Under the pieces are notes generated by a model. The model was not told the DNA's origin and did not search any database. It saw only the letters and a list, made by a program, of their open reading frames with translations. Below, piece by piece: positions 1-64,000 of a stretch of 64,000 bases of DNA. The position numbers and the translations under genes were made by a program. Origin of the DNA: a virus (Duplodnaviria > Caudoviricetes). The stretch lies in IMG/VR virus record IMGVR_UViG_3300025030_000042; one strand, given 5' to 3'. Position 1 is the stretch's first letter. The number at the start of each line of letters is the position of its first letter.

Positions 1-533
1 GAAACATCTGACTTTTTTTCTAAATTCCAGCCCCAACTACATGTTTTCAGGTCGATAATATGATACTTTTGATCTGACGTCTGAATAACAAGATCAATAA
101 ACCCTTTAAAAGATATCTTTCTATTTTTATATTCTATAATATGTTCATATAATTTATCTTCTATACCAACTACTTTAAAATCTCCAAAGTGCTTCTTTAT
201 TTCTGGAGAAATATATTTAATAATGTTCAAACCTTGAACTTTCATTTCCTCGATCAGTTTTTTGTTTTCAACAAGATGTTCTTTTGATAGAGTTTTAAGT
301 TCTTTTAAAAAAGCCTTTAAAAAGAAACTATTCCAATCTTCTATATTATTATCATTTTTTATTTGGTTTTCCGCGACCGAATGTATTGCGGTTCCGAAAG
401 CAGTATGAACATTTCCTTGAAATATTTTAAGTTTATCAATATGAATAAGTTTGTGTTTAAATGCACAAAAATACCAATCTTTAAGTTCACTATAAGATAT
501 ATGTTTTTTATTGTTAGTCTTTTGAACTTCCAC
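1..533 (-). CDS. PD-(D/E)XK (RecB/Cas4-like) exonuclease, 3'-truncated by window edge
   Basis: Not in ORF track; hand translation from GTG 533: HISYSELKDWYFC..TAFGTAIH..KGFIDLV..HIIDLKT, open to position 1. Confidence 0.8.
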   Translation of the reverse strand, partial: MEVQKTNNKKHISYSELKDWYFCAFKHKLIHIDKLKIFQGNVHTAFGTAIHSVAENQIKNDNNIEDWNSFFLKAFLKELKTLSKEHLVENKKLIEEMKVQGLNIIKYISPEIKKHFGDFKVVGIEDKLYEHIIEYKNRKISFKGFIDLVIQTSDQKYHIIDLKTCSWGWNLEKKSDV

Positions 534-990
534 TATTCACCGTTTTTACTTTCTTTTCTATATTTTGTCTGGCTATATCTTTTCTTGTAATAAGTTTCGG
601 CATTTTAAGCGTTTTATCTTTTGATTCGGTTTTTATTCTTTGTATTTGTTCTTCTGAATATGTTATATCTACAACAAGTTCTTCTGCTTTTGCTTCTTCG
701 CTTTTCTTACTTAAAGTTTTAACATATTCTTTTGCTGGGATTAGATTAAAGATCCACACCCCAAATCGTTTGCGTTCGCTTACATTTGAACAGACGCAAG
801 ATTTGGAAACATATTTAATAAAATATCCAGCATCTTTCAGAGCCCGAGCAACATCTGAAGTTGTTATAGTAATCTTTTTTTCTCTATCTCCGCGCAAAGG
901 TAATGAAAGAGAGATGGTCACCACTCTTCCATCTGGAGATATAACAAGATTTTTTAAGATATCTATTTCTCTTTCCTTCGGAGTTTTCAT
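514..990 (-). CDS. hypothetical protein
   Basis: 158 aa ORF, overlaps neighbours. Confidence 0.7.
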   Translation of the reverse strand: MKTPKEREIDILKNLVISPDGRVVTISLSLPLRGDREKKITITTSDVARALKDAGYFIKYVSKSCVCSNVSERKRFGVWIFNLIPAKEYVKTLSKKSEEAKAEELVVDITYSEEQIQRIKTESKDKTLKMPKLITRKDIARQNIEKKVKTVNSGSSKD

Positions 991-1679
991 TCCTCACCTC
1001 TAACTAAAGAATCAAGTTCTTGTAACTTCTTATATAATGCTGGACAAATAGTTCTAATATTTAGATAATCCGCTTCTAAATAATAACTTTCAAATCCAAT
1101 CGCAAAGTATTCTCTAATACTTGTAATACTATATGGAGAAATAAAGTAACTGTTTGTCAATATATTTAATCGATCATATCCAATGTCATATAGAAGAAAC
1201 TTATCAAAATTTACATCATAGTTGATGTTGTTAAATACGCTCAAGTCGTTTTCAATATCTAAACTTTTTAACTGGCGATATAACATATGTCTTTTTAGTA
1301 AAAACTCTTTTAATAGTTCTTTGTCGTCATAAATAAAGTTTTTATATTTCTCTTCTACCGCGTGAGATATTTCGTGAACGATATCATCGACAATATCATC
1401 TTCATTTTCTTGATCATTTGTTAAATAAATCGCACCATCCTTAAAAGATGCGTTTACTTTTTTTGTTTCAAGTTCTGGAAAATAACCAATAAAAATATCG
1501 TCAACATCTTCGGTATAATACCAAGGAATGGTTTTCTCCAACCTATTTTTAACACTTTCAATGTTTATATGATCTGGAATAGAGTCTTTTATATAAAGAT
1601 ATATATGATCAAATAATTTCCACTGTTTTTTAGAAGTATTTTCAATATATTCAAAAGTTTTATTATCCATCGTCTTCAC
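987..1679 (-). CDS. HExxH zinc metallopeptidase-like protein
   Basis: IVHEISH plus downstream REYFA motif. Confidence 0.6.
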   Translation of the reverse strand: MKTMDNKTFEYIENTSKKQWKLFDHIYLYIKDSIPDHINIESVKNRLEKTIPWYYTEDVDDIFIGYFPELETKKVNASFKDGAIYLTNDQENEDDIVDDIVHEISHAVEEKYKNFIYDDKELLKEFLLKRHMLYRQLKSLDIENDLSVFNNINYDVNFDKFLLYDIGYDRLNILTNSYFISPYSITSIREYFAIGFESYYLEADYLNIRTICPALYKKLQELDSLVRGEE

Positions 1680-1956
1680 TCTTAAGATTATCCATATCTT
1701 TTAATGCTTGTTGATATCCAGCAAAAAAGTTTTCTTCTGCCATTATCAGCAATAACTCCGGAAACTCTTTTGCGATAGTTTCTAAAATCATTTCTACTGT
1801 AACATTTCCATCTTCTGGTTCGACCTGTTCTCCAGTATATTCAACTAGAAACTTTTTAAGTGGTGAATCTTCCACAGAGACGACTTTATTTTTCTCTTCA
1901 TTTTCAAAATCTTTTTCTTTTACGATCTTATCTTGATTTAAGGTAGAAGTATCCAT
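1663..1956 (-). CDS. hypothetical acidic protein
   Basis: 97 aa, AGGAG RBS, downstream of strong promoter. Confidence 0.75.
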   Translation of the reverse strand: MDTSTLNQDKIVKEKDFENEEKNKVVSVEDSPLKKFLVEYTGEQVEPEDGNVTVEMILETIAKEFPELLLIMAEENFFAGYQQALKDMDNLKSEDDG

Positions 1957-1985
1957 TGAAGTCTCCTTTAGGTTTTGAATATTTT

Positions 1986-2014
1986 ATTCTACATATTTTT
2001 AGTTTCTTTGTCAA
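1986..2014 (-). promoter_or_regulatory. sigma70-type promoter
   Basis: TTGACA-17-TAGAAT with extended TG. Confidence 0.8.
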
Positions 2015-2362
2015 TGTCTTTTTTAAATCTTGAATATTTTTTTCTAGGATCGAATGTTTTTTACTTTGTATATTTCTTTTTTATTTACTTTTTGTTTTCG
2101 TGTTCGTTTACTTTCGATCTACATACATTCGATCTTTGATCGATCTAACCACCAGTAAAGATTAAACTCCTTAAAAATCGCCTTGTCAAGCATTATTTTT
2201 AAATATTTTATTACTTTTTGTAATCATTGAAAATTTTGTCTTCACTTTGAATGAGAAATCTGTGCCATTTTAGGTGACACATAATCCATTTTTTTGTTCA
2301 GTCTATTATTCAACTAGCTTTTCAATTATTGGTACATACTTATTTATATAGGAGAAAATATT

Positions 2363-3082
2363 ATGTTTTTTAAAGTAGTAAGTTTGCTCGTTTCTTCTTT
2401 CGTTTTACTTTCGTGTCATCCAAAAATAGAAATGTCAAATATTATAAATTATCAAAAATCTGTTTTACCATTTCAATCTTTCGTTAAAATATCAAGACTT
2501 GTAAAAGTTAAAATATGTATTGGAACCAAGTGTATTGAAAGAATAGGAAAATCTAATGGTTCAGGTTCCATTATAACAAAAAAAAGTCGCGCTGGTCAAT
2601 ATGTTTTAACTGCTGGACATATGTGTGAAAAGTCTGAAATTTCACTTTTTGAAGAAGTTTCTTCTAAAATAGTTATTAGGGATTTTGATGATAACGAACA
2701 CGAAGCAACAATAGTAAAAATTGATTCTGAAAATGATATTTGTTTGTTATTATCCAGTACTTTAAATAAACCATCGATTATGATATCTTCAAATCCTTTA
2801 GAATCTGGAGAAAGAATCTATAATGTGGCTGCCCCAGGTGGTGTGTTTTTTAAACAAGTGGTTCCAGTATTTGAAGGTATCTTCAGCGGAACTACTTATG
2901 ATAAAAAATACGATGTATATTCTATTTTTGGCGCGCCCGGTTCAAGTGGGTCTATGGTATTAAACTATCGCGGCTATTTGGTTGGTATTATTGTAGAAGG
3001 ATATCGCGGTATTAATGTTATGCGTGGTCCGAACTATGATATCATCAAAAAATTTCTTTTCAGTGTTTTAAAAAAGTGTTGA
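2363..3082 (+). CDS. trypsin-like serine protease with lipoprotein-like N-terminus
   Basis: VLTAGHMC, D-ICLL, PGSSGS catalytic triad motifs; LLSC lipobox-like. Confidence 0.85.
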   Translation: MFFKVVSLLVSSFVLLSCHPKIEMSNIINYQKSVLPFQSFVKISRLVKVKICIGTKCIERIGKSNGSGSIITKKSRAGQYVLTAGHMCEKSEISLFEEVSSKIVIRDFDDNEHEATIVKIDSENDICLLLSSTLNKPSIMISSNPLESGERIYNVAAPGGVFFKQVVPVFEGIFSGTTYDKKYDVYSIFGAPGSSGSMVLNYRGYLVGIIVEGYRGINVMRGPNYDIIKKFLFSVLKKC

Positions 3083-3112
3083 CAACTTAAAATTTTGCTA
3101 TAACATATATTT

Positions 3113-3550
3113 ATGTCTCTCCCCAGTTATTGGCGTTACAACGAACTTACAAGTAAACACGATATTGATTTAAAATATTTTTCTGTTTCCAAAAATCTTA
3201 AACTTCAAAATAAAATATCTGAAGAGTTTGAGGTTATGTTAAATCAGTTATCTTTAGAAGAAATCATCGCTTTAAAACTTGAACTTGGAAGTAAGGCGCT
3301 GGGCGGAAAACTTTTTGGTTTTTCATTTTGGAAAATATTAAATAGTCTTACAAAAGATGCTATTTTGAAATATGCTTTTTCTGCTTGCGTTAACAAGTTC
3401 GAAGCAATGACATTTATAGGATTAAATCATCAAGCATTTAAAAAATATATTTACAAGTATAAAATATTTCAATATTTCAGAGCACTTACGAAACATCAAG
3501 AGCGAATGAAAATTTCTCTTGACAAGATAAAAGAGACTGATCTAACATAG
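3113..3550 (+). CDS. putative Fis-like HTH DNA-binding protein
   Basis: C-terminal ILKYAFSACVNKFEAMTFIGLNHQAFKKYIYKY resembles Fis HTH pattern. Confidence 0.45.
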   Translation: MSLPSYWRYNELTSKHDIDLKYFSVSKNLKLQNKISEEFEVMLNQLSLEEIIALKLELGSKALGGKLFGFSFWKILNSLTKDAILKYAFSACVNKFEAMTFIGLNHQAFKKYIYKYKIFQYFRALTKHQERMKISLDKIKETDLT

Positions 3551-3581
3551 ACTTGTTCGCCATTACGAAAAGGAGATTAAA

Positions 3582-3845
3582 ATGGCACTAAATAATCAAA
3601 AAAGGGATTTTGATCCGGAGAAGTTGGTAGTATTTTTTGAAGGAAAGTTTATCGTTAACGAAAGAACTGAATGTATTGCGCGTGTTTATTCTTATGATGG
3701 AGGAGAAAAGAGGATTAAAATCCTTTCGGAGCAATCTCGGCGAGATGGAACAAAGAGGATACTAAAGCAATGTCCATCTTTTTCAAATCCAGAACATATT
3801 AGTCAATTAACGCAACTACTTACGGATTGTAGTAATTATCTATAA
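3582..3845 (+). CDS. hypothetical protein, possibly PC4-like ssDNA-binding fold
   Basis: AGGAG RBS; VYSYDGGEKRIKI pattern. Confidence 0.4.
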   Translation: MALNNQKRDFDPEKLVVFFEGKFIVNERTECIARVYSYDGGEKRIKILSEQSRRDGTKRILKQCPSFSNPEHISQLTQLLTDCSNYL

Positions 3846-3854
3846 GGAAATAAA

Positions 3855-4133
3855 ATGGCTTCAAAAGATTTAACCCAACAAGATCTTTATAAAAAAGAAT
3901 ATTATGAAACTTGCCCTGTAAGACAGGGTACACCTCTCAAAGTCTCTGATCTGGAAAGAGATCCAGAGTTTAAAGATACAATGAATAAATATTTTAATGC
4001 TGGATATACTATGGCAACACCAGAAAGCTTTGAAGCAAAGTTTCCAAACGCCAACTACGATCTAATGATTAAAGAAAAGGTTATTGCTTTAATGACACCA
4101 GAAAAAACTCTGGTGCGTGAAATATTCAGATGA
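3855..4133 (+). CDS. hypothetical protein
   Basis: 92 aa, AAGGA RBS. Confidence 0.7.
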   Translation: MASKDLTQQDLYKKEYYETCPVRQGTPLKVSDLERDPEFKDTMNKYFNAGYTMATPESFEAKFPNANYDLMIKEKVIALMTPEKTLVREIFR

Positions 4134-4206
4134 AAAAGAAGAATGCCCAGTATTTTTTTTCTGGGATGTGCTTGAAAATAGTTTACACTAAAAGGAGGAT
4201 AAGTAA

Positions 4207-4290
4207 ATGCTTTATGTGCTTGTAGCAGTCACTGGATTGGCAGTAGGTCTTCTACTTCCAGTAGCACTTCGCAAAATTCAAAATCTGTAA
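4207..4290 (+). CDS. 27 aa membrane peptide
   Basis: AGGAGG RBS; MLYVLVAVTGLAVGLLLPVALRKIQNL; below ORF-track cutoff. Confidence 0.65.
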   Translation: MLYVLVAVTGLAVGLLLPVALRKIQNL

Positions 4291-4324
4291 TGCTCCAAAT
4301 TGGTTACCCTATGGGTGGATTCTT

Positions 4325-4351
4325 CCGTGTAGGATGGGACACGGTTTTCTT
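4325..4351 (+). terminator. intrinsic terminator
   Basis: CCGTGT/ACACGG hairpin followed by TTTTCTT. Confidence 0.55.
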
Positions 4352-4366
4352 AAAAAAGAGTGATAT

Positions 4367-5068
4367 ATGATATATAAAAAACACTTTTTCTTAAATAGAA
4401 AAAAGCGCAAATATTCTTCTTGTTCAAAGTGCGATGGTCAAGAAGATGGTGACAATCTTGACCCAAGAATAGTAAGAAAAGTTACTCACCCACTATATCC
4501 ATTTTTTGATGATGAGGGTGATGAACAAGAATCAAGCGGCATTGAGGTAAACGATAATCATATATTATTTTATACTAATGTCAATAAATCTAGCGCATTG
4601 ATGTTAAACAAATCGATCCAGCAACTCAATAAAGAACTTTTAATTAATTCCATCATTCTCAATAATCCTGTAGCGCATATTTATCTTCATATCAATAGTG
4701 ATGGTGGAAATCTTTTTGATGGAATGAGTTGTGTTGATTATATTCGTAATTCAAAACTACAAATCCACAGTATTGTCGATGGTTCGGCAGCGTCAGCGGC
4801 AACAATGATGTCAGTCGTTGCTAAACACAGAGCAATCAATCGTCACGGATTTATGCTTATTCATCAGTTATCTGGTGGTATTATGGGATCGTTTGAAGAG
4901 TTAAAGGACGATTGGGAAAATGCCAAAATCTTAATGGATACAATGAGAGAAATATATAAAGAACATACGAAGATTCCAAAAAAGAAATTAGACGAGATTC
5001 TTCAAAGGGACATTTGGTTTGACGCGAAACAATGTTTAGCTTATGGATTAGTGGACGAAATATTATGA
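4367..5068 (+). CDS. clpP: ClpP-family serine protease
   Basis: LHINSDGG, GSAASAA, MLIHQL, DIWFDAKQCLAYGLVD motifs. Confidence 0.88.
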   Translation: MIYKKHFFLNRKKRKYSSCSKCDGQEDGDNLDPRIVRKVTHPLYPFFDDEGDEQESSGIEVNDNHILFYTNVNKSSALMLNKSIQQLNKELLINSIILNNPVAHIYLHINSDGGNLFDGMSCVDYIRNSKLQIHSIVDGSAASAATMMSVVAKHRAINRHGFMLIHQLSGGIMGSFEELKDDWENAKILMDTMREIYKEHTKIPKKKLDEILQRDIWFDAKQCLAYGLVDEIL

Positions 5069-5283
5069 TGATCGATCCATTCTTTACCAAATTTAGAGTT
5101 GGTCAACTCATCGATGCTTCAAAAGTTTCTGGCATAAAAGAAGATTATGGGATTATTTTTAATCTTACCGAAGAAAATATTAAAATGTATTTTGCTAAAA
5201 ATTGTGAAAATCATCGTTTAGAAATTTGGAACAAAGAAGGAGAACAGCATCTTATAAAAGATCTTAAAATTATTTTTAAATAA
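5065..5283 (+). CDS. small K(V/I)GDL-family protein
   Basis: FRVGQLI..YGIIF; start re-picked at ATG 5065. Confidence 0.65.
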   Translation: MMIDPFFTKFRVGQLIDASKVSGIKEDYGIIFNLTEENIKMYFAKNCENHRLEIWNKEGEQHLIKDLKIIFK

Positions 5284-5285
5284 CA

Positions 5286-5511
5286 ATGAAAAATCCTTTC
5301 AAAAATATAAAAGTCGGTCAGATTGTTGACGCATCATCATATAGTCTTATAGAAAATGACTATGGATGGGATCGTATATGATATTTCTGTCAATAGTATT
5401 AAACTTTATTTCTTAAAAAGCAGCAAGTTAGGAACCGGCAATGCACAACTAGAGGATTGGGATAGAGCCACCTTTTCGCATATTTTAAAAGATATCAAAA
5501 TCGTTAAATAG
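5286..5511 (+). pseudogene. frameshifted tandem paralog of 5065..5283
   Basis: 4-bp ATGG duplication at 5362-5369 breaks KVGQIV..DYG/IVYDIS..KLYF..DIKIVK. Confidence 0.7.
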
Positions 5512-6457
5512 AAACTTCTTCTTCCGAACCGATATCTTCGTCATCACTCCCAAAGTCAACACTGTCGCTTCCCAAATCATTTTTTTTATCTTCATATTCA
5601 TCGGTCGTAAGTTCCGGAACGCTTGTTTGAAGTTCATCTTCCCACTTATCAAAATATAGTTTAAGATTGGTTATAAGATAATCCGTAAATAACTCAATAT
5701 CTTCTTCATTTCCCAAAAGATGATATGAATCCATTATGTTTTTCTGGATTGTATTAAAAGTTTCCAACGCCATATTTCGTCCGGTTTCATCTTCTCCGGG
5801 AATAGAAAAACGATCAAGTTCTTCGTCTTCTTCAGATTTTTTATTTCCTTGTATTCCGCCGGTCGGATTTTCTATATCAATAAACTTGTTTTCATCTTCT
5901 TCGTCTGAACCGAACTCAACATCACCTTTAATATCATTATCAGATAAAGAAACATCTACATCTTCACTTAACGACATCTCATCTTCTTCATCTTCTAACG
6001 CCGGTTTTGTTCGTTCTCTTTGAATATCATTCATTACAGCATTGACGATATGTGCTTTAAACGATTTTCTTTGTTCTGGAGAAGTAGTTAAATCTTTGTA
6101 ATCATCTTCTAGTGCCGGAATGATTTTCTTTAGAAGATCTTCGAGAATATTGATTCCAGTAGATTGATGAGGAATACGATCTTCTTTGCTTTTTGCTTCC
6201 GTGATTCTTTTAAGAATGTTTTGAATGTTTTCGCGGAGTTTCATTTCTTCAATAAACTCTTTTCTATCAATCATTTTATAATCTTTTTGTTTACCAGATG
6301 AAAAAGCCATACCGCCTCCGGACATTCCTGATGATTCGTCGAGATCATCTTCACTTTCGACTTCTTTTATATCACAGCGCTCAAGACCTTTTCCATTTTT
6401 AGTTTTAACAATCGATTCTTGAATGATTTCTTCTATTTGTTTTTGTGTCAATGACAT
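5504..6457 (-). CDS. highly acidic hypothetical protein, possible internal virion protein
   Basis: 317 aa, D/E rich. Confidence 0.7.
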   Translation of the reverse strand: MSLTQKQIEEIIQESIVKTKNGKGLERCDIKEVESEDDLDESSGMSGGGMAFSSGKQKDYKMIDRKEFIEEMKLRENIQNILKRITEAKSKEDRIPHQSTGINILEDLLKKIIPALEDDYKDLTTSPEQRKSFKAHIVNAVMNDIQRERTKPALEDEEDEMSLSEDVDVSLSDNDIKGDVEFGSDEEDENKFIDIENPTGGIQGNKKSEEDEELDRFSIPGEDETGRNMALETFNTIQKNIMDSYHLLGNEEDIELFTDYLITNLKLYFDKWEDELQTSVPELTTDEYEDKKNDLGSDSVDFGSDDEDIGSEEEVSI

Positions 6458-6458
6458 T

Positions 6459-8303
6459 TTATATTCTTATTATTGCTCCTTCGTATATTGAACTCGTAGC
6501 TTGTTCATTAACAATATTCCAAGCGGTATTTTTCTCTTCTTCGGATAAATGTTCTGGCATATACTCTTTAAATAGTTTTTGATTGTCGGAAGCAATAATA
6601 TTTCTCAATTCTGTTCCGGAAATACCACTTGAAAACATCGGCGTGTTTATAATCTTTACTTTAACGCCCAACTTATTTTGATCCGACCATTCTTGTGCTT
6701 TGGAGAAGCGATCGTCTTGAGCATCTTTTTTGCCGAGACCAAACAAAATGGTGTCTCCAGGATTCATTGAAGACATAACATCATAAGCAGATTTAACCGG
6801 ACTTGAATCTTTTGAAATCATTACTTCGATCTTTGGATCGTTTTGCGTAAACATTTTCCAAAGATATATTGAAACTTTTTTGGTTATAACAACTCGTTTA
6901 TCAACGCTATGCCCCGTTCGTTCTTTCGGAGATACAAAAATATATACTTTTGTTACTTCTGGAATGTCCGCAAGATATTTGGCAACTTGATAGTGACCAG
7001 CGTGCGGAGGTTTGAACCCTCCAGGAACTACAGCTATCATATTTCCTGTATAAAGTTCATTAGAAGCGGTGTTTTGTTCAACTTTATTATACTCTACAAT
7101 AGGGGTATGATTTTTTTCTCTACCGAAGCGCTTCATTCCACAGATTTGATTCGCTGGAGCAAAGCAACCCGTCATTTTATATGCTTTATTTTTATACTCA
7201 AAAACGATGCCTTCCATAGAAGTATTTATGCGATTTAAGTCTTTTAGTTTCCGCATATTAGATAAAAGAAAGTTAATATTTTCTCTATTTCCACTGGATT
7301 TTATTTCTTCTATAGAGTCGTTTATGGTTTGACGATATTTCTTGACTGCCGAAATATGATCGTTGATTAAAACGCTATGATTTCCATTTAAAAGTTCTGT
7401 TGAAAAGTCAGTAACAATCTCTTCTAAAGGAAATAATGCTCCTTGAATAATAGAAATGGAGCGCTTTTTGATTTCTGTGATGCGTTCTTTAAGTTCTCGC
7501 GGTGAACCTTTGGGTAATACAAGTTTTTCATTACCTAAAATATTCTCAATAACGATATTTTGAATAACTTCAGATACCTCTGGAAGTCTTTTTTCTACAT
7601 ATGGTGCTATTTTTGACTTCAAATACTCTTCAATCGTATTGCTTTCGCTTGTTTTTGATGAAAATAGTAGTTTTTCAAGACTTATTTTGGCGTTTCTGAA
7701 AACAAGATCGTTTTCAAGAGGATTTAGATCTCTTACTTTATTGGAAAATATCGGAATATTGTTTTTTGTTGATTTTTTTTCCAATATTTCAAGAGTTTCG
7801 CCGATATCATAAGAAAGTTCAGCAACATTTAAAGTCAAAATCTCATTTGTCTCTGGAATATATTGTTTGTGACCGTTATTATGAATCATAATGCCGGATT
7901 TTTCGTATTCCAAAAGGTTTTTTGCGTTCGGTCCAAATAAATCGGCGTTATAAAAGACCGTTCCTTCTTGAAACATCTCTTTTTTTACATATTTTGGAAT
8001 ATGTGAGAGAGCTTCATTAAAAGATTTGAGACTTTCAATATAAATGTTCTTTACTTTGTTCCCGCCGGCAAAATCTCGCTCCAATAAGACACCAAGTGTC
8101 ATTCCGCCGGATCGAATATCACCAAGATTTCGCGCCAAAGTCGCTTGTTCATTTTTATATGATAATAAAGCGTTAAATCCGTCTATTTTTTCAACGACGG
8201 GAAGTTTTCCGGCGGATAACAAAGAAAATATTTTTTTAATATCGCGAAAGGTTAGTTCTCGATCATCGTAAATGTGATTTAAGTGACCCGATGCTCCAGC
8301 CAT
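6459..8303 (-). CDS. ligase-like (KxDG) domain fused to HIGH-motif cytidylyltransferase-like domain
   Basis: EKIDG, EGIVF..YK, then GGFKPPHAGH and ISGTELR; start re-picked at ATG 8303. Confidence 0.7.
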   Translation of the reverse strand: MAGASGHLNHIYDDRELTFRDIKKIFSLLSAGKLPVVEKIDGFNALLSYKNEQATLARNLGDIRSGGMTLGVLLERDFAGGNKVKNIYIESLKSFNEALSHIPKYVKKEMFQEGTVFYNADLFGPNAKNLLEYEKSGIMIHNNGHKQYIPETNEILTLNVAELSYDIGETLEILEKKSTKNNIPIFSNKVRDLNPLENDLVFRNAKISLEKLLFSSKTSESNTIEEYLKSKIAPYVEKRLPEVSEVIQNIVIENILGNEKLVLPKGSPRELKERITEIKKRSISIIQGALFPLEEIVTDFSTELLNGNHSVLINDHISAVKKYRQTINDSIEEIKSSGNRENINFLLSNMRKLKDLNRINTSMEGIVFEYKNKAYKMTGCFAPANQICGMKRFGREKNHTPIVEYNKVEQNTASNELYTGNMIAVVPGGFKPPHAGHYQVAKYLADIPEVTKVYIFVSPKERTGHSVDKRVVITKKVSIYLWKMFTQNDPKIEVMISKDSSPVKSAYDVMSSMNPGDTILFGLGKKDAQDDRFSKAQEWSDQNKLGVKVKIINTPMFSSGISGTELRNIIASDNQKLFKEYMPEHLSEEEKNTAWNIVNEQATSSIYEGAIIRI

Positions 8304-8304
8304 T

Positions 8305-8988
8305 TTATTCGTCCTTTTGAAATACCATATTTTTAACATATTGATTCATAAACTTTTCTTTTATTTCTGAATCATAATGATTTTCATTATATATTTCTTT
8401 ATATTTATATTTCTTCATAAAATGATATATTTCAACAAAACTAAAAAACTTATATGGAATCTTTTTTTCTAAAAAACCTTGTAACGAATAAAAAGATTGT
8501 TTTTCTAATGTTATTGGAACCCGTAATAATAAAATGTATTTTGGAGAAAACAAACAAAACTTTTCTATTATTTTATCATCATTCCAACAATATTGAATAG
8601 CAGAGTTAGAATGAATGATATCAAACTTTTGATTTAAATCAATGTTATTTATTGAAAAACGATATTCTACATTATCAATATTGCCCCTATTCTTAATATT
8701 TTCACATATTCGTTTATCTTCAATAATAATATATTTTTTAATATTTTCTTTTTCAAAAATACTTCCAAAAACATTTATAAAATGTTCACCATAACTACCA
8801 CCGTGATCTAAAATAGAAAGCGATTGTTTTTCTGATAAGAGAAGTTTCAAATATTGAATATAGATTTCATCGTGTTTAACGGACAATATTTGTCCAGAAG
8901 TATAAATGGGATATAAATAATCTGACGGTTGTCTTTCAACAATGTCTTTTATTTCGGACAATGTAAATCGTCCATCAAACATTTCCAT
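8305..8988 (-). CDS. class I SAM-dependent methyltransferase
   Basis: ILDHGGSYG motif I, FDIIHSNSAIQY. Confidence 0.75.
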   Translation of the reverse strand: MEMFDGRFTLSEIKDIVERQPSDYLYPIYTSGQILSVKHDEIYIQYLKLLLSEKQSLSILDHGGSYGEHFINVFGSIFEKENIKKYIIIEDKRICENIKNRGNIDNVEYRFSINNIDLNQKFDIIHSNSAIQYCWNDDKIIEKFCLFSPKYILLLRVPITLEKQSFYSLQGFLEKKIPYKFFSFVEIYHFMKKYKYKEIYNENHYDSEIKEKFMNQYVKNMVFQKDE

Positions 8989-9248
8989 TATCTCTTTGTT
9001 TGTTCTTCTAAAAGTTTGACTTGTTCTTCAAGAATGGATATTTTTTCCATAAGTTTTCTGCTATTTCGTCGGATTTCGTGAAGGTGTTGCTTTGCGATTG
9101 ATAAATCGTTTTGTTCACGAACCGTTCGTGGAGTTAAACGATTTAAAATCTCTGAAAGCGCTTGAACATAACTCGTTAAAGTAGGTGTTGGAGTTTCACC
9201 TTCGTTTAAAATAAACTGGCGAGTTATATCATTTAGATTAATCTTCAC
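8988..9248 (-). CDS. hypothetical coiled-coil protein
   Basis: 86 aa, abuts neighbours. Confidence 0.7.
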   Translation of the reverse strand: MKINLNDITRQFILNEGETPTPTLTSYVQALSEILNRLTPRTVREQNDLSIAKQHLHEIRRNSRKLMEKISILEEQVKLLEEQTKR

Positions 9249-9510
9249 TTTTCTTTAAACTCTTTCGTAAAGCAAATCCGCGAAGTTGTTTCTTTGGTTT
9301 TTCTTCTTCTATACGATCTTCCGATAAAACTTCATCTGTTTGTTTTTCAGATATCGCTTTTTCAACCATTTTTTCAAAATTTGGTTCTTTTTCGGTTCTT
9401 TCTTCGATATAAAGATCCAAATCATCTTTTTCGACATCCACTTTATTTAAAAGTGCTTTCTTTTCTTCTTTGATCTTATTTCGCAGTCTTTTTAGTCTTT
9501 TGCTGGGCAT
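9238..9510 (-). CDS. hypothetical charged protein
   Basis: 90 aa K/E rich. Confidence 0.65.
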   Translation of the reverse strand: MPSKRLKRLRNKIKEEKKALLNKVDVEKDDLDLYIEERTEKEPNFEKMVEKAISEKQTDEVLSEDRIEEEKPKKQLRGFALRKSLKKSED

Positions 9511-9511
9511 A

Positions 9512-9901
9512 TTAAATATTATCCTCTCTATTTCCTTTTATTGTTTTATCCAAAGCAACAATAAGATCGTCAACAAAACCTTGTTGCTTTTCGTTTGATA
9601 GTTGATCATATGTTTTCTGAAGTTGTTTAATAGCATCTTGTAAGAGTCCAATCGGAGCGTGTTCACCTTTAAATGCCAGTTTTGAAACTTCCACCAAAGG
9701 TCCAGTATGCCATATCGAAAGCGGTTTGGCAAGTTCTTTGTCAACAACGACAAGACTTTTCGGATCGAGTTTATCTGCTTCCGGTTCGTTATACGAAAGA
9801 CGAGTGTCTTCTTTCAATAAACCAAATTTCTTTAATAATGATTTTCTGACACCATCATTATGATTTTCAAAAAGTTTTGCGTATTCAATATCCCAAGACA
9901 T
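9512..9901 (-). CDS. hypothetical protein
   Basis: 129 aa; LLKKFGLLKE shared with next gene (LMKKFGILKE). Confidence 0.7.
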   Translation of the reverse strand: MSWDIEYAKLFENHNDGVRKSLLKKFGLLKEDTRLSYNEPEADKLDPKSLVVVDKELAKPLSIWHTGPLVEVSKLAFKGEHAPIGLLQDAIKQLQKTYDQLSNEKQQGFVDDLIVALDKTIKGNREDNI

Positions 9902-10615
9902 TTATTTTTTCTTTTCTTCTTTTGCTACCCACTTTTTTTCCGGAGATAATATTAACTTCTTAATCGGACCTTCTTTTTGTTTATTTTTTGTCCATTCCGG
10001 ATCGTCTTTGTGGATTTCTACGTGTTTTTCTTCAAGATTTTGTTCTTCGTCTAACTGCTCTTCTTCCTCGTCAAGTTGTTCGTCTTCTTCGAGTTCTTCG
10101 CTTTCTTTCAAAATCCCAAACTTCTTCATCAACGATTCATTCAAAGACTTGCGTCTACCTGAAAATATATCTGTAAAAGTTTCTTCAATGTGTTGTTCTT
10201 TTTTCTCTGACATTGTTGTATGTTGTCTCCTTTTTTTATAATCGTCTTCCCAATCTCTAAAAAGCATATTTCCTTTTTCGTATGCTTCTCGTTCCATTTC
10301 TCTTAAATGAGGATTTTTTTGAGCATATCCTTCTTCAGCGCTTGTTAGATTTTGAAAATTTCCTCTGGTATCTTGATTACTATGTAGGCACTCGTGGAAT
10401 AAACTGCGTATAATGTCTTTTGGGTGTCTATTCGTAATATAGAGAACGATTTTTTTATTTTCTGGATCATAATGTGCCGTTTTACCAAAAAAATCTTTTG
10501 AGTTTTTACAATCAGATTTTAAAACAACTTTTAGTCCTTCTGGAAGTTCTATATGTTGTTTTAAATACTTAATAGATTCTTTTATCTTTTGTATTAACTC
10601 ACTTTTATCTTCCAT
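9902..10615 (-). CDS. HExxH metallopeptidase-like protein with acidic tail
   Basis: SLFHECLH, EREAYEKG; E-rich C-terminus. Confidence 0.6.
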   Translation of the reverse strand: MEDKSELIQKIKESIKYLKQHIELPEGLKVVLKSDCKNSKDFFGKTAHYDPENKKIVLYITNRHPKDIIRSLFHECLHSNQDTRGNFQNLTSAEEGYAQKNPHLREMEREAYEKGNMLFRDWEDDYKKRRQHTTMSEKKEQHIEETFTDIFSGRRKSLNESLMKKFGILKESEELEEDEQLDEEEEQLDEEQNLEEKHVEIHKDDPEWTKNKQKEGPIKKLILSPEKKWVAKEEKKK

Positions 10616-10623
10616 TGGTTTTA

Positions 10624-11445
10624 TTACTTTTTACTTTTCTGTTTTTGATGCATTTTATCAACTTCTTCAAGAAGTGATTCCAGAGAAACGCCTTTTTCTA
10701 TCGTTGGCATTTCAAAACCCTCAGAAAGTTTCATTTCAAGACGGCTATCCACTTCTTTTACAAGTTTACCAACCGCAATCTTTAAAATATTCATCGGGTT
10801 CTTTAATAATGAAGAAAGTCTTACCGTTATAGTATCTTTGATTCCCAGAACTTCTTGTAAAAATCTAAATGTATCATTGGATTCAATATGAGAAACAATA
10901 TTTTTGATTTCTTCTGGAGTCTGTAAATCTTGTAACATTCTTTCATAAAAAAGCAATATTCTTGATTGTTTGTCAACATTTTGTCGTAGTTGTTTTGCCT
11001 GCTGTTCATCTTCTGGTTTGCTGATTTCTGGAGAACTTTTTTGTTGTATTGTTGGTTCTTTAACATCTATATCTGACGACGATTGATTGGCCAATTGATC
11101 AATATTCACTTTTTTTCTGGGAGTTGGTGGAACATCTGGTTGATTTGCTAGTTGATCAATATTCACATTGCGTCGTTGTTTTGATGCTGGTGTATGAGCA
11201 CCAGTTTTTGACAGATCTATTTCTCCGGCGACATTAGGAGAAGTTCCGGCACTTCTAACATTTTTTTTAACTATTGGTTTTGGCGGTTCCGGACTTTTTT
11301 TTGGTTGTTTTGGTTCAACCTTTTTTGGTTTTTTCTTTTTGGGTATCTCCATTTTATCGGTTCCATCTTCGTCCATTAAAGAACGATTTAGTTCTTCAAG
11401 AATAAGCTTTTTTAAGAAATCATGAGTTACTTTCATTAGAGACAA
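10624..11445 (-). CDS. low-complexity K/P-rich hypothetical protein
   Basis: 273 aa; internal repeat VNIDQLANQ x2. Confidence 0.7.
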   Translation of the reverse strand: MSLMKVTHDFLKKLILEELNRSLMDEDGTDKMEIPKKKKPKKVEPKQPKKSPEPPKPIVKKNVRSAGTSPNVAGEIDLSKTGAHTPASKQRRNVNIDQLANQPDVPPTPRKKVNIDQLANQSSSDIDVKEPTIQQKSSPEISKPEDEQQAKQLRQNVDKQSRILLFYERMLQDLQTPEEIKNIVSHIESNDTFRFLQEVLGIKDTITVRLSSLLKNPMNILKIAVGKLVKEVDSRLEMKLSEGFEMPTIEKGVSLESLLEEVDKMHQKQKSKK

Positions 11446-11554
11446 TCCTCCAATGATAAGTAGTTGTAAAGAATAAAATTAATATATTCATCTTTATTTC
11501 AATAATGTTTTATCATTTCTTCTAACTACTTGATATTACTGCGTTCTTTTTTTC

Positions 11555-11582
11555 TTGACAGCGGCGACAGTTCTGATAGACT
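11555..11582 (+). promoter_or_regulatory. sigma70-type promoter at strand switch
   Basis: TTGACA-16-TAGACT with extended TG. Confidence 0.7.
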
Positions 11583-11629
11583 GTTTTGTAGAGGTTGGAA
11601 AACGCATTCACCGAAGAAAGGAAAGTAAG

Positions 11630-11827
11630 ATGCGTTACAAAGTGGCAGATTGCGTATCGAGATTTGGAAATACAGAAAATATCGGCATCATTATTGACAT
11701 CGCTAGCGATCAACAGTATTATAAGGTCGCTTGGTTTACGAGTGATGGTCTTTCGGAGTTTGCTGAATATTGTGCCGATTATCAACTATGTGATACTCAA
11801 ACGAATGAAGAAATTTGGTTCGAGTAA
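11630..11827 (+). CDS. K(V/I)GDL-family small protein
   Basis: YKVADCV..IGIII..YKVAW; AAGGA RBS; start re-picked. Confidence 0.65.
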   Translation: MRYKVADCVSRFGNTENIGIIIDIASDQQYYKVAWFTSDGLSEFAEYCADYQLCDTQTNEEIWFE

Positions 11828-11866
11828 ATAAAGTTCAAATCATTAACATTGAAAAGGGGTTTGAAA

Positions 11867-12301
11867 ATGTTTCAAGTTCGCAATTTTCCACTATCGTCTG
11901 AAGATGTTTCACTTAATCCATATGAGGTAAGATGTATTCTCGCTGATCATTTTGAATACGCTCATTTTGATATCTGGGATGGATATGGATCTGCTACAGT
12001 GGGTGGTTGTCGCGTCGGCGATAGGGTTTATTATGCAGTTTCTTTTTGTTCTCCGGTTGACAATTTTGATCGGTCTATTGGTAGACAAGAAGCATATGAC
12101 AACATGATCGACGATCTTCGGACTTCAATGCGAAGTGTATTTCATTTCAATGAGAAGACAGAAAATCTAACTCCCGCTCAAGTTTTTCAGATTGTTTTGG
12201 AAACGCATCTCAAAAAAATGCGTCAAGTTCCAAGTTGGTGTGGTCGTCACCCACAAATTACGATTCGTAATCGTCGTAAGAATCGATCAATGTGGAAGTG
12301 A
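11867..12301 (+). CDS. hypothetical protein
   Basis: start re-picked after AAGGGG. Confidence 0.65.
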   Translation: MFQVRNFPLSSEDVSLNPYEVRCILADHFEYAHFDIWDGYGSATVGGCRVGDRVYYAVSFCSPVDNFDRSIGRQEAYDNMIDDLRTSMRSVFHFNEKTENLTPAQVFQIVLETHLKKMRQVPSWCGRHPQITIRNRRKNRSMWK

Positions 12302-12541
12302 TATATTTACTATAAAGGAGTTTTACAACAAATATTTTTGATTTACCAAAATCTATATTTCAAGTTGGCGATTTGATTACGCTTTCGGGAAACTACGGAA
12401 CGATCATAACTGGTCCTTTTTATGAAGGTGAATTTGCTCTTGAAAAATACATTTATTGGAAGTTGTCGATCATTTGGAACATACAATGTACGATTATGTA
12501 TGCCCGAGAAAACTCTTTGATTTTAGTAAAAAGAAAACAAA

Positions 12542-12850
12542 ATGATCTTTGAAACACTTGAAAACTTATCGAAATATCAAGTATTATCCGGAGTTTCTTT
12601 TGTTTTTGCCAAATTATGTAGTTTAGCGACAGTAGCAAATATCTTTGTTTCTATGGGTAACGCAAGTTTTCGCAACTATGCTTTATGGTCGTTAGCATTG
12701 ACAATCTTTTTCATTCTAATGTGTTTTGTTTTTATTGGAATCCATTTAGTAAAAGAAAGTTCGTCAAATAAAGAAAAACAAATAGAAGAACTTCTAAAAG
12801 ATCCAGAATGGAAACTACTTTTACAAAAGAAGTTGACTCAATGTCAATAG
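12542..12850 (+). CDS. membrane protein, 2 TM
   Basis: two hydrophobic stretches. Confidence 0.65.
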   Translation: MIFETLENLSKYQVLSGVSFVFAKLCSLATVANIFVSMGNASFRNYALWSLALTIFFILMCFVFIGIHLVKESSSNKEKQIEELLKDPEWKLLLQKKLTQCQ

Positions 12851-13068
12851 AAACATTAGAAAATGTATTAGTTCTCTTGGAAAATCGGTTAAAGCAACAG
12901 AGATTGGAACAACACTATTCGAGTGGAAATCCGAGTTGTATTACAAAAAATCACAATGGTCATTCTTTTGATACAGGAGTAACACGAGGTTTAAATGTTT
13001 CGGTTTGTATTGTCAGATCATTTATCAACGACACAAAGAAAAAGTTAGAAAGAAAACAAAATGTTTAA
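12841..13068 (+). CDS. hypothetical protein
   Basis: start re-picked at ATG 12841. Confidence 0.6.
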   Translation: MSIETLENVLVLLENRLKQQRLEQHYSSGNPSCITKNHNGHSFDTGVTRGLNVSVCIVRSFINDTKKKLERKQNV

Positions 13069-13254
13069 AGTAGGAAATCTGGTAAAACTGGTTGGTTTTT
13101 CTTGTGAAAAGAAAAAAACATTATTGGTACTTTTGTAAAAGTGCGAGGACCTCAATGTAAGGTGCTGTGGTTTTGGAATATTCCAGATTATTGTCATCGC
13201 GAAAGTTTGAATAAAACTTTTTGGTTTCATAAAGAACTCCAAAAGTTGCTTTAA
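13061..13254 (+). pseudogene. frameshifted K(V/I)GDL-family gene
   Basis: MFKVGNLVK.. breaks at A7 run 13112-13118; alternative frame continues NIIGTFVK..CKVLWF. Confidence 0.65.
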
Positions 13255-13359
13255 ACCCATAACCCTTTGATATCACAAAGAAAAAAAACTTCTTGACAAA
13301 ACGGCGACTCTGAAACAAACTTTATTTGTCGTTAACACTTTTTCGCAGGAGACTATGTA

Positions 13360-14490
13360 ATGGGAATCACGTTCAAGAGTTTGGGAAAATGTCTACCTCA
13401 TGTCGTTGACATCCGTAAACCAGTTTTGCTCCGTTCTAGACACGGACAAGGAAAGAGCACATTGGTTTACGATTTCGCAAACGAGATTAAAATGCCCGTT
13501 GTTGAAAGACGAGCATCGCAAATGACCGAAGGTGATCTTTTAGGACTACCAAAGATCGATGGTGATCGAACCGCCTGGCTTCCGCCGGATTGGCTTCGCC
13601 AAGCTTGTTTGGAACCGGTTGTCTTGTTCATCGACGAAATCGATCGCGCAACGATGGAAGTTCGTCAAGGATTTTTCGAGTTATGTGATTCTCGCAAGAT
13701 CGCCGGAAATCATCTCCATCCGGATACTTTGATTTTCGCCGCCGTCAACGGTGGAGAGAATACTGCTCAATATCAAGTTGGCGAAATGGATCCAGCAGAA
13801 CTCGATCGTTGGACGGTATTCGATCTTGAACCATCTGTAGAGGATTGGCTTTACTGGGCAAAGGATAATGTGGAACTAATCGTTTGGGATTTTATCAATC
13901 AAAATCACGTTCATTTGGAACACAACAGCGATTTTGAACCAAACAAGGTTTATCCTTCGCGTCGTTCGTGGCATCGTTTTTCCGATTGTATTAAGAAGGG
14001 TGATCTCATTAAACCTGGAAAAACTACTCCTGTTCTATACAATCTCGCGTGTTCTTTCGTTGGTTTGGAAGCGGCAACGCAGTTTGGCGATTTCGTGAAA
14101 AACTATAAACATCAGGTAACACCGGGAAACATTCTTGACGAAGGTAAATTTGATCTCGTAAAAGACTTTTCAATCAATGATCATACATCTTTGGTTGAAA
14201 AGATTGTTACCCAAAAGCATCTTCAAAAGAAGTTTACAAACAAGGTTTCCAAGAATGTTGTAGAATATTTTAACATGTTGCCGTCCGAAGTTGCGATGAA
14301 ATTCTGGACTTCGATCGGCATTGAAAACTCGGAAAATCTCGTAAAGATTCACAACAACATTCATATGCGACTCGTTAAGATGTTGAACGAAGAAGGCGTT
14401 ATTGAAAAACTCGAAAAGGGCGAGTTTACGAACGAAGAACAAAAGTCCGCGGAACCAAAAGAAACAACCACGACTTCCAAAGAGAAATAA
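13360..14490 (+). CDS. MoxR-like AAA+ ATPase
   Basis: RHGQGKS Walker A, LFIDEIDR Walker B, MDPAELDRW, PSRRSW. Confidence 0.88.
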   Translation: MGITFKSLGKCLPHVVDIRKPVLLRSRHGQGKSTLVYDFANEIKMPVVERRASQMTEGDLLGLPKIDGDRTAWLPPDWLRQACLEPVVLFIDEIDRATMEVRQGFFELCDSRKIAGNHLHPDTLIFAAVNGGENTAQYQVGEMDPAELDRWTVFDLEPSVEDWLYWAKDNVELIVWDFINQNHVHLEHNSDFEPNKVYPSRRSWHRFSDCIKKGDLIKPGKTTPVLYNLACSFVGLEAATQFGDFVKNYKHQVTPGNILDEGKFDLVKDFSINDHTSLVEKIVTQKHLQKKFTNKVSKNVVEYFNMLPSEVAMKFWTSIGIENSENLVKIHNNIHMRLVKMLNEEGVIEKLEKGEFTNEEQKSAEPKETTTTSKEK

Positions 14491-14521
14491 CTTTTAAAAA
14501 CTCTTAAAAAGAGATAATATA

Positions 14522-15775
14522 ATGTCTTCTTCTACTAATTCCGCCCAAGAAGCACCTCCAAAAGAAAGTCAAATGACGCGCTACATTGATCATTTCAATC
14601 TCAATGATCACACTGCACGACTTCTTTTGGAGGAACCCTTTTTCGCCGCCCTATCGCGACGAATTAATAAAGTGTCGACCAAAGGTATACCAACTGCCGG
14701 TGTTCGTATCAATCCCAATACTGCGCAGTTTGAATTATTTTATAATCCAGATTTTTTTTGTTATCTCACGAACAAGCAACGTTTGGCAGTTCTTAAACAC
14801 GAATATTATCATCTTATTTTTGAGCACGTCACTGGCCGAAAACCATCGGATAAAAATCTCCATAAGGTGTGGAATATTGCTACAGATCTTGCAATCAATT
14901 CATATCTTATGGATGAACTTCCAGACTTTTGTTGTTTTCCGGAACGAGGGATCTTCAAAGATCTCCCGAAAGAAAAAGCGGCTGAATGGTATTTCAATGT
15001 TTTGAAAAATCAAAAAGAGTTTATTGAAAAGCATTTTCCAGATTCTAAAATGTATGGTGCTGGAGCTGGTTCTGGAAAAGATCAACAGTTTGATAATCAT
15101 TCTGAATGGATCGAAAACGACGAAGCGTCTCGTGAAATCCGCGAGATTGCCAAAGAGAAACTTCGCGAGATCGCACGAAAATCTGCTCAAGAGGCGAACG
15201 AGGCGAACTCTTGGGGTTCTGTTCCGCAGTCTTGTCGCGACAACATTCTAAAGTGGTTGGCGGGCCGTGTGGACTGGAAAAAGGTGTTACGATATTTTAT
15301 CAAGATGTCACAAAAGGCGAATAAGTCATCGTCAATCAGAAAACTAAATAAAAGATATCCTTATATTCACGCCGGCAAAAAGTCGAATAGATGTGCTCGA
15401 TTGGCGATTTCAGTTGATCAATCTGGATCTGTTTCGGATGAGTTATTGTCAAAGTTCTTTTCAGAGTTAAACGGATTATCACATTTGGCAGAATTCGTTG
15501 TAATTCCTTTTGATACCGAAGTTGCTACCGATGCCGTTTTCGTTTGGAAAAAAGGAGAGAAACGAAAGGGTCAACGAGTTCGTTGCGGGGGAACCGATTT
15601 TGATGCTCCGACTCGTTATGTCAACGAAAGAAGTTTTGACGGTCATATTGTATTGACGGATCTTTGCGCTCCGAAACCGATTCCGTCAAAGTGCCAAAGA
15701 ATCTGGATGACCAGTCAAGAGCACGGAACGAACCCTTATTTTCAAACGAACGAGCGCATTGTGATTGTTGATTAA
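14522..15775 (+). CDS. HExxH metallopeptidase-like domain plus VWA domain protein (MoxR partner)
   Basis: LKHEYYH, WNIATDLAIN, DQSGS MIDAS-like, GGTDF. Confidence 0.82.
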   Translation: MSSSTNSAQEAPPKESQMTRYIDHFNLNDHTARLLLEEPFFAALSRRINKVSTKGIPTAGVRINPNTAQFELFYNPDFFCYLTNKQRLAVLKHEYYHLIFEHVTGRKPSDKNLHKVWNIATDLAINSYLMDELPDFCCFPERGIFKDLPKEKAAEWYFNVLKNQKEFIEKHFPDSKMYGAGAGSGKDQQFDNHSEWIENDEASREIREIAKEKLREIARKSAQEANEANSWGSVPQSCRDNILKWLAGRVDWKKVLRYFIKMSQKANKSSSIRKLNKRYPYIHAGKKSNRCARLAISVDQSGSVSDELLSKFFSELNGLSHLAEFVVIPFDTEVATDAVFVWKKGEKRKGQRVRCGGTDFDAPTRYVNERSFDGHIVLTDLCAPKPIPSKCQRIWMTSQEHGTNPYFQTNERIVIVD

Positions 15776-15785
15776 AGGAACTAAA

Positions 15786-15854
15786 ATGGAAATGTTTTGG
15801 GGTATTTTATTAATCCTTTTCGCTGTTTATTCGATCGCTTGGTGGAGTAAATAA
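15786..15854 (+). CDS. 22 aa membrane peptide
   Basis: AAGGA RBS; MEMFWGILLILFAVYSIAWWSK. Confidence 0.5.
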   Translation: MEMFWGILLILFAVYSIAWWSK

Positions 15855-15855
15855 A

Positions 15856-16023
15856 ATGTTATATTTATTTCTTTTTCTTTGTTTTCTTTGTATTGTCGGA
15901 TCAATTTTTCTATCCGTGCGAGGTTTTCAAGGAAAGTTATCAAATTTTAACGCTGGATTCGGATGGTTGCAAACCGCATATCTTTCGATGATTATTATCG
16001 TACGAATGCTGATGGGGTGGTGA
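15856..16023 (+). CDS. 55 aa membrane protein
   Basis: hand translation, two hydrophobic segments, fills gap. Confidence 0.5.
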   Translation: MLYLFLFLCFLCIVGSIFLSVRGFQGKLSNFNAGFGWLQTAYLSMIIIVRMLMGW

Positions 16024-16026
16024 ACT

Positions 16027-16296
16027 ATGCGACTCGTATTTAGTATTAATGTTGAAGAATATGATACCGAAAAAAAAATGATCAAAGATATTCGGGAAAT
16101 GCTTCATAGATTTTATTATGATGATTTGACCGAAGAAGACAAAGGACTTTTGGATACCGCTCAAGTTGCTTTGATTAGAGATGGAGACAGGGCAAGTCTG
16201 AATACGCTTTTACCGAAGTTACAGGGAAGGGCGGGAGAACATTATCAAGGAAGAAAGGCGTCGTTAGAAGAGATTTCTAAACTTGTGAGTGGTTAA
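16027..16296 (+). CDS. hypothetical protein
   Basis: 89 aa ORF. Confidence 0.65.
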   Translation: MRLVFSINVEEYDTEKKMIKDIREMLHRFYYDDLTEEDKGLLDTAQVALIRDGDRASLNTLLPKLQGRAGEHYQGRKASLEEISKLVSG

Positions 16297-16309
16297 AAGT
16301 AAAATGAAA

Positions 16310-16984
16310 TTATAAAGAATTTTTAATCTGTGAAATATGTTCGAGTGAAATATGACCGTGATCAAATTCCCAGTGATGATTTTTACAAAGTCCGATAAGA
16401 TTAGAAATATCATTTATTTCTGATATTAAAGTTTTTGGAGGAAATGAAGATATTGATTTTATATGACACGCATCAATGTGTAAAGTATAATCACATAAAG
16501 CACATTTTAACAAAAGATTATGTTTTTGGGCTATTTTCCGAGCGTGATATCTGACTCTAGAAAAGTGATTACAAGAAAACGATTTTGTTATTTTAATAGT
16601 TTCCAGCGTTAATGAGTTAGTAGGAATATGTTCTTTATCATAACAAGTTTTACAAAGATTAGTTTTTTTATCATTTAGTGGAATAGAACAAATATTACAA
16701 AAGTTAGTAAATGTTTTCACTCTTTTTGGATATTTTGTATTATTAAATATTGCAGAACATTTTTGAGAACAAAAGTTATTTGGAAACTTTTTTATTTCAC
16801 TACGAAGTTTTAAAAATGATTTATAACAGTTTAAACATTCTACTAAAATCTTACTTGAAGCATTTTCTTTTCTATAGAGTTTTGCACAATCGTTGGAACA
16901 AAAATGTTTTTTACTTCTCTCTATTCGACATTTTTGTCTTTGAAAGGATTTAGAACATCTATGACATTTTATTTGAATAAGCAT
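16310..16984 (-). CDS. HNH endonuclease with N-terminal zinc fingers (homing endonuclease-like)
   Basis: CxxC/FCSxxC repeats; CALCD..DACHI..NLIGLCKNHHWEFD; start re-picked. Confidence 0.8.
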   Translation of the reverse strand: MLIQIKCHRCSKSFQRQKCRIERSKKHFCSNDCAKLYRKENASSKILVECLNCYKSFLKLRSEIKKFPNNFCSQKCSAIFNNTKYPKRVKTFTNFCNICSIPLNDKKTNLCKTCYDKEHIPTNSLTLETIKITKSFSCNHFSRVRYHARKIAQKHNLLLKCALCDYTLHIDACHIKSISSFPPKTLISEINDISNLIGLCKNHHWEFDHGHISLEHISQIKNSL

Positions 16985-17053
16985 ACGTATTCTCCATTTA
17001 TTATAAGTAGTATTCTCATTGGGATTTGAAACAAATATAGAAGGTAGTATTAA

Positions 17054-17125
17054 GGGGCTCGGGCGGTTCAGTAATCGCGTCGGTCTTATAAACCGAGAAA
17101 CCGTGAGCGACACACGGGAGCCCTA
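17054..17125 (+). tRNA. atypical tRNA, anticodon UAU (Ile), no encoded CCA
   Basis: Cloverleaf GGGGCTC/GAGCCCT, GCG/CGC, TCGGT-CTTATAA-ACCGA, CCGTG-AGCGACA-CACGG, discriminator A. Confidence 0.7.
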
Positions 17126-17144
17126 TATAAAAGAGAAAATAAAA

Positions 17145-17585
17145 ATGACATCAACAACCGAAAAACTTTCGCTTCTGGAAAATCACATTCTCTCAAAATA
17201 TGGAATCAAAGTTGTTTATTCATATAAAGTTAAAACGGATACATATTATCCAGACAAAAAACTTATTGAAATCTGTCCTCGTCAAATAGCAAAACATAAA
17301 CTTTATTCTTTATTACACGAAGCGGGACACATTCTCATACAAACACCATACGCCAAATATGTTCGCAAGTTTCCTTTAAGTCACCAGACAACTTTATACG
17401 GAAAAGATTATCGAATAGATGTTTTACGAGAAGAATATTTTGCTTGGGACAAAGGGTTTGATTTATCAAAGGAGTTAAAACTTGATATCAATGAAGAAAA
17501 ATATTATAAGTATGCCCGAAAGTTTTTATGGGGGTATATTAAATGGTTAATGAATCCTGGTAAAAGATATCAATGGATTACCTAA
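17145..17585 (+). CDS. ImmA/IrrE-like HExxH metallopeptidase
   Basis: LLHEAGH..EEYFAW; start re-picked at ATG 17145. Confidence 0.6.
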   Translation: MTSTTEKLSLLENHILSKYGIKVVYSYKVKTDTYYPDKKLIEICPRQIAKHKLYSLLHEAGHILIQTPYAKYVRKFPLSHQTTLYGKDYRIDVLREEYFAWDKGFDLSKELKLDINEEKYYKYARKFLWGYIKWLMNPGKRYQWIT

Positions 17586-17782
17586 AAAAAATAAGAGTTG
17601 GAAGTCTGATTACTTGGAAAACCAACGATTTTATTAAAGATTACTTATTTAATACAGGAATTATTGTTTTAAAGACCGAAGGTTATTTTAAAGTTTATTG
17701 GTACAATAGAAAAATAAATAAATCGTATTTTTTACAACATTCATATGGAGCGATTTACAATATTATTGTTTTGTCATATTAA
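17573..17782 (+). CDS. K(V/I)GDL-family small protein
   Basis: RVGSLI..GIIV..FKVYW. Confidence 0.65.
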   Translation: MDYLKKIRVGSLITWKTNDFIKDYLFNTGIIVLKTEGYFKVYWYNRKINKSYFLQHSYGAIYNIIVLSY

Positions 17783-17822
17783 AAAGTATTTATTATGATG
17801 TCCGCAACGAAAGGAACTTGAA

Positions 17823-18197
17823 ATGATGTCTACTAACGACAAAGAACTTTCGAATGCCGAACTCGAAGCAATCCTTTCCAGTCTTAAAACCTTAAAGGAT
17901 CTTGAAAGATTTGATTTGTCCACAAACGACGAGATCAATCTAAAGTTACTGGATATTGAAAAAGAAATCGCTCTTTATCTAAAGAAGAACTTTTATTCTG
18001 ATCTCTACGTTGGAAAAGATAGTTTGGGGCTTGAACTTTATAATGTTCGTTTTGATCCAACTGTTCCAGGGAAGGGTTTTCGCGGCAGAGCAAAAGATAT
18101 TCGTAATACCACCATCGCTTATGTGTGGTATGATATGAAGTCCAAAGAAATCGTCCACACCCCAGAACAATACTCCTACAATAAACGAATGAACTAA
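17823..18197 (+). CDS. hypothetical protein
   Basis: AAGGA RBS, 124 aa. Confidence 0.7.
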   Translation: MMSTNDKELSNAELEAILSSLKTLKDLERFDLSTNDEINLKLLDIEKEIALYLKKNFYSDLYVGKDSLGLELYNVRFDPTVPGKGFRGRAKDIRNTTIAYVWYDMKSKEIVHTPEQYSYNKRMN

Positions 18198-18285
18198 TCT
18201 AAAATACTTTAAAGATTTTTAGATTTTACTTTAGGTATTATTTGTTATATACTATTGTTTTTTATTGTTGCCGCCGATAAACCTC

Positions 18286-18314
18286 TTGACAAAAAGCCGT
18301 TAAACTGTTATAAT
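18286..18314 (+). promoter_or_regulatory. consensus sigma70 promoter
   Basis: TTGACA-17-TATAAT. Confidence 0.85.
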
Positions 18315-18400
18315 GATTATATAATATACGATATAGATAATATGAAATGTTTTTGTAAATAAGAATCAACGCCTAAAAAGGAAAAAGAAAAAAGACAACT

Positions 18401-18583
18401 ATGGACACTACGGTAAGAGATTTAGAGAATAGAACGAAATATGTATTTATTATTCAATGGATTGACGATGAAGATCTTTTAAGAAAAGCAGTTAAATATA
18501 ATGAAAGAGATGCCAACAATCACCTTCAATCATTACTGGACGATGGATTTTCGGCGTGGATAACAAAAGAAAAAAAGAAATAA
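18401..18583 (+). CDS. hypothetical protein
   Basis: 60 aa downstream of promoter. Confidence 0.6.
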   Translation: MDTTVRDLENRTKYVFIIQWIDDEDLLRKAVKYNERDANNHLQSLLDDGFSAWITKEKKK

Positions 18584-18753
18584 AAGTTGGTGACTTGATC
18601 AAAGATACTTGGTATGATGATTCGTTGGGAATAGTATTAAAAGTTGATCAATACTCTTATAATGTATTTTGGATTAAAATGTCTATAGGATTAACAGAAA
18701 GACATTTTGAAAAAAATCTTCATTATGAATATGTCGAAAGGATTGAACAATGA
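18556..18753 (+). CDS. K(V/I)GDL-family small protein
   Basis: KVGDLI..LGIVL..YNVFW. Confidence 0.65.
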   Translation: MDNKRKKEIKVGDLIKDTWYDDSLGIVLKVDQYSYNVFWIKMSIGLTERHFEKNLHYEYVERIEQ

Positions 18754-18995
18754 CCATTCAAACCCAACAACGCGAAAATCAATATCTTGATATCATCAAG
18801 TCTACTGTTGAATCATATGAGTTTATCAAGACTTGCTTGAATGCCGAGTATAGTCCTATTCATCACTTCAATACGATTGAACTAACTTTGGTTTCTAATG
18901 TTCCTTCGTATACCATCCGCACCGAACTTCAAGAAAAGCTTTCCGATAAGTTTCCTCAACAACGATTTGCTTTTAAATTTATGGCGTCATCATAA
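18750..18995 (+). CDS. hypothetical protein
   Basis: ATGA overlap. Confidence 0.65.
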   Translation: MTIQTQQRENQYLDIIKSTVESYEFIKTCLNAEYSPIHHFNTIELTLVSNVPSYTIRTELQEKLSDKFPQQRFAFKFMASS

Positions 18996-19062
18996 AAGAA
19001 AATATTATGCGAGATCAAAAACTAATCAAAAAGATTAAAGACTTTTCAAAGGAATAGAATAA

Positions 19063-19254
19063 ATGTTCTTTATTTCTTCTAGTGCCCGAAAAATTCTTGA
19101 AGCGGTAACAATCGCGGTTGTTTCGGCATTAACTATTTCGGTCGGAAATAAACTGATCGAAAAAGCGTTTAAGGAAAAGAAAGAACAACCAGAAACCGCT
19201 TCAACCACTTCAACAAAAAAGAAGCGCCCACCACAAAAAGAAAATAATCAATAA
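19063..19254 (+). CDS. small membrane-anchored protein
   Basis: hydrophobic helix, basic tail. Confidence 0.6.
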   Translation: MFFISSSARKILEAVTIAVVSALTISVGNKLIEKAFKEKKEQPETASTTSTKKKRPPQKENNQ

Positions 19255-19255
19255 A

Positions 19256-19993
19256 ATGCGAATCTTAAAAACTCCATTTACATTTGATATCAAAAAACAT
19301 TTTTCTGAGGAACAACAAAAAGTATTTAACATTTTAACTTCCGTTCCTGGATGTTATATTGCTGGCGGAGCTGCTTTGGCAATGTATGATAATAATCCAG
19401 TGATATTGAAAGATTTTGATGTTTATTGTAATACGAAAACCATTCGTAGAATCGTTTATAATAAAATGTATGATGTATTTGGTTCGCCGTTAAACTATCC
19501 AACTTATCCGGGAAATGGAAGTTATCTTTATAATTATTTAACTTTTTCTACACTTACACAACTTATGTTAAATAAAAGTAAAAGTTTGAAAAGCCTGTTT
19601 CGTTCATTTGATTTTACAGTTTGTTGTTTTGCTACAGATGGTAAATATTACTACTTTACTCCGCAAGCAAAACGCGATCTCATCAAAAGAGAAATCGTTT
19701 GTAATGAAATTACCAGTAATGAATTAAAAACAATATCTCGCTTAAAGCGTTATAAATCAAAAGGATTTCGTTTAAATAATGAAAAGTTCTGGAATACTTT
19801 TAACAAAAAGAAAAGAACTTTTTCTTCTGGAGATATGATTAAATCTCTATCTTTATATCACGACAAACAAAGAATATTGGTTTTAGATAAAGACAAAAAA
19901 GTTTATAAATGTTTTAATATTTATAACAAAAAGATTTATTTTGTTATATCCGATGTTCTTGAATCAAACTACAAAATCGTTAAGACAAAATGA
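19256..19993 (+). CDS. tRNA nucleotidyltransferase/poly(A) polymerase head-domain-like protein
   Basis: YIAGGA..DFDVY, FDFTVC, RLKRYKSKGF. Confidence 0.7.
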   Translation: MRILKTPFTFDIKKHFSEEQQKVFNILTSVPGCYIAGGAALAMYDNNPVILKDFDVYCNTKTIRRIVYNKMYDVFGSPLNYPTYPGNGSYLYNYLTFSTLTQLMLNKSKSLKSLFRSFDFTVCCFATDGKYYYFTPQAKRDLIKREIVCNEITSNELKTISRLKRYKSKGFRLNNEKFWNTFNKKKRTFSSGDMIKSLSLYHDKQRILVLDKDKKVYKCFNIYNKKIYFVISDVLESNYKIVKTK

Positions 19994-20181
19994 AATACAA
20001 AATCGGCGATTTAATAGAAAATATTATTTGGGGAAGTATCGGATTTATTTATGATATAGAAAATAATAGATATTATCGTATGATTTGGTTTTATGATATT
20101 GATAATAAAAAAGGATATCATTGTGAAAGTTGTTCAATATCTTTAATAGATACCGATAGAACAGTATTATTGGAGAAATAA
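19990..20181 (+). CDS. K(V/I)GDL-family small protein
   Basis: YKIGDLI..IGFI..YRMIW. Confidence 0.65.
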   Translation: MKYKIGDLIENIIWGSIGFIYDIENNRYYRMIWFYDIDNKKGYHCESCSISLIDTDRTVLLEK

Positions 20182-20186
20182 ATAAA

Positions 20187-20591
20187 ATGTCATATTGTAG
20201 ATTTAGCGAAGGCGATGTATATATGTTTTATCATTGCGGAGGGTTTATTGAATGCTGTTCTTGTTCTCTTGCTCCGCTCGTAAACACCATATGGACAAAA
20301 GGACACAAAAAAGGTTCGTTGTTTGAAGAATGTGATCAATGTCAAGGTTCTGGATGTGAACACTGTTGGTGTAAACACTGTCAAGGTCAAGGGTGTAAAT
20401 CCTGTATGATGCACGGAAGTTTATCGTTTGAAACATTTGAAGAGGCGATTGAACACCTAAAAGAACATCAAAAAAATGGTGACGATTTTCCTTCAGATGT
20501 ATTTGATATGTTGGAAGAAGACATTAGGACCGAAGGTAGACCGAAAAAAGTAGTTTGTAATGACGACGAAGTTGATGAAGAAAATGAATAA
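20187..20591 (+). CDS. Cys-rich zinc-binding protein
   Basis: CxxCxGxG repeats (DnaJ-like). Confidence 0.65.
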   Translation: MSYCRFSEGDVYMFYHCGGFIECCSCSLAPLVNTIWTKGHKKGSLFEECDQCQGSGCEHCWCKHCQGQGCKSCMMHGSLSFETFEEAIEHLKEHQKNGDDFPSDVFDMLEEDIRTEGRPKKVVCNDDEVDEENE

Positions 20592-20874
20592 AGAAGATAA
20601 CGACCGATATCAAAATCAACCTTGGTATATCAAGTTATGGAGACGAAGATATTATCTTTTGATTCCATATTTTACTATTGTTTGTTATCTATATAATATT
20701 TTCATGGTGTCTAAAAACGAAGAACGATTATCTCTTAATAAATGCTGGAAAATCAATATTGGGTTAGCACAAATGAAAATGAAATGGTATTATGATTGGA
20801 ATGAAATGAAAGAGAAATTAGATAAAATAGATAAAATAAAAGATGGACAAAATAGGTTAAATAAAAATGTATAA
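20584..20874 (+). CDS. membrane-associated hypothetical protein
   Basis: start re-picked; one hydrophobic segment. Confidence 0.6.
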   Translation: MNKEDNDRYQNQPWYIKLWRRRYYLLIPYFTIVCYLYNIFMVSKNEERLSLNKCWKINIGLAQMKMKWYYDWNEMKEKLDKIDKIKDGQNRLNKNV

Positions 20875-22147
20875 TGCTATTATTGGAAAAATCAAGATCT
20901 ATCCTCACCCTAACGCAGATAGACTAAAAATGGGCGTTATTTGTAATACAACGGTTGTTGTTGGGTTAAATATTCAAGAAAATGATTTAATGATGTTATT
21001 TCCCAGTGATGGACAACTCTCTGAAACTTTTGCCATCTCCAACAATTTAATCAGTTATTCCGATCCGCAAACTGGTGAAAAAAAAGGTGGTTATTTCGCA
21101 AAAAATCGTCGCGTCCGCGCTCAAAAGCTACGAGGCGTTAGTAGTGATGGATTCGCCTGTGAACTTTCACTTTTAAAAAATGCTGGAGTATCTCAAAAAA
21201 CTATTGATTCTTTAAAAAAAGGGGATCAATTTAACGAGTTGGATGATATTTCTATATGTAATAAATATATTACGCCCGCAACAAAACAAGCGTTGGCCCA
21301 TAAGGCAAATCAAGTTAAAAAAACCAATAAAAGATTTCCGGAACACTATGAGACAAAACAGTTACGTTATGAAATCGATAAGATACCTAACTATTCAATA
21401 TTATACATAAATCTCAAAGTCCACGGAACTTCTGCCAGATATAGTTTTGTTCATGAAGAAATCGCCGTTAAACCTCCTTGGTTTAAACGCATCTTTGGCG
21501 CCAAACCAAAAACAAAACTTGAATATCGTCATCAAGTTGGCACTCGTCGAGTCATTCTTGATAACGAAAATGTTATGGATTTTCACGGAAATGTTCAATA
21601 TCGTTACGATTTTATGAAAGATATTTTTCATCTTCTAAAAAAAGGCGAACTTATCTATGGTGAAATCGCTGGATATCAATCTGAAAATGTTTCTATTATG
21701 CCATCGGTTTCAACTTCAACAATAAAAGATAAATCGTTTTCAAAAAAGTATGGTCCTACTATAACCTACAAATACGGCTGTCCTAACGGAACTCATAAGT
21801 TCTTTGTTTATAGAATAGCAATGATAAATGAAGATGGTTACATTATAGATTTACCTTGGTTACAAACAAAGAAAAGAGCAATGGAGTTAGGACTTCAGTG
21901 TGTTCCAGAGTTTGAAGGTCCATTTGTTTACGACGGCAACAAAGAAGAACTTTTAAATAAAGTATTACAATATGTAGACGGTCCGGATCCATTAGATGAA
22001 ACTCATATTAGAGAGGGTGTTGTGGTTCGCATTGAAAATGAAAACGGTGTATCGTTCTTAAAAGAAAAATCTTTTAACTTTAAAGTTTTGGAAGGAATTG
22101 CGAAAGATAATGCCGATTATATTGATTTAGAGGAACAGGAAGGGTAA
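20867..22147 (+). CDS. Rnl2-family RNA ligase with N-terminal tRNA-binding OB-like domain
   Basis: HPNADRL; KVHGTS motif I; IYGEI; EGVVVR; LKEKSFNF. Confidence 0.85.
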   Translation: MYNAIIGKIKIYPHPNADRLKMGVICNTTVVVGLNIQENDLMMLFPSDGQLSETFAISNNLISYSDPQTGEKKGGYFAKNRRVRAQKLRGVSSDGFACELSLLKNAGVSQKTIDSLKKGDQFNELDDISICNKYITPATKQALAHKANQVKKTNKRFPEHYETKQLRYEIDKIPNYSILYINLKVHGTSARYSFVHEEIAVKPPWFKRIFGAKPKTKLEYRHQVGTRRVILDNENVMDFHGNVQYRYDFMKDIFHLLKKGELIYGEIAGYQSENVSIMPSVSTSTIKDKSFSKKYGPTITYKYGCPNGTHKFFVYRIAMINEDGYIIDLPWLQTKKRAMELGLQCVPEFEGPFVYDGNKEELLNKVLQYVDGPDPLDETHIREGVVVRIENENGVSFLKEKSFNFKVLEGIAKDNADYIDLEEQEG

Positions 22148-22157
22148 ATTTTGCACA

Positions 22158-22439
22158 ATGAAAAATGAATCTTATTTAGAGAAGATTGATAAGATTGATT
22201 TTACAATTTTAAAGGTTGGAGATTTACTATTTGATTATTATGATTGCGTAGCGGATGGTCGTTGGTTATTTGTTGTAAATAAAACCGATACACATATAAC
22301 TTTTTTGTTTAACTTCAAACAAATATTTAAACCTTTTTTATTAAAATATTGGGATAATAAAGCAAATAAAAAAATAAACAATGGATATAGTAACAAATAT
22401 CGCAAATATTTTATCGTTACCAAATCGGTAACGAAATAA
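22158..22439 (+). CDS. K(V/I)GDL-family protein
   Basis: LKVGDLL. Confidence 0.6.
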   Translation: MKNESYLEKIDKIDFTILKVGDLLFDYYDCVADGRWLFVVNKTDTHITFLFNFKQIFKPFLLKYWDNKANKKINNGYSNKYRKYFIVTKSVTK

Positions 22440-22444
22440 CTTTT

Positions 22445-22678
22445 ATGAAACCGAAAAGAGGTTCTGATATATCGATACACTACATCGATCTTAAAATAGG
22501 AGATCTAATTTTATTCAAAAATGAACCAGAATATGTAGTATTAAAGAAAAACGAAAAAACAATAATAATGTTTGATATCAAAAGAACAAAAATATTTGAA
22601 TATAATTTATGCTATAAAAATGTTTTGGGCGCGTTACTTTATTGTGGATTATCAAAAAGATATATGAAAATATTATAA
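22445..22678 (+). CDS. K(V/I)GDL-family protein
   Basis: LKIGDLI. Confidence 0.6.
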   Translation: MKPKRGSDISIHYIDLKIGDLILFKNEPEYVVLKKNEKTIIMFDIKRTKIFEYNLCYKNVLGALLYCGLSKRYMKIL

Positions 22679-22915
22679 TATGTCTTCAATAGAAAATAAA
22701 ATATATATTAAAGATTTGAATGTTGGCGATTTGATATTGGATCCGATCGATGGAGCGATATTTGTGTTTGAAAAAAACGAAAGAAAAACTTTCGGTATAT
22801 TCTATAGAACAAAAACAATTTTTTTAAATATTATTTGAAAGTAGTTTATTATACCCGGGTAAAGTGTTATTCGGCCCTCACAACAACACAGAGAACTCAT
22901 AATCTAGGATATATA

Positions 22916-23083
22916 ATGAAACTTTTTGACAGAGATCTTTTTCAAACGAAGCAAACGATGAACCGTCTTGAGCGGATTGTTTTACTTATTTTTATTATGT
23001 CGATGACAAGCATTATTGGTGTTGGGGTATGGTTCGTGTGGAATCATTATTATTCCCCGATAATATTATGTTCGGCATTATAA
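22916..23083 (+). CDS. 55 aa membrane protein
   Basis: AGGA RBS, one TM helix; start re-picked. Confidence 0.55.
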   Translation: MKLFDRDLFQTKQTMNRLERIVLLIFIMSMTSIIGVGVWFVWNHYYSPIILCSAL

Positions 23084-23118
23084 TAAAATCATTTACTTCT
23101 TTTGTGTCCGACAACCTC

Positions 23119-23278
23119 ATTTTATGTGTCTGACAGTTGGCCATGGCAGCCAGTATATCACACGCGCCTTTTTGGCGCCGGCGTCCTTCGGCGTCTCCAC
23201 GGGCTGCACAGACGCCTTCCGGACGACGCTGGAGAACATTCATCAAGTCAGCTCTCCATCGCCGTCATACAATAAAAT
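23119..23278 (+). ncRNA. candidate structured ncRNA (multi-branch)
   Basis: GC-rich island in AT-rich DNA; closing stem plus four hairpins; G-U pairs favour plus strand. Confidence 0.5.
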
Positions 23279-23361
23279 ATCTCTCTCGATAACGCCAATA
23301 TCGATCAATAACATTGCGAATGTTATTGAAAAGAAAAAGCGTTATTATTATTAAAAAGATC

Positions 23362-23390
23362 TTGACAAACACTCAACAATATTATATACT
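23362..23390 (+). promoter_or_regulatory. sigma70-type promoter
   Basis: TTGACA-17-TATACT; 11-bp inverted repeat at 23305-23329 upstream. Confidence 0.8.
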
Positions 23391-23396
23391 TGTGTT

Positions 23397-23642
23397 ATGA
23401 ATGAATGCGAATATATCGAACGTATTATGTCGATGGTAAAAGTTGGCGACCTTGCAAGACACAAGCGTTGTTCAAATATCGTAATGGTTTATAAAATAAA
23501 AATGTTTAAACATTGGTGTGAATGTTTCGTTATTCCAAAAATGGTCAACACCGACGCGCCTCTTTATAAATATTCATCCTTTGTTGACGACTTTCATCGA
23601 ATACCTCATTATAAAACCATTTCAAAAGGCAATCAAAAATGA
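23397..23642 (+). CDS. K(V/I)GDL-family protein
   Basis: KVGDLA. Confidence 0.6.
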   Translation: MNECEYIERIMSMVKVGDLARHKRCSNIVMVYKIKMFKHWCECFVIPKMVNTDAPLYKYSSFVDDFHRIPHYKTISKGNQK

Positions 23643-23866
23643 ACATCGGCGATCTTCTGAAAATAAAAGAAGAAGACTATACTGTCGCCAAAACAACATA
23701 TTCGGTTATATATGCGAAAGATGGAAACCTTTTTTGGATATATCCACCGGTATATGATCGATATAATCAAGTATGGCGTGGTTTTTCTATTAAACGTATG
23801 GATCCAAAATATCGCGATCACTTTTGGTGGTCCATTCGAAAAGTTGCCGGACACAAAGAAAAATAA
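23639..23866 (+). CDS. K(V/I)GDL-family-like protein
   Basis: MNIGDLL; ATGA overlap. Confidence 0.6.
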   Translation: MNIGDLLKIKEEDYTVAKTTYSVIYAKDGNLFWIYPPVYDRYNQVWRGFSIKRMDPKYRDHFWWSIRKVAGHKEK

Positions 23867-23867
23867 A

Positions 23868-24122
23868 ATGAATCATTCAATATATAAATTAAAACTTCAT
23901 CATGATGATATTAATGTCGGCGATCTTGTTATTAGTTATGATGAAAATGAAAAAAATATTCGCATCATCATAAAAAAGAATAAAAAACAATTAAAATATT
24001 ATAGAATGCGCTCGACAAGTTTATTTTCCAAAGTTTATATGGAAACGATTCCTTTCGCACGCATCGGCCCAAACGATGTGTTTTATCGTGTATATCATAT
24101 ACCAGCGGGCAACATAAAATAA
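23868..24122 (+). CDS. K(V/I)GDL-family protein
   Basis: NVGDLV; start re-picked. Confidence 0.6.
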   Translation: MNHSIYKLKLHHDDINVGDLVISYDENEKNIRIIIKKNKKQLKYYRMRSTSLFSKVYMETIPFARIGPNDVFYRVYHIPAGNIK

Positions 24123-24123
24123 A

Positions 24124-24324
24124 ATGATTTCAAAACCAACAAAGCCAAAAGCCGGCGATCTCATAAAACATATATCTTGTTCCAATCATGTTATGGTTCA
24201 TGAGATAGATGAAAAAGGTTTTGTTTATGTATTTCCAGATTTAAAGTCAACTTTTTGGACAAATCATTCGTTCAATTCATTTTATGATTATCGTAATTGT
24301 AAAATAGTAGTTCGGACAACATAA
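24124..24324 (+). CDS. K(V/I)GDL-family protein
   Basis: KAGDLI. Confidence 0.6.
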   Translation: MISKPTKPKAGDLIKHISCSNHVMVHEIDEKGFVYVFPDLKSTFWTNHSFNSFYDYRNCKIVVRTT

Positions 24325-24341
24325 AAATAAAGGAGATATAA

Positions 24342-24803
24342 ATGAACAGCCCGTTTAAACCAACTACAAAGGAATATATTACAGACGATAGGTTATTTAA
24401 AATTAATGAAGATTATATAACAGACGACGAAGAGAGCCCAGACTACTATGGACCTAAAACATTACCCATCGGAAGAGTATCTCTAAAAGAAATTATGGAT
24501 GCTTATAAAGATATAGATCCAGGTTGTGTTTATATTGAGGCGGGTTATGACGAGGGTTGGAATAAAGGAGAAAAACTTTACATTAAAATCCCAAAAACAG
24601 ATGAGATGTTTGCTGAACGGATGAAGAAATACGAAATAGAAATGGTTAAATATAACGAATGGTTGACACAACAAGAATATTGGAAAACTCCGGAAGGCAA
24701 AACAGAAAAACAAAGAATCAAAGAAGAGAAAAAGAAACAAAAACTTCTCAAAGAAATGGAAAAAATTCAAATAAAGTTAAATATATTGAAGGATGCGGAA
24801 TGA
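24342..24803 (+). CDS. hypothetical protein
   Basis: AAGGAG RBS; last plus-strand gene before convergence. Confidence 0.75.
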   Translation: MNSPFKPTTKEYITDDRLFKINEDYITDDEESPDYYGPKTLPIGRVSLKEIMDAYKDIDPGCVYIEAGYDEGWNKGEKLYIKIPKTDEMFAERMKKYEIEMVKYNEWLTQQEYWKTPEGKTEKQRIKEEKKKQKLLKEMEKIQIKLNILKDAE

Positions 24804-24886
24804 TAACAAATCGATCGCGGTTATCATAAAGAAAAAGAATGTTATCGATGCGTGGACACAACCGATACAACAATCGATAAGTGCGG

Positions 24887-25030
24887 TAAGTGGTCGATTG
24901 GGTAATGGGAGATATAAGAGAAATAAAGATAATAATGAAAAGAGAGAAACGAGCAGTAAATGAGAAGGAAGGAACGGTAAGGTCGTGTGTGGACGATAAG
25001 TGGACGATTGGATAATGGAAAGATAAGAGA
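24887..25030. repeat. imperfect purine-rich direct repeat pair (~34 bp, period 110)
   Basis: TAAGTGGTCGATTGGGTAATGGGAGATATAAGAGA vs TAAGTGGACGATTGGATAATGGAAAGATAAGAGA. Confidence 0.6.
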
Positions 25031-25148
25031 TAATGAAGATCGGGTGTGGACGGACGTTCGCGAACCAAACGGTTGTATTTCCGAAATAAAATAAATAAAA
25101 CCTTAAATCTGGAAAAATGGTCCGGGCGTTACGAATGGATATGCGCAC

Positions 25149-25316
25149 CCACTAGTGGCTACCCGAGTAGCCGGCTAATATACTATCCGGCTTCTGGACT
25201 TGCCGGCAATTCGACAAGCCACGGAAGTTGCGAAAGCCTGGCGACTCCGTTAGCCACGGCAAACCCGATAGCCGCCTGGCTACCAGACTTGCCGTGGCTG
25301 CAGTGTTAGCCGGCTA
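25149..25316. repeat. dense palindrome/inverted-repeat cluster
   Basis: CCACTAGTGG, TAGCCGGCTA x2, TTGCCGGCAA, AGCCACGGCAA/TTGCCGTGGCT; 8 TAGCC/GGCTA pentamers. Confidence 0.7.
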
Positions 25317-25821
25317 CCATCGCCTTGCGCAGCTTGCCAAGTGCCCGATGCTTTGCATTGCCTACGTCAATCTGCGAGATTCCCAGCATATCCGCGATAT
25401 CCTTGTTACGCTCGCCATTCAAGATCCACGTGAGCAAGCATTGCTCGTACTCGCTGAGAGACTGCATCGCCCTGCGGAGCCTATCAGAGTCCACTGCCGA
25501 TGCTAGTGCCTCTTCTGGCGTATTGGACTCGTCTGCTACTGCTGCCGCTTGATCGTCGCCTGCCACGGTCCTACGATGGCTGGCGCCCCGCAGATGGTCC
25601 ATGGTCGTCTGATATGCGACCATACCGCACCATGTTCCGAGCGATGCGCCACGGCTCGGATCGTACTTGTCAAGGGTTCCCTCGGCGAGTCTGAGGTATG
25701 TTGCTTGCACGCAATCATCACGATCCTGCAGGCGATTGAACTTGGCAAGCTGCTTGCTTACCAGGCCACAGATCAAGCCGTGGTATTTGCTGGCGACGGT
25801 CTGGAGGTTGGCAGTTTCCAT
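25306..25821 (-). CDS. ECF-type sigma70-family RNA polymerase sigma factor
   Basis: Region 2 DDCVQATYLRL..YDPSRGASLGTW; region 4 LSEYEQ..NKDIADMLGIS..AKHRALGKLRK. Confidence 0.9.
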   Translation of the reverse strand: METANLQTVASKYHGLICGLVSKQLAKFNRLQDRDDCVQATYLRLAEGTLDKYDPSRGASLGTWCGMVAYQTTMDHLRGASHRRTVAGDDQAAAVADESNTPEEALASAVDSDRLRRAMQSLSEYEQCLLTWILNGERNKDIADMLGISQIDVGNAKHRALGKLRKAMVAG

Positions 25822-25856
25822 TGTCGATCCCTTTCGTTTCGTTAGCGTCTGTAGCT

Positions 25857-25885
25857 ACTATGAACGATAGAGAATCGGTTGTCAA
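25857..25885 (-). promoter_or_regulatory. host-type sigma70 promoter of sigma gene
   Basis: TTGACA-17-CATAGT. Confidence 0.6.
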
Positions 25886-25950
25886 GCGTCAAAAGAAAAG
25901 TTTTTTCTCTATAGGCGCCCCGCAGAGACGTTTTCTGGAGTCGGGTGTTC

Positions 25951-26244
25951 TTATCGGGACCCTCGAAAAAAACGGTTATTCGCTCGAAGCCTACCGTGCT
26001 GAGACCGCTCGTAATGCTCGAGTGCCTGCGCAAGCTCCGAGCCTACGCGCCGCTCGTAAACGTCCCTGGCGAGCCATAGGAACGCCTGGCGTACCTCGGG
26101 AGTCAGCACGATCCCCGTTGCCCGATGGCGCCATACCTCGTGGCGAACATCCGATCGGGCGCGCCGGGCGGCCCACAAGCCGAGACAGACGGCGAGGAAT
26201 CCAACGGCGAGGGAAAGCGCAACAATCATTTCGATGGGATTCAT
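25951..26244 (-). CDS. membrane-anchored early protein
   Basis: N-terminal TM, AAAGGA RBS, own promoter. Confidence 0.7.
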   Translation of the reverse strand: MNPIEMIVALSLAVGFLAVCLGLWAARRARSDVRHEVWRHRATGIVLTPEVRQAFLWLARDVYERRVGSELAQALEHYERSQHGRLRANNRFFRGSR

Positions 26245-26276
26245 TGTTTATCGTCCTTTGTTGGTTCGTTCGCGAA

Positions 26277-26304
26277 GTTATACGATCGCCGCTGGGATTT
26301 ATTT
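26277..26304 (-). promoter_or_regulatory. phage promoter motif copy 1
   Basis: AAATA-N12-GATCGTATAAC. Confidence 0.8.
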
Positions 26305-26336
26305 GCTGCCGGGCACAAGAAAAAAGAACATTAACG

Positions 26337-26549
26337 CTATCCGTTCGATAGCGTTAATCGCTTCGAATCAAGTACATCGCATGCTCTGAGGAACCTATCC
26401 CGGTCGAATCGCGGGTTATCCACTTGGAATAGATCGGCTACATTGCCGATAATGCGCCAGATTGCCTTATCAGCGTCGGATCCTTCGTTTTCCAATATCA
26501 GCTCATGACGAAACATATCCGCAAACTTCTGATAGTCCTTTTTTGTCAT
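26337..26549 (-). CDS. early protein, DNPRFDRDRF family (paralog A)
   Basis: MTKKDYQKF..DNPRFDRDRFLRAC; start re-picked. Confidence 0.75.
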   Translation of the reverse strand: MTKKDYQKFADMFRHELILENEGSDADKAIWRIIGNVADLFQVDNPRFDRDRFLRACDVLDSKRLTLSNG

Positions 26550-26576
26550 CGGGAAGCCTTTCGTTGGGTTCGAAGG

Positions 26577-26604
26577 GTTATACGATCGTGCTAAAGGTTT
26601 ATTT
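26577..26604 (-). promoter_or_regulatory. phage promoter motif copy 2
   Basis: AAATA-N12-GATCGTATAAC. Confidence 0.8.
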
Positions 26605-26643
26605 GCTGCCGGACACAAGAAAAAAGAACACTTGATTAAGATC

Positions 26644-26978
26644 TCCTTAGAGCTAGATAGAAATTATTCTTTCTGGATAACCACCGAAAGAACCGGCTTT
26701 CAATGATATTCACTACTTACGAAAAGTCAAGTAGTTTAATGAAGAAACTCCCTAAGCGATGATAGAATGGTACCAACGAAAGGGCTAGCCGAAACAACCG
26801 ACTTTCAATGATATCAAGTGGTTATCCAGAAAGAACAATTTTGATTGACTTTTCCTTAGGGCTAGATAGAACGGTACCGAATGCATGCCGCCCGTAAACA
26901 AGCTGTTTTCAATGATATTCAATACTTACGAAAAGTCAAGTAGTTTAATGAAGATCTGCCCTAAGCGATGATAGAATG
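26644..26978. repeat. nested non-coding direct and inverted repeats
   Basis: 72-bp DR 26698-26769/26907-26978 (67/72); 24-bp IR 26661-26684/26818-26841 (1 mismatch); TTTCAATGATAT x3. Confidence 0.9.
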
Positions 26979-26981
26979 ATA

Positions 26982-27188
26982 TCACCGGCAGGGCACCCAC
27001 GTGGGCACGTCCTTCGAGCATGCTTTCAAAAATCGATCACGATCGAACCTCGCGCTGTCGGCCTGAAACAGATCAGCAGTTTTGCTAATAATGCGCCAGA
27101 CCACTGCGCGTTCATTGTCACCATCGGCGGCCACTAGTAACTCATGCTGAAACATATGGATAAACCGCTGGTAATCTTTCTTTGTCAT
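26982..27188 (-). CDS. early protein, paralog B of 26337..26549
   Basis: MTKKDYQRF..DSARFDRDRFLKAC. Confidence 0.75.
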   Translation of the reverse strand: MTKKDYQRFIHMFQHELLVAADGDNERAVVWRIISKTADLFQADSARFDRDRFLKACSKDVPTWVPCR

Positions 27189-27216
27189 TAGGGAACCTTT
27201 CGTTGGCGTTCGAAAA

Positions 27217-27244
27217 GTTATACGATCAAGGACGATCGATATTT
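27217..27244 (-). promoter_or_regulatory. phage promoter motif copy 3
   Basis: AAATA-N12-GATCGTATAAC. Confidence 0.8.
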
Positions 27245-27515
27245 CATTTTATTTTTTGTTCAATGATCTCGCGCGGTTGTCACTTTCTTTTTGATATGGT
27301 GAATTTTGGCGATCGGGGTACTATTTACTGTAAAATAGCGGTCCAATCGCCCCCTAACCGCTCCATTTACCCCATTTTCAATCAAAAATTCCCATCCTAC
27401 CCCAAACAGCGGGTGGCTACCAAGGGTAGTCAAAGGTTTATATATTTTTTCTATCGTAACTGCCTTGTCCGTTCTTACCCTGTTTGTTACGCCCCTTTCA
27501 TATTTTTTCTTTATG

Positions 27516-27899
27516 TTAACGCCGAACAATGATCGCGCCTTTCGCTTCCATTATCGTCAACCATACGTTAAGCCCAATCGAATCCGTACTTTTCAAAGAT
27601 GTTAAATCTCCATTCCATCTATGACCTTGCGTCGTTCCCTCATGTCCGATGCAACCTTCGAACAACGATCGCACATTATCATCCGGCAAAGCAAGATCGA
27701 GATTCGGATCTTCCCAGATATTCTTTACTGGATCGTTCGATTCGGTTAGCATCTTTTCCTTATCAACTAAAACCGGCGCTTGGCTTTCTTCGAGTCTCAA
27801 GGGTCCGCGTGAATACGTTCCAAATGACGATCGTCCTTTCTCATAATATCCAGCCAAGCCCTTGATCACAACGATCGGTTTATCATTCTTGGTTGGCAT
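27516..27899 (-). CDS. early hypothetical protein
   Basis: start re-picked after promoter copy 4, GAAGGA RBS. Confidence 0.7.
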   Translation of the reverse strand: MPTKNDKPIVVIKGLAGYYEKGRSSFGTYSRGPLRLEESQAPVLVDKEKMLTESNDPVKNIWEDPNLDLALPDDNVRSLFEGCIGHEGTTQGHRWNGDLTSLKSTDSIGLNVWLTIMEAKGAIIVRR

Positions 27900-27929
27900 T
27901 GAAAGATCCTTCTGTTGATTGCTTGTGGA

Positions 27930-27957
27930 GTTATACGATCGTGGATGGGTTTTATTT
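27930..27957 (-). promoter_or_regulatory. phage promoter motif copy 4
   Basis: AAATA-N12-GATCGTATAAC. Confidence 0.8.
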
Positions 27958-27958
27958 T

Positions 27959-28351
27959 TCATTTCTCCGAAACAAAATAGGGTCGCAATTCCCCTCGAAT
28001 ATCCCAATAATGTCCACTATGTGTTGCCAGATCGCAAACCTCTTTCGGACCATAGTCGAGCTTTTCGTAATAGTCCTCGCGATCCCTATGGGTCGAAACA
28101 ATCTTACCATCAGGCATCGTATAACAGAACACAATTTTGCGCGCAATCATATCGCGCGTTGCTTGCTTCCAACCATCGCAATAAGAAAAAACCCATTGCG
28201 GGCACTTTGCTTTTTTCAAGGATTCGGTGATCTCGCATTCCTCCTTATTGATATCGCTGGAAAGCATACCATAAATTTGTGCTTTGCTGTAAAGATCGGC
28301 AAGTTGTCGAATCGCACGATTTTGATGATTGTATGCAGTCTGGAATTTCAT
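27959..28351 (-). CDS. early hypothetical protein
   Basis: AAAGGA RBS, own promoter. Confidence 0.75.
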   Translation of the reverse strand: MKFQTAYNHQNRAIRQLADLYSKAQIYGMLSSDINKEECEITESLKKAKCPQWVFSYCDGWKQATRDMIARKIVFCYTMPDGKIVSTHRDREDYYEKLDYGPKEVCDLATHSGHYWDIRGELRPYFVSEK

Positions 28352-28381
28352 TTGCCGATCCTTTGTTGGATGGTTCGATCG

Positions 28382-28409
28382 GTTATACGATCGGGAGCGG
28401 TTTTTATTT
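28382..28409 (-). promoter_or_regulatory. phage promoter motif copy 5
   Basis: AAATA-N12-GATCGTATAAC. Confidence 0.8.
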
Positions 28410-28462
28410 TTGTTATCGCTCCCGATATCGTTATCCTTTGTCGCGCGCGCCTGGCGGGGCCA

Positions 28463-28735
28463 TCATCGCCGGCGCGATCCTCGGCCAAATTGGCCAAATG
28501 TTACCATTGTGGATGGGATCGCGTTAGCGATGAACTTTGCCATATCGCCGTACCAGTTTTGTGCGCGCGCTAGGCGAGAATATGGCAGGTTTTCAAAATT
28601 TTGCTTGAGATATTCCAATTCATCGCCGTCCGCTTGTATCTCTGTGACCAAATTTTCCGTATTCATAACTCTCAAGGTTTCGCCCACGTGCCATTGTACC
28701 TCTTTTCCGGAATTCAATATAATATAAAGTGCCAT
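28463..28735 (-). CDS. early hypothetical protein
   Basis: AAAGGA RBS, own promoter. Confidence 0.7.
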   Translation of the reverse strand: MALYIILNSGKEVQWHVGETLRVMNTENLVTEIQADGDELEYLKQNFENLPYSRLARAQNWYGDMAKFIANAIPSTMVTFGQFGRGSRRR

Positions 28736-28756
28736 CGGATGTTCCTTTGTTGGAAA

Positions 28757-28784
28757 GTTATACGATCGCCACTGGAGAATATTT
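28757..28784 (-). promoter_or_regulatory. phage promoter motif copy 6
   Basis: AAATA-N12-GATCGTATAAC. Confidence 0.8.
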
Positions 28785-28787
28785 GTT

Positions 28788-28970
28788 TTAACTCATCGCA
28801 GAATAAGCGATATGATTCTGCAGTGTTAGATCGGCTTCTCGTTTTGCCTCACTTTTGGTTCCAGCGGTCCATACGCTAACAACACACCGTCCGTAATGAT
28901 ACCAGTCGCAAAGCCAACCGCTATCCTTCTTTACCATTTTTAGAGTATATTGTTTCCTTTTGTTTTCCAT
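28788..28970 (-). CDS. early hypothetical protein
   Basis: start re-picked MENKRKQY. Confidence 0.6.
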   Translation of the reverse strand: MENKRKQYTLKMVKKDSGWLCDWYHYGRCVVSVWTAGTKSEAKREADLTLQNHIAYSAMS

Positions 28971-28978
28971 TGTTTTTT

Positions 28979-29152
28979 TTACTTCGCCTCTGTCTCTGTT
29001 TCTGACACGTTGAATCCCGTTTGCGTCAAGATTGCCCACAACGTTTTGACGTGCACGCTTTCGACCTTGTTTGCGTCAAGTTCATTCAGCCAGTTTCGCA
29101 AAATCTTTTGAAATTCCTCTCCGGTCATTTGACTTACATGTTTCCAAGCCAT
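28979..29152 (-). CDS. 57 aa early protein (not in track)
   Basis: MAWKHVSQMTGEEFQKILRNWLNELDANKV..; AAGGA RBS after promoter copy 7. Confidence 0.65.
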   Translation of the reverse strand: MAWKHVSQMTGEEFQKILRNWLNELDANKVESVHVKTLWAILTQTGFNVSETETEAK

Positions 29153-29183
29153 TGGATTGATCCTTGTTCGTTTCGTTCATAAG

Positions 29184-29211
29184 GTTATACGATCGTCGGC
29201 AGGATTTATTT
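29184..29211 (-). promoter_or_regulatory. phage promoter motif copy 7
   Basis: AAATA-N12-GATCGTATAAC. Confidence 0.8.
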
Positions 29212-29471
29212 CAAGCCTTCTTTCTTTTTGTTACCGCCGGAATTCCGGCCGCCGGAGACTTTCCTTGCTGCTCTGCTTCCGAATCCAAATGATCCAGAGC
29301 AATATCAACCACTTCGTTCTTTACCTTCGTTGTCGTGTTGTGCAAAGCCTTTAGATTGTTCCAGAAAATCGTCATATTCTGGCGTGCCAAAGCCGATCGG
29401 GCTTGCACCAGCGACTTTTCGATGGTTTCGAGAAGTTCCACAAGCGCCGTCTTTTCGTTTAGGGTGAGCAT
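29211..29471 (-). CDS. early coiled-coil protein
   Basis: 86 aa, own promoter. Confidence 0.7.
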   Translation of the reverse strand: MLTLNEKTALVELLETIEKSLVQARSALARQNMTIFWNNLKALHNTTTKVKNEVVDIALDHLDSEAEQQGKSPAAGIPAVTKRKKA

Positions 29472-29503
29472 TGTTGTCTTCTTTCGTTTATGTGTTGTGG
29501 TGG

Positions 29504-29531
29504 GTTATACGATCAATGCTGGAATTTATTG
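29504..29531 (-). promoter_or_regulatory. phage promoter motif copy 8
   Basis: CAATA-N12-GATCGTATAAC. Confidence 0.75.
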
Positions 29532-29948
29532 CCGATAAATGAAGAACATTTCGCCGTCAAGTTCCGCTTCGTTTTCCTCGCCGTCATAACCTGAAATGAA
29601 ATGCCCTCTGCCATCGGCAGAAATCGCATCATTGACAAAGTGATCAAAATCCTTGATCAGCGCTCGGATCGTATCGTTGGCATCCTCGCACTTTTCCTTT
29701 TGAAACGATTGAATCATTTTCTCCGCTTCCAAGGGTAGATCCGTATGTGACAGAATGAAACCGGTATTGAATGCCCAAAAACTTTGCTCGATTTGTTCCC
29801 TGCAACGCGTATTGGCTTCGTCATTGGTCAACACAAGAAAGTTTTCCCGTTCGCCGGAAACTTCAAAGCAATCGCTATCATAATCGTTTCGTGAAACATC
29901 CTCAAGATCACAATCGAGAAACTTTGCGAGGGCTTTTGCTTTTGTCAT
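29526..29948 (-). CDS. very acidic early protein, possible DNA mimic/antirestriction
   Basis: about 32 D/E vs 14 K/R in 140 aa; GRGHFISGYDGEE. Confidence 0.6.
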   Translation of the reverse strand: MTKAKALAKFLDCDLEDVSRNDYDSDCFEVSGERENFLVLTNDEANTRCREQIEQSFWAFNTGFILSHTDLPLEAEKMIQSFQKEKCEDANDTIRALIKDFDHFVNDAISADGRGHFISGYDGEENEAELDGEMFFIYRQ

Positions 29949-29995
29949 TGGATTAAAACCTTTTGGGCGAATACTTGATATAGCTTGCGTGGCAT
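29945..29995 (-). pseudogene. 16-codon remnant duplicating the start of 31615..32007
   Basis: MPRKLYQVFAQKVLIQ*, stop overlaps next ATG. Confidence 0.7.
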
Positions 29996-30034
29996 TTGAA
30001 AAACCTTTGTTGTGGTGTTCGAAGGGTTATACGA

Positions 30035-30400
<366 letters not shown>

Positions 30401-30425
30401 TGTGCTTGTTCCTTTGCTGCGGTGT

Positions 30426-30941
30426 TCAATGAGTTATACGATCGTCGACATATTTTCTTTTGAAGAATCTTTCGAGTCCTACCTTAAAAAAGAAATTGTG
30501 ATCAATGTCATTTGCTTTATAGGTTTCGCGCATACAATTAAAAAGAACATGGCTTAACTCGTGAATAAATGTAATGTATAGTTTATATTCCGTGCCGTTG
30601 GAGATTTTGATCGTTCTTTCATATGGTATCGTAACTCCGTTACATTGTTCAACATTATCTGAACACAGCACTGAATCTGAATCAAAGAATGTTATCTGTG
30701 TTATCGGAAGTTCTTCGTTTGCCATACAATCGAGCGTGGCATCATTAAAAACATTTCTCCAGAAATCAAGCGTTTCTTTTGTCCACACTTCGATCATTGT
30801 CTGCTTTGGACCGTTGATATTCTCCAATTTAACGTTCGAACCGTAACTTGTTCTATAGATATGATACGGTTCGATCGGATCGATTATTTCACAGCCGACA
30901 CAACAAATAACCACAATCAAAATATTTTGTTTATTGACCAT
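30426..30941 (-). CDS. putative lipoprotein with HExxH motif
   Basis: VVICCVGC signal/lipobox; FIHELSH; start re-picked. Confidence 0.6.
   Translation of the reverse strand: MVNKQNILIVVICCVGCEIIDPIEPYHIYRTSYGSNVKLENINGPKQTMIEVWTKETLDFWRNVFNDATLDCMANEELPITQITFFDSDSVLCSDNVEQCNGVTIPYERTIKISNGTEYKLYITFIHELSHVLFNCMRETYKANDIDHNFFFKVGLERFFKRKYVDDRITH
30433..30460 (-). promoter_or_regulatory. phage promoter motif copy 10
   Basis: AAAGA-N12-GATCGTATAAC. Confidence 0.7.
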
Positions 30942-31320
30942 AGACATTACCCTTGAAAACATAAAGATCATAAGATCCAAAAGACTTTGATTTTTCCGAA
31001 AGTTTGTCTCCCAATTCCCCAAGTCCACGATCCCAGAACCCTGCGCCATGGCCATTGCGCGTCAACCAAAAATCGTGTCCAGCGTGGCTTTCATCGTATT
31101 CCTCATAATATTCCATAAGTTCGACTTTTGCATACTCTTGAAAATCTTCACATTCCTTGATCATTTTTTTTAGAATCTTTGAATCAATATCCTCAATTCC
31201 ATAGTTATCTTCTAGTGATGCTTCCATTTCGCCGTCTTCCGACCATTCGGTCGAAGACCATAAAGCACGCTCAAGATAGCCTGTCACAAAATCACTTAGA
31301 TTATCAAGATCGATCGTCAT
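30931..31320 (-). CDS. acidic early protein (GHDFWLTRNGHGAGFWD motif)
   Basis: about 30 D/E vs 12 K/R; own promoter. Confidence 0.75.
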   Translation of the reverse strand: MTIDLDNLSDFVTGYLERALWSSTEWSEDGEMEASLEDNYGIEDIDSKILKKMIKECEDFQEYAKVELMEYYEEYDESHAGHDFWLTRNGHGAGFWDRGLGELGDKLSEKSKSFGSYDLYVFKGNVYGQ

Positions 31321-31351
31321 TTTGTTTCTCGCTTGTTGGGTTGCTTGTGGA

Positions 31352-31379
31352 GTTATACGATCGAACCTGGAGATTATTC
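31352..31379 (-). promoter_or_regulatory. phage promoter motif copy 11
   Basis: GAATA-N12-GATCGTATAAC. Confidence 0.75.
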
Positions 31380-31568
31380 GCTAGAATCTTCGATAAATGA
31401 ATAATTTTTATACAATGAGCCATCTATATATTTTATCATAATATAACTAAGTTTATTTCTATTTTCTCCAAAAAGAATACCATATAAACTCAAGATCGAT
31501 TCTGGATTACCAACAACACTATTGCACGAAGAATCTTGTTCGTCATATGCCCATTGCAGTATTAACAT
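31374..31568 (-). CDS. hypothetical protein
   Basis: AAGGA RBS; AT-rich. Confidence 0.55.
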   Translation of the reverse strand: MLILQWAYDEQDSSCNSVVGNPESILSLYGILFGENRNKLSYIMIKYIDGSLYKNYSFIEDSSE

Positions 31569-31614
31569 TTTCTTTGTTTTCCTTACTTTTTTAGAAAAAC
31601 AAATTTAACTTTGT

Positions 31615-32007
31615 TTACTCGCTATCCGGAATTTCATTTGTCAGAACATCATAGAAAATCTCTTTAATGTAATCTTTGATATCGTTTCGATTCTTTCCGG
31701 AAACCTTCACATTAATCTGATTGTCTAGCGAAGCGGTAACGGTAACTCTGTGGTTTGTCCAATCATCATAAAAACCATTTTCGTTCATATGATGAAATGC
31801 GGTAAAAAACATAAGCTTTTCGCCAGTTGAATAATCAAGATCGATCGTTGTTCCAGAGTCAAATCCCGATCCGCTGGGCATACGATTCTTAACAAGTTCT
31901 TCGATCTTTGTGGTATGGTTATCAAACCATACGTCATTGTCGTGCTTTTCGCAGTTACGGCGCGCCTGAACTGTGCTGGCGAATACTTGATATAGCTTGC
32001 GTGGCAT
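31615..32007 (-). CDS. early hypothetical protein (PSGSGFD..FHHM motif)
   Basis: 130 aa, own promoter. Confidence 0.75.
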   Translation of the reverse strand: MPRKLYQVFASTVQARRNCEKHDNDVWFDNHTTKIEELVKNRMPSGSGFDSGTTIDLDYSTGEKLMFFTAFHHMNENGFYDDWTNHRVTVTASLDNQINVKVSGKNRNDIKDYIKEIFYDVLTNEIPDSE

Positions 32008-32037
32008 TTGAAAAACCTTTGTTGTGGTGTTCGAAGG

Positions 32038-32065
32038 GTTATACGATTCAGGCTTAGAAACATTT
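32038..32065 (-). promoter_or_regulatory. phage promoter motif copy 12 (variant)
   Basis: AAATG-N12-AATCGTATAAC; GATC lost. Confidence 0.7.
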
Positions 32066-32283
32066 TAGCAATCCGCTTTGATACTGGTCAATGCTGCTTC
32101 CATGAATGAAGTTGTTTGTTTCTTTTTCTTTAGAATGGCGCGCATTTGTGCTTCTCGACGCTTCAGCCAATCGATCCAATCGAGTGTACAACGAAGACAT
32201 AAGGCGCAAGTTTCGGTCCATTTGTGCCCCGTGGCGGGGTGGAAAGGACCGCGACAGATTAAACATTGCGTTGGGCAAGTCAT
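32065..32283 (-). CDS. small zinc-finger early protein
   Basis: CxxC..H..CxxC. Confidence 0.65.
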   Translation of the reverse strand: MTCPTQCLICRGPFHPATGHKWTETCALCLRCTLDWIDWLKRREAQMRAILKKKKQTTSFMEAALTSIKADC

Positions 32284-32300
32284 TTTATTGTCTCCGGAGA

Positions 32301-32328
32301 GTTATACGATCGTCAATCGGATTTATTT
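32301..32328 (-). promoter_or_regulatory. phage promoter motif copy 13
   Basis: AAATA-N12-GATCGTATAAC. Confidence 0.8.
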
Positions 32329-32771
32329 CTTTTTTGTTGTGCCCGTCGCAAACATCGGGAATCGCTCGCATATGGCAGGACCGATCCATTTTGATACTCT
32401 TTTGCTATACTATCAATCAAATTGGACGGCAGTGTTTTCGCAATGATAGTTGCCCAACGATTGATATCACGATCGGACAAGGGAGGTTGAATTGGCGCAA
32501 TGTCGCTTGCTTGCGATTCTAGGGACCTGTGCGCCTCGTGGGGGCGTCGGGAAACATTTTGTGATGCGTTATGTCCATTTTGCTTAAATCGCCTCTCACG
32601 AGAAAAAAACACTCTCTTTTTTATAATCCTTTCCGCACACCAAAAAGAAATCCATCCCACGACAAATCCAATGAAATATATGCTCGTTGTCCAAGATGGA
32701 GATCCCCAAGAAAATGCCCAACAAATCAAAAAAGCTGGCGATACGATCGAAAACAATCTTAAAAGTTTCAT
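32313..32771 (-). CDS. membrane protein (2 N-terminal TM)
   Basis: 152 aa ORF. Confidence 0.5.
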   Translation of the reverse strand: MKLLRLFSIVSPAFLICWAFSWGSPSWTTSIYFIGFVVGWISFWCAERIIKKRVFFSRERRFKQNGHNASQNVSRRPHEAHRSLESQASDIAPIQPPLSDRDINRWATIIAKTLPSNLIDSIAKEYQNGSVLPYASDSRCLRRAQQKRNKSD

Positions 32772-32794
32772 TAGTTTTCATTTGGTTTTGTTTT

Positions 32795-33004
32795 TCAAAA
32801 TTCCGGCATATCCGGTTTGATCATTCCCAAAAGCAACGCTTGTTCCGCTCCAATAACCTTGTGCTCGCCACACTCCGGACAATCGTAGCCTTCCGCGTCA
32901 GGTTCGGTTGTGTCACGAGTGAAATCTTGACAAACCGGACACCAGCCTTGATATGAATCAACGGCATCTTGATAGTCTTCGAAGGAAACGACGATGGTTT
33001 TCAT
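32795..33004 (-). CDS. acidic zinc-ribbon protein
   Basis: GWCPVC..EPDAEGYDCPECG. Confidence 0.75.
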   Translation of the reverse strand: MKTIVVSFEDYQDAVDSYQGWCPVCQDFTRDTTEPDAEGYDCPECGEHKVIGAEQALLLGMIKPDMPEF

Positions 33005-33005
33005 T

Positions 33006-33215
33006 TCACTTCTTCCATATTTTTATAGTTTCTTCAGTAGCGTCTTCAAGTGGACACCAATCAGGACAACTATCAATATCTTTAATCTCTTTTTTGTTCA
33101 TAGCAAAACAAATGTGGTATTTTGCTTCTTGATAAAAATGATGATCGGCGGTATATACTTCCTTTCTATTCCTACAATACATACAACTTGGTACAAGAAT
33201 CACCATTTGCTTCAT
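33006..33215 (-). CDS. Cys-rich hypothetical protein
   Basis: CxxC..C..CPDWCPL; start re-picked. Confidence 0.65.
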   Translation of the reverse strand: MKQMVILVPSCMYCRNRKEVYTADHHFYQEAKYHICFAMNKKEIKDIDSCPDWCPLEDATEETIKIWKK

Positions 33216-33430
33216 TGCCCCTGCTCCGCGCAACTTCCGGAGCAAACGGAACGAGGTTCGCCCATATCGCACTCGAAACGGTCATCATCATCATTGTTTT
33301 CGTCAAGTTCATCGATCATCTCGAATGTCTCTTGACGATTTCGAGAACGATTGTAAGCCACCTTGCTTTGATGGGCGAGATCCCACTTGTTTCGAATCGG
33401 ATGAAGATTCTTGTGTCGATTGATTTTCAT
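33212..33430 (-). CDS. early hypothetical protein
   Basis: follows promoter copy 14. Confidence 0.6.
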   Translation of the reverse strand: MKINRHKNLHPIRNKWDLAHQSKVAYNRSRNRQETFEMIDELDENNDDDDRFECDMGEPRSVCSGSCAEQGQ

Positions 33431-33483
33431 TGTCGTTCTTTCATTTGTTTCGTTAGTAATTCGTTAGTAAGTAGGTTCGTTAT

Positions 33484-33511
33484 GTTATACGATCGAAACT
33501 GAAGATTATTT
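33484..33511 (-). promoter_or_regulatory. phage promoter motif copy 14
   Basis: AAATA-N12-GATCGTATAAC. Confidence 0.8.
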
Positions 33512-33733
33512 CTTATATTTTCTTTCAATGCGCGCCATAATATTCAACGCTACATCTTCCGAAATCTCTCTATTGAAATGTTCCATAACTCCAGCAAATC
33601 GCACGGCATCGTCAATGATCCATCCTTCGTCAAAAAATCGTCCAAAATCGTCAGTAAACATACCTTCGCACTCAGGATCCAAAAGGGGCGGCAAACGGCG
33701 CCACACTTCTGTTATATATTCGTTTTTATTCAT
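33506..33733 (-). CDS. hypothetical protein
   Basis: 75 aa. Confidence 0.65.
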   Translation of the reverse strand: MNKNEYITEVWRRLPPLLDPECEGMFTDDFGRFFDEGWIIDDAVRFAGVMEHFNREISEDVALNIMARIERKYKK

Positions 33734-33737
33734 TTTT

Positions 33738-33947
33738 TCAAACCTTCTGCGTTTCGACTGCTTCAGCAGCCTTGATCAAAGCCATCGCAAGTTCACGGGC
33801 TTGTTCGGGTTTCAAAGATGCTGATTCGTGATTATTCAAAGACAATAGAACCAAATAATACGATTTTGAAGGCAATACGCACGCACAGTGATTTTCCGAC
33901 CACATAAAATCCATATGCTCTCCGCGCTTCAAATCCTTGATAATCAT
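33738..33947 (-). CDS. hypothetical protein
   Basis: LKPEQARELAMALIKAA helix motif. Confidence 0.65.
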   Translation of the reverse strand: MIIKDLKRGEHMDFMWSENHCACVLPSKSYYLVLLSLNNHESASLKPEQARELAMALIKAAEAVETQKV

Positions 33948-34110
33948 TGGTCATTTCCTTTGTCAGAGATTGTTACGAATATATTCCCTTAGATTCTTCA
34001 AGGATTGAGAAAGTTCGTGCATCCATTCAAGTGTGTTTTTTGTTTGCGACGGTGGTTTATTATCCATTTTGAATGCCTCTTTTCACATCTTTATCAATCC
34101 CTCAAGAATC

Positions 34111-34142
34111 GCACCGTCCGACCATCATCGATCGGACGGTGC
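34111..34142 (-). terminator. strong GC hairpin after 34153..34689
   Basis: 11-bp IR GCACCGTCCGA/TCGGACGGTGC; weak U tract. Confidence 0.55.
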
Positions 34143-34152
34143 CTTGTTGTCA

Positions 34153-34689
34153 TTACGCAACCTTCTTGTTCTTGCGTGATCCGCTTGCAGGCGGGGGTGT
34201 CAACACTTCGTTTGCCAGACGATCCAGAAACTCGTGACGATTTGCCTCGTTCGCTTCCTTGGCGCCTTCCTGGCGACCCGACACGCTGTAACAGTATCGC
34301 GTCAGAAGCTGTCCAAGATGCGTCAACGAATCTCCAAGGGTCTCGACACTACGATCCCATTCCGAATCGATCAACGCGCCGGCGTGCTGAACAAGGATCC
34401 GTTCGGCCTGTGCGCGATCCTCAACGGTCTTGCTCGTAACGCTCGGACCCACACCATAAGCGCGCTTTGGCTTTGCAACGGACTGACAAGCCTCAACCAA
34501 TCGCTCTGCATCTCGAAGTAGATCTACCTTCTCAAGATCGATCCCCTCACTCTCCGAAACCTGAATCAGATCTCGCATATTGAAGTTGGTGCCTTTGATA
34601 ACGTTCAGGGCAGACACCAACTTGCGAGCACGCTTCTCAACATCACTCAACGGTCCAGTCTTCGTTCCTGCAGTACGTCCACGTGGCAT
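34153..34689 (-). CDS. GC-rich early protein with AT-hook-like N-terminus
   Basis: MPRGRTAGTK; basic C-terminal tail. Confidence 0.7.
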   Translation of the reverse strand: MPRGRTAGTKTGPLSDVEKRARKLVSALNVIKGTNFNMRDLIQVSESEGIDLEKVDLLRDAERLVEACQSVAKPKRAYGVGPSVTSKTVEDRAQAERILVQHAGALIDSEWDRSVETLGDSLTHLGQLLTRYCYSVSGRQEGAKEANEANRHEFLDRLANEVLTPPPASGSRKNKKVA

Positions 34690-34801
34690 GTTACTCTACC
34701 TTTCTTGCGTCATTGACGCTTGTTGTTGCTCCGACATTGGAGCGGTTATCCCATCTCTTCTCTCGTTCCCGTTCCCGTTCGTCTTCGTCTTCTCACATTG
34801 T

Positions 34802-34829
34802 ATTATACGATCGAACCTTGTCAATATTT
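34802..34829 (-). promoter_or_regulatory. phage promoter motif copy 15
   Basis: AAATA-N12-GATCGTATAAT. Confidence 0.8.
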
Positions 34830-35096
34830 TTTTGTTCGTAACGACGGAAAAAGTTTTTTCGTGATCTCGCAATTGTCTTTACCAACGGTCCGAATCTTCA
34901 TCAAATAGCGCGCGTGCTCGAATGCTTCCTCGCGTGTGGAAAAAATTCCATAGACTTGACGCGGGGATAATCCGCCGACAGTCTGGATCATTAGACTGAT
35001 GAAGTTACTTTCGAAAGCAATATCATATAATTCACTATCTTTTGTGGGATAGGTTACGATCCAAAAGGTGAGCAGTAGATCTCTGGAGATTTTCAT
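34821..35096 (-). CDS. hypothetical protein
   Basis: 91 aa. Confidence 0.6.
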   Translation of the reverse strand: MKISRDLLLTFWIVTYPTKDSELYDIAFESNFISLMIQTVGGLSPRQVYGIFSTREEAFEHARYLMKIRTVGKDNCEITKKLFPSLRTKKY

Positions 35097-35101
35097 TGTT
35101 A

Positions 35102-35362
35102 TTATTCTTTTTCCGGAATCTTATATGTTGCTGGTTTGATTTCTTTTCTATGCCCACAACATTTACAAGTTTCAAATTCAGCAGGAGTATTTTCTTCTAG
35201 TTCAATATAATACTCGTCGCCATTTCCATTTGTTTGATCTACTTCGTTGAACCATACGCACAACTCCCGACAATACGGGCAACCCTCTTCATAATCATAA
35301 GCATCTTCTGTCCATTGATGACCATTTTTACAAAGAAGTTGTGTATATCCTTTGTATGACAT
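35102..35362 (-). CDS. zinc-ribbon protein
   Basis: CKNGH, CPYC, CKCCGH. Confidence 0.7.
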   Translation of the reverse strand: MSYKGYTQLLCKNGHQWTEDAYDYEEGCPYCRELCVWFNEVDQTNGNGDEYYIELEENTPAEFETCKCCGHRKEIKPATYKIPEKE

Positions 35363-35381
35363 TTTTTGTTATCTCTAGTGA

Positions 35382-35409
35382 GTTATACGATCCACATTGT
35401 TAAATATTT
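35382..35409 (-). promoter_or_regulatory. phage promoter motif copy 16
   Basis: AAATA-N12-GATCGTATAAC. Confidence 0.8.
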
Positions 35410-35410
35410 G

Positions 35411-35479
35411 TTCCTGGGAAAGGATTTGAACCTTTACTTGGGATGATCAGTCCTGCCTCTACCATTGGGCTACCCAGGA
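35411..35479 (-). tRNA. tRNA-like element with 3-bp anticodon stem (loop CUGAUCA)
   Basis: TCCTGGG/CCCAGGA, GCC-CAATGGTAGA-GGC, GGA-CTGATCA-TCC, AAAGG-TTCAAAT-CCTTT; ends A-CAA. Confidence 0.65.
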
Positions 35480-35513
35480 AAAAGTAAACCGGGGTAGTTA
35501 TTGTCTCTACCCC
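35480..35513 (-). terminator. intrinsic terminator
   Basis: GGGGTAG/CTACCCC hairpin then TTTACTTTT. Confidence 0.65.
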
Positions 35514-35529
35514 AGTCTGGTTTGTTATA

Positions 35530-35835
35530 TTACGCAAGATTGAATCCCTTCAGAGTTAGAAAGTAACTCGTCTCATCACGAGCACTCTGAACCACATATC
35601 CCAACTCGACATACCGCGCCAGGGTCGGGGCACTGAAAAGACTCTCGTCGAAGCCCTGCCCCGCCATCAAGTCACCGTTACGAATCAGCACGCGAAGTTT
35701 GCTGACACGATCCACCTTGATACCTGCCGGGCGACCACGCTTGCGCCTCGGAAACTCCACAACACCGCTCTGCTCGATGCTCTGCTCGACACTCTGTACC
35801 GGAACCACCCGAAGCTGAAGATTCATCGTGTCCAT
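35530..35835 (-). CDS. GC-rich early protein with AT-hook
   Basis: RRKRGRPAG; GGAG RBS. Confidence 0.7.
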   Translation of the reverse strand: MDTMNLQLRVVPVQSVEQSIEQSGVVEFPRRKRGRPAGIKVDRVSKLRVLIRNGDLMAGQGFDESLFSAPTLARYVELGYVVQSARDETSYFLTLKGFNLA

Positions 35836-35865
35836 TTGCTCCTGCCTTTCTTGTTTGTTCGCTCG

Positions 35866-35893
35866 ATTATACGATCGGACCTGAAGAATATTT
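35866..35893 (-). promoter_or_regulatory. phage promoter motif copy 17
   Basis: AAATA-N12-GATCGTATAAT. Confidence 0.8.
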
Positions 35894-35905
35894 TGTTTTC
35901 TTTCT

Positions 35906-36157
35906 TTAGTTCTCGCCCTTCTTTGGTGACATTGACACTTTTCTCATTTCAACCAAGTGTTTCGCTACCTTGACTGTTTCGACCATTTCATATACGAAGT
36001 TGAACTCTTCAATCAATCCCTTTTGTTTAATGATTTCCAAAATATTCCGAAGATCAACATACCGATAAAGATCGGTGGTTTCGCTACTATGAATGAGCAT
36101 AATTTTAACATTACAACCTTCGATCAATAGATCGAGATGCGATGATTCTTTTTCCAT
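35906..36157 (-). CDS. hypothetical protein
   Basis: 83 aa. Confidence 0.65.
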   Translation of the reverse strand: MEKESSHLDLLIEGCNVKIMLIHSSETTDLYRYVDLRNILEIIKQKGLIEEFNFVYEMVETVKVAKHLVEMRKVSMSPKKGEN

Positions 36158-36166
36158 TGCTCGCCT

Positions 36167-36385
36167 TCAACTTTCTTGTCGCAAATCATTCATCATACAT
36201 TTAGAAATGGATATCTGTAGTTGTTGACACGGGCGCATCAAAAAACTTTCGTCATACCATTTAATACAATCGTCTGAAAACCAATAAACTTCATATCTCC
36301 TTTCTTGATAAGAAACAACGATCCCTAGTGATTCGTCATCATAGATTCTGGAAATGAAATCACCGATGGCAAACTTTCGATTCAT
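36167..36385 (-). CDS. K(V/I)GDL-family protein
   Basis: FAIGDFI..LGIVV..YEVYWF. Confidence 0.7.
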   Translation of the reverse strand: MNRKFAIGDFISRIYDDESLGIVVSYQERRYEVYWFSDDCIKWYDESFLMRPCQQLQISISKCMMNDLRQES

Positions 36386-36386
36386 T

Positions 36387-36728
36387 TTACTTTCCTTCAT
36401 AAATCTTCTTTAATCTTTCAAATTCGGCAAGTTCCTGCTGCTTTTGTTGTTCAACTTGTTCTTTTTCTTTTGTAATCCTATCCTGAAACTCTTCGTCTGT
36501 TTCCAATCGTCGACCACAAACTTTTACAACAACCGATTCTTCACGATCATAAGCAGATTCATAACCTTTTTCAATATCAATACGAACCTCGTCTTCGTCG
36601 ATATTTTCTTTTGCCGCCCATTCTCTGAGAATAAGGCAAGTTTTTTCTATTGCTTTCAAAGTTTCGAAACCGCTTACACCAAAATAATAGGGATGATTTG
36701 GCATATAGATAGTTTTATGTTTTTTCAT
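36387..36728 (-). CDS. hypothetical protein, paralog of 39851..40186
   Basis: ETDEE..RLKKIYEGK; start re-picked. Confidence 0.7.
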   Translation of the reverse strand: MKKHKTIYMPNHPYYFGVSGFETLKAIEKTCLILREWAAKENIDEDEVRIDIEKGYESAYDREESVVVKVCGRRLETDEEFQDRITKEKEQVEQQKQQELAEFERLKKIYEGK

Positions 36729-36820
36729 CTGGAAAACACTCCTCTTAAGATCCATCCTAATACAAACGCCAACGCAAGAAATATCATTGATATCTTTATT
36801 GAATTTTGTTCGTCGTTCAT
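36725..36820 (-). CDS. 31 aa membrane peptide
   Basis: AGGAGG RBS after promoter copy 18; MNDEQNSIKISMIFLALAFVLGWILRGVFSR. Confidence 0.6.
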   Translation of the reverse strand: MNDEQNSIKISMIFLALAFVLGWILRGVFSR

Positions 36821-36846
36821 TTTGACACTTCCTCCTTCTACCACGG

Positions 36847-36874
36847 ATTATACGATCTATGTAGCAAAATTTTT
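36847..36874 (-). promoter_or_regulatory. phage promoter motif copy 18
   Basis: AAAAA-N12-GATCGTATAAT. Confidence 0.7.
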
Positions 36875-37071
36875 CAGAAAATCGTCAGCAACGGTCGCTT
36901 TAAAGCATTTTGTTCGGCGGAAAGCAACTTTTGTGCCAAACTTTTTTTCATATTTGTGATCCGGCTTACGAAAAAAAAATCGTCCGACGAGAAATATTTC
37001 CTTGACCGCAGAGGTAGAAACGCTATCCTATAATCGTATCATTCAGTAACCGTCGTCACCAAGGAGACACC

Positions 37072-37260
37072 ATGAAAGTCCGCGACCTGATCGAGACCCT
37101 CAAAACAATGAACCCCGAGAAACCCCTTCAATGTCGCCACGTTAAGTTTGCCCATTGCGGTTCAACCAAGATCGAATCGGTATTCCAGATTACAGTCGTT
37201 GACCGAAACGGGGAACTCTTGCTCTCCGATTCTGAAGATCTCACCGACGAGAATCAGTAG
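37072..37260 (+). CDS. small hypothetical protein (MKVRDLIETL)
   Basis: AAGGAG RBS; TTGACC-16-TATCCT upstream. Confidence 0.7.
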   Translation: MKVRDLIETLKTMNPEKPLQCRHVKFAHCGSTKIESVFQITVVDRNGELLLSDSEDLTDENQ

Positions 37261-37326
37261 CCCACCCCACAATCATCTCCCCCGCATTGTAAAAAATTCA
37301 CTCTGTTGGGGGAGATCTTTCCCGCA

Positions 37327-37354
37327 TTGACAAGTCCTTTCTCCATCGTATAAT
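37327..37354 (+). promoter_or_regulatory. consensus sigma70 promoter
   Basis: TTGACA-16-TATAAT, preceded by ATCG. Confidence 0.8.
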
Positions 37355-37397
37355 CCAATAGTAAATCACTTTTGGTAAAGAAAGAGAGGATGAAACG

Positions 37398-37730
37398 ATG
37401 GCAAAAGGATTCAAATGTAATGTGTGCGGGTCGATGACGGTCCACAACAAGGGATCACACCAGCAGTGTTCCACGTGTCGCACGGTATCGTGGAGTTGGG
37501 AACAGGGAGTTCGTGGTCTTGGTTCGGGTCGGGGGCATAAGTGCCCTTGGTGCACGCTTCCGACGCTTCATATTGTCAACACATATAGTTGTGGAGACGG
37601 AACGGAACTGGATATTTCGCGTTGTTCGACCTGTAACTACAGGTCGATCACCGATGCCAACTGGAATCAAAAGCCGGACGGAAAGGGGGTAGAAGATCGA
37701 ACGGAAATAGAAGAAAAACATCTCTCATAA
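37398..37730 (+). CDS. multi zinc-ribbon protein
   Basis: four CxxC pairs. Confidence 0.7.
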   Translation: MAKGFKCNVCGSMTVHNKGSHQQCSTCRTVSWSWEQGVRGLGSGRGHKCPWCTLPTLHIVNTYSCGDGTELDISRCSTCNYRSITDANWNQKPDGKGVEDRTEIEEKHLS

Positions 37731-37745
37731 TCTCCCGCCCATATA

Positions 37746-37940
37746 TCATTCAACAATATGCTCGATGTTACATTCGGTCAACATCGAGCATATTCTTTTT
37801 TTATCTTCTTTATCAATACAATAAGTTAGAATATCATAAATCTTTGATTTGAATTTGGGATAACCAAGATTTGTCATTGTTCGAATGGTTTCATTAGAGA
37901 CTTTCACAAGAACCAAAACAGTTTCTTTATTTTGTTTCAT
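37746..37940 (-). CDS. hypothetical protein
   Basis: 64 aa. Confidence 0.55.
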   Translation of the reverse strand: MKQNKETVLVLVKVSNETIRTMTNLGYPKFKSKIYDILTYCIDKEDKKRICSMLTECNIEHIVE

Positions 37941-38374
37941 TATCTTTTGGCTCGCTTTAAAATGTTTCCTTGATTATCCAAAGAAAAATCATACAGATCC
38001 CAATCTCGCGTTAGTTGTCTCGCAATCTCCAGAGGTAGCCAACAGATAACTTCTGTATTATCTGCCATAATCGCCCCACCACACTTGATCGAATAACTTC
38101 GTTGAGGATTCTTTACAATATTCGTTGAATAGATTTTTTGAAACATTTGATTAACCTTGTTTAGTTCTTTTTTTAAAATTTCATTCATCTCTTTTTCAAC
38201 ATTTTTATCATTAGCAATTTCATCTCTTTTATTAAGATTTGCTACAGACATTATCAAAAGTTTATCGTATTTAATCCTTAAAAAATTATTTATTGGATAA
38301 TATTCAAAAAGATTATAGTTAATAATTTCTATTATACCTTTGTTATTTTCAAAATAACAAGGATAATAACTCAT
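37940..38374 (-). CDS. hypothetical protein
   Basis: 144 aa. Confidence 0.65.
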   Translation of the reverse strand: MSYYPCYFENNKGIIEIINYNLFEYYPINNFLRIKYDKLLIMSVANLNKRDEIANDKNVEKEMNEILKKELNKVNQMFQKIYSTNIVKNPQRSYSIKCGGAIMADNTEVICWLPLEIARQLTRDWDLYDFSLDNQGNILKRAKR

Positions 38375-38985
38375 TTCAACACCAAATCGTAGTTTGTAAT
38401 CTTAACGATTTCCGACATTTGAGAAACATATTTAGCGATCAAATCCTGTCGATTCCTTTCGACCGCATCTTTCCAAGCAACATTCAATCGAAGCATTGCG
38501 ACTTCGGCATTCACAAAAAACTCAATCATATCAACAACAACACTGATCGTTGCCGTATTCATCGAATGATGCGAACGCTCAAAAATGAATCGATGCTTTC
38601 GTTCGTTTTCAACGATCAATGTTGTGGTTACCGGAGAATCGGATCCGGTTTTATTTTTTGTTGTATCCGATTGAATATTTGCGTGGGCATCAAAAGAAAC
38701 AAACTTGATTCCATTCAATGAAATATATTTCTCTTTGAAAAAGTTGCTCATCGATCCATAAAGAGCATCAACAATACCCTTTCCAGAACCTTCGATAAGA
38801 TGAGAAACATTTGAACGACCGGAAACTTTCAACTCGTATTCCACGCAAGAAACATTCTCTTTGAGACTTTCTTTCAAAATAAGAGAATCGATTTCAACTT
38901 TTGACCACCAACTACCAAGAACCTTTTTGATCATAATCGTTAGTTCTTGTCGTTCAATATCTTGAGCAGTTGGTTTGTTTTTCAT
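38371..38985 (-). CDS. stand-alone LeuA (isopropylmalate synthase) regulatory-domain-like protein
   Basis: IEGSGKGIVDALY..GSDSPVTTTLIVE..SMNTATISVVVDMIE resembles the GxGNGPVDA..GxDA..SxDIxxAS pattern. Confidence 0.55.
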   Translation of the reverse strand: MKNKPTAQDIERQELTIMIKKVLGSWWSKVEIDSLILKESLKENVSCVEYELKVSGRSNVSHLIEGSGKGIVDALYGSMSNFFKEKYISLNGIKFVSFDAHANIQSDTTKNKTGSDSPVTTTLIVENERKHRFIFERSHHSMNTATISVVVDMIEFFVNAEVAMLRLNVAWKDAVERNRQDLIAKYVSQMSEIVKITNYDLVLK

Positions 38986-39032
38986 TGTTGAAATTTCCTA
39001 TGTTATTTGTTTTAAATAGGATTCATTTCTCT

Positions 39033-39422
39033 TTATGGATTAAAGTCTTTGCTCCATCTTTCGTTAACATAAGTTTTGAAAATATTTCTTTCTGTTTCCG
39101 AAATCAAATCGTTGTAAATACTATTATACACATTCTCATATTCTTGAGGAAAAACTTCTTTTAAATCACACGATTTGTTTTGACCAAACAATTTTTCATA
39201 TTGTATAAAGATTTTTTTAGTTATATCAAAAAATTTAGAATGAACCGCAATAATAGTGTCTTGCCAACGATTTATTTTTGATTGAGCAATATATGTATAC
39301 ATAAACATATAAAACGCAAACTTTTCATTGTTATTGGTTTGATACTGATCACATTTATTCAACCAATACTTAGCATTGTAAAGAGTTTCGATCTTTTTTA
39401 GTTCATTTAAATCAAAAGACAT
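39033..39422 (-). CDS. hypothetical protein
   Basis: 129 aa. Confidence 0.65.
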   Translation of the reverse strand: MSFDLNELKKIETLYNAKYWLNKCDQYQTNNNEKFAFYMFMYTYIAQSKINRWQDTIIAVHSKFFDITKKIFIQYEKLFGQNKSCDLKEVFPQEYENVYNSIYNDLISETERNIFKTYVNERWSKDFNP

Positions 39423-39537
39423 TTTAATATCCTTTTGCTACTTCAACCAATAAACAACAATAACCATCATAAAGAACCAAGAGACGAACATCACCTTGAA
39501 AAAGATTTTTTCGTTACGGGTCAACATCTTAACCTCC

Positions 39538-39780
39538 TTACCAGGCTTTCAAAGTCCCACATTCTGGACAACCATAGATAGTTCTATACCCCTTTAATAC
39601 TTCGATTGACTCAAAAGGCTTCTTATCTACAAATATATACTTATATTTCGCCAATACTTTTACTTGTCCCTTCTCCGGTCCTTTCTTATATAACACAGCG
39701 GGTTCGATTAGTGTTACACTTTCTACTGGATCATCGTCATATCCGCAGGCTTCACATTTCATTTCCAAAACCCTTTCCAC
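39538..39780 (-). CDS. zinc-ribbon protein
   Basis: CEACG..GCPECG. Confidence 0.65.
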   Translation of the reverse strand: MERVLEMKCEACGYDDDPVESVTLIEPAVLYKKGPEKGQVKVLAKYKYIFVDKKPFESIEVLKGYRTIYGCPECGTLKAW

Positions 39781-39850
39781 AAACAGTATATAACAAAAAG
39801 AGCAGTAATCGTTGGTAAAATAACATCAGGATACAATAGGCGTCTAAACT

Positions 39851-40186
39851 TCATCTCTTTTTCCCTTCATAAATCTTCTTTAGTTTCAAATACCCCTCAT
39901 ATCGTTGTTGCTCGAGAAACTTTAGCTCCTCTTCATATTTACCAAGTCTTTGTTGGGTTTCTTCGTCTGTTTCTGTTCGCCATGCATGAACTTCTATGAC
40001 AATATCTCCCTTATAGTTTGAATGGATATCAATATCGACATCTTCTTCCTTCATATTATTTTCTTTTGCCCAATTTTCAATAACTTGGCAACTGTCTTTC
40101 ATTGCGTCCAGAGTAGAAAAATTAGTCGCATCAAACTCCCTGGGCATTCTCATAAATTTGTTTCTCTTTACTGACTTTTTCATCAC
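39851..40186 (-). CDS. hypothetical protein, paralog of 36387..36728
   Basis: ETDEE..LKKIYEGK. Confidence 0.7.
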   Translation of the reverse strand: MMKKSVKRNKFMRMPREFDATNFSTLDAMKDSCQVIENWAKENNMKEEDVDIDIHSNYKGDIVIEVHAWRTETDEETQQRLGKYEEELKFLEQQRYEGYLKLKKIYEGKKR

Positions 40187-40407
40187 GGCACCTTTCCCAT
40201 CAATCCAAGCCGTCTAACGAGAACCTGTTTCCACTTGGGAAGTGAACGCCAACTATCCCAACGCTCAGCATTACCAGTTCTCAATCGAGTGTGGGATATG
40301 ATTAAATCTTGAAGAGCCACTTGTTCGTCCTCTTGCTCGGTGTTATTTTGATAGACTGAACCGAGAGATACAATGCCCAGACTTTTCAAATACTCTCTTG
40401 CCGTCAT
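40183..40407 (-). CDS. hypothetical protein
   Basis: ATGA overlaps. Confidence 0.65.
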   Translation of the reverse strand: MTAREYLKSLGIVSLGSVYQNNTEQEDEQVALQDLIISHTRLRTGNAERWDSWRSLPKWKQVLVRRLGLMGKVP

Positions 40408-40703
40408 TTCAACACACTTTCTTCTCGAACTTCTACTTCTTCTACAGAATATTCTGTTTCTGAAGTTCCAGAATCATCATATTTATTTATACAAGCACGA
40501 ATTTCGGGTGTAGGTAATCGAGCGGAAAGTTTGTTGAGAAAATCTTTACTCCTTTGTTGATTTTCTCGCTTCATTGAAGCAGCCTCTTCGGTTGCGAGTA
40601 GGGCGTGTTCTTCTGCTAACTTCTCATCAAAGTAAAACGCCACATTATATTTGCCCATATATTCATAATCATAATAGTGTCCTACAACGATGTAGATCTT
40701 CAT
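40404..40703 (-). CDS. hypothetical protein
   Basis: 99 aa. Confidence 0.7.
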   Translation of the reverse strand: MKIYIVVGHYYDYEYMGKYNVAFYFDEKLAEEHALLATEEAASMKRENQQRSKDFLNKLSARLPTPEIRACINKYDDSGTSETEYSVEEVEVREESVLK

Positions 40704-40704
40704 T

Positions 40705-40926
40705 TTATTTCTCTGTCTTGTTTGGTTCGATAAGAAAAACTAAACTTTGAATGTGTTTAGTATTTTCTTTAGTCTGTTCAATATTAAATATAGGACAGGC
40801 ACCATGATAGTGACCATAAATATATGTATTTCCAAGTTGTGCTGATAGTAGAGCAATTAAATCAACCGCTTCTTTATTTGAAAGAACAAATACAGTTTCT
40901 TCGCAGTTTTCAAATGTTCGGGCCAT
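40705..40926 (-). CDS. hypothetical protein
   Basis: 73 aa. Confidence 0.65.
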   Translation of the reverse strand: MARTFENCEETVFVLSNKEAVDLIALLSAQLGNTYIYGHYHGACPIFNIEQTKENTKHIQSLVFLIEPNKTEK

Positions 40927-41063
40927 TTTATTTCACCAACCTATAAAAGAATGTTGCTGGAACAGTGAGTGGCCAGATAACCCAAAGTAAATACCATATA
41001 ACGATCGCAATGATACTTTTCGTTTACAACCGGATCAAGATCGAAAATAAAAATATTCACTTT

Positions 41064-41273
41064 TTACTTCTTGCTCGTCAAATGATAACAAGAACAATAT
41101 TGACATTGATAAATATACAACTTCGCTCCACTTCGCTTGTATGCTCGCGAAACAAGATCCTTGGCGTTCTTGCGCGATTCATATTTCTTTTTTGCTAAGC
41201 AGCCTTTCAAAAGACGATAATCAAGGTTAGAGACATTCAGAGTTTTGATGGTCTCCGGCTTTGCTCGGAACAT
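41064..41273 (-). CDS. basic zinc-binding protein
   Basis: C..KKKYESRKNA..YQCQYCSCYHLT; start re-picked. Confidence 0.65.
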   Translation of the reverse strand: MFRAKPETIKTLNVSNLDYRLLKGCLAKKKYESRKNAKDLVSRAYKRSGAKLYIYQCQYCSCYHLTSKK

Positions 41274-41311
41274 TATATGCCTCGCTTTCCTCTGTTGTTT
41301 GTATACCACCA

Positions 41312-41339
41312 ATATAGCAGAGCGGTTGTGGGCGTCAAG
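41312..41339 (-). promoter_or_regulatory. sigma70-type promoter
   Basis: TTGACG-16-TATATT with extended TG. Confidence 0.65.
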
Positions 41340-41385
41340 AGAAAATGGTTTATTGCTAACCCCTTGATATCACAGGAGTTTAATA

Positions 41386-41706
41386 TTACGAAAGCAAAAC
41401 GGCTTTTTGACCATTCATCATTTTGGTATGTTCGGTGATTTTGTTCATAATGATTGCAAACTCATCGACTTGTTTTTCCGTCATTGCTTTGCTGATCAAA
41501 TGAGAGTTTCTGCCGACAAGTTCAAGGATTTCGGTCGATAGAATGCGAATATCGCCTTTTTTTCGTGAGAGATCTTTTTCTCTATATCGAAATAGTTGGT
41601 CCGTTTTTTCTTTCAATAGAGATAAGAAGTTGGAGACGAGGGTTTGTTCGACTGATTGAAGTTGATCGGTTAGGAAGTCGAGATCGAATTTGAGATCGGT
41701 TGACAT
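41386..41706 (-). CDS. hypothetical helical protein
   Basis: 106 aa. Confidence 0.7.
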   Translation of the reverse strand: MSTDLKFDLDFLTDQLQSVEQTLVSNFLSLLKEKTDQLFRYREKDLSRKKGDIRILSTEILELVGRNSHLISKAMTEKQVDEFAIIMNKITEHTKMMNGQKAVLLS

Positions 41707-41707
41707 T

Positions 41708-42100
41708 TTATTTCCTTTTGCATTCTAAACACAACGTCCTCAACCATCCACCCGTTTTTCTCATTTCGCCTTTTTCACTTCCGCAAATCTCACAAGTAAT
41801 CGCACTTTTTCGTTCTGCTTCTGCAATAAGATCGCTCATCTCCTTGGTTTCGATGGTCATATAGAACCTTAAAAATCCGAATTTTTCTTTCGCCTGAACG
41901 GCACGATAATCGCCACGCTTTTCTTCGGGCATCCTTAAAATACATTCTTCAAGTTTTGCCGACAAATCATATACCAGATCATTCCAACCGTCATCGAACG
42001 AAAACCCCCAACAAATCAAAGTCTTTGATAAAGATTCATCTTTGTCTCTATAAAGATTTGGAAAGTCGTTAAAAAGTTTTTCTGTGTTTTCTTTATTCAT
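41708..42100 (-). CDS. conserved phage protein (KEKFGxLRFY motif) with zinc ribbon
   Basis: GW..LV..QAKEKFGFLRFY..CEICG..CLEC. Confidence 0.75.
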   Translation of the reverse strand: MNKENTEKLFNDFPNLYRDKDESLSKTLICWGFSFDDGWNDLVYDLSAKLEECILRMPEEKRGDYRAVQAKEKFGFLRFYMTIETKEMSDLIAEAERKSAITCEICGSEKGEMRKTGGWLRTLCLECKRK

Positions 42101-42223
42101 TTGTGTAACCACCCTTTTACTGTTTGTCGAATATGTGGTCCTTCTCCGCACGCACACTTATCAAAACCTACCAAAGCAGAAATAACAACAATGAGAACGA
42201 TTCCAAGAATAAGTCGAATCATT

Positions 42224-42628
42224 TTATTCCTCCACCTTTTCAAAATACTTTTCGGTCATCCAGAAGTTATACGGTCTGCTTAACTTTTCATAACATTTAT
42301 CAAGTTGTGAATAAAATGTTTGATTGTCGGGTATCACCGAGTATATAAAACTATTTTTTCGGAAATCAACAGCAGTAATATTTCCAGTATTTCCTTTTAT
42401 CAAAAAATGATAACATCCGCTCCATCCATCTTCTTTTTTTGGAATATCTTCTATAAAAACTACTTTATCACCTTCTTTGAATTTTGTCATAGAAAACAAG
42501 CCATCAAGATATTGTTTGATTCGTTCCAAAGAATGTTTATATTTTTCACAACCGAGTTCTTTTACCAATGTCTTTTGAATGTGTTCGAAATCATTTAAAT
42601 ATTGTTTATATCCTTCTTCCCAACTCAT
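42224..42628 (-). CDS. hypothetical protein containing KEGDKV beta-barrel-like segment
   Basis: 134 aa. Confidence 0.65.
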   Translation of the reverse strand: MSWEEGYKQYLNDFEHIQKTLVKELGCEKYKHSLERIKQYLDGLFSMTKFKEGDKVVFIEDIPKKEDGWSGCYHFLIKGNTGNITAVDFRKNSFIYSVIPDNQTFYSQLDKCYEKLSRPYNFWMTEKYFEKVEE

Positions 42629-42909
42629 CTTTTTCTCCTTCCAATGATTTCATACGGTGGAACCCACTCGCCATATTCATTCTTTATTTCATTACAATCA
42701 ATTTTCACCATCAAATGATTATAATCTGGGGACCAAACAAAAAAGAAGCATAATGTTTTTGATCCTCTTGTATCGATAAGAAAGAATGATTCTCTTTGAA
42801 TATAATTTTTTATGTAGCCGCGATCAAATTTTGGTGTCGTTGTATCTTCGCAGGCGACACCAAATAGAATCAATATAACCAAAATAAATCTTTTGACTAC
42901 CAACAACAA
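42625..42909 (-). CDS. putative lipoprotein
   Basis: LFGVAC lipobox. Confidence 0.6.
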   Translation of the reverse strand: MLLVVKRFILVILILFGVACEDTTTPKFDRGYIKNYIQRESFFLIDTRGSKTLCFFFVWSPDYNHLMVKIDCNEIKNEYGEWVPPYEIIGRRKR

Positions 42910-42933
42910 CTACAACTTAAAACTCCTTGTTTA

Positions 42934-43209
42934 TTAAAATAGTTTTTCTAATCGCCCCCATATTTCACAGTTGTTATATTTTTTATTCATTCTAATATTG
43001 ACACCAGATTTTCCTTTTAAAGTAAATACCTTTTCAAAATCAAACGATTTTGTTTTGTTATTCCAATCGCATTTGGCGAGTAGAGAGAATGTGGAAATGT
43101 AAGTATTATAGATTTTAATATTTACATACTGTTCTTGTTCCGCCAACAAAATGGCGTCACGAATAAAAAGGAGTGATATCAATACAAGAATTGTAAAAAA
43201 GATTTTCAT
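42934..43209 (-). CDS. secreted/membrane protein
   Basis: N-terminal signal peptide. Confidence 0.6.
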   Translation of the reverse strand: MKIFFTILVLISLLFIRDAILLAEQEQYVNIKIYNTYISTFSLLAKCDWNNKTKSFDFEKVFTLKGKSGVNIRMNKKYNNCEIWGRLEKLF

Positions 43210-43218
43210 TGTGATAAT

Positions 43219-44037
43219 CTATCCATTAGTTAACTCTTTCTTCAAGTTTCCATATAGTTCTTCAAATGTATTTTCACTAGTTCCGCTTTGTTGACCATCG
43301 TTGAGTTCTATAACTATCCAGGCGCCTGTTTCTGTCATCGCAACATCAATAGCATAGAATGATATTTGATTACCAATGCGTGGAATAATATTAGTTTTTA
43401 GAAACTCCCTTTGTCCTTGATCAGTATTGAATGCTTGTAAACCAGCTTTTTCTTCTACTTCTTCTAGGTGACTAGACCAGTAATAACCTCCAGATAGTAT
43501 TTTTTGATTGTAAATAAAGTATCTGTATTCTTGAGTTATTGGTAAACCGTGAAGAGAAATGCAGTATGTATTAAGAGGAATAAATCGGCGAATATAAATG
43601 TTTTGCCGGCCAATTAAACTATCATCAAGAAGTCTACAATATACATCCATCATTTCTTTTCGGTTTGATGCGAACATATGTGTATCCCAGAGATGTTTGT
43701 GTGAATTGGTCGCACCCTTCAACACGACAGGAAATACATCATCTGGAACCTTATAGGGTTCATTCCAAGTTTCCGGTGTGAAATCTTTAATATCTTCATA
43801 CCATCTCATTACATCGGCCACATAGAGATGTTGATGATAATTGTTGATTAGTTTTGAACAGGAATGCTCGAGATCTTGCTCTAGTTCTGAATAGAATGGC
43901 AGAACAGAATAGCGACCGATTACTAAACTATTATTTGGAATATTATTTCTGTGTTGAGAAACAGGAAAGTATTTAGCGGCGATATCTATTTCTTCACTGC
44001 CAGGTTGAATATGTCTGTAGAGAATAATGGGTTTCAT
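43219..44037 (-). CDS. ATP-grasp domain protein
   Basis: EYRYFI..GGYYW; FYAIDVA..WIVIELNDGQQSG. Confidence 0.8.
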   Translation of the reverse strand: MKPIILYRHIQPGSEEIDIAAKYFPVSQHRNNIPNNSLVIGRYSVLPFYSELEQDLEHSCSKLINNYHQHLYVADVMRWYEDIKDFTPETWNEPYKVPDDVFPVVLKGATNSHKHLWDTHMFASNRKEMMDVYCRLLDDSLIGRQNIYIRRFIPLNTYCISLHGLPITQEYRYFIYNQKILSGGYYWSSHLEEVEEKAGLQAFNTDQGQREFLKTNIIPRIGNQISFYAIDVAMTETGAWIVIELNDGQQSGTSENTFEELYGNLKKELTNG

Positions 44038-44225
44038 TTATTTAACTTTATTAGAGATACTCTGAAATGTGAACCAATCTTTTTCTGATATTTTTTTGGA
44101 TTTATCCAACAAACACTAACAATTCTATCGTCTGTTTTACTTTCAGAAATTACAATACCAATTCCCAAATTCACAGAACCAGCACTGTGCGTTCTTACCA
44201 AATCGCCTGGTTTAAACATTGTCAT
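44034..44225 (-). CDS. K(V/I)GDL-family protein
   Basis: FKPGDLV..GIGIVI..VCW. Confidence 0.65.
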   Translation of the reverse strand: MTMFKPGDLVRTHSAGSVNLGIGIVISESKTDDRIVSVCWINPKKYQKKIGSHFRVSLIKLNK

Positions 44226-44535
44226 CTTCCAATATCTCTAAACAAATCTTACGAATGATTACACTTTCATCTGTTTTTTCCATTTTCTCTATTTGTCTTT
44301 TAACATCTTCGTTTAAATGATTTGTTAATCCATATAAAACACCTTCTCTTACGACCGCATCTTTATGATTCAATAATGGAATCAACGCCTTTCTTACTAC
44401 GTCCGAATCTTTAATGTGACCAGCGTATTCAGCGGCAAATGTTAGTTCGTGACTTGGTAAATCAATAGATTCGATAATCTCCAACAATATTGCTGGATTT
44501 TCTTTTGAAAGTTTTTCTAAAAGTTGTCTACTCAT
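44212..44535 (-). CDS. HEAT-repeat protein
   Basis: LIPLLNHKDAVVREGVLYGL. Confidence 0.7.
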   Translation of the reverse strand: MSRQLLEKLSKENPAILLEIIESIDLPSHELTFAAEYAGHIKDSDVVRKALIPLLNHKDAVVREGVLYGLTNHLNEDVKRQIEKMEKTDESVIIRKICLEILEDDNV

Positions 44536-44800
44536 TATTCTTTTTCTCTTGTTCCGCCACTACAATCTCAATTTCTTGAATCAGACGATTTTGATTATCG
44601 CGCATTGCCCTCGCATAACCTCGATAACCACGCGAAATGAATAGGAAAAGCAACGCAAATAAATACCCAAGCGTCGCCATCATTGGCGTCAACTTCCCGA
44701 ACATTCCAAGTAACGCGCCGGATACAAATACTGCCGAAAACACATAAAACACATTACTCCAAAAATCAAACTTTTTAAATGACCTATTTAGGTTATCCAT
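44528..44800 (-). CDS. membrane protein (2 TM)
   Basis: two hydrophobic helices. Confidence 0.65.
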   Translation of the reverse strand: MDNLNRSFKKFDFWSNVFYVFSAVFVSGALLGMFGKLTPMMATLGYLFALLFLFISRGYRGYARAMRDNQNRLIQEIEIVVAEQEKKNNE

Positions 44801-44811
44801 TTTATTATCGT

Positions 44812-45099
44812 TTACCTTTTCTGTTTTCTGGTATTCAAAGTTCTTGTATAAAAATCATCATTCATCGCTAAAAGTGCCGTTGAATATCCCATTTTAAAAG
44901 AATCTTTAACCATATCTTGAATTTCTGAAGAAGTCAAAGATGCTACCTTATCACACTTCTCGTTCATTTTTTTTGAAACAGAAGAAAAACTTTTAATAAA
45001 CTCTTCTTCCGTAATTCTTCTTTGCCAATTCTTGCCGGCATTGAAAAGAATCATTCCTAGAAAAAAACAAACGATTCCAACAATAACAAACAACATCAT
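44812..45099 (-). CDS. membrane-anchored protein
   Basis: N-terminal TM. Confidence 0.65.
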   Translation of the reverse strand: MMLFVIVGIVCFFLGMILFNAGKNWQRRITEEEFIKSFSSVSKKMNEKCDKVASLTSSEIQDMVKDSFKMGYSTALLAMNDDFYTRTLNTRKQKR

Positions 45100-45590
45100 A
45101 ACACTCTCTCTTTTTTACAATCTCGGCAATAAACAAACGGGTGATTATCCGCATAGTTCGTATAAATATTATTTCTAAAACATTGACAATATGAATCGTC
45201 GCTATTTTTTCTTTCTTCAAATTCAAGTTCAGCTAAAATGATTTTATCGGTTTTGCCATCAATGTGAGAAACAAAAACTGGAATATTAGAAACAAAACTT
45301 TTATTTATGTCCGACCCCCTAAAATCAAGATCAAAATAATAATATTTTCCATCAAAGGCAATATAAATTCGATCGAAATCTTGTAATGTCGTGGAACCTG
45401 GAAGAACCATTTGTTTCTTTTCAACCTTATGTACAAGCAAGGGGTTTGTTCCCATGCGAAATATCAAAGGTATTTTTTGAGAACCATAGTGTTGAATAAG
45501 TTTATCCACATATTCTGGATTTAGAAAAATCGTATTTCCTTCATCGATTTTAAGCGGCGGCATACTACAAAACTCCATATTTATTTTCAA
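45096..45590 (-). CDS. hypothetical protein
   Basis: 164 aa, C-terminal CxC..CxxC. Confidence 0.6.
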   Translation of the reverse strand: MKINMEFCSMPPLKIDEGNTIFLNPEYVDKLIQHYGSQKIPLIFRMGTNPLLVHKVEKKQMVLPGSTTLQDFDRIYIAFDGKYYYFDLDFRGSDINKSFVSNIPVFVSHIDGKTDKIILAELEFEERKNSDDSYCQCFRNNIYTNYADNHPFVYCRDCKKERVL

Positions 45591-46119
45591 TAAATTTATT
45601 TATGTTGTCCGCATCTTCTTTTGTGACTACAACAAAGTCTAATACTTTTTTCGCCCGATCGTCAAGAACTTTTTTCTCCTGTAACATCAAGGAGATACGC
45701 TTCGGTGTGCCTCGGGCGATATGCCGGCGCTTCAATTCCTCGATGTCGGCATCACAATAAACGCAAATGATACTTCTATTAAAATCTTTTGCAATCAGAT
45801 AAAGTCTTTTAATAGAATTAATATCAGAGATCATAACCGATTTTTTCGGCTCAATAAAAGAATCAAACAAAATACCATAAAAGTTTCCATTATAACTATT
45901 ATCATTGATGATTTTATTTGCAATCTTTAACGAATGCCATCGTTTCTTAGAAATGAAATAATAATCAAACTCAGATTCATTATCTCTTTTTTGTCGAGTG
46001 GTATAAGAAATAATATTATAATATTTATATTGCTCTACGAAATATTTTTTCCAAGTGGTTTTGCCCGCGCCGGTGGCACCAAAAAGAACAATAATTGGGG
46101 TTGTTATTTTATTTAACAT
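45565..46119 (-). CDS. guanylate kinase-like protein
   Basis: GATGAGKTT P-loop, ISYTTRQKRDNE, GNFYG. Confidence 0.8.
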   Translation of the reverse strand: MLNKITTPIIVLFGATGAGKTTWKKYFVEQYKYYNIISYTTRQKRDNESEFDYYFISKKRWHSLKIANKIINDNSYNGNFYGILFDSFIEPKKSVMISDINSIKRLYLIAKDFNRSIICVYCDADIEELKRRHIARGTPKRISLMLQEKKVLDDRAKKVLDFVVVTKEDADNINKFIENKYGVL

Positions 46120-46330
46120 TATAATAACTTTTTAAGATACTCACTCCGCTCTCGATTAAAACCTTTAATATTAATAGCTTCTTTTCCGTCTTTGATGTGC
46201 AGAGGAGATTTAATCCAAAAGATCCTACAAGGATCGTTACGATTTTCGGCACGCAAAATCAAACCCAATCCATTTTTATAAAATCTACTACAATATTCAA
46301 CCAAATCTCCAACTTAATATCGTTTTTCAT
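46119..46330 (-). pseudogene. frameshifted K(V/I)GDL-family gene
   Basis: ATGAAAAACGATATTAAGTTGGAGAT lacks one A for MKNDIKVGDLVEY. Confidence 0.65.
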
Positions 46331-46566
46331 TTGATTTTCTTTAGACTATCAATAGATAATATTGATATTTTATAAAATCCGTTATAATATATTGTTTCCG
46401 GTTTCTTTATCCAATATATAAGATAAAATGAAATATCTCGTATTTTTGACAATTTATTATCTTTTTTTATAACCAATCCCAAACCTTTAGTAACAATATC
46501 AGAATCATTTACATTTTCAAAACAATTCCATCTCACCAAATCGCCAACTTTAATATCACTAGGCAT
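46327..46566 (-). CDS. K(V/I)GDL-family protein
   Basis: DIKVGDLV..GLGLVI..YLIYWI. Confidence 0.7.
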   Translation of the reverse strand: MPSDIKVGDLVRWNCFENVNDSDIVTKGLGLVIKKDNKLSKIRDISFYLIYWIKKPETIYYNGFYKISILSIDSLKKIK

Positions 46567-46819
46567 TGATTTTTATCAAATAATCAATGGGGTGAATGTT
46601 AATCTTTTTATTGTAAAATCTGGGAATCTTTATCCAATAAATAAGGTAATAAAACGTAAGATATCTTTGTGAAATAATATCTTCTTTTCTCAATATCAAC
46701 CCCAAACCAATTGGTGGAGCACTAAAATCTAAAGGATATGAGTTATATCCAACCAAATCGCCTGGATAAAGTTCGGGGGACATACCAAGCATTGTAGCAC
46801 GGCAGTCCCCCGATGTCAA
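46559..46819 (-). CDS. K(V/I)GDL-family protein
   Basis: YPGDLV..GLGLIL..YLIYWI. Confidence 0.65.
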   Translation of the reverse strand: MTSGDCRATMLGMSPELYPGDLVGYNSYPLDFSAPPIGLGLILRKEDIISQRYLTFYYLIYWIKIPRFYNKKINIHPIDYLIKINA

Positions 46820-46845
46820 GTAGGATCACCCCCTATTTTCGGTTA

Positions 46846-47286
46846 TCATTCCACCTTTATAGTGGTAACCGGAATCTTTTTTAGTTCTTCTTTTTTGATG
46901 GTCACAATAAGAACGCCAGCATCATAAGAAGCGGAAATATTTTCTGAAATAGATCCTTGAGGAATTTTCCAAGATTCCTTTCGAGACGTAAGGAACTTTG
47001 AGGCTTTATTTTCTTTTTTAACTTCATAAAAAATCGTTAGCAGTTCTCCATCCAAAGAAATGTTGAAATCTTCTTTTTTAAGTCCCGGCGCCACAACTTC
47101 AATAATTATTTGATTGTCAGTTTCATCACAAAAAGATTGATTTTTGTTTGTATTCAAAATCTTTAAAAGTTCTTCTGTTGCTGGGCCGGGTTTATCGAGA
47201 TTCATATCCCACGGTTTAGCCGGCGGGCACGGGCAGTCCGAATATCCAAACCCCAATAAATCATTTTTTGACATTGTTAAAAACAT
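46846..47286 (-). CDS. Hsp20/alpha-crystallin small heat-shock protein
   Basis: EVVAPGLKKEDFNI..ISASYDAGVLIVTI. Confidence 0.88.
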   Translation of the reverse strand: MFLTMSKNDLLGFGYSDCPCPPAKPWDMNLDKPGPATEELLKILNTNKNQSFCDETDNQIIIEVVAPGLKKEDFNISLDGELLTIFYEVKKENKASKFLTSRKESWKIPQGSISENISASYDAGVLIVTIKKEELKKIPVTTIKVE

Positions 47287-47361
47287 TTCCTTTCCTCCTT
47301 TGTATATTTGCCGAATTTTGTCAACATCACAAAAGAGAACATAAACACAATATTTTTCTTA

Positions 47362-47670
47362 TCAACCCTTCAAAAGCATTTTTTCTTTTATTTTTTTATT
47401 ACCATTTAACTTTTTGCTTACTTCTTCCGGAGATCCGGCAACAACAATCGTTCCAGACTTCATTATTACTTTTGTAAATCTTGTATGTTCGTTCAATCCT
47501 TCTGGAAGCAATCCCATTTTCAAATGATTTACCATCGTTTCATCTAAAGATAACTTGACAACATCATTATTATTTATCCAAACTTCCTTTATTGTATATG
47601 GCTTTTTTGTTTTATCCGTTTGCGTAAACTTTTCTCCGGTCATAATAACTTCATAAAACTTTATCATCAA
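47362..47670 (-). CDS. hypothetical protein
   Basis: 102 aa; VAGSPEEVSKKL. Confidence 0.7.
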   Translation of the reverse strand: MMIKFYEVIMTGEKFTQTDKTKKPYTIKEVWINNNDVVKLSLDETMVNHLKMGLLPEGLNEHTRFTKVIMKSGTIVVAGSPEEVSKKLNGNKKIKEKMLLKG

Positions 47671-47891
47671 ATAAGTTTTCCTTCCTTATTCAACGCATAT
47701 GTTTCTTTTTTTCTTACCTTCCAAGTCTTTCCTTTATACAGCACCTTGGCACAGTTTATCTCTTCATATCCAAGATACAAGGCCACAATAGGTTCGGTCG
47801 TCCTAAAAAAAGAATTATAATCAAAAAGAGTAACCGAAGCTGGAATATATACAAGTTCTCCGAACTCTATTTCACTCTTGTTTTGTGTCAT
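47667..47891 (-). CDS. K(V/I)GDL-like small protein
   Basis: FGELVYIP; start re-picked. Confidence 0.6.
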   Translation of the reverse strand: MTQNKSEIEFGELVYIPASVTLFDYNSFFRTTEPIVALYLGYEEINCAKVLYKGKTWKVRKKETYALNKEGKLI

Positions 47892-48156
47892 TTGCTCCTT
47901 GTTTATGTTCGTCATATGATTGTAACACATCATAACAATCTTCAAGTGAAATGTCAACTTCAGTTAAAATTTGACGAATCCATTGAATATATGACATAAT
48001 GCTTTTTGGATTCTTGTTAGTAAGAAGCCAGGCGTTTATTTCATTTAATGAAAATGTTATATCGTTTTTTCTTATTGTGTCCGAAAGAGCCTTTGATAAT
48101 TTTGGATATATCTCATCTTCTTTCGTACGCAATGGTATTTTATAGATATTGCTCAT
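47872..48156 (-). CDS. hypothetical protein
   Basis: start re-picked. Confidence 0.6.
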   Translation of the reverse strand: MSNIYKIPLRTKEDEIYPKLSKALSDTIRKNDITFSLNEINAWLLTNKNPKSIMSYIQWIRQILTEVDISLEDCYDVLQSYDEHKQGANDTKQE

Positions 48157-48566
48157 AGTGACACCGGATCTGCGCCGGAAGCCCAAAAACATTTATTGTT
48201 TTTTTCATCCGTAATCATAAGAACTTCAATAAATGTTTCATTATTTTTATTCTTTTTAATATTACATTGATAAAACTCAAGATTTCCATAACGTGATTTT
48301 GTTCGTTTTTTTGTAGATTGAACAAAATCTACTTGGTTTAAAAACTCAATACATTGTTCGGTTATTTGTTTTTCTGTTGTTCCACCTTGTAACAAAGCGT
48401 CAACATCAACCTCCAAGTCTTCAAGATATCCGCATACCACCCACCTTTTAAATCCATAACTTGGAATATTCCACCAGTTTGATTGGTGATAGCGACCCAA
48501 ACGCAAATCATTTATTTCATCCGATTCTACAAATTCTGTAATAGGACGCAATTTACATTTAATCAT
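48153..48566 (-). CDS. hypothetical protein
   Basis: start re-picked. Confidence 0.65.
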   Translation of the reverse strand: MIKCKLRPITEFVESDEINDLRLGRYHQSNWWNIPSYGFKRWVVCGYLEDLEVDVDALLQGGTTEKQITEQCIEFLNQVDFVQSTKKRTKSRYGNLEFYQCNIKKNKNNETFIEVLMITDEKNNKCFWASGADPVSL

Positions 48567-48579
48567 TTTTTTCTCATTG

Positions 48580-48912
48580 TTAGAGGAATGCTTTGAAAAT
48601 AGCAACAATAACTGTAGAACCAATAACTCCCGCAATCGTCCAAAGTATTTTTTGTTTTGTCATAAGAACGGCATTTTGTATTGAGAGAGTGTTGATGTTG
48701 ACGTCAAGACCTTCAAACTTTTTATCAATCTTTTCAAATCTAATATCAATCTTGTCGGTTAAATGATCTATTTTTTGGTGTGTTTTTTCTATGCTATCTT
48801 CAAGTCTTTCTATTCGATAAGTAAATAATGTATGTTCTTCTGTTTGACTGTTTATTGATTCTTCTTTTGGAAACAGAAGTTCTGGCGCTAAATCGCGATT
48901 ATTGTTGCTCAT
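48580..48912 (-). CDS. coiled-coil protein with C-terminal TM
   Basis: heptad pattern then WTIAGVIGSTVIVAIF. Confidence 0.7.
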   Translation of the reverse strand: MSNNNRDLAPELLFPKEESINSQTEEHTLFTYRIERLEDSIEKTHQKIDHLTDKIDIRFEKIDKKFEGLDVNINTLSIQNAVLMTKQKILWTIAGVIGSTVIVAIFKAFL

Positions 48913-48983
48913 TCATCCCGCCCTCATAGAAGTAAAAAGTCTCCTCTATCAAATAAATAGTTTCTATGTATAAGAGTTTATAT

Positions 48984-50546
48984 TTATTCTTCAATAACCG
49001 CTGATTTCGTCATAATCAAAGTTGTCGCAACCGAAACCGCATTTTGAAGAGAACAACGTACAACCTTCATTGGATCGAGAATACCAGCAGAAATCATATC
49101 CGTCATTTTTTCATCGGAAATATTATAACCAATATAAAAACCTCTACTTCTTTCAATCTTGTTTATAATGACTTCTGGAGATACCCCAGCATTTTGCAAC
49201 ATCAACTTCAATGGCTTATATACCGCTTCTTTTAATACCTGCCCACCAAATCTTTCAGATTCAGAAAGATATTTAACCTTGCTTCTTTTTGATGCCCGAA
49301 TTAAAGATACTCCACCGCCCGGAAGTATACCTTCTTGTTGTGCCGAGCGAACTGCTTCCAAAGCATCATCAATACGATGTTTTTTTTCGATCATTTCCAC
49401 TTCGGTATTACCGCCAACACGAATAATACCAACACCACTTGCCAATCTTGTAATTCGTTCTTGAATGCGTTCACACTCTTTAAGATCTTCGGTCTGTTCA
49501 ATCTCTTTCTTTAATGTTTCAATCCGTTCATCGATTTTTTGCTCATCCCCTTTACCACCTACAATCGTTGTAAATCCTTTAACAATCTCAACAGATTTGG
49601 CAGAACCGAAATGAGCAAGTTTAATACCTTTTGGATTCAATCCTTCTTCTGCTGATACAAAAGCCGCGCCGGTTGAAATACAGAGATCGCGCATAATGTT
49701 GCGTCGTTCCTCGCCATACCGAGGCGCACGAACGGCAGTAACAAACATTGTGCCACGTTTGGCGTTAGCGATAAGGGCTGCCAGTGCTTGCCCATAGACA
49801 TCTTCTGCCACAATTAACAACGGTCGCTTTTCTCGGGCGGCAAACTCCAAAACAGGATAAATCATTTCAACAAACTCAATCTTTTGATCACAAACAAAAA
49901 TCATTGGATCATTATATTTGACCATCAAGTTTCGTTCATCAGTAATAAATACTGGGGATATAAATCCAGAATCAAATCTAAAACCATCAATAATGTGAAG
50001 TTCTGTTTTGTGGCTTCCGCCCTCTTCTACAAGAATTGCTCCATCTTTGCCGACCTTTTCAATAGCGGTTGCTATCATATTGCCTATTTCTTGATCTCCG
50101 TTGGCAGAAATGGTGGCAATATTGATAATATCTTTTTTATTACGAATCGGAATGGATTTATCTTTGAGATATTCTACGATTGCTTCGGTTGTTTTTTCTA
50201 TTCCCCGTTTGATTTCGATTGAAGCAAATCCCGAAGCGATATACTTTTGTGCTTGTTCAAGAATGGCGCCGACCAATACACAAGAAGTTGTTGTGCCGTC
50301 GCCAGACATCTTTTCGGTTTGACGGCACGCTTGTTTAATGATTTGTGCTCCGACATTTTCGATCGGATCTTCAAGACTGATATGAGATGCGACCGTAACA
50401 CCATCTTTGGTGGCGATAGGGTTCAATCCTTTGCGGTGAATGATTACATTTTGTCCACGAGGACCTAATGTTTGCGATACAACAGAAACAACTTTTTGAA
50501 TACCAGATAAGATCTCTTTTTGTTTATTGTCGTAGATTTTAATCAT
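48984..50546 (-). CDS. groEL: group I chaperonin GroEL
   Basis: TLGPRG, TKDGVTVA, GDGTTT, ERLA-like RITRLASGV, GGGV. Confidence 0.95.
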   Translation of the reverse strand: MIKIYDNKQKEILSGIQKVVSVVSQTLGPRGQNVIIHRKGLNPIATKDGVTVASHISLEDPIENVGAQIIKQACRQTEKMSGDGTTTSCVLVGAILEQAQKYIASGFASIEIKRGIEKTTEAIVEYLKDKSIPIRNKKDIINIATISANGDQEIGNMIATAIEKVGKDGAILVEEGGSHKTELHIIDGFRFDSGFISPVFITDERNLMVKYNDPMIFVCDQKIEFVEMIYPVLEFAAREKRPLLIVAEDVYGQALAALIANAKRGTMFVTAVRAPRYGEERRNIMRDLCISTGAAFVSAEEGLNPKGIKLAHFGSAKSVEIVKGFTTIVGGKGDEQKIDERIETLKKEIEQTEDLKECERIQERITRLASGVGIIRVGGNTEVEMIEKKHRIDDALEAVRSAQQEGILPGGGVSLIRASKRSKVKYLSESERFGGQVLKEAVYKPLKLMLQNAGVSPEVIINKIERSRGFYIGYNISDEKMTDMISAGILDPMKVVRCSLQNAVSVATTLIMTKSAVIEE

Positions 50547-50742
50547 TGTGCGTTAAAACCCCCTCTGGAAAATAATATCTAACATACGGAATATCATTAT
50601 TGCCTTTTACCATCAAGCCTTGTGAATCAATATTGCGAGATTTACAAAATATTTCTATAAAATCTATTACTTCGGACATTCTAACAGTATCCATCCCGCT
50701 TGCATTAAATTCAATATAGTTTTCAGTTATTTTAATAAACAT
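50539..50742 (-). CDS. hypothetical protein
   Basis: 67 aa. Confidence 0.6.
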   Translation of the reverse strand: MFIKITENYIEFNASGMDTVRMSEVIDFIEIFCKSRNIDSQGLMVKGNNDIPYVRYYFPEGVLTHND

Positions 50743-50926
50743 CGTATACTTTATACAAATATTTTGGTTTTATATAATCTATTACACCACTGCCGATCCA
50801 ATATATTTCCGCAATTATACAAGAATCCCTACGAACATTTCTTCTATAAAATCGTAAAACTAATCCCATTTTATAGCAAGAAAGATTATAATAGACCAAA
50901 TCTCCAACTTTAAATGAATGTTTCAT
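50732..50926 (-). CDS. K(V/I)GDL-family protein
   Basis: FKVGDLV..MGLVL..IYW. Confidence 0.65.
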   Translation of the reverse strand: MKHSFKVGDLVYYNLSCYKMGLVLRFYRRNVRRDSCIIAEIYWIGSGVIDYIKPKYLYKVYDVY

Positions 50927-51113
50927 ATTTTCTTAAATCTATTCCTAAATTCCAATCAATCTCTATTTCATCCACTACATTTTTAATCCAAAAAACCCTA
51001 TAAAACCAATCCGGATAATTTATCAATTTTTAATATAACTCCAGGATTCTTTTTTTATCCGAATACCAATAAACCAAATCACCGATCTTAAACTTTGTTT
51101 TTTCTATTTTCAT
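50910..51113 (-). pseudogene. K(V/I)GDL-family gene with two compensating indels
   Basis: FKIGDLVY / NPGVILKID (shifted frame) / YPDWFYRVFW. Confidence 0.6.
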
Positions 51114-51127
51114 CAATACTTATCTTT

Positions 51128-51346
51128 ATGAACACCGAACAAAAACTTCAATATAATAAAGAATCATCAAAAAAATATGGTTGGACTCCAGAGTGGTTGA
51201 GTGAATATGGTTTTACCGTTTCTCTTATCAAGAGCATCGAAGACTTTCAGCAAGAACAAAGTCTACCTATTGACGGTCTTGTCGGTCCCAACACATATAG
51301 ACGATTATACACACATAAACAGTTTTGTCAAGCGCCAAGTTTTTAA
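51128..51346 (+). CDS. stand-alone peptidoglycan-binding domain (truncated copy of amidase N-terminus)
   Basis: FQ..DGLVGPNT; near-identical to first 60 aa of 51965..52840. Confidence 0.7.
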   Translation: MNTEQKLQYNKESSKKYGWTPEWLSEYGFTVSLIKSIEDFQQEQSLPIDGLVGPNTYRRLYTHKQFCQAPSF

Positions 51347-51876
51347 AGAATAAGTTTATTTCCTTTACAAATATTTTCTCTTGAATCCAATGGTCGTAAA
51401 TTTTGTAATGACCAACATTTTTGAAACTCTTCTTCATCTAAAGATATAAAATTAAAAAATGATTGTGGAATAATATGATCTATGTTCCAAAATTTTTTAT
51501 CATCAGAAGATTTTGAATTTCCGTAATTTTCCCAAGACATCCAATCTTCAAATTGTGATTCAAGATGTTCTTTTAGTTGCTCAATAGTGTAAGGAAGATA
51601 TTTCATTATTGAAGAATTTTTTCCACTACATCTTTTTCTCAAATAATCTCTAATTGCACAAGAAATAACATTCCTTAAACGAAAATTTGGATCGTTTTTT
51701 CGTTTTTCATAAAATCTTTTTTTAACCAATTTTCTTTTTTCAGATCTATAATATTCATTACAACATTTTTTACAGTGTGTTCGCTTACCATCTTTTCTAT
51801 GACTATCTTTTGTAAATTCCTCTAAAAACTTTCTTTCTTTACATTTAGAACATCGTTTAGTTTCCATAAATAGCAT
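51343..51876 (-). CDS. HNH-family endonuclease
   Basis: CSKC..CKKC; MSWENYG..WNIDHIIP..NLRPL..EN..K. Confidence 0.8.
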   Translation of the reverse strand: MLFMETKRCSKCKERKFLEEFTKDSHRKDGKRTHCKKCCNEYYRSEKRKLVKKRFYEKRKNDPNFRLRNVISCAIRDYLRKRCSGKNSSIMKYLPYTIEQLKEHLESQFEDWMSWENYGNSKSSDDKKFWNIDHIIPQSFFNFISLDEEEFQKCWSLQNLRPLDSRENICKGNKLIL

Positions 51877-51964
51877 CCCCCCTTGAAATAAATAGGATGC
51901 TATTTTGTTTTATTATAATATAAAAATAAAACCTATTTAATTATATACTAGGAGACTTATATCA

Positions 51965-52840
51965 ATGACCATCGAACAAAAAATTCAATATAACAAAGAA
52001 TCATCCAAAAAATATGGGTGGTCCCCAGAATGGTTAAACGAAATAGGATTTACTCTTTCGCTTATAAAATCAATAGAAAATTTTCAAAATCAAAATTTTC
52101 TTTCTGTTGATGGTTTAGTTGGACCAAACACATATAGAAAACTATATACCAACCACCAAACAACTGAATTAAAAATAAATCAAACAATTATTGTCAATAA
52201 TAAAAATATTCCTATTACTTGGAATAAAGTAATCAATTTGCAAGATGTTGGTTCTTTATTGTTGCCGAAATCTTGTTATAAGAAATCGTGGACAAAACGA
52301 AAAGTATCGCAATTTGTTATTCATTGGGACAGCACTTTCAGTTCTCATCATTGTTATAACATTCTCAAGAAAAGAGGCTTATCGGTTCATTTTGAAATAG
52401 ATAACGATGGAACAATATACCAGTTTGTTGATACCAATCATATTTGTTGGCACGCTCCGGATAGTAACTATGTTTCCGTTGGCGTTGAAATGTCAAATGC
52501 GGTTTATCCGTTAAAATATCAAGACTGGTATGACAAAAACGGATTTGGAAAGCGACCGATATTGACTGGTGTTAAATGTCATAAAACTATTTATCCGCCC
52601 TTTCTTGGGTTCTATCCAATCCAGATTGAAGCATTGAAAGCACTACTAAAAACGGTTTGCTCTCATTATAGCATACCACTTCAAGTTCCATTGGATCCGA
52701 GCGGCAACCTAATAAATACAGTATATCCTCCAGCAGAACAACTTCAATGGTCCGGCATTCTTGCTCATTATCACCTTTCTTATAAAAAATGGGATGTTGC
52801 GGGATTGGATTTAAAACAAGTCGTTTCGGAAATTAAATAA
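51965..52840 (+). CDS. N-acetylmuramoyl-L-alanine amidase with PG-binding domain (endolysin)
   Basis: VIHWD, SVHFEI..GTIYQ, WHA..SVGVE, AH..KWD. Confidence 0.88.
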   Translation: MTIEQKIQYNKESSKKYGWSPEWLNEIGFTLSLIKSIENFQNQNFLSVDGLVGPNTYRKLYTNHQTTELKINQTIIVNNKNIPITWNKVINLQDVGSLLLPKSCYKKSWTKRKVSQFVIHWDSTFSSHHCYNILKKRGLSVHFEIDNDGTIYQFVDTNHICWHAPDSNYVSVGVEMSNAVYPLKYQDWYDKNGFGKRPILTGVKCHKTIYPPFLGFYPIQIEALKALLKTVCSHYSIPLQVPLDPSGNLINTVYPPAEQLQWSGILAHYHLSYKKWDVAGLDLKQVVSEIK

Positions 52841-52842
52841 AT

Positions 52843-53040
52843 TCATTTATTTAACTTTATAGCGGCACATATATTAACTCTATACTTCTCCAATATCTTG
52901 CGAGAAAGACAGGTTTCTTTTGATGCTGGAACAACAACTCTGATCCAATAATCACCTTTGTTAGAAATTTTCACGACAATGCCGATATTGCCGGCATATG
53001 ATTTGATGAGATCACCTATCTTAATATCATCTTTATTCAT
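52843..53040 (-). CDS. K(V/I)GDL-family protein
   Basis: IKIGDLI..IGIVVKI. Confidence 0.7.
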   Translation of the reverse strand: MNKDDIKIGDLIKSYAGNIGIVVKISNKGDYWIRVVVPASKETCLSRKILEKYRVNICAAIKLNK

Positions 53041-53242
53041 TTAACTTAATGAGTCTTTTTTCAAAATCGAATGTTTTCTCAAAAACATTGTAACTGCTAT
53101 CATTACCCTTAACAACAACAATATAATGATACTTTGTCATATCAAGTTCTGGAACGATTTTTATTATTATTCCAATACTTCCGGCGATTGTATTTCTTAT
53201 GAGATCGCCAACTTTAATAATGGATTTCGGCATTTTGATCAT
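53033..53242 (-). CDS. K(V/I)GDL-family protein
   Basis: IKVGDLI..IGIIIKI. Confidence 0.7.
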   Translation of the reverse strand: MIKMPKSIIKVGDLIRNTIAGSIGIIIKIVPELDMTKYHYIVVVKGNDSSYNVFEKTFDFEKRLIKLNE

Positions 53243-53393
53243 CCATCAAATATTCATCCCAATCGTAATAACAAGTTTTGCTTTCAAGTGGATGATTCGA
53301 AACATATTTTTTTAAAGAATCCAATGTCGAAAATGGTCCGATAATATATCGACCTTCGTGATGTTCTACCAAAACCAGAATCCATATTTTCAT
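53214..53393 (-). CDS. 59 aa hypothetical protein (not in track)
   Basis: MKIWILVLVEHHEGRYIIGPFSTL..; ATGA overlap. Confidence 0.55.
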   Translation of the reverse strand: MKIWILVLVEHHEGRYIIGPFSTLDSLKKYVSNHPLESKTCYYDWDEYLMDDQNAEIHY

Positions 53394-53848
53394 TGTTTAC
53401 TCTTTTGTTCCAAATACTTCTTATACTCAGCGCATGTTCTGCGGTTATGACCTTTTTCGCAACAAAACTGGCAAATATAAGTTCTTCCACTCTTCTTTTT
53501 AATATTTTGTTTTTGTTTACTTTTGCCGCCGGTGCGAACCTTTCGTTCCGTTCGCAAATGTTGATTAATTTTGGTCTTGACCGAATCGGATGTGGACGAA
53601 TATTCAATCAACGGATAAGGAAAACTGTTCAACCACTTATCCCACTCTTCTTCGGACTTGAAAGTTTTGCTCCAGATAACAAAATAGTTTTCTGATTTTG
53701 TATGTTTACCATCACCAGAGTTTCTCCAACCTTCCATATATAATTTGAGTTTATTTCCATTCTTTAAATCAATATTTTCGGTTTGAACACGATAAAGATA
53801 TTCTTCAACATTACCCGTTCTTATTCTCCAAGCGCTGGCCTCAATCAT
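53390..53848 (-). CDS. hypothetical protein with C-terminal zinc knuckle
   Basis: CQFCCEKGHNRRTC. Confidence 0.7.
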   Translation of the reverse strand: MIEASAWRIRTGNVEEYLYRVQTENIDLKNGNKLKLYMEGWRNSGDGKHTKSENYFVIWSKTFKSEEEWDKWLNSFPYPLIEYSSTSDSVKTKINQHLRTERKVRTGGKSKQKQNIKKKSGRTYICQFCCEKGHNRRTCAEYKKYLEQKSKQ

Positions 53849-54089
53849 TTGATTCTCCCATTTTAATTAAAATAATATTCAGAAGACTGTTGCTCGCAAA
53901 ATAATCAAATATATTATAATGTTTTGTTTTTATTTTGGGAAAAACATAATAATGATTTACTGGAATTGAATTCCCAACTCCTTTTTCTATTTTATATATA
54001 AACTTTATTCCATTTTCAAAATCTATATCTTTTATTTGAATCAAATCCCCTATTTTAAAATAATAACTATTCGATGATATTTTTTTCAT
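53841..54089 (-). CDS. K(V/I)GDL-family protein
   Basis: FKIGDLI; start re-picked. Confidence 0.6.
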   Translation of the reverse strand: MKKISSNSYYFKIGDLIQIKDIDFENGIKFIYKIEKGVGNSIPVNHYYVFPKIKTKHYNIFDYFASNSLLNIILIKMGESND

Positions 54090-54429
54090 ATTGTCTCGCC
54101 CAAGCAACCGCATCATTCCAAGTGTTAGGTCTGTTTGAACTTACACCCATTATTTCATATAAAACACCAAGACGATTGATGGACATTTGTTGCCAGTTGC
54201 TCAACATTATTTCGTCACCAAGCGATACTTTATCAACTTCTTCTTCGGATAGATTTTGATACTTTTTTTGAATCCCGGATTCGATCGACCAAGAAACTTT
54301 CTCCAACATTGCTATTGACGCATAAAGAATGTTGTTGGTAACTTTTACAATACGATAGTATCCCAGAAATTTTTGAAGAATGGCGTAGACAAAAGCCCCG
54401 CCGGCAAACCATAGAAAAGAAGTGAGCAT
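54067..54429 (-). CDS. membrane-anchored protein
   Basis: AGGAG RBS, N-terminal TM. Confidence 0.7.
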   Translation of the reverse strand: MLTSFLWFAGGAFVYAILQKFLGYYRIVKVTNNILYASIAMLEKVSWSIESGIQKKYQNLSEEEVDKVSLGDEIMLSNWQQMSINRLGVLYEIMGVSSNRPNTWNDAVAWARQYEKNIIE

Positions 54430-54470
54430 AAATATCTCCTGTCAAGAAAAAGTTGCTTACCTATGATCTG

Positions 54471-54498
54471 ATTGTAACACACGAAGAGCACGTGTCAA
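54471..54498 (-). promoter_or_regulatory. sigma70-type promoter
   Basis: TTGACA-16-TACAAT. Confidence 0.7.
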
Positions 54499-54522
54499 GA
54501 AAATATTTTATAAAGATTTCAA

Positions 54523-55146
54523 CTACTTGTGGGCAACAGACTGTATAACTTCACGATATATGGAAGAAGCATCGTTGTTTAATATATCGCGAAACTTTCT
54601 TCTAACATAGGAACGAAATGGAAACATAAAGTAATAATCAGTTCTACAAAACTTATCAACATATTTCTCAATATCGATCAAATCTTCTTCTATTCCACCG
54701 ACAAAATGAACAAAATATATTGACATCTTAAAAGCTCTATATTCTAAATATGCTCTACCTAAACTTGGAATTGGCGCCAGACACAAAAGAAACAAAAGAA
54801 ACCACAAATTCCATATTGCCAATATTGAAAATATAGCCAATATTTGTGGAAATAAATAAACAAACTGAAATATTATTGGATATCTTTTTTGATCAGATAT
54901 GTGAATATATTCGTGTGCTATTAGGGTACAAGTTGTTAGATTGTTTGTTCCATTTAAAATGGAATCATAAACAGAACTTGAAAAATATATCTTTTTACCA
55001 ATCGTGGTTGTATAAGAGTTTAAAAATCCCCTGTTGAAAAACAAAAGAACCGAAAGTAACTTCATCAGTTTGCTTTCGGTTCGATCGATTATTTGAAAAT
55101 CTGGATGTTTTTGTTTAATAAACTGGATTAAAGAATCGGATAGCAA
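54523..55146 (-). CDS. membrane-associated HExxH metallopeptidase-like protein
   Basis: TTTIG..IAHEYIH..EYRA. Confidence 0.65.
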   Translation of the reverse strand: MLSDSLIQFIKQKHPDFQIIDRTESKLMKLLSVLLFFNRGFLNSYTTTIGKKIYFSSSVYDSILNGTNNLTTCTLIAHEYIHISDQKRYPIIFQFVYLFPQILAIFSILAIWNLWFLLFLLCLAPIPSLGRAYLEYRAFKMSIYFVHFVGGIEEDLIDIEKYVDKFCRTDYYFMFPFRSYVRRKFRDILNNDASSIYREVIQSVAHK

Positions 55147-55155
55147 ATTAAAGTT

Positions 55156-55911
55156 TTACTTTTTAGATTGCTTTTTCTTTGATTCCGAAAGAAGTCGTTC
55201 GGCAACTCGCTTGGCAATCATATTGATCGCTTCGTTTACTTTTGTGGATTTCTTCCACTTTTGGCTCGCTTTGCCTTTATATGGATTCTTGGCTGATTCG
55301 TCGATTTCTTCGCCTTCACCAAGTTCAACAACTTCTTCAACGTATTCCGGTTTATCTTCCTCTTCTTCCTCGCCGCCTTCCATACCCTCTTCACCGCCTT
55401 CTGCGGGCGGTAACGGGGGCATCTCGTCGCCATCTGGCTCACCTGACGGCGCCATTTCTGCGCCCATATCGCCTTCAGCGGCAGGCGCCACACCAGCACC
55501 AGAAACATTTACGGAAACGCCAGAAACTTGCTGAATCGCATCGGCAATAGCGGAAACGAGATCGGCAACCATTGCTTCTTTTTCTGGATCGGGCTCGGCG
55601 TCGGGCATTTCTTCTGGCATTTCATCGCCCATGGGAGGCATTTCATCATCCGATCCCATATCCATTTCGGTCAGTTCTTCTTGTTCTTCAACTGCGGTCT
55701 CTTCTTCCATCTTTACTTCTTTGCCACCACCAAAGGTTTCATTCATCAACCCACCAATAGGTTGAATATTGGCAAGCTTCATGAAACGACGAATCGTCGC
55801 TTCATTTAGAAGTTCTTCTTTCTTGGTGTTTAGAACAAGCTTTTTAACCACTTTTGTCTTCGTTCCAGATCCAACCTTTTGAGAGGTTTTCTTGCTATTG
55901 TTATTACCCAT
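55156..55911 (-). CDS. acidic low-complexity protein, possible prohead core/internal protein
   Basis: LNEATIRRFMKLA; E/M/P-rich middle. Confidence 0.7.
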   Translation of the reverse strand: MGNNNSKKTSQKVGSGTKTKVVKKLVLNTKKEELLNEATIRRFMKLANIQPIGGLMNETFGGGKEVKMEEETAVEEQEELTEMDMGSDDEMPPMGDEMPEEMPDAEPDPEKEAMVADLVSAIADAIQQVSGVSVNVSGAGVAPAAEGDMGAEMAPSGEPDGDEMPPLPPAEGGEEGMEGGEEEEEDKPEYVEEVVELGEGEEIDESAKNPYKGKASQKWKKSTKVNEAINMIAKRVAERLLSESKKKQSKK

Positions 55912-55970
55912 ATTTAAGAGTCTCCTTGAATAAATATATCTATCTCCTTCTTTAAATAGTTTGTTATTTT

Positions 55971-56624
55971 TTAAAAATCATCATCTTCTGGATTATTTTC
56001 AACAGATAATAGTTCTTCGTCTAATATATCAAAAATATTTTCTATTTCATCCGCAGAAAGCAAAGCAAACTTCTTTTTCATCATATTGCCTCGCTTTTTC
56101 ATTCTTCTTTCAACATTTTGTTGTTGTTTTGAAAGCAATAACTTGGTAGAGTTTTGCGTTCTTTCGCATTCTACTTCTCTCAAAAAATTCATAACTCTTT
56201 CATCATTTTCCAAATACTTATCAACAAAATCTTTGAAAAAGTCTTTTATTTTTATTCCATCGTGATTGAGTTTAATAAAAAGTTCCGCTCTTTTTTTGTC
56301 GGACTCTTTATAAAAATAACTTTTTTTTAATATATCCTTTACCGATCTAAAATCTTCTTGACCGTAATTGACTTCTCCTTCTTCTTTTAAAAGTTTATTT
56401 TCTAAAGAACGATTACTTTTTATTATTCTTCTTTCTTCTAAAACTGTTTTTTTTTCTTCTTCTGTAAGATTGTCCCAACCTTTTTCTATAAGTTCATCAT
56501 AAACTGGATAATCTAATAAAATCTTTTCTTTCTTTTCCGGCGGGGCCTCAAACTTTTTTACCCACCACGGTTGATTTTTATAATCAATCGATCCGGAAAT
56601 GGTGTTATTTTTCTTCTCTTCCAT
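55971..56624 (-). CDS. hypothetical protein
   Basis: 217 aa. Confidence 0.7.
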   Translation of the reverse strand: MEEKKNNTISGSIDYKNQPWWVKKFEAPPEKKEKILLDYPVYDELIEKGWDNLTEEEKKTVLEERRIIKSNRSLENKLLKEEGEVNYGQEDFRSVKDILKKSYFYKESDKKRAELFIKLNHDGIKIKDFFKDFVDKYLENDERVMNFLREVECERTQNSTKLLLSKQQQNVERRMKKRGNMMKKKFALLSADEIENIFDILDEELLSVENNPEDDDF

Positions 56625-57652
56625 TATGCTTTTTCTAATATATGTGGACGACTTTCTTTTTGTCCCATTGCGGTTCGTTTCATAAAATCCGCCTTATGTT
56701 GAAGTTCTTTTATATTGAATGCCCCCGAATAAGATAATCCAGAACGAACACCACGACAAATATCTTCAATCACATCTTCAACACATCCTTTATAATCAAC
56801 ATAGGTTGAAATCCCCTCATCCGAAGAAAACTCACCTTTATATGATATTTGTGCGGTTTTAGATCCCATACCAGAATATACTTTACACAAACGATTATTG
56901 TGGGCTAGAATATCTCCGGGACATTGATCTGTGCCGGCGAGCATTGACCCAAGCATTACAAAAGATCCGCCCGCTCCCAAAGCTTTGACGACATCTCCAC
57001 TATTTTTACATCCACCATCAGCAATAATCGGAACGCCATATTGTTTTGAAATAGAACAGCAATCTACTATTGATTGAAATGTTGGTAAACCATGACCAGT
57101 TTGAACAGAAGTGCTACAGATTGAACCTGGAGATACTCCCACACGAATACTATTCGCACCGGCTTGACACAAACCTTCAAAAGCATCCTCTGTAGCAACA
57201 TTGCCGACCATCAAATGGAAGCGATCATTAAATCTATTTTTGATTTCAAATATTGCTTGTTCCATCAATATAGAATCGCCGTGGGCAACATCTAAACAAA
57301 TAATATCAACATTATATTGTTCCAACACCTCTATTCTTTTTAGATAATCTCCAGTTACTCCAACAGCAAAAGCAGTTAAAACATTGTGTTCATTCAGTTT
57401 TTTTATAATATCAACTTGTCTTTCTAATGTCATATAACGATGAACAATACCCAATCCACCGACGCGAGACATTGCGAGTGCCATTTCAATTTCACAAATC
57501 GTGCTCATTGGACTGGCGATAATAGGAATAGAAAGATTGATGTTTCTTCCAAGATTTGAAGACAAATCAACATCTTTTCTACTTTTGACCATACTGTATT
57601 GTGGAACCAAAAGAACATCGTCATAACATAAGGCAGTTTTTATTTCATTCAT
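56624..57652 (-). CDS. GMP reductase/IMP dehydrogenase family enzyme (GMP reductase favoured)
   Basis: DDVLLVP, DVAHG, GSIC, IADGG, GMGS; no CBS domain, short flap without RY. Confidence 0.85.
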   Translation of the reverse strand: MNEIKTALCYDDVLLVPQYSMVKSRKDVDLSSNLGRNINLSIPIIASPMSTICEIEMALAMSRVGGLGIVHRYMTLERQVDIIKKLNEHNVLTAFAVGVTGDYLKRIEVLEQYNVDIICLDVAHGDSILMEQAIFEIKNRFNDRFHLMVGNVATEDAFEGLCQAGANSIRVGVSPGSICSTSVQTGHGLPTFQSIVDCCSISKQYGVPIIADGGCKNSGDVVKALGAGGSFVMLGSMLAGTDQCPGDILAHNNRLCKVYSGMGSKTAQISYKGEFSSDEGISTYVDYKGCVEDVIEDICRGVRSGLSYSGAFNIKELQHKADFMKRTAMGQKESRPHILEKA

Positions 57653-57655
57653 ATT

Positions 57656-58147
57656 TTATCTATCCAAAATTTCAAAATAAGGGGAATCATTGATACAAAG
57701 ATTTCGACATCCGCTATCAAAAACAACCACCATTGAAGGAAATGGAGCAGAGTTTTTGCTATCGCCAAACTTCAATCGACCTTTGACAAAATATATTTTA
57801 TATGCTTTCATACAATATTGATGAAAAGACTTCGTATCTGTTCTTGCCGGCAAAAGCATTACTACTTTAGTATTCGGTTTAAGACTCTCCAAATATCCCT
57901 TCTCAACCCATCGCTTAAGATCTTTTCCGTAAGGCGGGTTATTATATATAACATTATTACTCCAATCTTGTTTTAGCCCATCATCTTCAACGGTGTAAAA
58001 CTTTGAACATTTGGCATTTTCTTTTGTTGACGCCGGATCCAAAGTAAATGGACCGAACATAGTATTTAGTTTGTTATAAAAACCTTGTGGTGTAGCCCAT
58101 TCGTTATCTTTGGAGGAAAATAAAACTTCTTGTGTTTTTTTGTTCAT
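57656..58147 (-). CDS. phage DNA N6-adenine methyltransferase (T1/HP1 Dam-type)
   Basis: EWATP, LDPAS, DGLKQDW, NPPY, LLPARTDT, GRLKF. Confidence 0.88.
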   Translation of the reverse strand: MNKKTQEVLFSSKDNEWATPQGFYNKLNTMFGPFTLDPASTKENAKCSKFYTVEDDGLKQDWSNNVIYNNPPYGKDLKRWVEKGYLESLKPNTKVVMLLPARTDTKSFHQYCMKAYKIYFVKGRLKFGDSKNSAPFPSMVVVFDSGCRNLCINDSPYFEILDR

Positions 58148-58148
58148 T

Positions 58149-58706
58149 TTATTTTTCCAAATTTAATAAATCTATATCAGATTCTACTTCATTACCCCAA
58201 ACATCCCAACCATCTGATTTATTACGAGCAAATAACTCAATGCGAGGTAAATCACCACACAAATCTATAATTCTTTTTTTAACTTCTTCTGGTTTTTTAC
58301 TATGAGATTCTATAGGGGTATCAACAATAGAATGAACTCCACAATTTATCCTTTTTGGTTTTCCTTTCGTAGCGATCAAACAAAGTTCAGCGTTTGCTCT
58401 TGTCCATCTTCCCATACCCCAAAACCAACTTGGTGCTTTTTTATTTCTTTTTACCCAAGTAAATCCAACAGTTTTATATTCAAATCCCCATTGAGAAATA
58501 ACTGACCAACATTCATTCAACTTTGGCATTGTTACCCATAAAAATAAAATACTATCATCTGTTGAAATGTCTTTTACTGGAAGATTACAAATCCAGTTAT
58601 TGGATTGTGTGTTATATTTACAACCAGCACCTCTATTTCCCGATAATGCTTTATCTTTATATTCCCACGGAGGATCGGCATATATAATATTATATTTTTT
58701 ATTCAT
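58149..58706 (-). CDS. MT-A70 family adenine methyltransferase
   Basis: YNIIYADPPW, LFLWVT, WGFEY, HSKKP, RIELFAR; start re-picked. Confidence 0.9.
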   Translation of the reverse strand: MNKKYNIIYADPPWEYKDKALSGNRGAGCKYNTQSNNWICNLPVKDISTDDSILFLWVTMPKLNECWSVISQWGFEYKTVGFTWVKRNKKAPSWFWGMGRWTRANAELCLIATKGKPKRINCGVHSIVDTPIESHSKKPEEVKKRIIDLCGDLPRIELFARNKSDGWDVWGNEVESDIDLLNLEK

Positions 58707-58707
58707 T

Positions 58708-59199
58708 TTAATCTCCCGTTGTCCCGAACCCGCCTCTCGTGGCTCTATTTGATTCTTGAAGTTCTTCCAACGGCATTTCGCAAATATCAGGTTGTAACAA
58801 TGGTCGCAAAATAAGTTGGGCAATACGAGAATGTTTTTTTAATGTAATGGCATTCAAATAATAAGAATCTTCTGATAATACATTTAGTAATGGAATCTTG
58901 ATTTCGTCGGCGGGGCCGCAAAAATCAAAATCCAAAACGCCTACGCCATTTACCTGAACAAGTCCGGGATTTTTTATTGGCGTGCTCGATCTCAAACACA
59001 ACTCATACCAATATCCCATCGGCGGTTTTACGACAATGCCGGTTCTTGCCAATACTACTTGCCTTGGTGGAATAAAAGTATCTTCCAACAAATATAGATC
59101 ACAACCAGACGATTGCGGAGTCCCATAAGTCGGAATGATTGCGTCTGGATGGATTCTTGTAAAATATGATTTGGCACGACCTTTATTTGTGTTTGTCAT
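58708..59199 (-). CDS. dut: trimeric dUTPase
   Basis: SGCDL, RSS, GVLDFDFCG, RIAQL, RGGFGTTG; start re-picked. Confidence 0.88.
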   Translation of the reverse strand: MTNTNKGRAKSYFTRIHPDAIIPTYGTPQSSGCDLYLLEDTFIPPRQVVLARTGIVVKPPMGYWYELCLRSSTPIKNPGLVQVNGVGVLDFDFCGPADEIKIPLLNVLSEDSYYLNAITLKKHSRIAQLILRPLLQPDICEMPLEELQESNRATRGGFGTTGD

Positions 59200-59203
59200 T
59201 ATA

Positions 59204-59512
59204 TCACCACCACTCTTCATTATCTTTTTCTTCAACCCATTCTGCTCCATCGTATTCACGAATTTTATAGGGTCCCGAAACGCTTTCCACCTCTAAATTC
59301 CCCAATCCCAACAAACAAACATAATTTTTATTATATTTCTCTTGTATTTCCTTAACCATTTGTAAAACAACTGAGTGATTTTCTGTTAAAATCTCTCCTT
59401 TTTCAACAAGTTCAATAATCGGTTCATATTCCGCCATAAACTTCCCAACGCCTTCATTATTCCAAGACGACCATCCCGCGCCATATCCTCTTGATATTAA
59501 TACTTTTTTCAT
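59204..59512 (-). CDS. conserved phage protein (GYGAGWSSWN motif)
   Basis: motif plus EYDGAE. Confidence 0.7.
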   Translation of the reverse strand: MKKVLISRGYGAGWSSWNNEGVGKFMAEYEPIIELVEKGEILTENHSVVLQMVKEIQEKYNKNYVCLLGLGNLEVESVSGPYKIREYDGAEWVEEKDNEEWW

Positions 59513-59513
59513 T

Positions 59514-59792
59514 TCAACCACCTGTTCCAGAAGGAAAAAATTTACAGTGTCTACATTCCGAACAAAAACAAGGATTTTCGGGTTTACATTGTTCCAACAA
59601 ATCTAAATCTATAACCTCTTTTTCAAATGCCTTTTTATAATATTCAAAATCACTTTTGAGTTCTTCCAAAAATTCCCCACCAATACCCACAGAATCTTCT
59701 GTCCACGATTCTATCTTACCTTCTTCATCATAATAAACTTCTCGGATAGAATAAAAACCATCTATTTTTGTTATTCTATAGTTCCAAGTCAT
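59514..59792 (-). CDS. conserved phage protein (WNYR..EVYY motif)
   Basis: start re-picked. Confidence 0.65.
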   Translation of the reverse strand: MTWNYRITKIDGFYSIREVYYDEEGKIESWTEDSVGIGGEFLEELKSDFEYYKKAFEKEVIDLDLLEQCKPENPCFCSECRHCKFFPSGTGG

Positions 59793-59805
59793 TTTGAATC
59801 TCCTG

Positions 59806-60003
59806 TTATGTATAGGGTTCGGATTCAAACCTATAGACACCACCATCATACTCAACATAAACTAAATAACATTTATTTTCAGATTGATTAATAAACTCAA
59901 GAGCTTCTTCTTTTTCATAGAAATGTTGAGAATATAAATCGTTGTCATTTAACTCTATAACGAAGTATTGATTTTTTAAAAATCCATCTCCAATAAAAGG
60001 CAT
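59806..60003 (-). CDS. hypothetical protein
   Basis: 65 aa. Confidence 0.6.
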   Translation of the reverse strand: MPFIGDGFLKNQYFVIELNDNDLYSQHFYEKEEALEFINQSENKCYLVYVEYDGGVYRFESEPYT

Positions 60004-60004
60004 C

Positions 60005-60247
60005 TTATTCCCCTATCTTAATCTTACATTTTTCAGTATTGAAAAAGATTCTTCTTTTATCTACACCACCGAAATCGCACAAACATCTCGTAACGCCCAA
60101 ATATTCGTCTCTTCCGTGCCACCAAGCATTATTCGTTTTCTCAACAGCAGAGCACAAATCATAGCAACATTCATCCATTTTGTCAAATGGATCTCCTCCA
60201 CAAGACGCAAAAAAGATCGCCGATACAATAAAAAACAATCTTTTCAT
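60005..60247 (-). CDS. Cys-rich lipoprotein
   Basis: FFASC lipobox. Confidence 0.65.
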   Translation of the reverse strand: MKRLFFIVSAIFFASCGGDPFDKMDECCYDLCSAVEKTNNAWWHGRDEYLGVTRCLCDFGGVDKRRIFFNTEKCKIKIGE

Positions 60248-60532
60248 CTATTTTTCATTCTCTTCGCATTTCATATAATACCCATTTAATATTGCGTCTT
60301 TGATTTTTCGATCGTTTTCCTTTCGTTCATATTTTTCAATAATACGATCCAAATACCATTTCGCTTTTTTAAGATCTTTTAAAGGTTCTTCTTTGAAAGG
60401 ATGTCTGGAAACATATTTTATAATGTTTCCGGTCGCAAAATCCATATTCCAGGACTCAATGAAATCTATTACTTCTATTCCTTGATTATAATGGGAGGGA
60501 TGATTTACTTGTTCTTTTTTGTTTTCATTCAC
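60248..60532 (-). CDS. DUF3310-type phage protein
   Basis: VNHPSHY..GNIIKY.SR..DLKKAKWYL. Confidence 0.85.
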   Translation of the reverse strand: MNENKKEQVNHPSHYNQGIEVIDFIESWNMDFATGNIIKYVSRHPFKEEPLKDLKKAKWYLDRIIEKYERKENDRKIKDAILNGYYMKCEENEK

Positions 60533-60765
60533 ATTAGCACCTTTTCTACTTGATCTAAATCGCTTTTCCAGATTTTCGGAAACCCTTTATATTGTGGCCA
60601 GTAACATACGATTTTTATTGTTCCGTTGACCGATTCATACATTTCATATACAACACCAACTCCAAAAAATCCATGCCACATTTCCGCTTCTCTATCAATA
60701 AACTTTACAAGATTTCCTATCTTTATCTGCTCAACAATCTTGATCTTTTTTCTTTCCTGTGTCAT
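60529..60765 (-). CDS. K(V/I)GDL-family protein
   Basis: IKIGNLV..VGVV..CYW. Confidence 0.65.
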   Translation of the reverse strand: MTQERKKIKIVEQIKIGNLVKFIDREAEMWHGFFGVGVVYEMYESVNGTIKIVCYWPQYKGFPKIWKSDLDQVEKVLM

Positions 60766-61213
60766 TCAAACTCTTTTGCGTCTGCTGATATTTTACAACA
60801 CTAACTCCTCTCTTAAATAGAATCTCAAGACCGGTTGTGTCTCTATATTCTATTTCATAAATGACAGTTTTAATGGTTGTAGCATTTATGATGGCACGAG
60901 CACATATCTTACAAGGACTATGAGTTAAATACATTTTCTTTTCTCGGACATCATCATACGGCATTTTAATCAAACTGTTTATTTCACTATGAATCGTTCC
61001 TTCTTCGCCAGGAAGTAAAGAATCTGGTTCATTTAGTTCACTGCCACTTTCTATTCCATTATATCCAAGACTTAAAACACAATGATTGTCAGAAGTTACA
61101 ATAACACTACCAACCTTCGTTCGTGGACTATGAGATCGCTGGGCAATAATAAAAGCAAGATTCATCCAGATTGAATCCCAAGTGGGGCGATTATCTATTT
61201 TGTTGTCGGACAT
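60731..61213 (-). CDS. dCMP deaminase
   Basis: LGYNG, HSE, PCKIC zinc motifs. Confidence 0.88.
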   Translation of the reverse strand: MSDNKIDNRPTWDSIWMNLAFIIAQRSHSPRTKVGSVIVTSDNHCVLSLGYNGIESGSELNEPDSLLPGEEGTIHSEINSLIKMPYDDVREKKMYLTHSPCKICARAIINATTIKTVIYEIEYRDTTGLEILFKRGVSVVKYQQTQKSLNDTGKKKDQDC

Positions 61214-61431
61214 TCAACCACCCATTTTACCAACTCAATGAAATCTTTTGGAAACCCAACATTTTCAATATTATGAAGAAATATCATATTATTTTCTATT
61301 CTACTTATTTTTCCAAGATGTCCATCAATTCCTTTTAGTTCTTTTGGAAGTTGATAATCTTTTGGTATTCTTACGAACGCCCAATCGTTTATCTTCGGTA
61401 TTCTTGATATTTCTTTCGTCATTTCTGGCAA
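61195..61431 (-). CDS. small hypothetical protein
   Basis: 78 aa. Confidence 0.6.
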   Translation of the reverse strand: MPEMTKEISRIPKINDWAFVRIPKDYQLPKELKGIDGHLGKISRIENNMIFLHNIENVGFPKDFIELVKWVVECPTTK

Positions 61432-61619
61432 ACTTTTTTAATAAAATCCAAATTATCAACAATCTTAAATGGTTCATAATGTATTTCGGAAATATCTGCC
61501 CAATATATTCTATATGATTTTCCCTTAGCAGATAAAATCACACCAAACGCCTCTTTTTGAACATTATGAATATCATACTTCATTCTTATCAAATCACCTT
61601 GTTTATATTTCGGCGGCAT
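61419..61619 (-). CDS. K(V/I)GDL-family protein
   Basis: YKQGDLI..FGVIL..YRIYW; start re-picked. Confidence 0.65.
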   Translation of the reverse strand: MPPKYKQGDLIRMKYDIHNVQKEAFGVILSAKGKSYRIYWADISEIHYEPFKIVDNLDFIKKVCQK

Positions 61620-62619
61620 TGTAAGACCATTTGATTTCTTTTGTTGTATTCGTATTTTTTTGAACGGCATCAATAAAAATATTCTTAAACTCTTCTTCAT
61701 TGGAACATTCATAAAGTTCATTATTCATATTGAAAAGTTTCCATACTCCGACTTCTTTAAGAATGTCCATTTTATTGACGATTAAATGTGTTGCTCCGTT
61801 GATTTGAATGGCGCGAATGAGGGAAGGTAGATCCAAATAGTTACAGAATCTTTTTCTTCCTGTCGTTGCTCCGATTTCTTTTCCAACTACCTGTAATCGC
61901 TCAAGATTTGAATCATTCGTATTCTGGAATCCTATTTTGTTTCCCACATATGTATCATATGATTTACACACACCTACGATATTTCTAATCCATTGGTGCG
62001 GAATACCACTCAACAACGCTCCAGCGGCAGTGGTATGAGAACTTGTAACATAAGGATACTCTCCGATCGAAATATCAAGAAATGTTCCCTGTGCTCCCTC
62101 CATAAGAATCGTTTTTGATTTTCCATCGTGTATTTCATCATAAAAATCAACAAGATACGACTGAAGTTCTGGAACATCTTTTGCTTGTAATCCAATGCGA
62201 GCATATTTATCGCGATATGCCGGACCAATACCTTGTTTTGTTGTGCCGATCTTTGAATCTCGTTCGTCTTCCAAAATATTATCAAATGTAACAATGTGTG
62301 TGTTTCTTGAGATTTTCACCAAATCGTGAATGTTTTTGATGCCGGCATCATATAAAGAAGACATTTCTTCAAAAAACTTTACTGGATTTAAAACACATTC
62401 GGGACCGATAATGGATTTAATACCAAAGAATATTCCTGCCGGTAAATGGTGAAGAATGACTTTTTCGTCATTATGATACAGCGATCCACCTGAATTACCA
62501 CCGCCACTAAAACGTATTGAATGTGTATAATCTCCGTTTTTCAATAGATTGTAGCAAATTTTTTTCTTTCCGCAATCTCCCCATTTTAAATCTATAAGAA
62601 TATCAACGACTTGCGTCAT
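61603..62619 (-). CDS. purA: short adenylosuccinate synthetase-like protein with altered catalytic motifs
   Basis: WGDCGKKK, IGTTKQGIGPAY, EGAQG..YPYVTSS, GATTGRKR, NKMD. Confidence 0.85.
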   Translation of the reverse strand: MTQVVDILIDLKWGDCGKKKICYNLLKNGDYTHSIRFSGGGNSGGSLYHNDEKVILHHLPAGIFFGIKSIIGPECVLNPVKFFEEMSSLYDAGIKNIHDLVKISRNTHIVTFDNILEDERDSKIGTTKQGIGPAYRDKYARIGLQAKDVPELQSYLVDFYDEIHDGKSKTILMEGAQGTFLDISIGEYPYVTSSHTTAAGALLSGIPHQWIRNIVGVCKSYDTYVGNKIGFQNTNDSNLERLQVVGKEIGATTGRKRFCNYLDLPSLIRAIQINGATHLIVNKMDILKEVGVWKLFNMNNELYECSNEEEFKNIFIDAVQKNTNTTKEIKWSYNAAEI

Positions 62620-62960
62620 CTTAACACCTTTAGTTGCCAAATCTCTTTTGATAGTTCTTCATAATCTTCAAATTGCCCGAATAGTTTATCATCAAACATA
62701 AAACAAAAAATATCATATACTTCTTTATAAAAATCATCAAATGATTTGAACCTTTCAAAAGCCTCCAAAATAAGTTCTGCTTCTGGAAAGTATTCATCAG
62801 GCGCGCCCAAAGAAAACAACGCCATTGGATCGTGATGAGCAATAATGTCTGCGATCATTTTTGTTGTGATGATCATTTCATTTTCCCTTGGTTGTGGATA
62901 AAATGTGTTTTCCTTGGCACAAGGCCAAATATGAGTTGTATAAGGATTTTTATCATCCAT
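62616..62960 (-). CDS. hypothetical protein (DEYxPE motif)
   Basis: DPMALF..GAPDEYFPEA. Confidence 0.65.
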   Translation of the reverse strand: MDDKNPYTTHIWPCAKENTFYPQPRENEMIITTKMIADIIAHHDPMALFSLGAPDEYFPEAELILEAFERFKSFDDFYKEVYDIFCFMFDDKLFGQFEDYEELSKEIWQLKVLR

Positions 62961-63324
62961 TTTCGTTTTCTGTTTCTATTTTGGTCAACCTCGTATCTTC
63001 TTCTATCGATTCAATCCCTCGTTTGGTCCAAAAAACAATACTATATTTACCAAAAACGCCTTGATAATAAACTTATCTTTTTTAGAATGACACCATGCTC
63101 TTCCTTAGAAGTCCCCACGGAACTTTTTTAACTAAATCACCGACATTTAAATCTGGAATAGAACCCGTATGGGTATATGTATATGGAAGATTAAATACTC
63201 CTGCGGTATTGTTGCCGGTTATAGTTATAGTTCTAAACTCACTATTGTCGCCGGTAAGAAAATCCGATTGTATGTCTTCCAAGGCTTTTTTTAAAGAACA
63301 GGGTGCAATATCTTTCTTTTTCAT
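62957..63324 (-). pseudogene. ORF 63082..63324 running into a frame-broken K(V/I)GDL domain
   Basis: LNVGDLVKK / EEHGVILKK (shifted frame) / GKYSIVFW. Confidence 0.5.
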
Positions 63325-63330
63325 TTTATG

Positions 63331-64000
63331 TTATCCCAACAGTTTCCAAGTTCTTTTGATGGCGCCTCTCGTCGAAAAACTCCATTGAGGGCTCCAATCC
63401 GGCTTTATCATATATGGACGATTAACATATATTGTATCCTTATTTATATCAATCCCCCAACATCTTATTGATGTCTGTTTGGAGTTGCTATCAATAAGAT
63501 CGACAACATAATAATCTTTTCCTTTACCGGTTTTCTTTTGTATTACATTTCGTGGGATTGCCCACACACAATCGCAAAGTTCCGGATCATACTCGCTTAT
63601 CGGCGGTATACACATTTCTTCCAGTCTTCTCAACAACTTCTCTGACATTACCATATCGAACGGAAAAATGCCAGACAAAGTTGTGGCGTGCTCGATTTTT
63701 TGTTCCTCGGAGAAGTCCGGTTGACCACGATATTCCTCAATGTTTTCAAGGAGTTGTTTTTCGGTTTTAGGACGATTAAAAACAATAGAGCACCACATAT
63801 GTTTTGTATGCTCAAAACGATTGTCCATAATGGACTTTAATGATTCGGACTTCACAAGAACATCAAGAGATTTTTTGTTTAGTTTTTGATAGGAGATATT
63901 TTCATTAAACAGAAGTTCTTCAATGGTGTTGAATGGGCGATTGTTGATGATTTGTTCCATTGCTTTGTCACCCAAGCCTTTAAGTGATGTGAAAGGCTGG
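63331..64000 (-). CDS. dnaE: DNA polymerase III alpha subunit, C-terminal part (5' beyond window)
   Basis: SLKGLGDKA..RPFNTIEE HhH, then OB-fold KKTGKGKDYYVVDLID. Confidence 0.85.
   Translation of the reverse strand, partial: QPFTSLKGLGDKAMEQIINNRPFNTIEELLFNENISYQKLNKKSLDVLVKSESLKSIMDNRFEHTKHMWCSIVFNRPKTEKQLLENIEEYRGQPDFSEEQKIEHATTLSGIFPFDMVMSEKLLRRLEEMCIPPISEYDPELCDCVWAIPRNVIQKKTGKGKDYYVVDLIDSNSKQTSIRCWGIDINKDTIYVNRPYMIKPDWSPQWSFSTRGAIKRTWKLLG

Follow-up and report, generated by a model that had tools for sequence, protein, structure and literature searches.

Why does the genome of an uncultivated groundwater phage (~211 kb) carry 18 almost identical predicted promoters of a non-standard type before ~30 tiny genes, and what reads them? 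We addressed this question in a 64-kb window, the whole stretch of DNA that was analysed (64,000 nucleotides).

The motif and its distribution

The core GATCGTATAAY was searched in the window with up to one mismatch. We found 23 matches, compared with 3.05 ± 1.84 in shuffled sequences (none of 100 shuffles reached 23), and 18 of these are the copies listed in Table 1. All 18 lie on the minus strand, from 26277 to 36857; 17 are exact and copy 12 reads AATCGTATAAC. The gap from AAATA to the core is exactly 12 nt in every copy, which places AAATA 17 bp from TATAAY. This upstream box is perfect in 13 copies and has one mismatch in copies 8, 10, 11, 12 and 18. The core ends with T in copies 15, 17 and 18 and with C in the other 15, and CGTA occurs in 18 of 18, 15 nt past AAATA. 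A 39-nt weight matrix (PWM) with a threshold of 12 bits was then run over both strands of the window. It returned exactly these 18 sites (22.8–48.4 bits) and no further one on either strand. Both searches reproduced what the initial annotation had reported on the positions of the copies, the numbers of perfect boxes and the 17-bp distance. It had also seen no full copy outside the block, which holds in the 121 of ~211 kb scanned: the 57 kb of flanking genome (38.8 kb left, 18.4 kb right) contained no PWM site (best 1.5 bits) and no core at one mismatch.

An RBS and an ATG follow all 18 copies. The short distance described before was found again, with 17–32 nt from motif end to ATG in most copies, 53 nt in copy 14 and up to 112 nt in copy 15. 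Copy 9 lies 30 nt before a truncated mini-ORF and 77 nt before the real gene, and copy 18 lies 26 nt before a 31-aa ORF. The leaders of the motif genes contain an AAAGG RBS, and a weakly conserved yGAAC is present 4–5 nt past the core. In most copies, the upstream box extends into the stop codon of the gene before it, and the array has few terminators. Copies 9 and 12 belong to an exact 70-nt duplicate (29966–30035 = 31978–32047, repeat family D8) that spans core, leader and the first 15 codons.

Other genes of the phage use TTGACA promoters, as had been claimed: TTGACA-N16-18-TATAAT at a match of at least 11/12 occurs at 17 sites, against 3.5 ± 1.6 in shuffles. These host-type promoters have TTGACA, often TGn, and T at -7. 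In contrast, AAATA and TCG are found in the motif, position -7 is C in 15 of its 18 copies, and both TTGACA and TGn are systematically absent.

Three related contigs (L016–L018) carry 10 more copies (22–43 bits), on the strand of a sigma factor gene whose product is 78–80% identical to that of 25306–25821. Both boxes are invariant in these relatives, whereas the spacer and the length of the leader diverge, and so does even the gene that follows. Island DNA is only 71–85% identical across them, and the co-occurrence of motif and sigma gene is only that of one whole syntenic block.

Because the copies lie on one strand before RBS and ATG, keep a fixed spacing with a free spacer, have boxes that are invariant in relatives and lack TTGACA, TGn and mostly T at -7, the sequence supports a promoter class apart from the sigma-70 type. 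A dedicated, undescribed transcription programme had been proposed. The computable tests agree with a dedicated class; "undescribed" stands for the sequence motif and fails for the kind, as it is known that phages can encode sigma factors that have promoter sets of their own (PMC8948821).

Table 1. Predicted promoter copies and other features of the window (minus-strand copies are numbered by increasing coordinate).
Feature	Position	Strand	Remarks
GC-rich island	25000..37750	-	by composition; sigma gene, all 18 promoters, ~30 small genes
Very stable structure	25160..25305	-	includes 22-bp perfect hairpin; -74.9 kcal/mol, z = -5.8
Phage sigma factor gene	25306..25821	-	171 aa, sigma-2 + sigma-4 (group 4 / ECF-type); last array gene
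Sigma gene promoter, host-type	25857..25885	-	TTGACA-N17-CATAGT; conserved in all three relatives
97-aa protein gene	25951..26244	-	N-terminal transmembrane helix; downstream of copy 1
Promoter copy 1	26277..26304	-	AAATA-N12-GATCGTATAAC; PWM 48.4 bits; orthologous copies in L016–L018
Intrinsic terminator	26330..26358	-	12-bp hairpin + U-run; just upstream of copy 1
Promoter copy 2	26577..26604	-	PWM 43.6 bits
Promoter copy 3	27217..27244	-	PWM 38.6 bits; gene paralogous to copy 2 gene
Promoter copy 4	27930..27957	-	PWM 44.4 bits
Promoter copy 5	28382..28409	-	PWM 42.5 bits
Promoter copy 6	28757..28784	-	PWM 39.5 bits
Promoter copy 7	29184..29211	-	PWM 43.1 bits
Promoter copy 8	29504..29531	-	CAATA; PWM 37.6 bits
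Promoter copy 9	30026..30053	-	motif and PWM match
Promoter copy 10	30433..30460	-	AAAGA; PWM 36.5 bits
Promoter copy 11	31352..31379	-	GAATA; PWM 43.5 bits
Promoter copy 12	32038..32065	-	AATCGTATAAC, AAATG; PWM 37.7 bits; only copy without GATC
Promoter copy 13	32301..32328	-	PWM 43.4 bits
Promoter copy 14	33484..33511	-	PWM 43.6 bits
Promoter copy 15	34802..34829	-	TATAAT; PWM 29.7 bits; overlaps sigma-70-like TTGACA-N16-TACAAT
Promoter copy 16	35382..35409	-	PWM 33.8 bits; upstream box abuts 3' end of tRNA-Ile-like gene
Promoter copy 17	35866..35893	-	TATAAT; PWM 41.2 bits
Promoter copy 18	36847..36874	-	TATAAT, AAAAA; PWM 22.8 bits (leave-one-out 6.1); weakest; first of array
Divergent perfect sigma-70 promoter	37327..37354	+	TTGACA-N16-TATAAT; upstream island edge; CATCG before -10
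Dam-family adenine methyltransferase gene (phage)	57656..58147	-	PF05869 on called gene

A sigma factor gene at the end of the array

The last gene of the array lies next to the promoter copies and shares their strand and their compositional island. Its product matched PF04542 (2e-8), PF08281 (6.9e-7) and TIGR02937 (73.5 bits; cutoff 42.9), and the best PDB match was SigL of M. tuberculosis. It forms an orphan lineage: the next relative is 32% identical, and the range from there to 78% identity is empty. Among the genes of the array, this one alone has a host-type promoter. The initial annotation mentioned neither this gene nor its probable link to the motif, and also left out yGAAC and the AAAGG RBS.

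A bipartite promoter requires both sigma-2 and sigma-4, so the sigma factor suits the motif. On balance, we think it probable that the 18 copies are private phage promoters, read by host core RNAP with this ECF-type sigma. The array is then most likely a self-contained module of a sigma factor and its regulon, whose general kind is known and whose recognition sequence is new. We infer from the letters that the motif fires, where its transcripts start and that the island sigma is its reader.

In the proposed mechanism, the host primary-sigma holoenzyme would fire the promoter before the sigma gene and perhaps also the three copies with TATAAT, which lie towards the array's upstream end. The phage sigma would then displace the host sigma on the core enzyme. 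Its domain 4 would recognise AAATA, roughly from -34 to -30, and its domain 2 would recognise GATCGTATAAC between -17 and -7, whose CGTA core is shared with ECF sigma-W promoters. The predicted transcription start is the A in the semi-conserved yGAAC, 6–8 nt downstream, which would give leaders of 20–30 nt with an AAAGG Shine-Dalgarno sequence. Since the boxes overlap stop codons and terminators are rare, the array may be read through into the sigma gene, which would produce positive feedback. There is no terminator between copy 1 with its 97-aa gene and the sigma gene (fold z = -0.76). The output would be a burst of ~30 tiny proteins, presumably for host takeover or counter-defence. Some points count against this sigma as the reader: the upstream box is AAATA rather than the AAC typical of ECF -35 elements, TATAAC agrees with the -10 hexamer of sigma-70 at 5/6 positions and has the canonical spacing of 17 bp, and the sigma gene itself has no promoter with the motif, although ECF sigma factors usually regulate their own genes.

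Other possible readers of the motif

The likeness to sigma-70 promoters could also mean middle-type promoters, analogous to those controlled by T4 MotA/AsiA. A remodelled host primary sigma would read TATAAY (5–6/6 of the -10 hexamer), its contact with a -35 would be replaced by a phage activator or appropriator bound to AAATA and/or GATCG, and the island sigma would serve other targets. The upstream box does lie at the canonical 17 bp, C at -7 could have been selected for activator dependence, and many small island proteins are unassigned, some of them with zinc-finger-like motifs. However, 15 of 18 copies have C in place of T at -7, one of the two bases for which primary sigma is most stringent, TGn is absent, and no MotA or AsiA family match was found among 30 island proteins. 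Moreover, a two-domain sigma gene ends the island, and no second enriched motif that it could serve was found in the 64-kb window. We regard this explanation as unlikely. That missing second motif equally opposes plain early promoters of the unmodified host holoenzyme, with a strong -10 and no -35, where the phage sigma would be just one product and act elsewhere. Such promoters would fit dense tiny genes that each have a strong promoter, like the SPO1 host-takeover module, and TATAAT is perfect in three copies, one of which overlaps TTGACA. But the preference of the host sigma is evident from the 17 near-consensus host-type sites with TGn, none of their three determinants characterises the motif, and the invariant GATCG and C at -7 play no part in primary-sigma recognition. 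This makes the early-promoter explanation improbable.

We see about as small a chance for another reader. This might be an alternative sigma of the host, a gp55-like candidate for a late sigma or a phage RNAP encoded in the remaining ~90 kb, where further copies of the motif may also lie. A near-invariant 11-mer recalls phage RNAP promoters, but no RNAP gene was found by Pfam in the 121 kb examined, and a conserved box 17 bp above the -10 fits sigma factors, not single-subunit RNAPs. The gp55-like candidate is weak and lies beside structural genes, 33 kb away; with this candidate, the island sigma is not needed to account for late transcription. The sigma-28 consensus is TAAA-N15-GCCGATAA. It is superficially similar, as the two boxes contain TAAA and strings like CG-ATAA, but the spacing here is 4 nt shorter. 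Finally, the motif might be no promoter at all, but a junction at which recombination takes place or cassettes meet, or else a signal in the RNA before each gene, such as a processing site or a translational operator. The exact duplication of copies 9 and 12 and the different cargo genes behind the same motif in relatives do suggest shuffling. Shuffling at repeated promoters, however, is a known by-product, as in T4 PeSL cassettes, and is no alternative function. Two boxes at fixed spacing around a free spacer, an ATG distance that varies from 17 to 112 nt and the lack of an evident common RNA structure make a non-promoter role very improbable.

Known systems and other parts of the island

The sigma factors gp47 of phage 7-11 and gp36 of phiEco32 serve 6–8 middle or late promoters across a 70-kb podovirus, including structural genes (PMC8948821). 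Promoters of 7-11 are bipartite (GTAAtg-N16-aCTA) since gp47 has region 4, whereas gp36 is without region 4 and phiEco32 has single-element promoters, tAATGTAtA (PMC8948821). As proposed here, a divergent ECF-like phage sigma under a host-type promoter directs host core RNAP to few near-identical promoters. The island sigma shares region 4 with gp47, and the phiEco32 element has the GTATA core in common with our motif and a start site 6–8 nt downstream. In contrast to both systems, no sequence relationship is detectable beyond family level, the motif is another one, and 18 promoters lie within 10.6 kb beside the sigma gene, precede only tiny genes and coexist with a separate late-sigma candidate.

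In ECF promoters, a CGT/CGTA -10 follows a spacer of 14–17 bp, and individual promoters stay close to the consensus, which is TGAAAC-N16-CGTA for sigma-W of B. subtilis (PMC5758882). The array resembles such regulons in its two-domain sigma, CGTA core, spacer and near-consensus copies. It differs in having AAATA for AAC and a -10 box of 11 invariant bases, no anti-sigma was identified, and the sigma gene is not autoregulatory by its promoter.

T4 middle promoters combine a MotA box with a sigma-70 -10 and depend on appropriation by AsiA. They likewise replace the -35 with a phage-specific upstream box, form a class between early and late, and serve many small genes; unlike them, the motif has a -10 without T at -7 and a dedicated sigma, and no MotA/AsiA homologue was found in the island. 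T4-type PeSL cassettes and the SPO1 host-takeover module are hyperplastic small-gene regions in which each gene has a strong promoter, and they use host-sigma early promoters. Promoter copies act there as recombination substrates, as the 70-nt duplicate and the exchanged cargo suggest here, but a stem-loop partner as in PeSL accompanies copy 1 only. AsiA has been noted in huge phages (PMC7162821).

The island has a GC content of ~44% (sigma gene 57%) against 32–34% in the phage backbone, and an O/E of GTAC/CATG/CTAG of ~0.3 against 0.05–0.16 in the flanks. The leftward transcription unit ends at the very stable structure directly past the sigma stop codon. At the opposite edge, the divergent promoter precedes a plus-strand gene for a 110-aa protein. 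More speculatively, the Dam-family methyltransferase might modify GATC, which is present in 17 of the 18 promoters.

An island-confined motif

The motif AAATA-N12-GATCGTATAAY was scored by its core and by its upstream box. The window has 17 exact copies of the core GATCGTATAAY and one that reads AATCGTATAAC, all on the minus strand and at the positions that the initial annotation had listed (see table; copies are numbered 1 to 18 by rising coordinate). With one mismatch allowed, shuffled windows gave a mean of 3.05 matches. The upstream AAATA is separated from the core by exactly 12 nt in 18 of 18 copies; it is perfect in 13 and has one mismatch in five, also as first described. In each copy a semi-conserved yGAAC follows 4–5 nt 3′ of the core, and then an AAAGG-type RBS and an ATG. 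The proposed placement just upstream of RBS and ATG was borne out, with a core-to-ATG distance of usually 17–32 nt.

The motif had been reported from this block only. A weight matrix of 39 nt, derived from the sites themselves, was run over both strands. Above 12 bits it returned the same 18 sites, with scores of 22.8–48.4 bits, and nothing else. The scan was extended along public contigs of the same phage by exact-protein matching, and no site was found in the fetched flanks (38.8 kb on the left and 18.4 kb on the right). The confinement was thereby upheld, with a motif span of 10.6 kb within the 121 kb scanned, out of about 211 kb. An IMG/VR scan with the core plus yGAAC pattern gave three unrelated single matches and no cluster. 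A metagenome scan with AAATA-N12-GATCGTATAA, in which the core is without its last base, gave single chance matches and no cluster among the matches listed, and this pattern is too unspecific. No DNA-level relative of the block was found by megablast among 50,697 phage records.

Three short contigs from another metagenome encode sigma factors 78–80% identical to the one at the end of the array. They carry 10 motif sites (22–43 bits). Every site is on the sigma strand and precedes an RBS and ATG, and some of them head genes missing from the window. When orthologous sites are aligned, AAATAA and GATCGTATAA(C/T) show no variation; the 12-nt spacer varies and the leaders differ by indels. Identity to these contigs is 71–85% in the island and 90–93% in the backbone just past the sigma gene. 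Since island identity is below backbone identity, the boxes are conserved against a fast-evolving background. By sequence comparison the island evolves fast but keeps a conserved position, and it is not a recent insertion found in this phage alone. Strain variants of the window (L008–L015) are 99.8–100% identical to it and hold no footprint information.

Two other accounts were rejected. The idea that AAATAA is conserved just for the stop codon of the upstream gene fits 3 of 18 copies, and the stops lie at many different offsets. The late motif ACTATTTA differs from the motif and is not enriched in the window.

Coordinates of the island, its motif copies and associated features (window coordinates unless a contig is named)
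Feature	Coordinates	Strand	Remark
Island	25000–37750	-	array of motif copies and small genes
Motif copies 1–18	26277, 26577, 27217, 27930, 28382, 28757, 29184, 29504, 30026, 30433, 31352, 32038, 32301, 33484, 34802, 35382, 35866, 36847	-	TATAAT variants are copies 15, 17 and 18
Sigma factor gene	25306–25821	-	171 aa
Membrane protein gene	25951–26244		97 aa
Hairpin structure after sigma stop	25160–25305	-	22-bp perfect hairpin
Region aligned to the three related contigs	24684–27523
Flanks used for word counts	1–24800 and 36900–64000
Exact 70-nt duplicate	29966–30035 = 31978–32047
Hexamer repeat (GAGAGT)n	30089–30154	-	inside gene 30035–30400
tRNA-Ile(GAT)-like gene	35410–35479	-
Region without credible ORFs	26600–26995		390 nt
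Direct repeats past island end	24880–25040	-	non-coding gap
Dam gene	57656–58147
Unmatched protein gene	47362–47667		101 aa
Region 4 protein gene on contig L003	L003:6278–6673		131 aa, PF04545
Late sigma candidate on contig L141	L141:15225–15941		238 aa, PHROG 234

The sigma factor gene

The last gene of the array lies on the same strand as the motif and encodes a sigma factor. Its region 2 domain matches PF04542 (E = 2e-8, 34.4 bits, cutoff 24), and its region 4 HTH domain, residues 113–164, matches PF08281 (29.3 bits, cutoff 25.7). Residues 9–168 match the sigma-70/ECF superfamily model TIGR02937 with 73.5 bits (curated cutoff 42.9). Regions 1.1 and 3 are missing, as group 4 requires, and the length falls within the ∼170–200 aa of that group. 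The best solved relative is the ECF factor SigL of M. tuberculosis. The protein belongs to an orphan lineage: in an exhaustive search against 1.8 billion representatives, its own cluster came up at 78% identity and no other match exceeded 32%, and a search of viral contigs found no relatives.

The sigma gene is the sole array gene without the motif. It carries TTGACA-N17-CATAGT, and this host-type promoter is conserved before the gene in four of four genomes. Upstream of it lies the membrane protein gene, the sole anti-sigma candidate, which matched no anti-sigma family. Read-through from copy 1 into the sigma gene is possible because no terminator stands between copy 1 with the membrane protein gene and the sigma gene. 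The structure directly after the sigma stop has a folding energy of -74.9 kcal/mol (z = -5.8) and no Rfam match. Plus-strand genes converge on it from beyond, and it marks the meeting point of leftward and rightward genes.

A second sigma-like domain was seen at another locus. Contig L003 encodes a protein with a sigma region 4 domain (27.8 bits) where the window has an unrelated-looking protein with no match.

Proposed promoter class and candidate reading factors

The phage uses TTGACA promoters elsewhere, as had been stated: 17 TTGACA-N16-18-TATAAT sites match at 11–12 of 12 positions, versus 3.5 ± 1.6 after shuffling, and three of them are perfect. TGn precedes the -10 in 6 of the 17, and T is at -7 in 16, the sole exception being TATAAC. 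The motif departs from this host type at each determinant. TTGACA at the right spacing was found in 0 of 18 copies, the place being taken by AAATA; positions -15 to -13 read TCG and not TGn in all 18; position -7 is C and not the T of primary-sigma promoters in 15. A sigma factor without region 3 is unable to read TGn.

ECF promoters are marked by a CGT or CGTA -10, a spacer of 14–17 bp and close adherence to consensus (PMC5758882). All 18 copies and nine of the 10 sites of the relatives contain CGTA; the tenth has TGTA. The distance from AAATA to CGTA is 15 nt in every copy of the window, and 17 of these copies share the same 11 core bases. The motif is not a textbook ECF promoter because the AAC of ECF -35 boxes is missing. 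Its conserved box is AAATA, and the upstream AAC seen in some copies is variable in position.

We lean, with slightly better than even confidence, towards the phage sigma reading the 18 motif promoters in a host-started cascade with feedback. The host holoenzyme would make the phage sigma from its TTGACA promoter. It may have a second way into the array through the three TATAAT variants of the upstream end, one of which, copy 15, overlaps a separate TTGACA-N16-TACAAT. The phage sigma would then take the core enzyme to each of the 18 promoters, with positive feedback from transcripts that read through into its own gene. No other enriched word that could serve as its target was found in the window.

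It is unlikely that sigma-70 reads the motif with a MotA-like helper. Neither MotA nor AsiA had a Pfam or PHROG match among the 30 island proteins, and the TGCTT-like MotA box near -30 of T4-type middle promoters is missing from the motif. The copies are very unlikely to be plain early promoters; the TATAAT variants and the TTGACA at copy 15 are what speaks for this, and the departures from the host type speak against it. Just as little probability goes to another polymerase or sigma. A further sigma candidate lies on contig L141, 33 kb left of the window. This protein has a weak match to T4 gp55-type late sigma factors (E = 0.0016) and no Pfam match, and it directly precedes large structural genes. 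With a gp55-like candidate beside structural genes, late transcription is probably run by its own factor. That the motif is a repeat other than a promoter is barely credible: the array does hold an exact duplicate of core, leader and gene start, but AAATA and the core keep a fixed distance around a spacer of free sequence.

Another reading takes the island as a self-contained, portable cassette of sigma and regulon, in which Dam-methylated GATC gates the promoters and promoter repeats swap cargo between phages. We consider it quite unlikely. GATC occupies -17 to -14 in 17 of 18 window copies and in nine of 10 sites of the relatives, and the phage has a Dam gene; a role of the invariant GATC with this Dam is speculation. 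If gating were true, the orphan sigma would fire in one methylation state only (unmethylated, hemimethylated or fully methylated), and a burst of about 30 small proteins would be tied to injection or replication.

Phage sigma factors with private promoters are already established. The phiEco32 factor gp36 is without region 4 and uses a single element, tAATGTAtA, with a TSS 6–8 nt downstream, whereas gp47 of phage 7-11 has region 4 and uses the bipartite GTAAtg-N16-aCTA (PMC8948821). Sigma factor genes are common in jumbo phages that have no RNAP themselves (PMC7824862), and reports on huge phages mention sigma-70 genes and AsiA-like proteins (PMC7162821). New here are the recognition sequence, the orphan sigma lineage and the density of 18 promoters in 10.6 kb, and also the presence of the sigma and its whole apparent regulon in one compositional island.

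If the pairing of the phage sigma with the motif is true, sequence alone would resolve two promoter classes, host-type and island, in a huge phage known only from groundwater and soil metagenomes. It would also group about 30 genes, none with a known function, into a single co-regulated set and make them first candidates for host takeover or anti-defence. The sigma is below 35% identity to anything outside its own small cluster. Because it is divergent and the promoter avoids every housekeeping-sigma determinant, the two are a candidate orthogonal pair, for which 28 natural promoter variants offer a library of strengths. That sigma and apparent regulon share a single fast-evolving island of distinct composition suggests that programmes of this kind can be transferred, or can evolve, as modules.

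Island anatomy and genome context

The 18 copies head 18 predicted transcription units of 1–4 small genes, about 30 genes in total. At nine copies the AAATA box runs into, or directly adjoins, the stop codon of the gene before it, which leaves no room for terminators, and a clear hairpin-plus-U terminator was found in front of copy 1 only. Since terminators are rare in the array, transcription from any copy should continue downstream. The island proteins gave four weak single-member Pfam matches, including Anti-TRAP-like and other zinc-finger-type ones, and six PHROG families, all of unknown function. Because of the exact duplicate and the differing cargo genes of the relatives, we suggest that promoter copies double as recombination handles. 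Promoter copies act similarly in the PeSL cassettes of T4.

The sequence of the window is also present on circularly permuted contigs of 210,922 bp, including NCBI CACVFN010000001.1. The block is contained in 20 listed runs of groundwater or soil metagenomes, every one of which is recorded as DNA. Genes of the window include those for GroEL, a GMP-reductase/IMPDH-type enzyme, adenylosuccinate synthetase, RNA ligase, an R2K ATP-grasp protein and Dam and MT-A70 methyltransferases. The flanks hold a large sugar-biosynthesis cluster, structural genes, gp32, RecA/UvsX, DnaB, ribonucleotide reductase and a split DnaE.

GC content is ∼44% in the island, 57% in its last two genes, and 32–34% in both flanks and the fetched extensions. 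GTAC, CATG and CTAG are strongly avoided in the flanks (O/E 0.05–0.16) and more weakly in the island (∼0.3). GATC, in contrast, is over-represented (1.3–2.6), and CGATCG is 14-fold over-represented in the island. The avoided palindromes and the excess of GATC fit restriction avoidance with self-methylation by the phage Dam.

Several other elements were noted. The tRNA-Ile(GAT)-like gene, the sole tRNA of the window (ARAGORN; Rfam tRNA 43.4 bits), abuts the AAATA box of copy 16 with its 3′ end. Flanked by two paralogous promoter-gene units, the region without credible ORFs contains direct repeats of 105 and 209 nt. Each repeat bears a small hairpin and a sigma-70-like TTGACT-N16-TATCAT, and the region may encode small RNAs. 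The direct repeats past the island end, of the type CCATTAyCCAATCGwCCACTTAyCG, could be iteron-like or a junction remnant. The hexamer repeat is translated into an (ES)n run close to the C-terminal end of a 121-aa protein, and its copy number varies between metagenomes, with 11 copies in the window, 4 in strain variant L009 and 12 in L015.

Follow-up and report, generated by a model that had tools for sequence, protein, structure and literature searches.

The question raised by this locus is what a tRNA-like gene with a shortened anticodon arm does in a phage genome, that is, whether it encodes a decoding tRNA, an RNA with some other purpose or the remnant of a tRNA. The gene is found in a window of 64,000 nucleotides, by which we mean the whole stretch of DNA that was analysed, from an uncultured, AT-rich, T4-like phage of groundwater with a genome of roughly 211 kb. 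The coordinates of the gene, of its arms and of the neighbouring features are listed in Table 1; gene position i corresponds to coordinate 35480-i on the minus strand.

Table 1. Features of the tRNA-like gene and its surroundings in the window.
Feature	Coordinates	Strand	Details	Basis
tRNA-like gene, 69 nt	35411..35479	-	U1 = 35479; discriminator A = 35411	Rfam RF00005, ARAGORN, fold
Anticodon arm GGA-CUGAUCA-UCC	35441..35453	-		Direct reading and Rfam alignment
D arm GCC(C)-AAUGGUAG-(A)GGC	35455..35470	-	3 bp and C13.A22 mismatch	
T arm AAAGG-UUCAAAU-CCUUU	35419..35435	-	5 bp, canonical T loop	
Intrinsic-terminator-like hairpin and U-tract ACUUUU(U)	35480..35518 (stem 35518..35486)	-	Abuts the 5′ end of the tRNA	
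Early promoter copy 16	35382..35409	-	AAATA box 35409-35405, 13-nt spacer, ATCGTATAAC 35391-35382	
Promoter copy 17	35866..35893	-	Nearest promoter upstream of the tRNA	Promoter listing
Upstream early gene, 101 aa	35530..35835	-	No family	ORF list; also annotated as a gene in public contigs
Downstream early gene, 86 aa	35102..35362	-	Cys-rich, zinc-ribbon-like, under promoter copy 16	

The 69-nt gene belongs to the tRNA family, and all that is needed for the L-shape, together with the half formed by the acceptor, T arm and elbow, is intact. Rfam model RF00005 matched it over its full length (1-71) with 43.4 bits, where the gathering score is 29, at an E of 6.5e-6 calculated over all 64 kb. Raising the E limit to 10 brought no second Rfam tRNA match in the window. 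ARAGORN called 35479..35411 as tRNA-Ile(gat), and the cloverleaf is the minimum-free-energy fold of the gene both alone and with its flanks. The acceptor stem (UCCUGGG/CCCAGGA) is paired at all 7 of its 7 positions, and the 3′ end consists of the discriminator A followed by CAA, the CCA not being encoded. These features and the T arm are found in the sequence, on the minus strand, just as an earlier note on this DNA had read them. That note had described the acceptor, D and T arms as canonical, which holds for the acceptor and the T arm; the D arm is not fully so, with three pairs (G10-C25, C11-G24, C12-G23) and a mismatch at the loop end instead of 4 bp.

The D loop contains A14, G18, G19 and A21; U8, A9 and A26 are present; and the variable region, CAAGU (5 nt), permits an A15-U48 Levitt pair. 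The elbow is the reference point from which RNase P and RNase Z measure to find where to cut (PMC11693755), and what such a measurement uses in mascRNA-type elements is in place here, namely the elbow bases G18 and G19 of the D loop and U54, U55 and C56 of the T loop (UUCAAAU), and an uninterrupted acceptor/T stack of 7 + 5 bp. In its context (35400-35525, minus strand) the acceptor helix can reach 8 bp via U(-1)-A73, an extension that, in the modelled fold, could make RNase P cleavage shift, or lose precision, by 1 nt.

The anticodon arm measures 13 nt and not the usual 17. Its stem has 3 bp (GGA/UCC), not 5, and closes a 7-nt loop with C32, U33 and A38, so that the loop length and U33 are those of a tRNA. 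The anticodon GAU is located at 35448-35446 and is followed at 35445 by C37, where a tRNA has a purine. The molecule is 4 nt under the minimal canonical tRNA, and what is missing is two pairs of the anticodon stem. The covariance model RF00005 itself reads the stem as short, since its alignment of the gene leaves out model positions 27 and 28 and one 3′ partner; the arm two pairs short with C37, already described in the earlier note, is borne out by both the sequence and this alignment. ARAGORN implies a stem of five positions with two mismatches and a variable loop of 3 nt, a solution that was rejected because the D stem could not form with it. Loop positions 33-38 (35443-35448, minus strand) read UGAUCA, a 6-nt palindrome that exists only through C37. 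Two such loops could make a 6-bp kissing pair, and as DNA the motif forms a GATC/TGATCA site; we noticed it post hoc, and chance would produce it in roughly a few per cent of cases.

The signals that would assign the gene to an amino acid are mixed. Its acceptor end is of the Asn/Gln type (U1-A72, UCC/GGA), while the anticodon loop and A73 are Ile-like. Two patterns built from the gene's own acceptor end and D stem (acceptor UCCUGGG/CCCAGGA, U8 A9, GCC/GGC D stem and A26, the features that it shares with bacterial tRNA-Asn and tRNA-Gln) gave 46 genomic and 59 metagenomic matches. Among the 96 matched tRNAs for which ARAGORN printed an anticodon, 74 were Asn(GTT) and 17 were Gln; the remainder comprised Phe (two), Arg, Leu and Val (one each), and Ile was not represented. 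All 96 have ordinary anticodon arms, according to the ARAGORN calls and our own reading. Since the patterns were chosen from this sequence, the Asn/Gln result covers the acceptor end alone. The gene differs from bacterial tRNA-Asn and tRNA-Gln in having GAU instead of GUU, UUG or CUG, and A instead of G73. Outside the anticodon arm, the best similarity was 42-44 of 56 positions for Leu, Ile, Gln, Asn and Val tRNAs alike. The idea that the body is that of a tRNA-Asn was dropped, since overall similarity is equal across the five isotypes and only the acceptor end is amide-type. The designation as Ile-type made earlier thus fits the anticodon loop and A73 but not the acceptor, whose U1-A72 and UCC/GGA were nearly confined to Asn and Gln tRNAs in the scans.

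The U1-A72 pair marks tRNA-Asn and tRNA-Gln for amidotransferases, and tRNA-Gln for GlnRS (PMC9976931). In a comparison with the published bacterial identity determinants (Table 1 of PMC9976931), 6 of the 12 Ile determinants are present (A73, U20, G34, A35, U36 and A38) and the others are absent (C4-G69, U12-A23, G16, U21, C29-G41 and A37); G73, a listed determinant for both Asn and Gln, is also absent, the discriminator being A. By these lists, no synthetase's identity set is complete. The tRNA-Gln(UUG) of Dormibacterota/Chloroflexota MAGs also has a UCC/GGA acceptor and A73 in place of the listed bacterial Gln G73. This combination was seen in genome contigs L014-L016, L018, L022, L025, L035-L039, L047, L048, L050-L052 and L056, and in metagenome contigs L066, L092 and L112.

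The earlier note had placed the gene between a terminator and an early promoter, and this is confirmed. The terminator hairpin has a 12-bp stem (-18.1 kcal/mol, z -4.6, with 0 of 200 shuffles as stable) and abuts U1, which is itself the final U of the terminator run ACUUUUU, and promoter copy 16 begins 2 nt past the discriminator. According to our own listing, the window contains 18 minus-strand promoter copies with identical spacing. No promoter is found between the upstream terminator and the tRNA-like gene, so its RNA could arise only via read-through from copy 17. PHROG and Pfam searches returned no family for the neighbour proteins. The phage carries an RNA ligase (PF09414), and no other tRNA-processing enzyme was found in the window. 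No RNA runs are listed among the sequencing runs that contain the stretch.

The stretch formed by terminator, tRNA and promoter is present letter for letter in ten loci of JGI, ENA, NCBI and Logan assemblies, including GCA_902725925.1 and JGI 3300025012. As these come from independent assemblies and samples, an assembly error is excluded. Over kilobases, all ten share at least 99.9% identity with the window; they represent one near-clonal population, so that neither the intactness of the gene nor its identity among copies speaks for or against selection. No scattered damage is seen, the helices outside the anticodon arm being intact save for C13.A22, and a single lineage of at least 99.9% identity has had no time for changes to build up. 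In GCA_902725925.1 (L002), about 35 bp are missing within the 101-aa gene (window about 35733-35766) and no gene is called there; the gap may be either a strain deletion or an assembly difference.

In the recombinant contig L117, the match to the window runs from 38752 to 35355, where the contig passes into a different downstream gene, of 81 aa, in place of the 86-aa gene (L117:3392-3810). The swap lies after the first eight coding bases (ATGTCATA), and the tRNA stays with the upstream side. We take this contig to show directly that cassettes are exchanged where the first codons are shared. In a relative on the Logan contig L010 there is no tRNA, and similarity to the window begins exactly at 35411. 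There, positions 642-768 contain promoter copy 16, with the identical 13-nt spacer, before a 72% homologue of the 86-aa protein, and a divergently oriented 204-aa gene is located upstream of the promoter. Judging by this alignment, promoter copy 16 and the zinc-ribbon-like gene travel together as a block. A strain whose flanking genes are about 90% identical is present in runs X15 and X16. In the X15 contig, 11 different letters stand past the terminator U-tract instead of the tRNA start. The X16 contig joins 35486 to 35408 with no alignable tRNA, by a weak joint (25 letters on the promoter side, 80% likeness) at which about 93 unaligned letters may separate terminator and promoter (626-21-306-25-181). 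The tRNA is also absent at the equivalent place in L011 and L118-L120. As far as public data go, the tRNA-like gene appears to be lineage-specific, and while a mascRNA-type element is kept with its host transcript, this one is missing beside both flanks in relatives.

Searches for further relatives gave little. Neither neighbour protein led to relatives in IMG/VR, and the 101-aa gene led to none in JGI metagenomes. In the protein database, the 101-aa protein matched only a 99% copy (P0010), and the homologues of the 86-aa protein were at 72% and next at 50% or lower. Scans of IMG/VR with patterns for the D arm and T loop, for the short anticodon arm and for the 3′ half gave 0 matches each. The acceptor-anchored pattern gave 0 matches in genome contigs (one genome per species, 185,579 species) and one in IMG/VR, which was discarded as an unrelated jumbo-phage tRNA-Asn with a normal arm. 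No short-arm homologue or near relative was found by the pattern scans of IMG/VR, genome contigs and JGI metagenomes. In BLAST against GenBank phages the flanks had no match and the tRNA none that was significant (best E 0.2 over 31 nt); the longest match was the tRNA-Ile(GAU) of a Ruegeria phage, with 79% over 54 nt and a non-significant E of 0.7. The unrelated jumbo phage L009 (IMGVR_UViG_3300009093_000035, 248.6 kb) has 23 tRNA genes within 4.3 kb, including two tRNA-Asn copies, one of which has an acceptor stem identical to that of the gene studied here.

Other tRNA-like genes are present in the same phage. Two of them are located in L123, just upstream of a UvsX-like gene, about 17.5 kb past the window end. 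The gene at L123:2104-2175 (72 nt, Rfam 47 bits) has the acceptor UCCGAAG/CUUCGGA, with U1-A72, and perfect D and T arms. Its only defect is in the anticodon arm, which can be drawn with 6 bp and 6 nt or with 5 bp and 8 nt, and ARAGORN could assign no isotype to it. The gene at L123:2180-2264 (85 nt, Rfam 39.9 bits) presents the anticodon GUU (Asn) on a body with a long variable arm. Two anomalies restricted to the anticodon arm, on amide-type acceptors and in one phage, are a noteworthy pattern, although two cases prove nothing. Within the window, a tRNA-Ile(UAU)-like cloverleaf at 17054-17125 (plus strand) folds perfectly (-29.8 kcal/mol, z -2.8) and was not detected by ARAGORN or by Rfam at E up to 10.

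The reading that we favour, tentatively, is that of a tRNA gene which has eroded and no longer decodes. It would be a passenger between two cassettes of early genes, and RNase P should still be able to process its RNA. Transcripts from promoter copy 17 that read through the terminator would be the sole source of the tRNA-like RNA. Recognition by RNase P is expected, as the acceptor, T arm and elbow are intact (PMC11693755). With the elbow and the 12-bp acceptor/T stack as its guide, the host enzyme would cut at U1, at the end of the terminator U-tract. The 3′ enzymes and the CCA-adding enzyme would then finish the other end, freeing a tRNA-shaped RNA of 69 nt. Its release would separate the upstream message, which would end in the terminator hairpin, from the downstream one.

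Given the loss of two pairs from the arm, the C at position 37 and the mixed identity signals, the RNA so released should neither be charged by an anticodon-reading synthetase nor fit the ribosome. With an arm 4 nt short, the distance from anticodon to acceptor and the phase of the loop are expected to be wrong; by A-form geometry, the two lost pairs would shorten the helix by roughly 5-6 Angstrom and reduce its turn by about 65 degrees. A wrong acceptor-to-anticodon distance is part of the reason why mascRNA is uncharged (PMC11693755). The C at position 37 would also cost the gene the t6A37 determinant of bacterial IleRS. To our knowledge, no decoding tRNA with a 3-bp anticodon stem is known. 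Decoding is, on this analysis, unlikely, and we infer both the processing and the failure to decode from these features. The earlier suggestion that the element is something other than a decoder is reasonable in the same inferential sense, given the arm 4 nt short, C37 and six of the twelve Ile determinants.

Several observations argue for a relic. A strong terminator abuts U1 with no promoter between. In the relatives reached, no such gene was seen next to the upstream or the downstream flank, and the pattern scans brought up no homologue carrying such an arm. The identity signals point to different amino acids, and the gene is placed within an array of 18 promoter cassettes that recombine, as in the L117 swap. 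As in a pseudogene, features essential for decoding have been lost (the full stem and the purine at 37), and pseudo-tRNAs are commonly reported in large-phage genome papers, according to a full-text literature search, which we counted in favour of a relic. The short arm would in that case be damage, not design.

On the other hand, the sequence contains points against erosion. The loss is symmetrical: the 3 bp that remain of the stem are paired, the loop still counts 7 nt and has C32, U33 and A38, and the variable region is 5 nt long. For simple decay to give this result, either two 2-nt deletions would have had to match or a single 4-nt deletion would have had to fall by luck in the right place. 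No mismatch seems to have been acquired in the other stems, and the bases of the tertiary pairs look intact. The gene at L123:2104-2175, with its Asn/Gln-type acceptor and a lesion also confined to the anticodon arm, makes random erosion look less like the cause. The symmetry is weaker evidence than is apparent, as a single 4-nt deletion in a tRNA-Gln(CUG)-type arm (GGAUG-YUCUGAU-CAUCC) could possibly give the present letters; a scan for such an intact arm beside GGCA found none.

The clean and symmetrical shortening, with the remainder intact, would also suit a co-opted mimic or decoy, processed, stabilised and bound like a tRNA but with an arm that can be neither decoded nor cut, which would titrate a tRNA-targeting defence or toxin early. 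The gene sits in the early module, the phage has a second tRNA-like gene with a lesion only in the anticodon arm, and it carries the RNA ligase; the T4 RNA ligase of this sort serves tRNA repair. In addition, defence nucleases cut within the anticodon stem, AriB of the PARIS system between positions 40 and 41 (PMC11464382) and P2 OLD on both strands of the stem (PMC12445682). A decoy should be abundant, however, and this gene has no promoter and stands behind a strong terminator; it is conserved neither in the relatives reached nor outside one phage lineage, and no linked nuclease or target could be identified. The papers listed by a full-text literature search contained none of three phrases with "decoy", and the phage counter-measure known to us is a working, nuclease-resistant tRNA. 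The decoy ideas of the earlier note gain no support from our results, and we consider the decoy unlikely. Quite unlikely, too, is an extended form in which the phage would make a set of tRNA mimics, this gene and L123:2104-2175, with U1-A72 ends, perfect elbows and deliberately non-functional anticodon arms, acting as sponges. Such a set, if real, would be a counter-defence class apart from the known working resistant tRNAs.

The position of U1 as the last U of the U-tract could instead point to a selected punctuation signal, at which RNase P would cut read-through RNA at the terminator end, protecting the 3′ end of the upstream message and uncoupling the downstream cassette. The cut would recreate the terminated 3′ end, the elbow and acceptor/T stack that it needs are intact, and mascRNA and menRNA, mimics with non-tRNA anticodon regions, serve that purpose (PMC11693755). 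We find it very doubtful, since by our reading of the flanks none of the 17 other cassette junctions has a tRNA-like element, Rfam finds no other tRNA in the window at E up to 10, the relatives manage without the element, and a processing signal would need neither so complete a D arm nor an anticodon loop like that of a tRNA. About as doubtful, in our estimate, is a working tRNA-Ile(GAU) whose short stem resists a stem-cutting defence nuclease, as an extreme form of the known resistant phage tRNAs. Anticodon GAU, A38 and A73 match isoleucine identity, AUU and AUC together make up 54-57 per 1000 codons, the closest GenBank phage tRNA is the Ruegeria phage tRNA-Ile(GAU), at its non-significant E of 0.7, and stem weakening gives resistance to P2 OLD (PMC12445682). 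That precedent lost one pair by substitution and its arm keeps 17 nt, however, whereas here 4 nt are gone. The decoder also has no precedent known to us with a 3-bp stem, would have lost t6A37 through C37, has none of C4-G69, U12-A23, G16, U21 and C29-G41, and carries the U1-A72 that marks Asn and Gln tRNAs.

Research is active on defences that cut tRNAs and on the phage tRNAs that evade them. Every phage escape from such defences that we know of uses a working tRNA, and a processed but non-decoding tRNA mimic, if true, would be a new tactic. If the gene is merely eroded, as we prefer to read it, it is still passed as tRNA-Ile(GAU) by ARAGORN and Rfam, so that automatic annotation and codon-supply analyses of huge phages will miscount it. 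It would then also be an example of tRNA remnants moved by the shuffling of promoter cassettes.

Among the known systems, mascRNA and menRNA share with this gene an intact acceptor, T arm and elbow and a non-canonical anticodon region. They are also located at the 3′ end of a longer transcript, and the RNase P cut, the CCA tail and the lack of aminoacylation are all predicted for the phage element. The two are eukaryotic and conserved, and in them the D arm is reduced and the stem equivalent to the anticodon stem is longer, whereas the phage gene has a full D arm, a tRNA-like anticodon loop and no conservation.

The nuclease-resistant phage tRNAs are alike in that the change is confined to the anticodon stem-loop, and a shorter anticodon stem is an established feature of resistance. 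The T5 tRNA-Lys escapes AriB (PMC11464382), and the coliphage tRNA-Thr that resists P2 OLD has an altered motif and a stem one pair shorter, the pair being lost by U43A in a tRNA that keeps its 17-nt arm and remains functional (PMC12445682). These tRNAs match a host isoacceptor and have been shown to decode, while here the identity signals are mixed; with an arm of 13 nt in place of the full-size 17, the gene is, by its arm length, not a member of that class. With the tRNAs and pseudo-tRNAs of T4-like and jumbo phages it has in common a covariance-scored membership of the tRNA family, a large T4-like phage as carrier, no encoded CCA, and a predicted co-transcription with protein genes in a fast-changing region. 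It differs from them in an anticodon stem 2 bp short with the other stems and the elbow bases kept, and in its solitary position behind a terminator instead of within a tRNA cluster.
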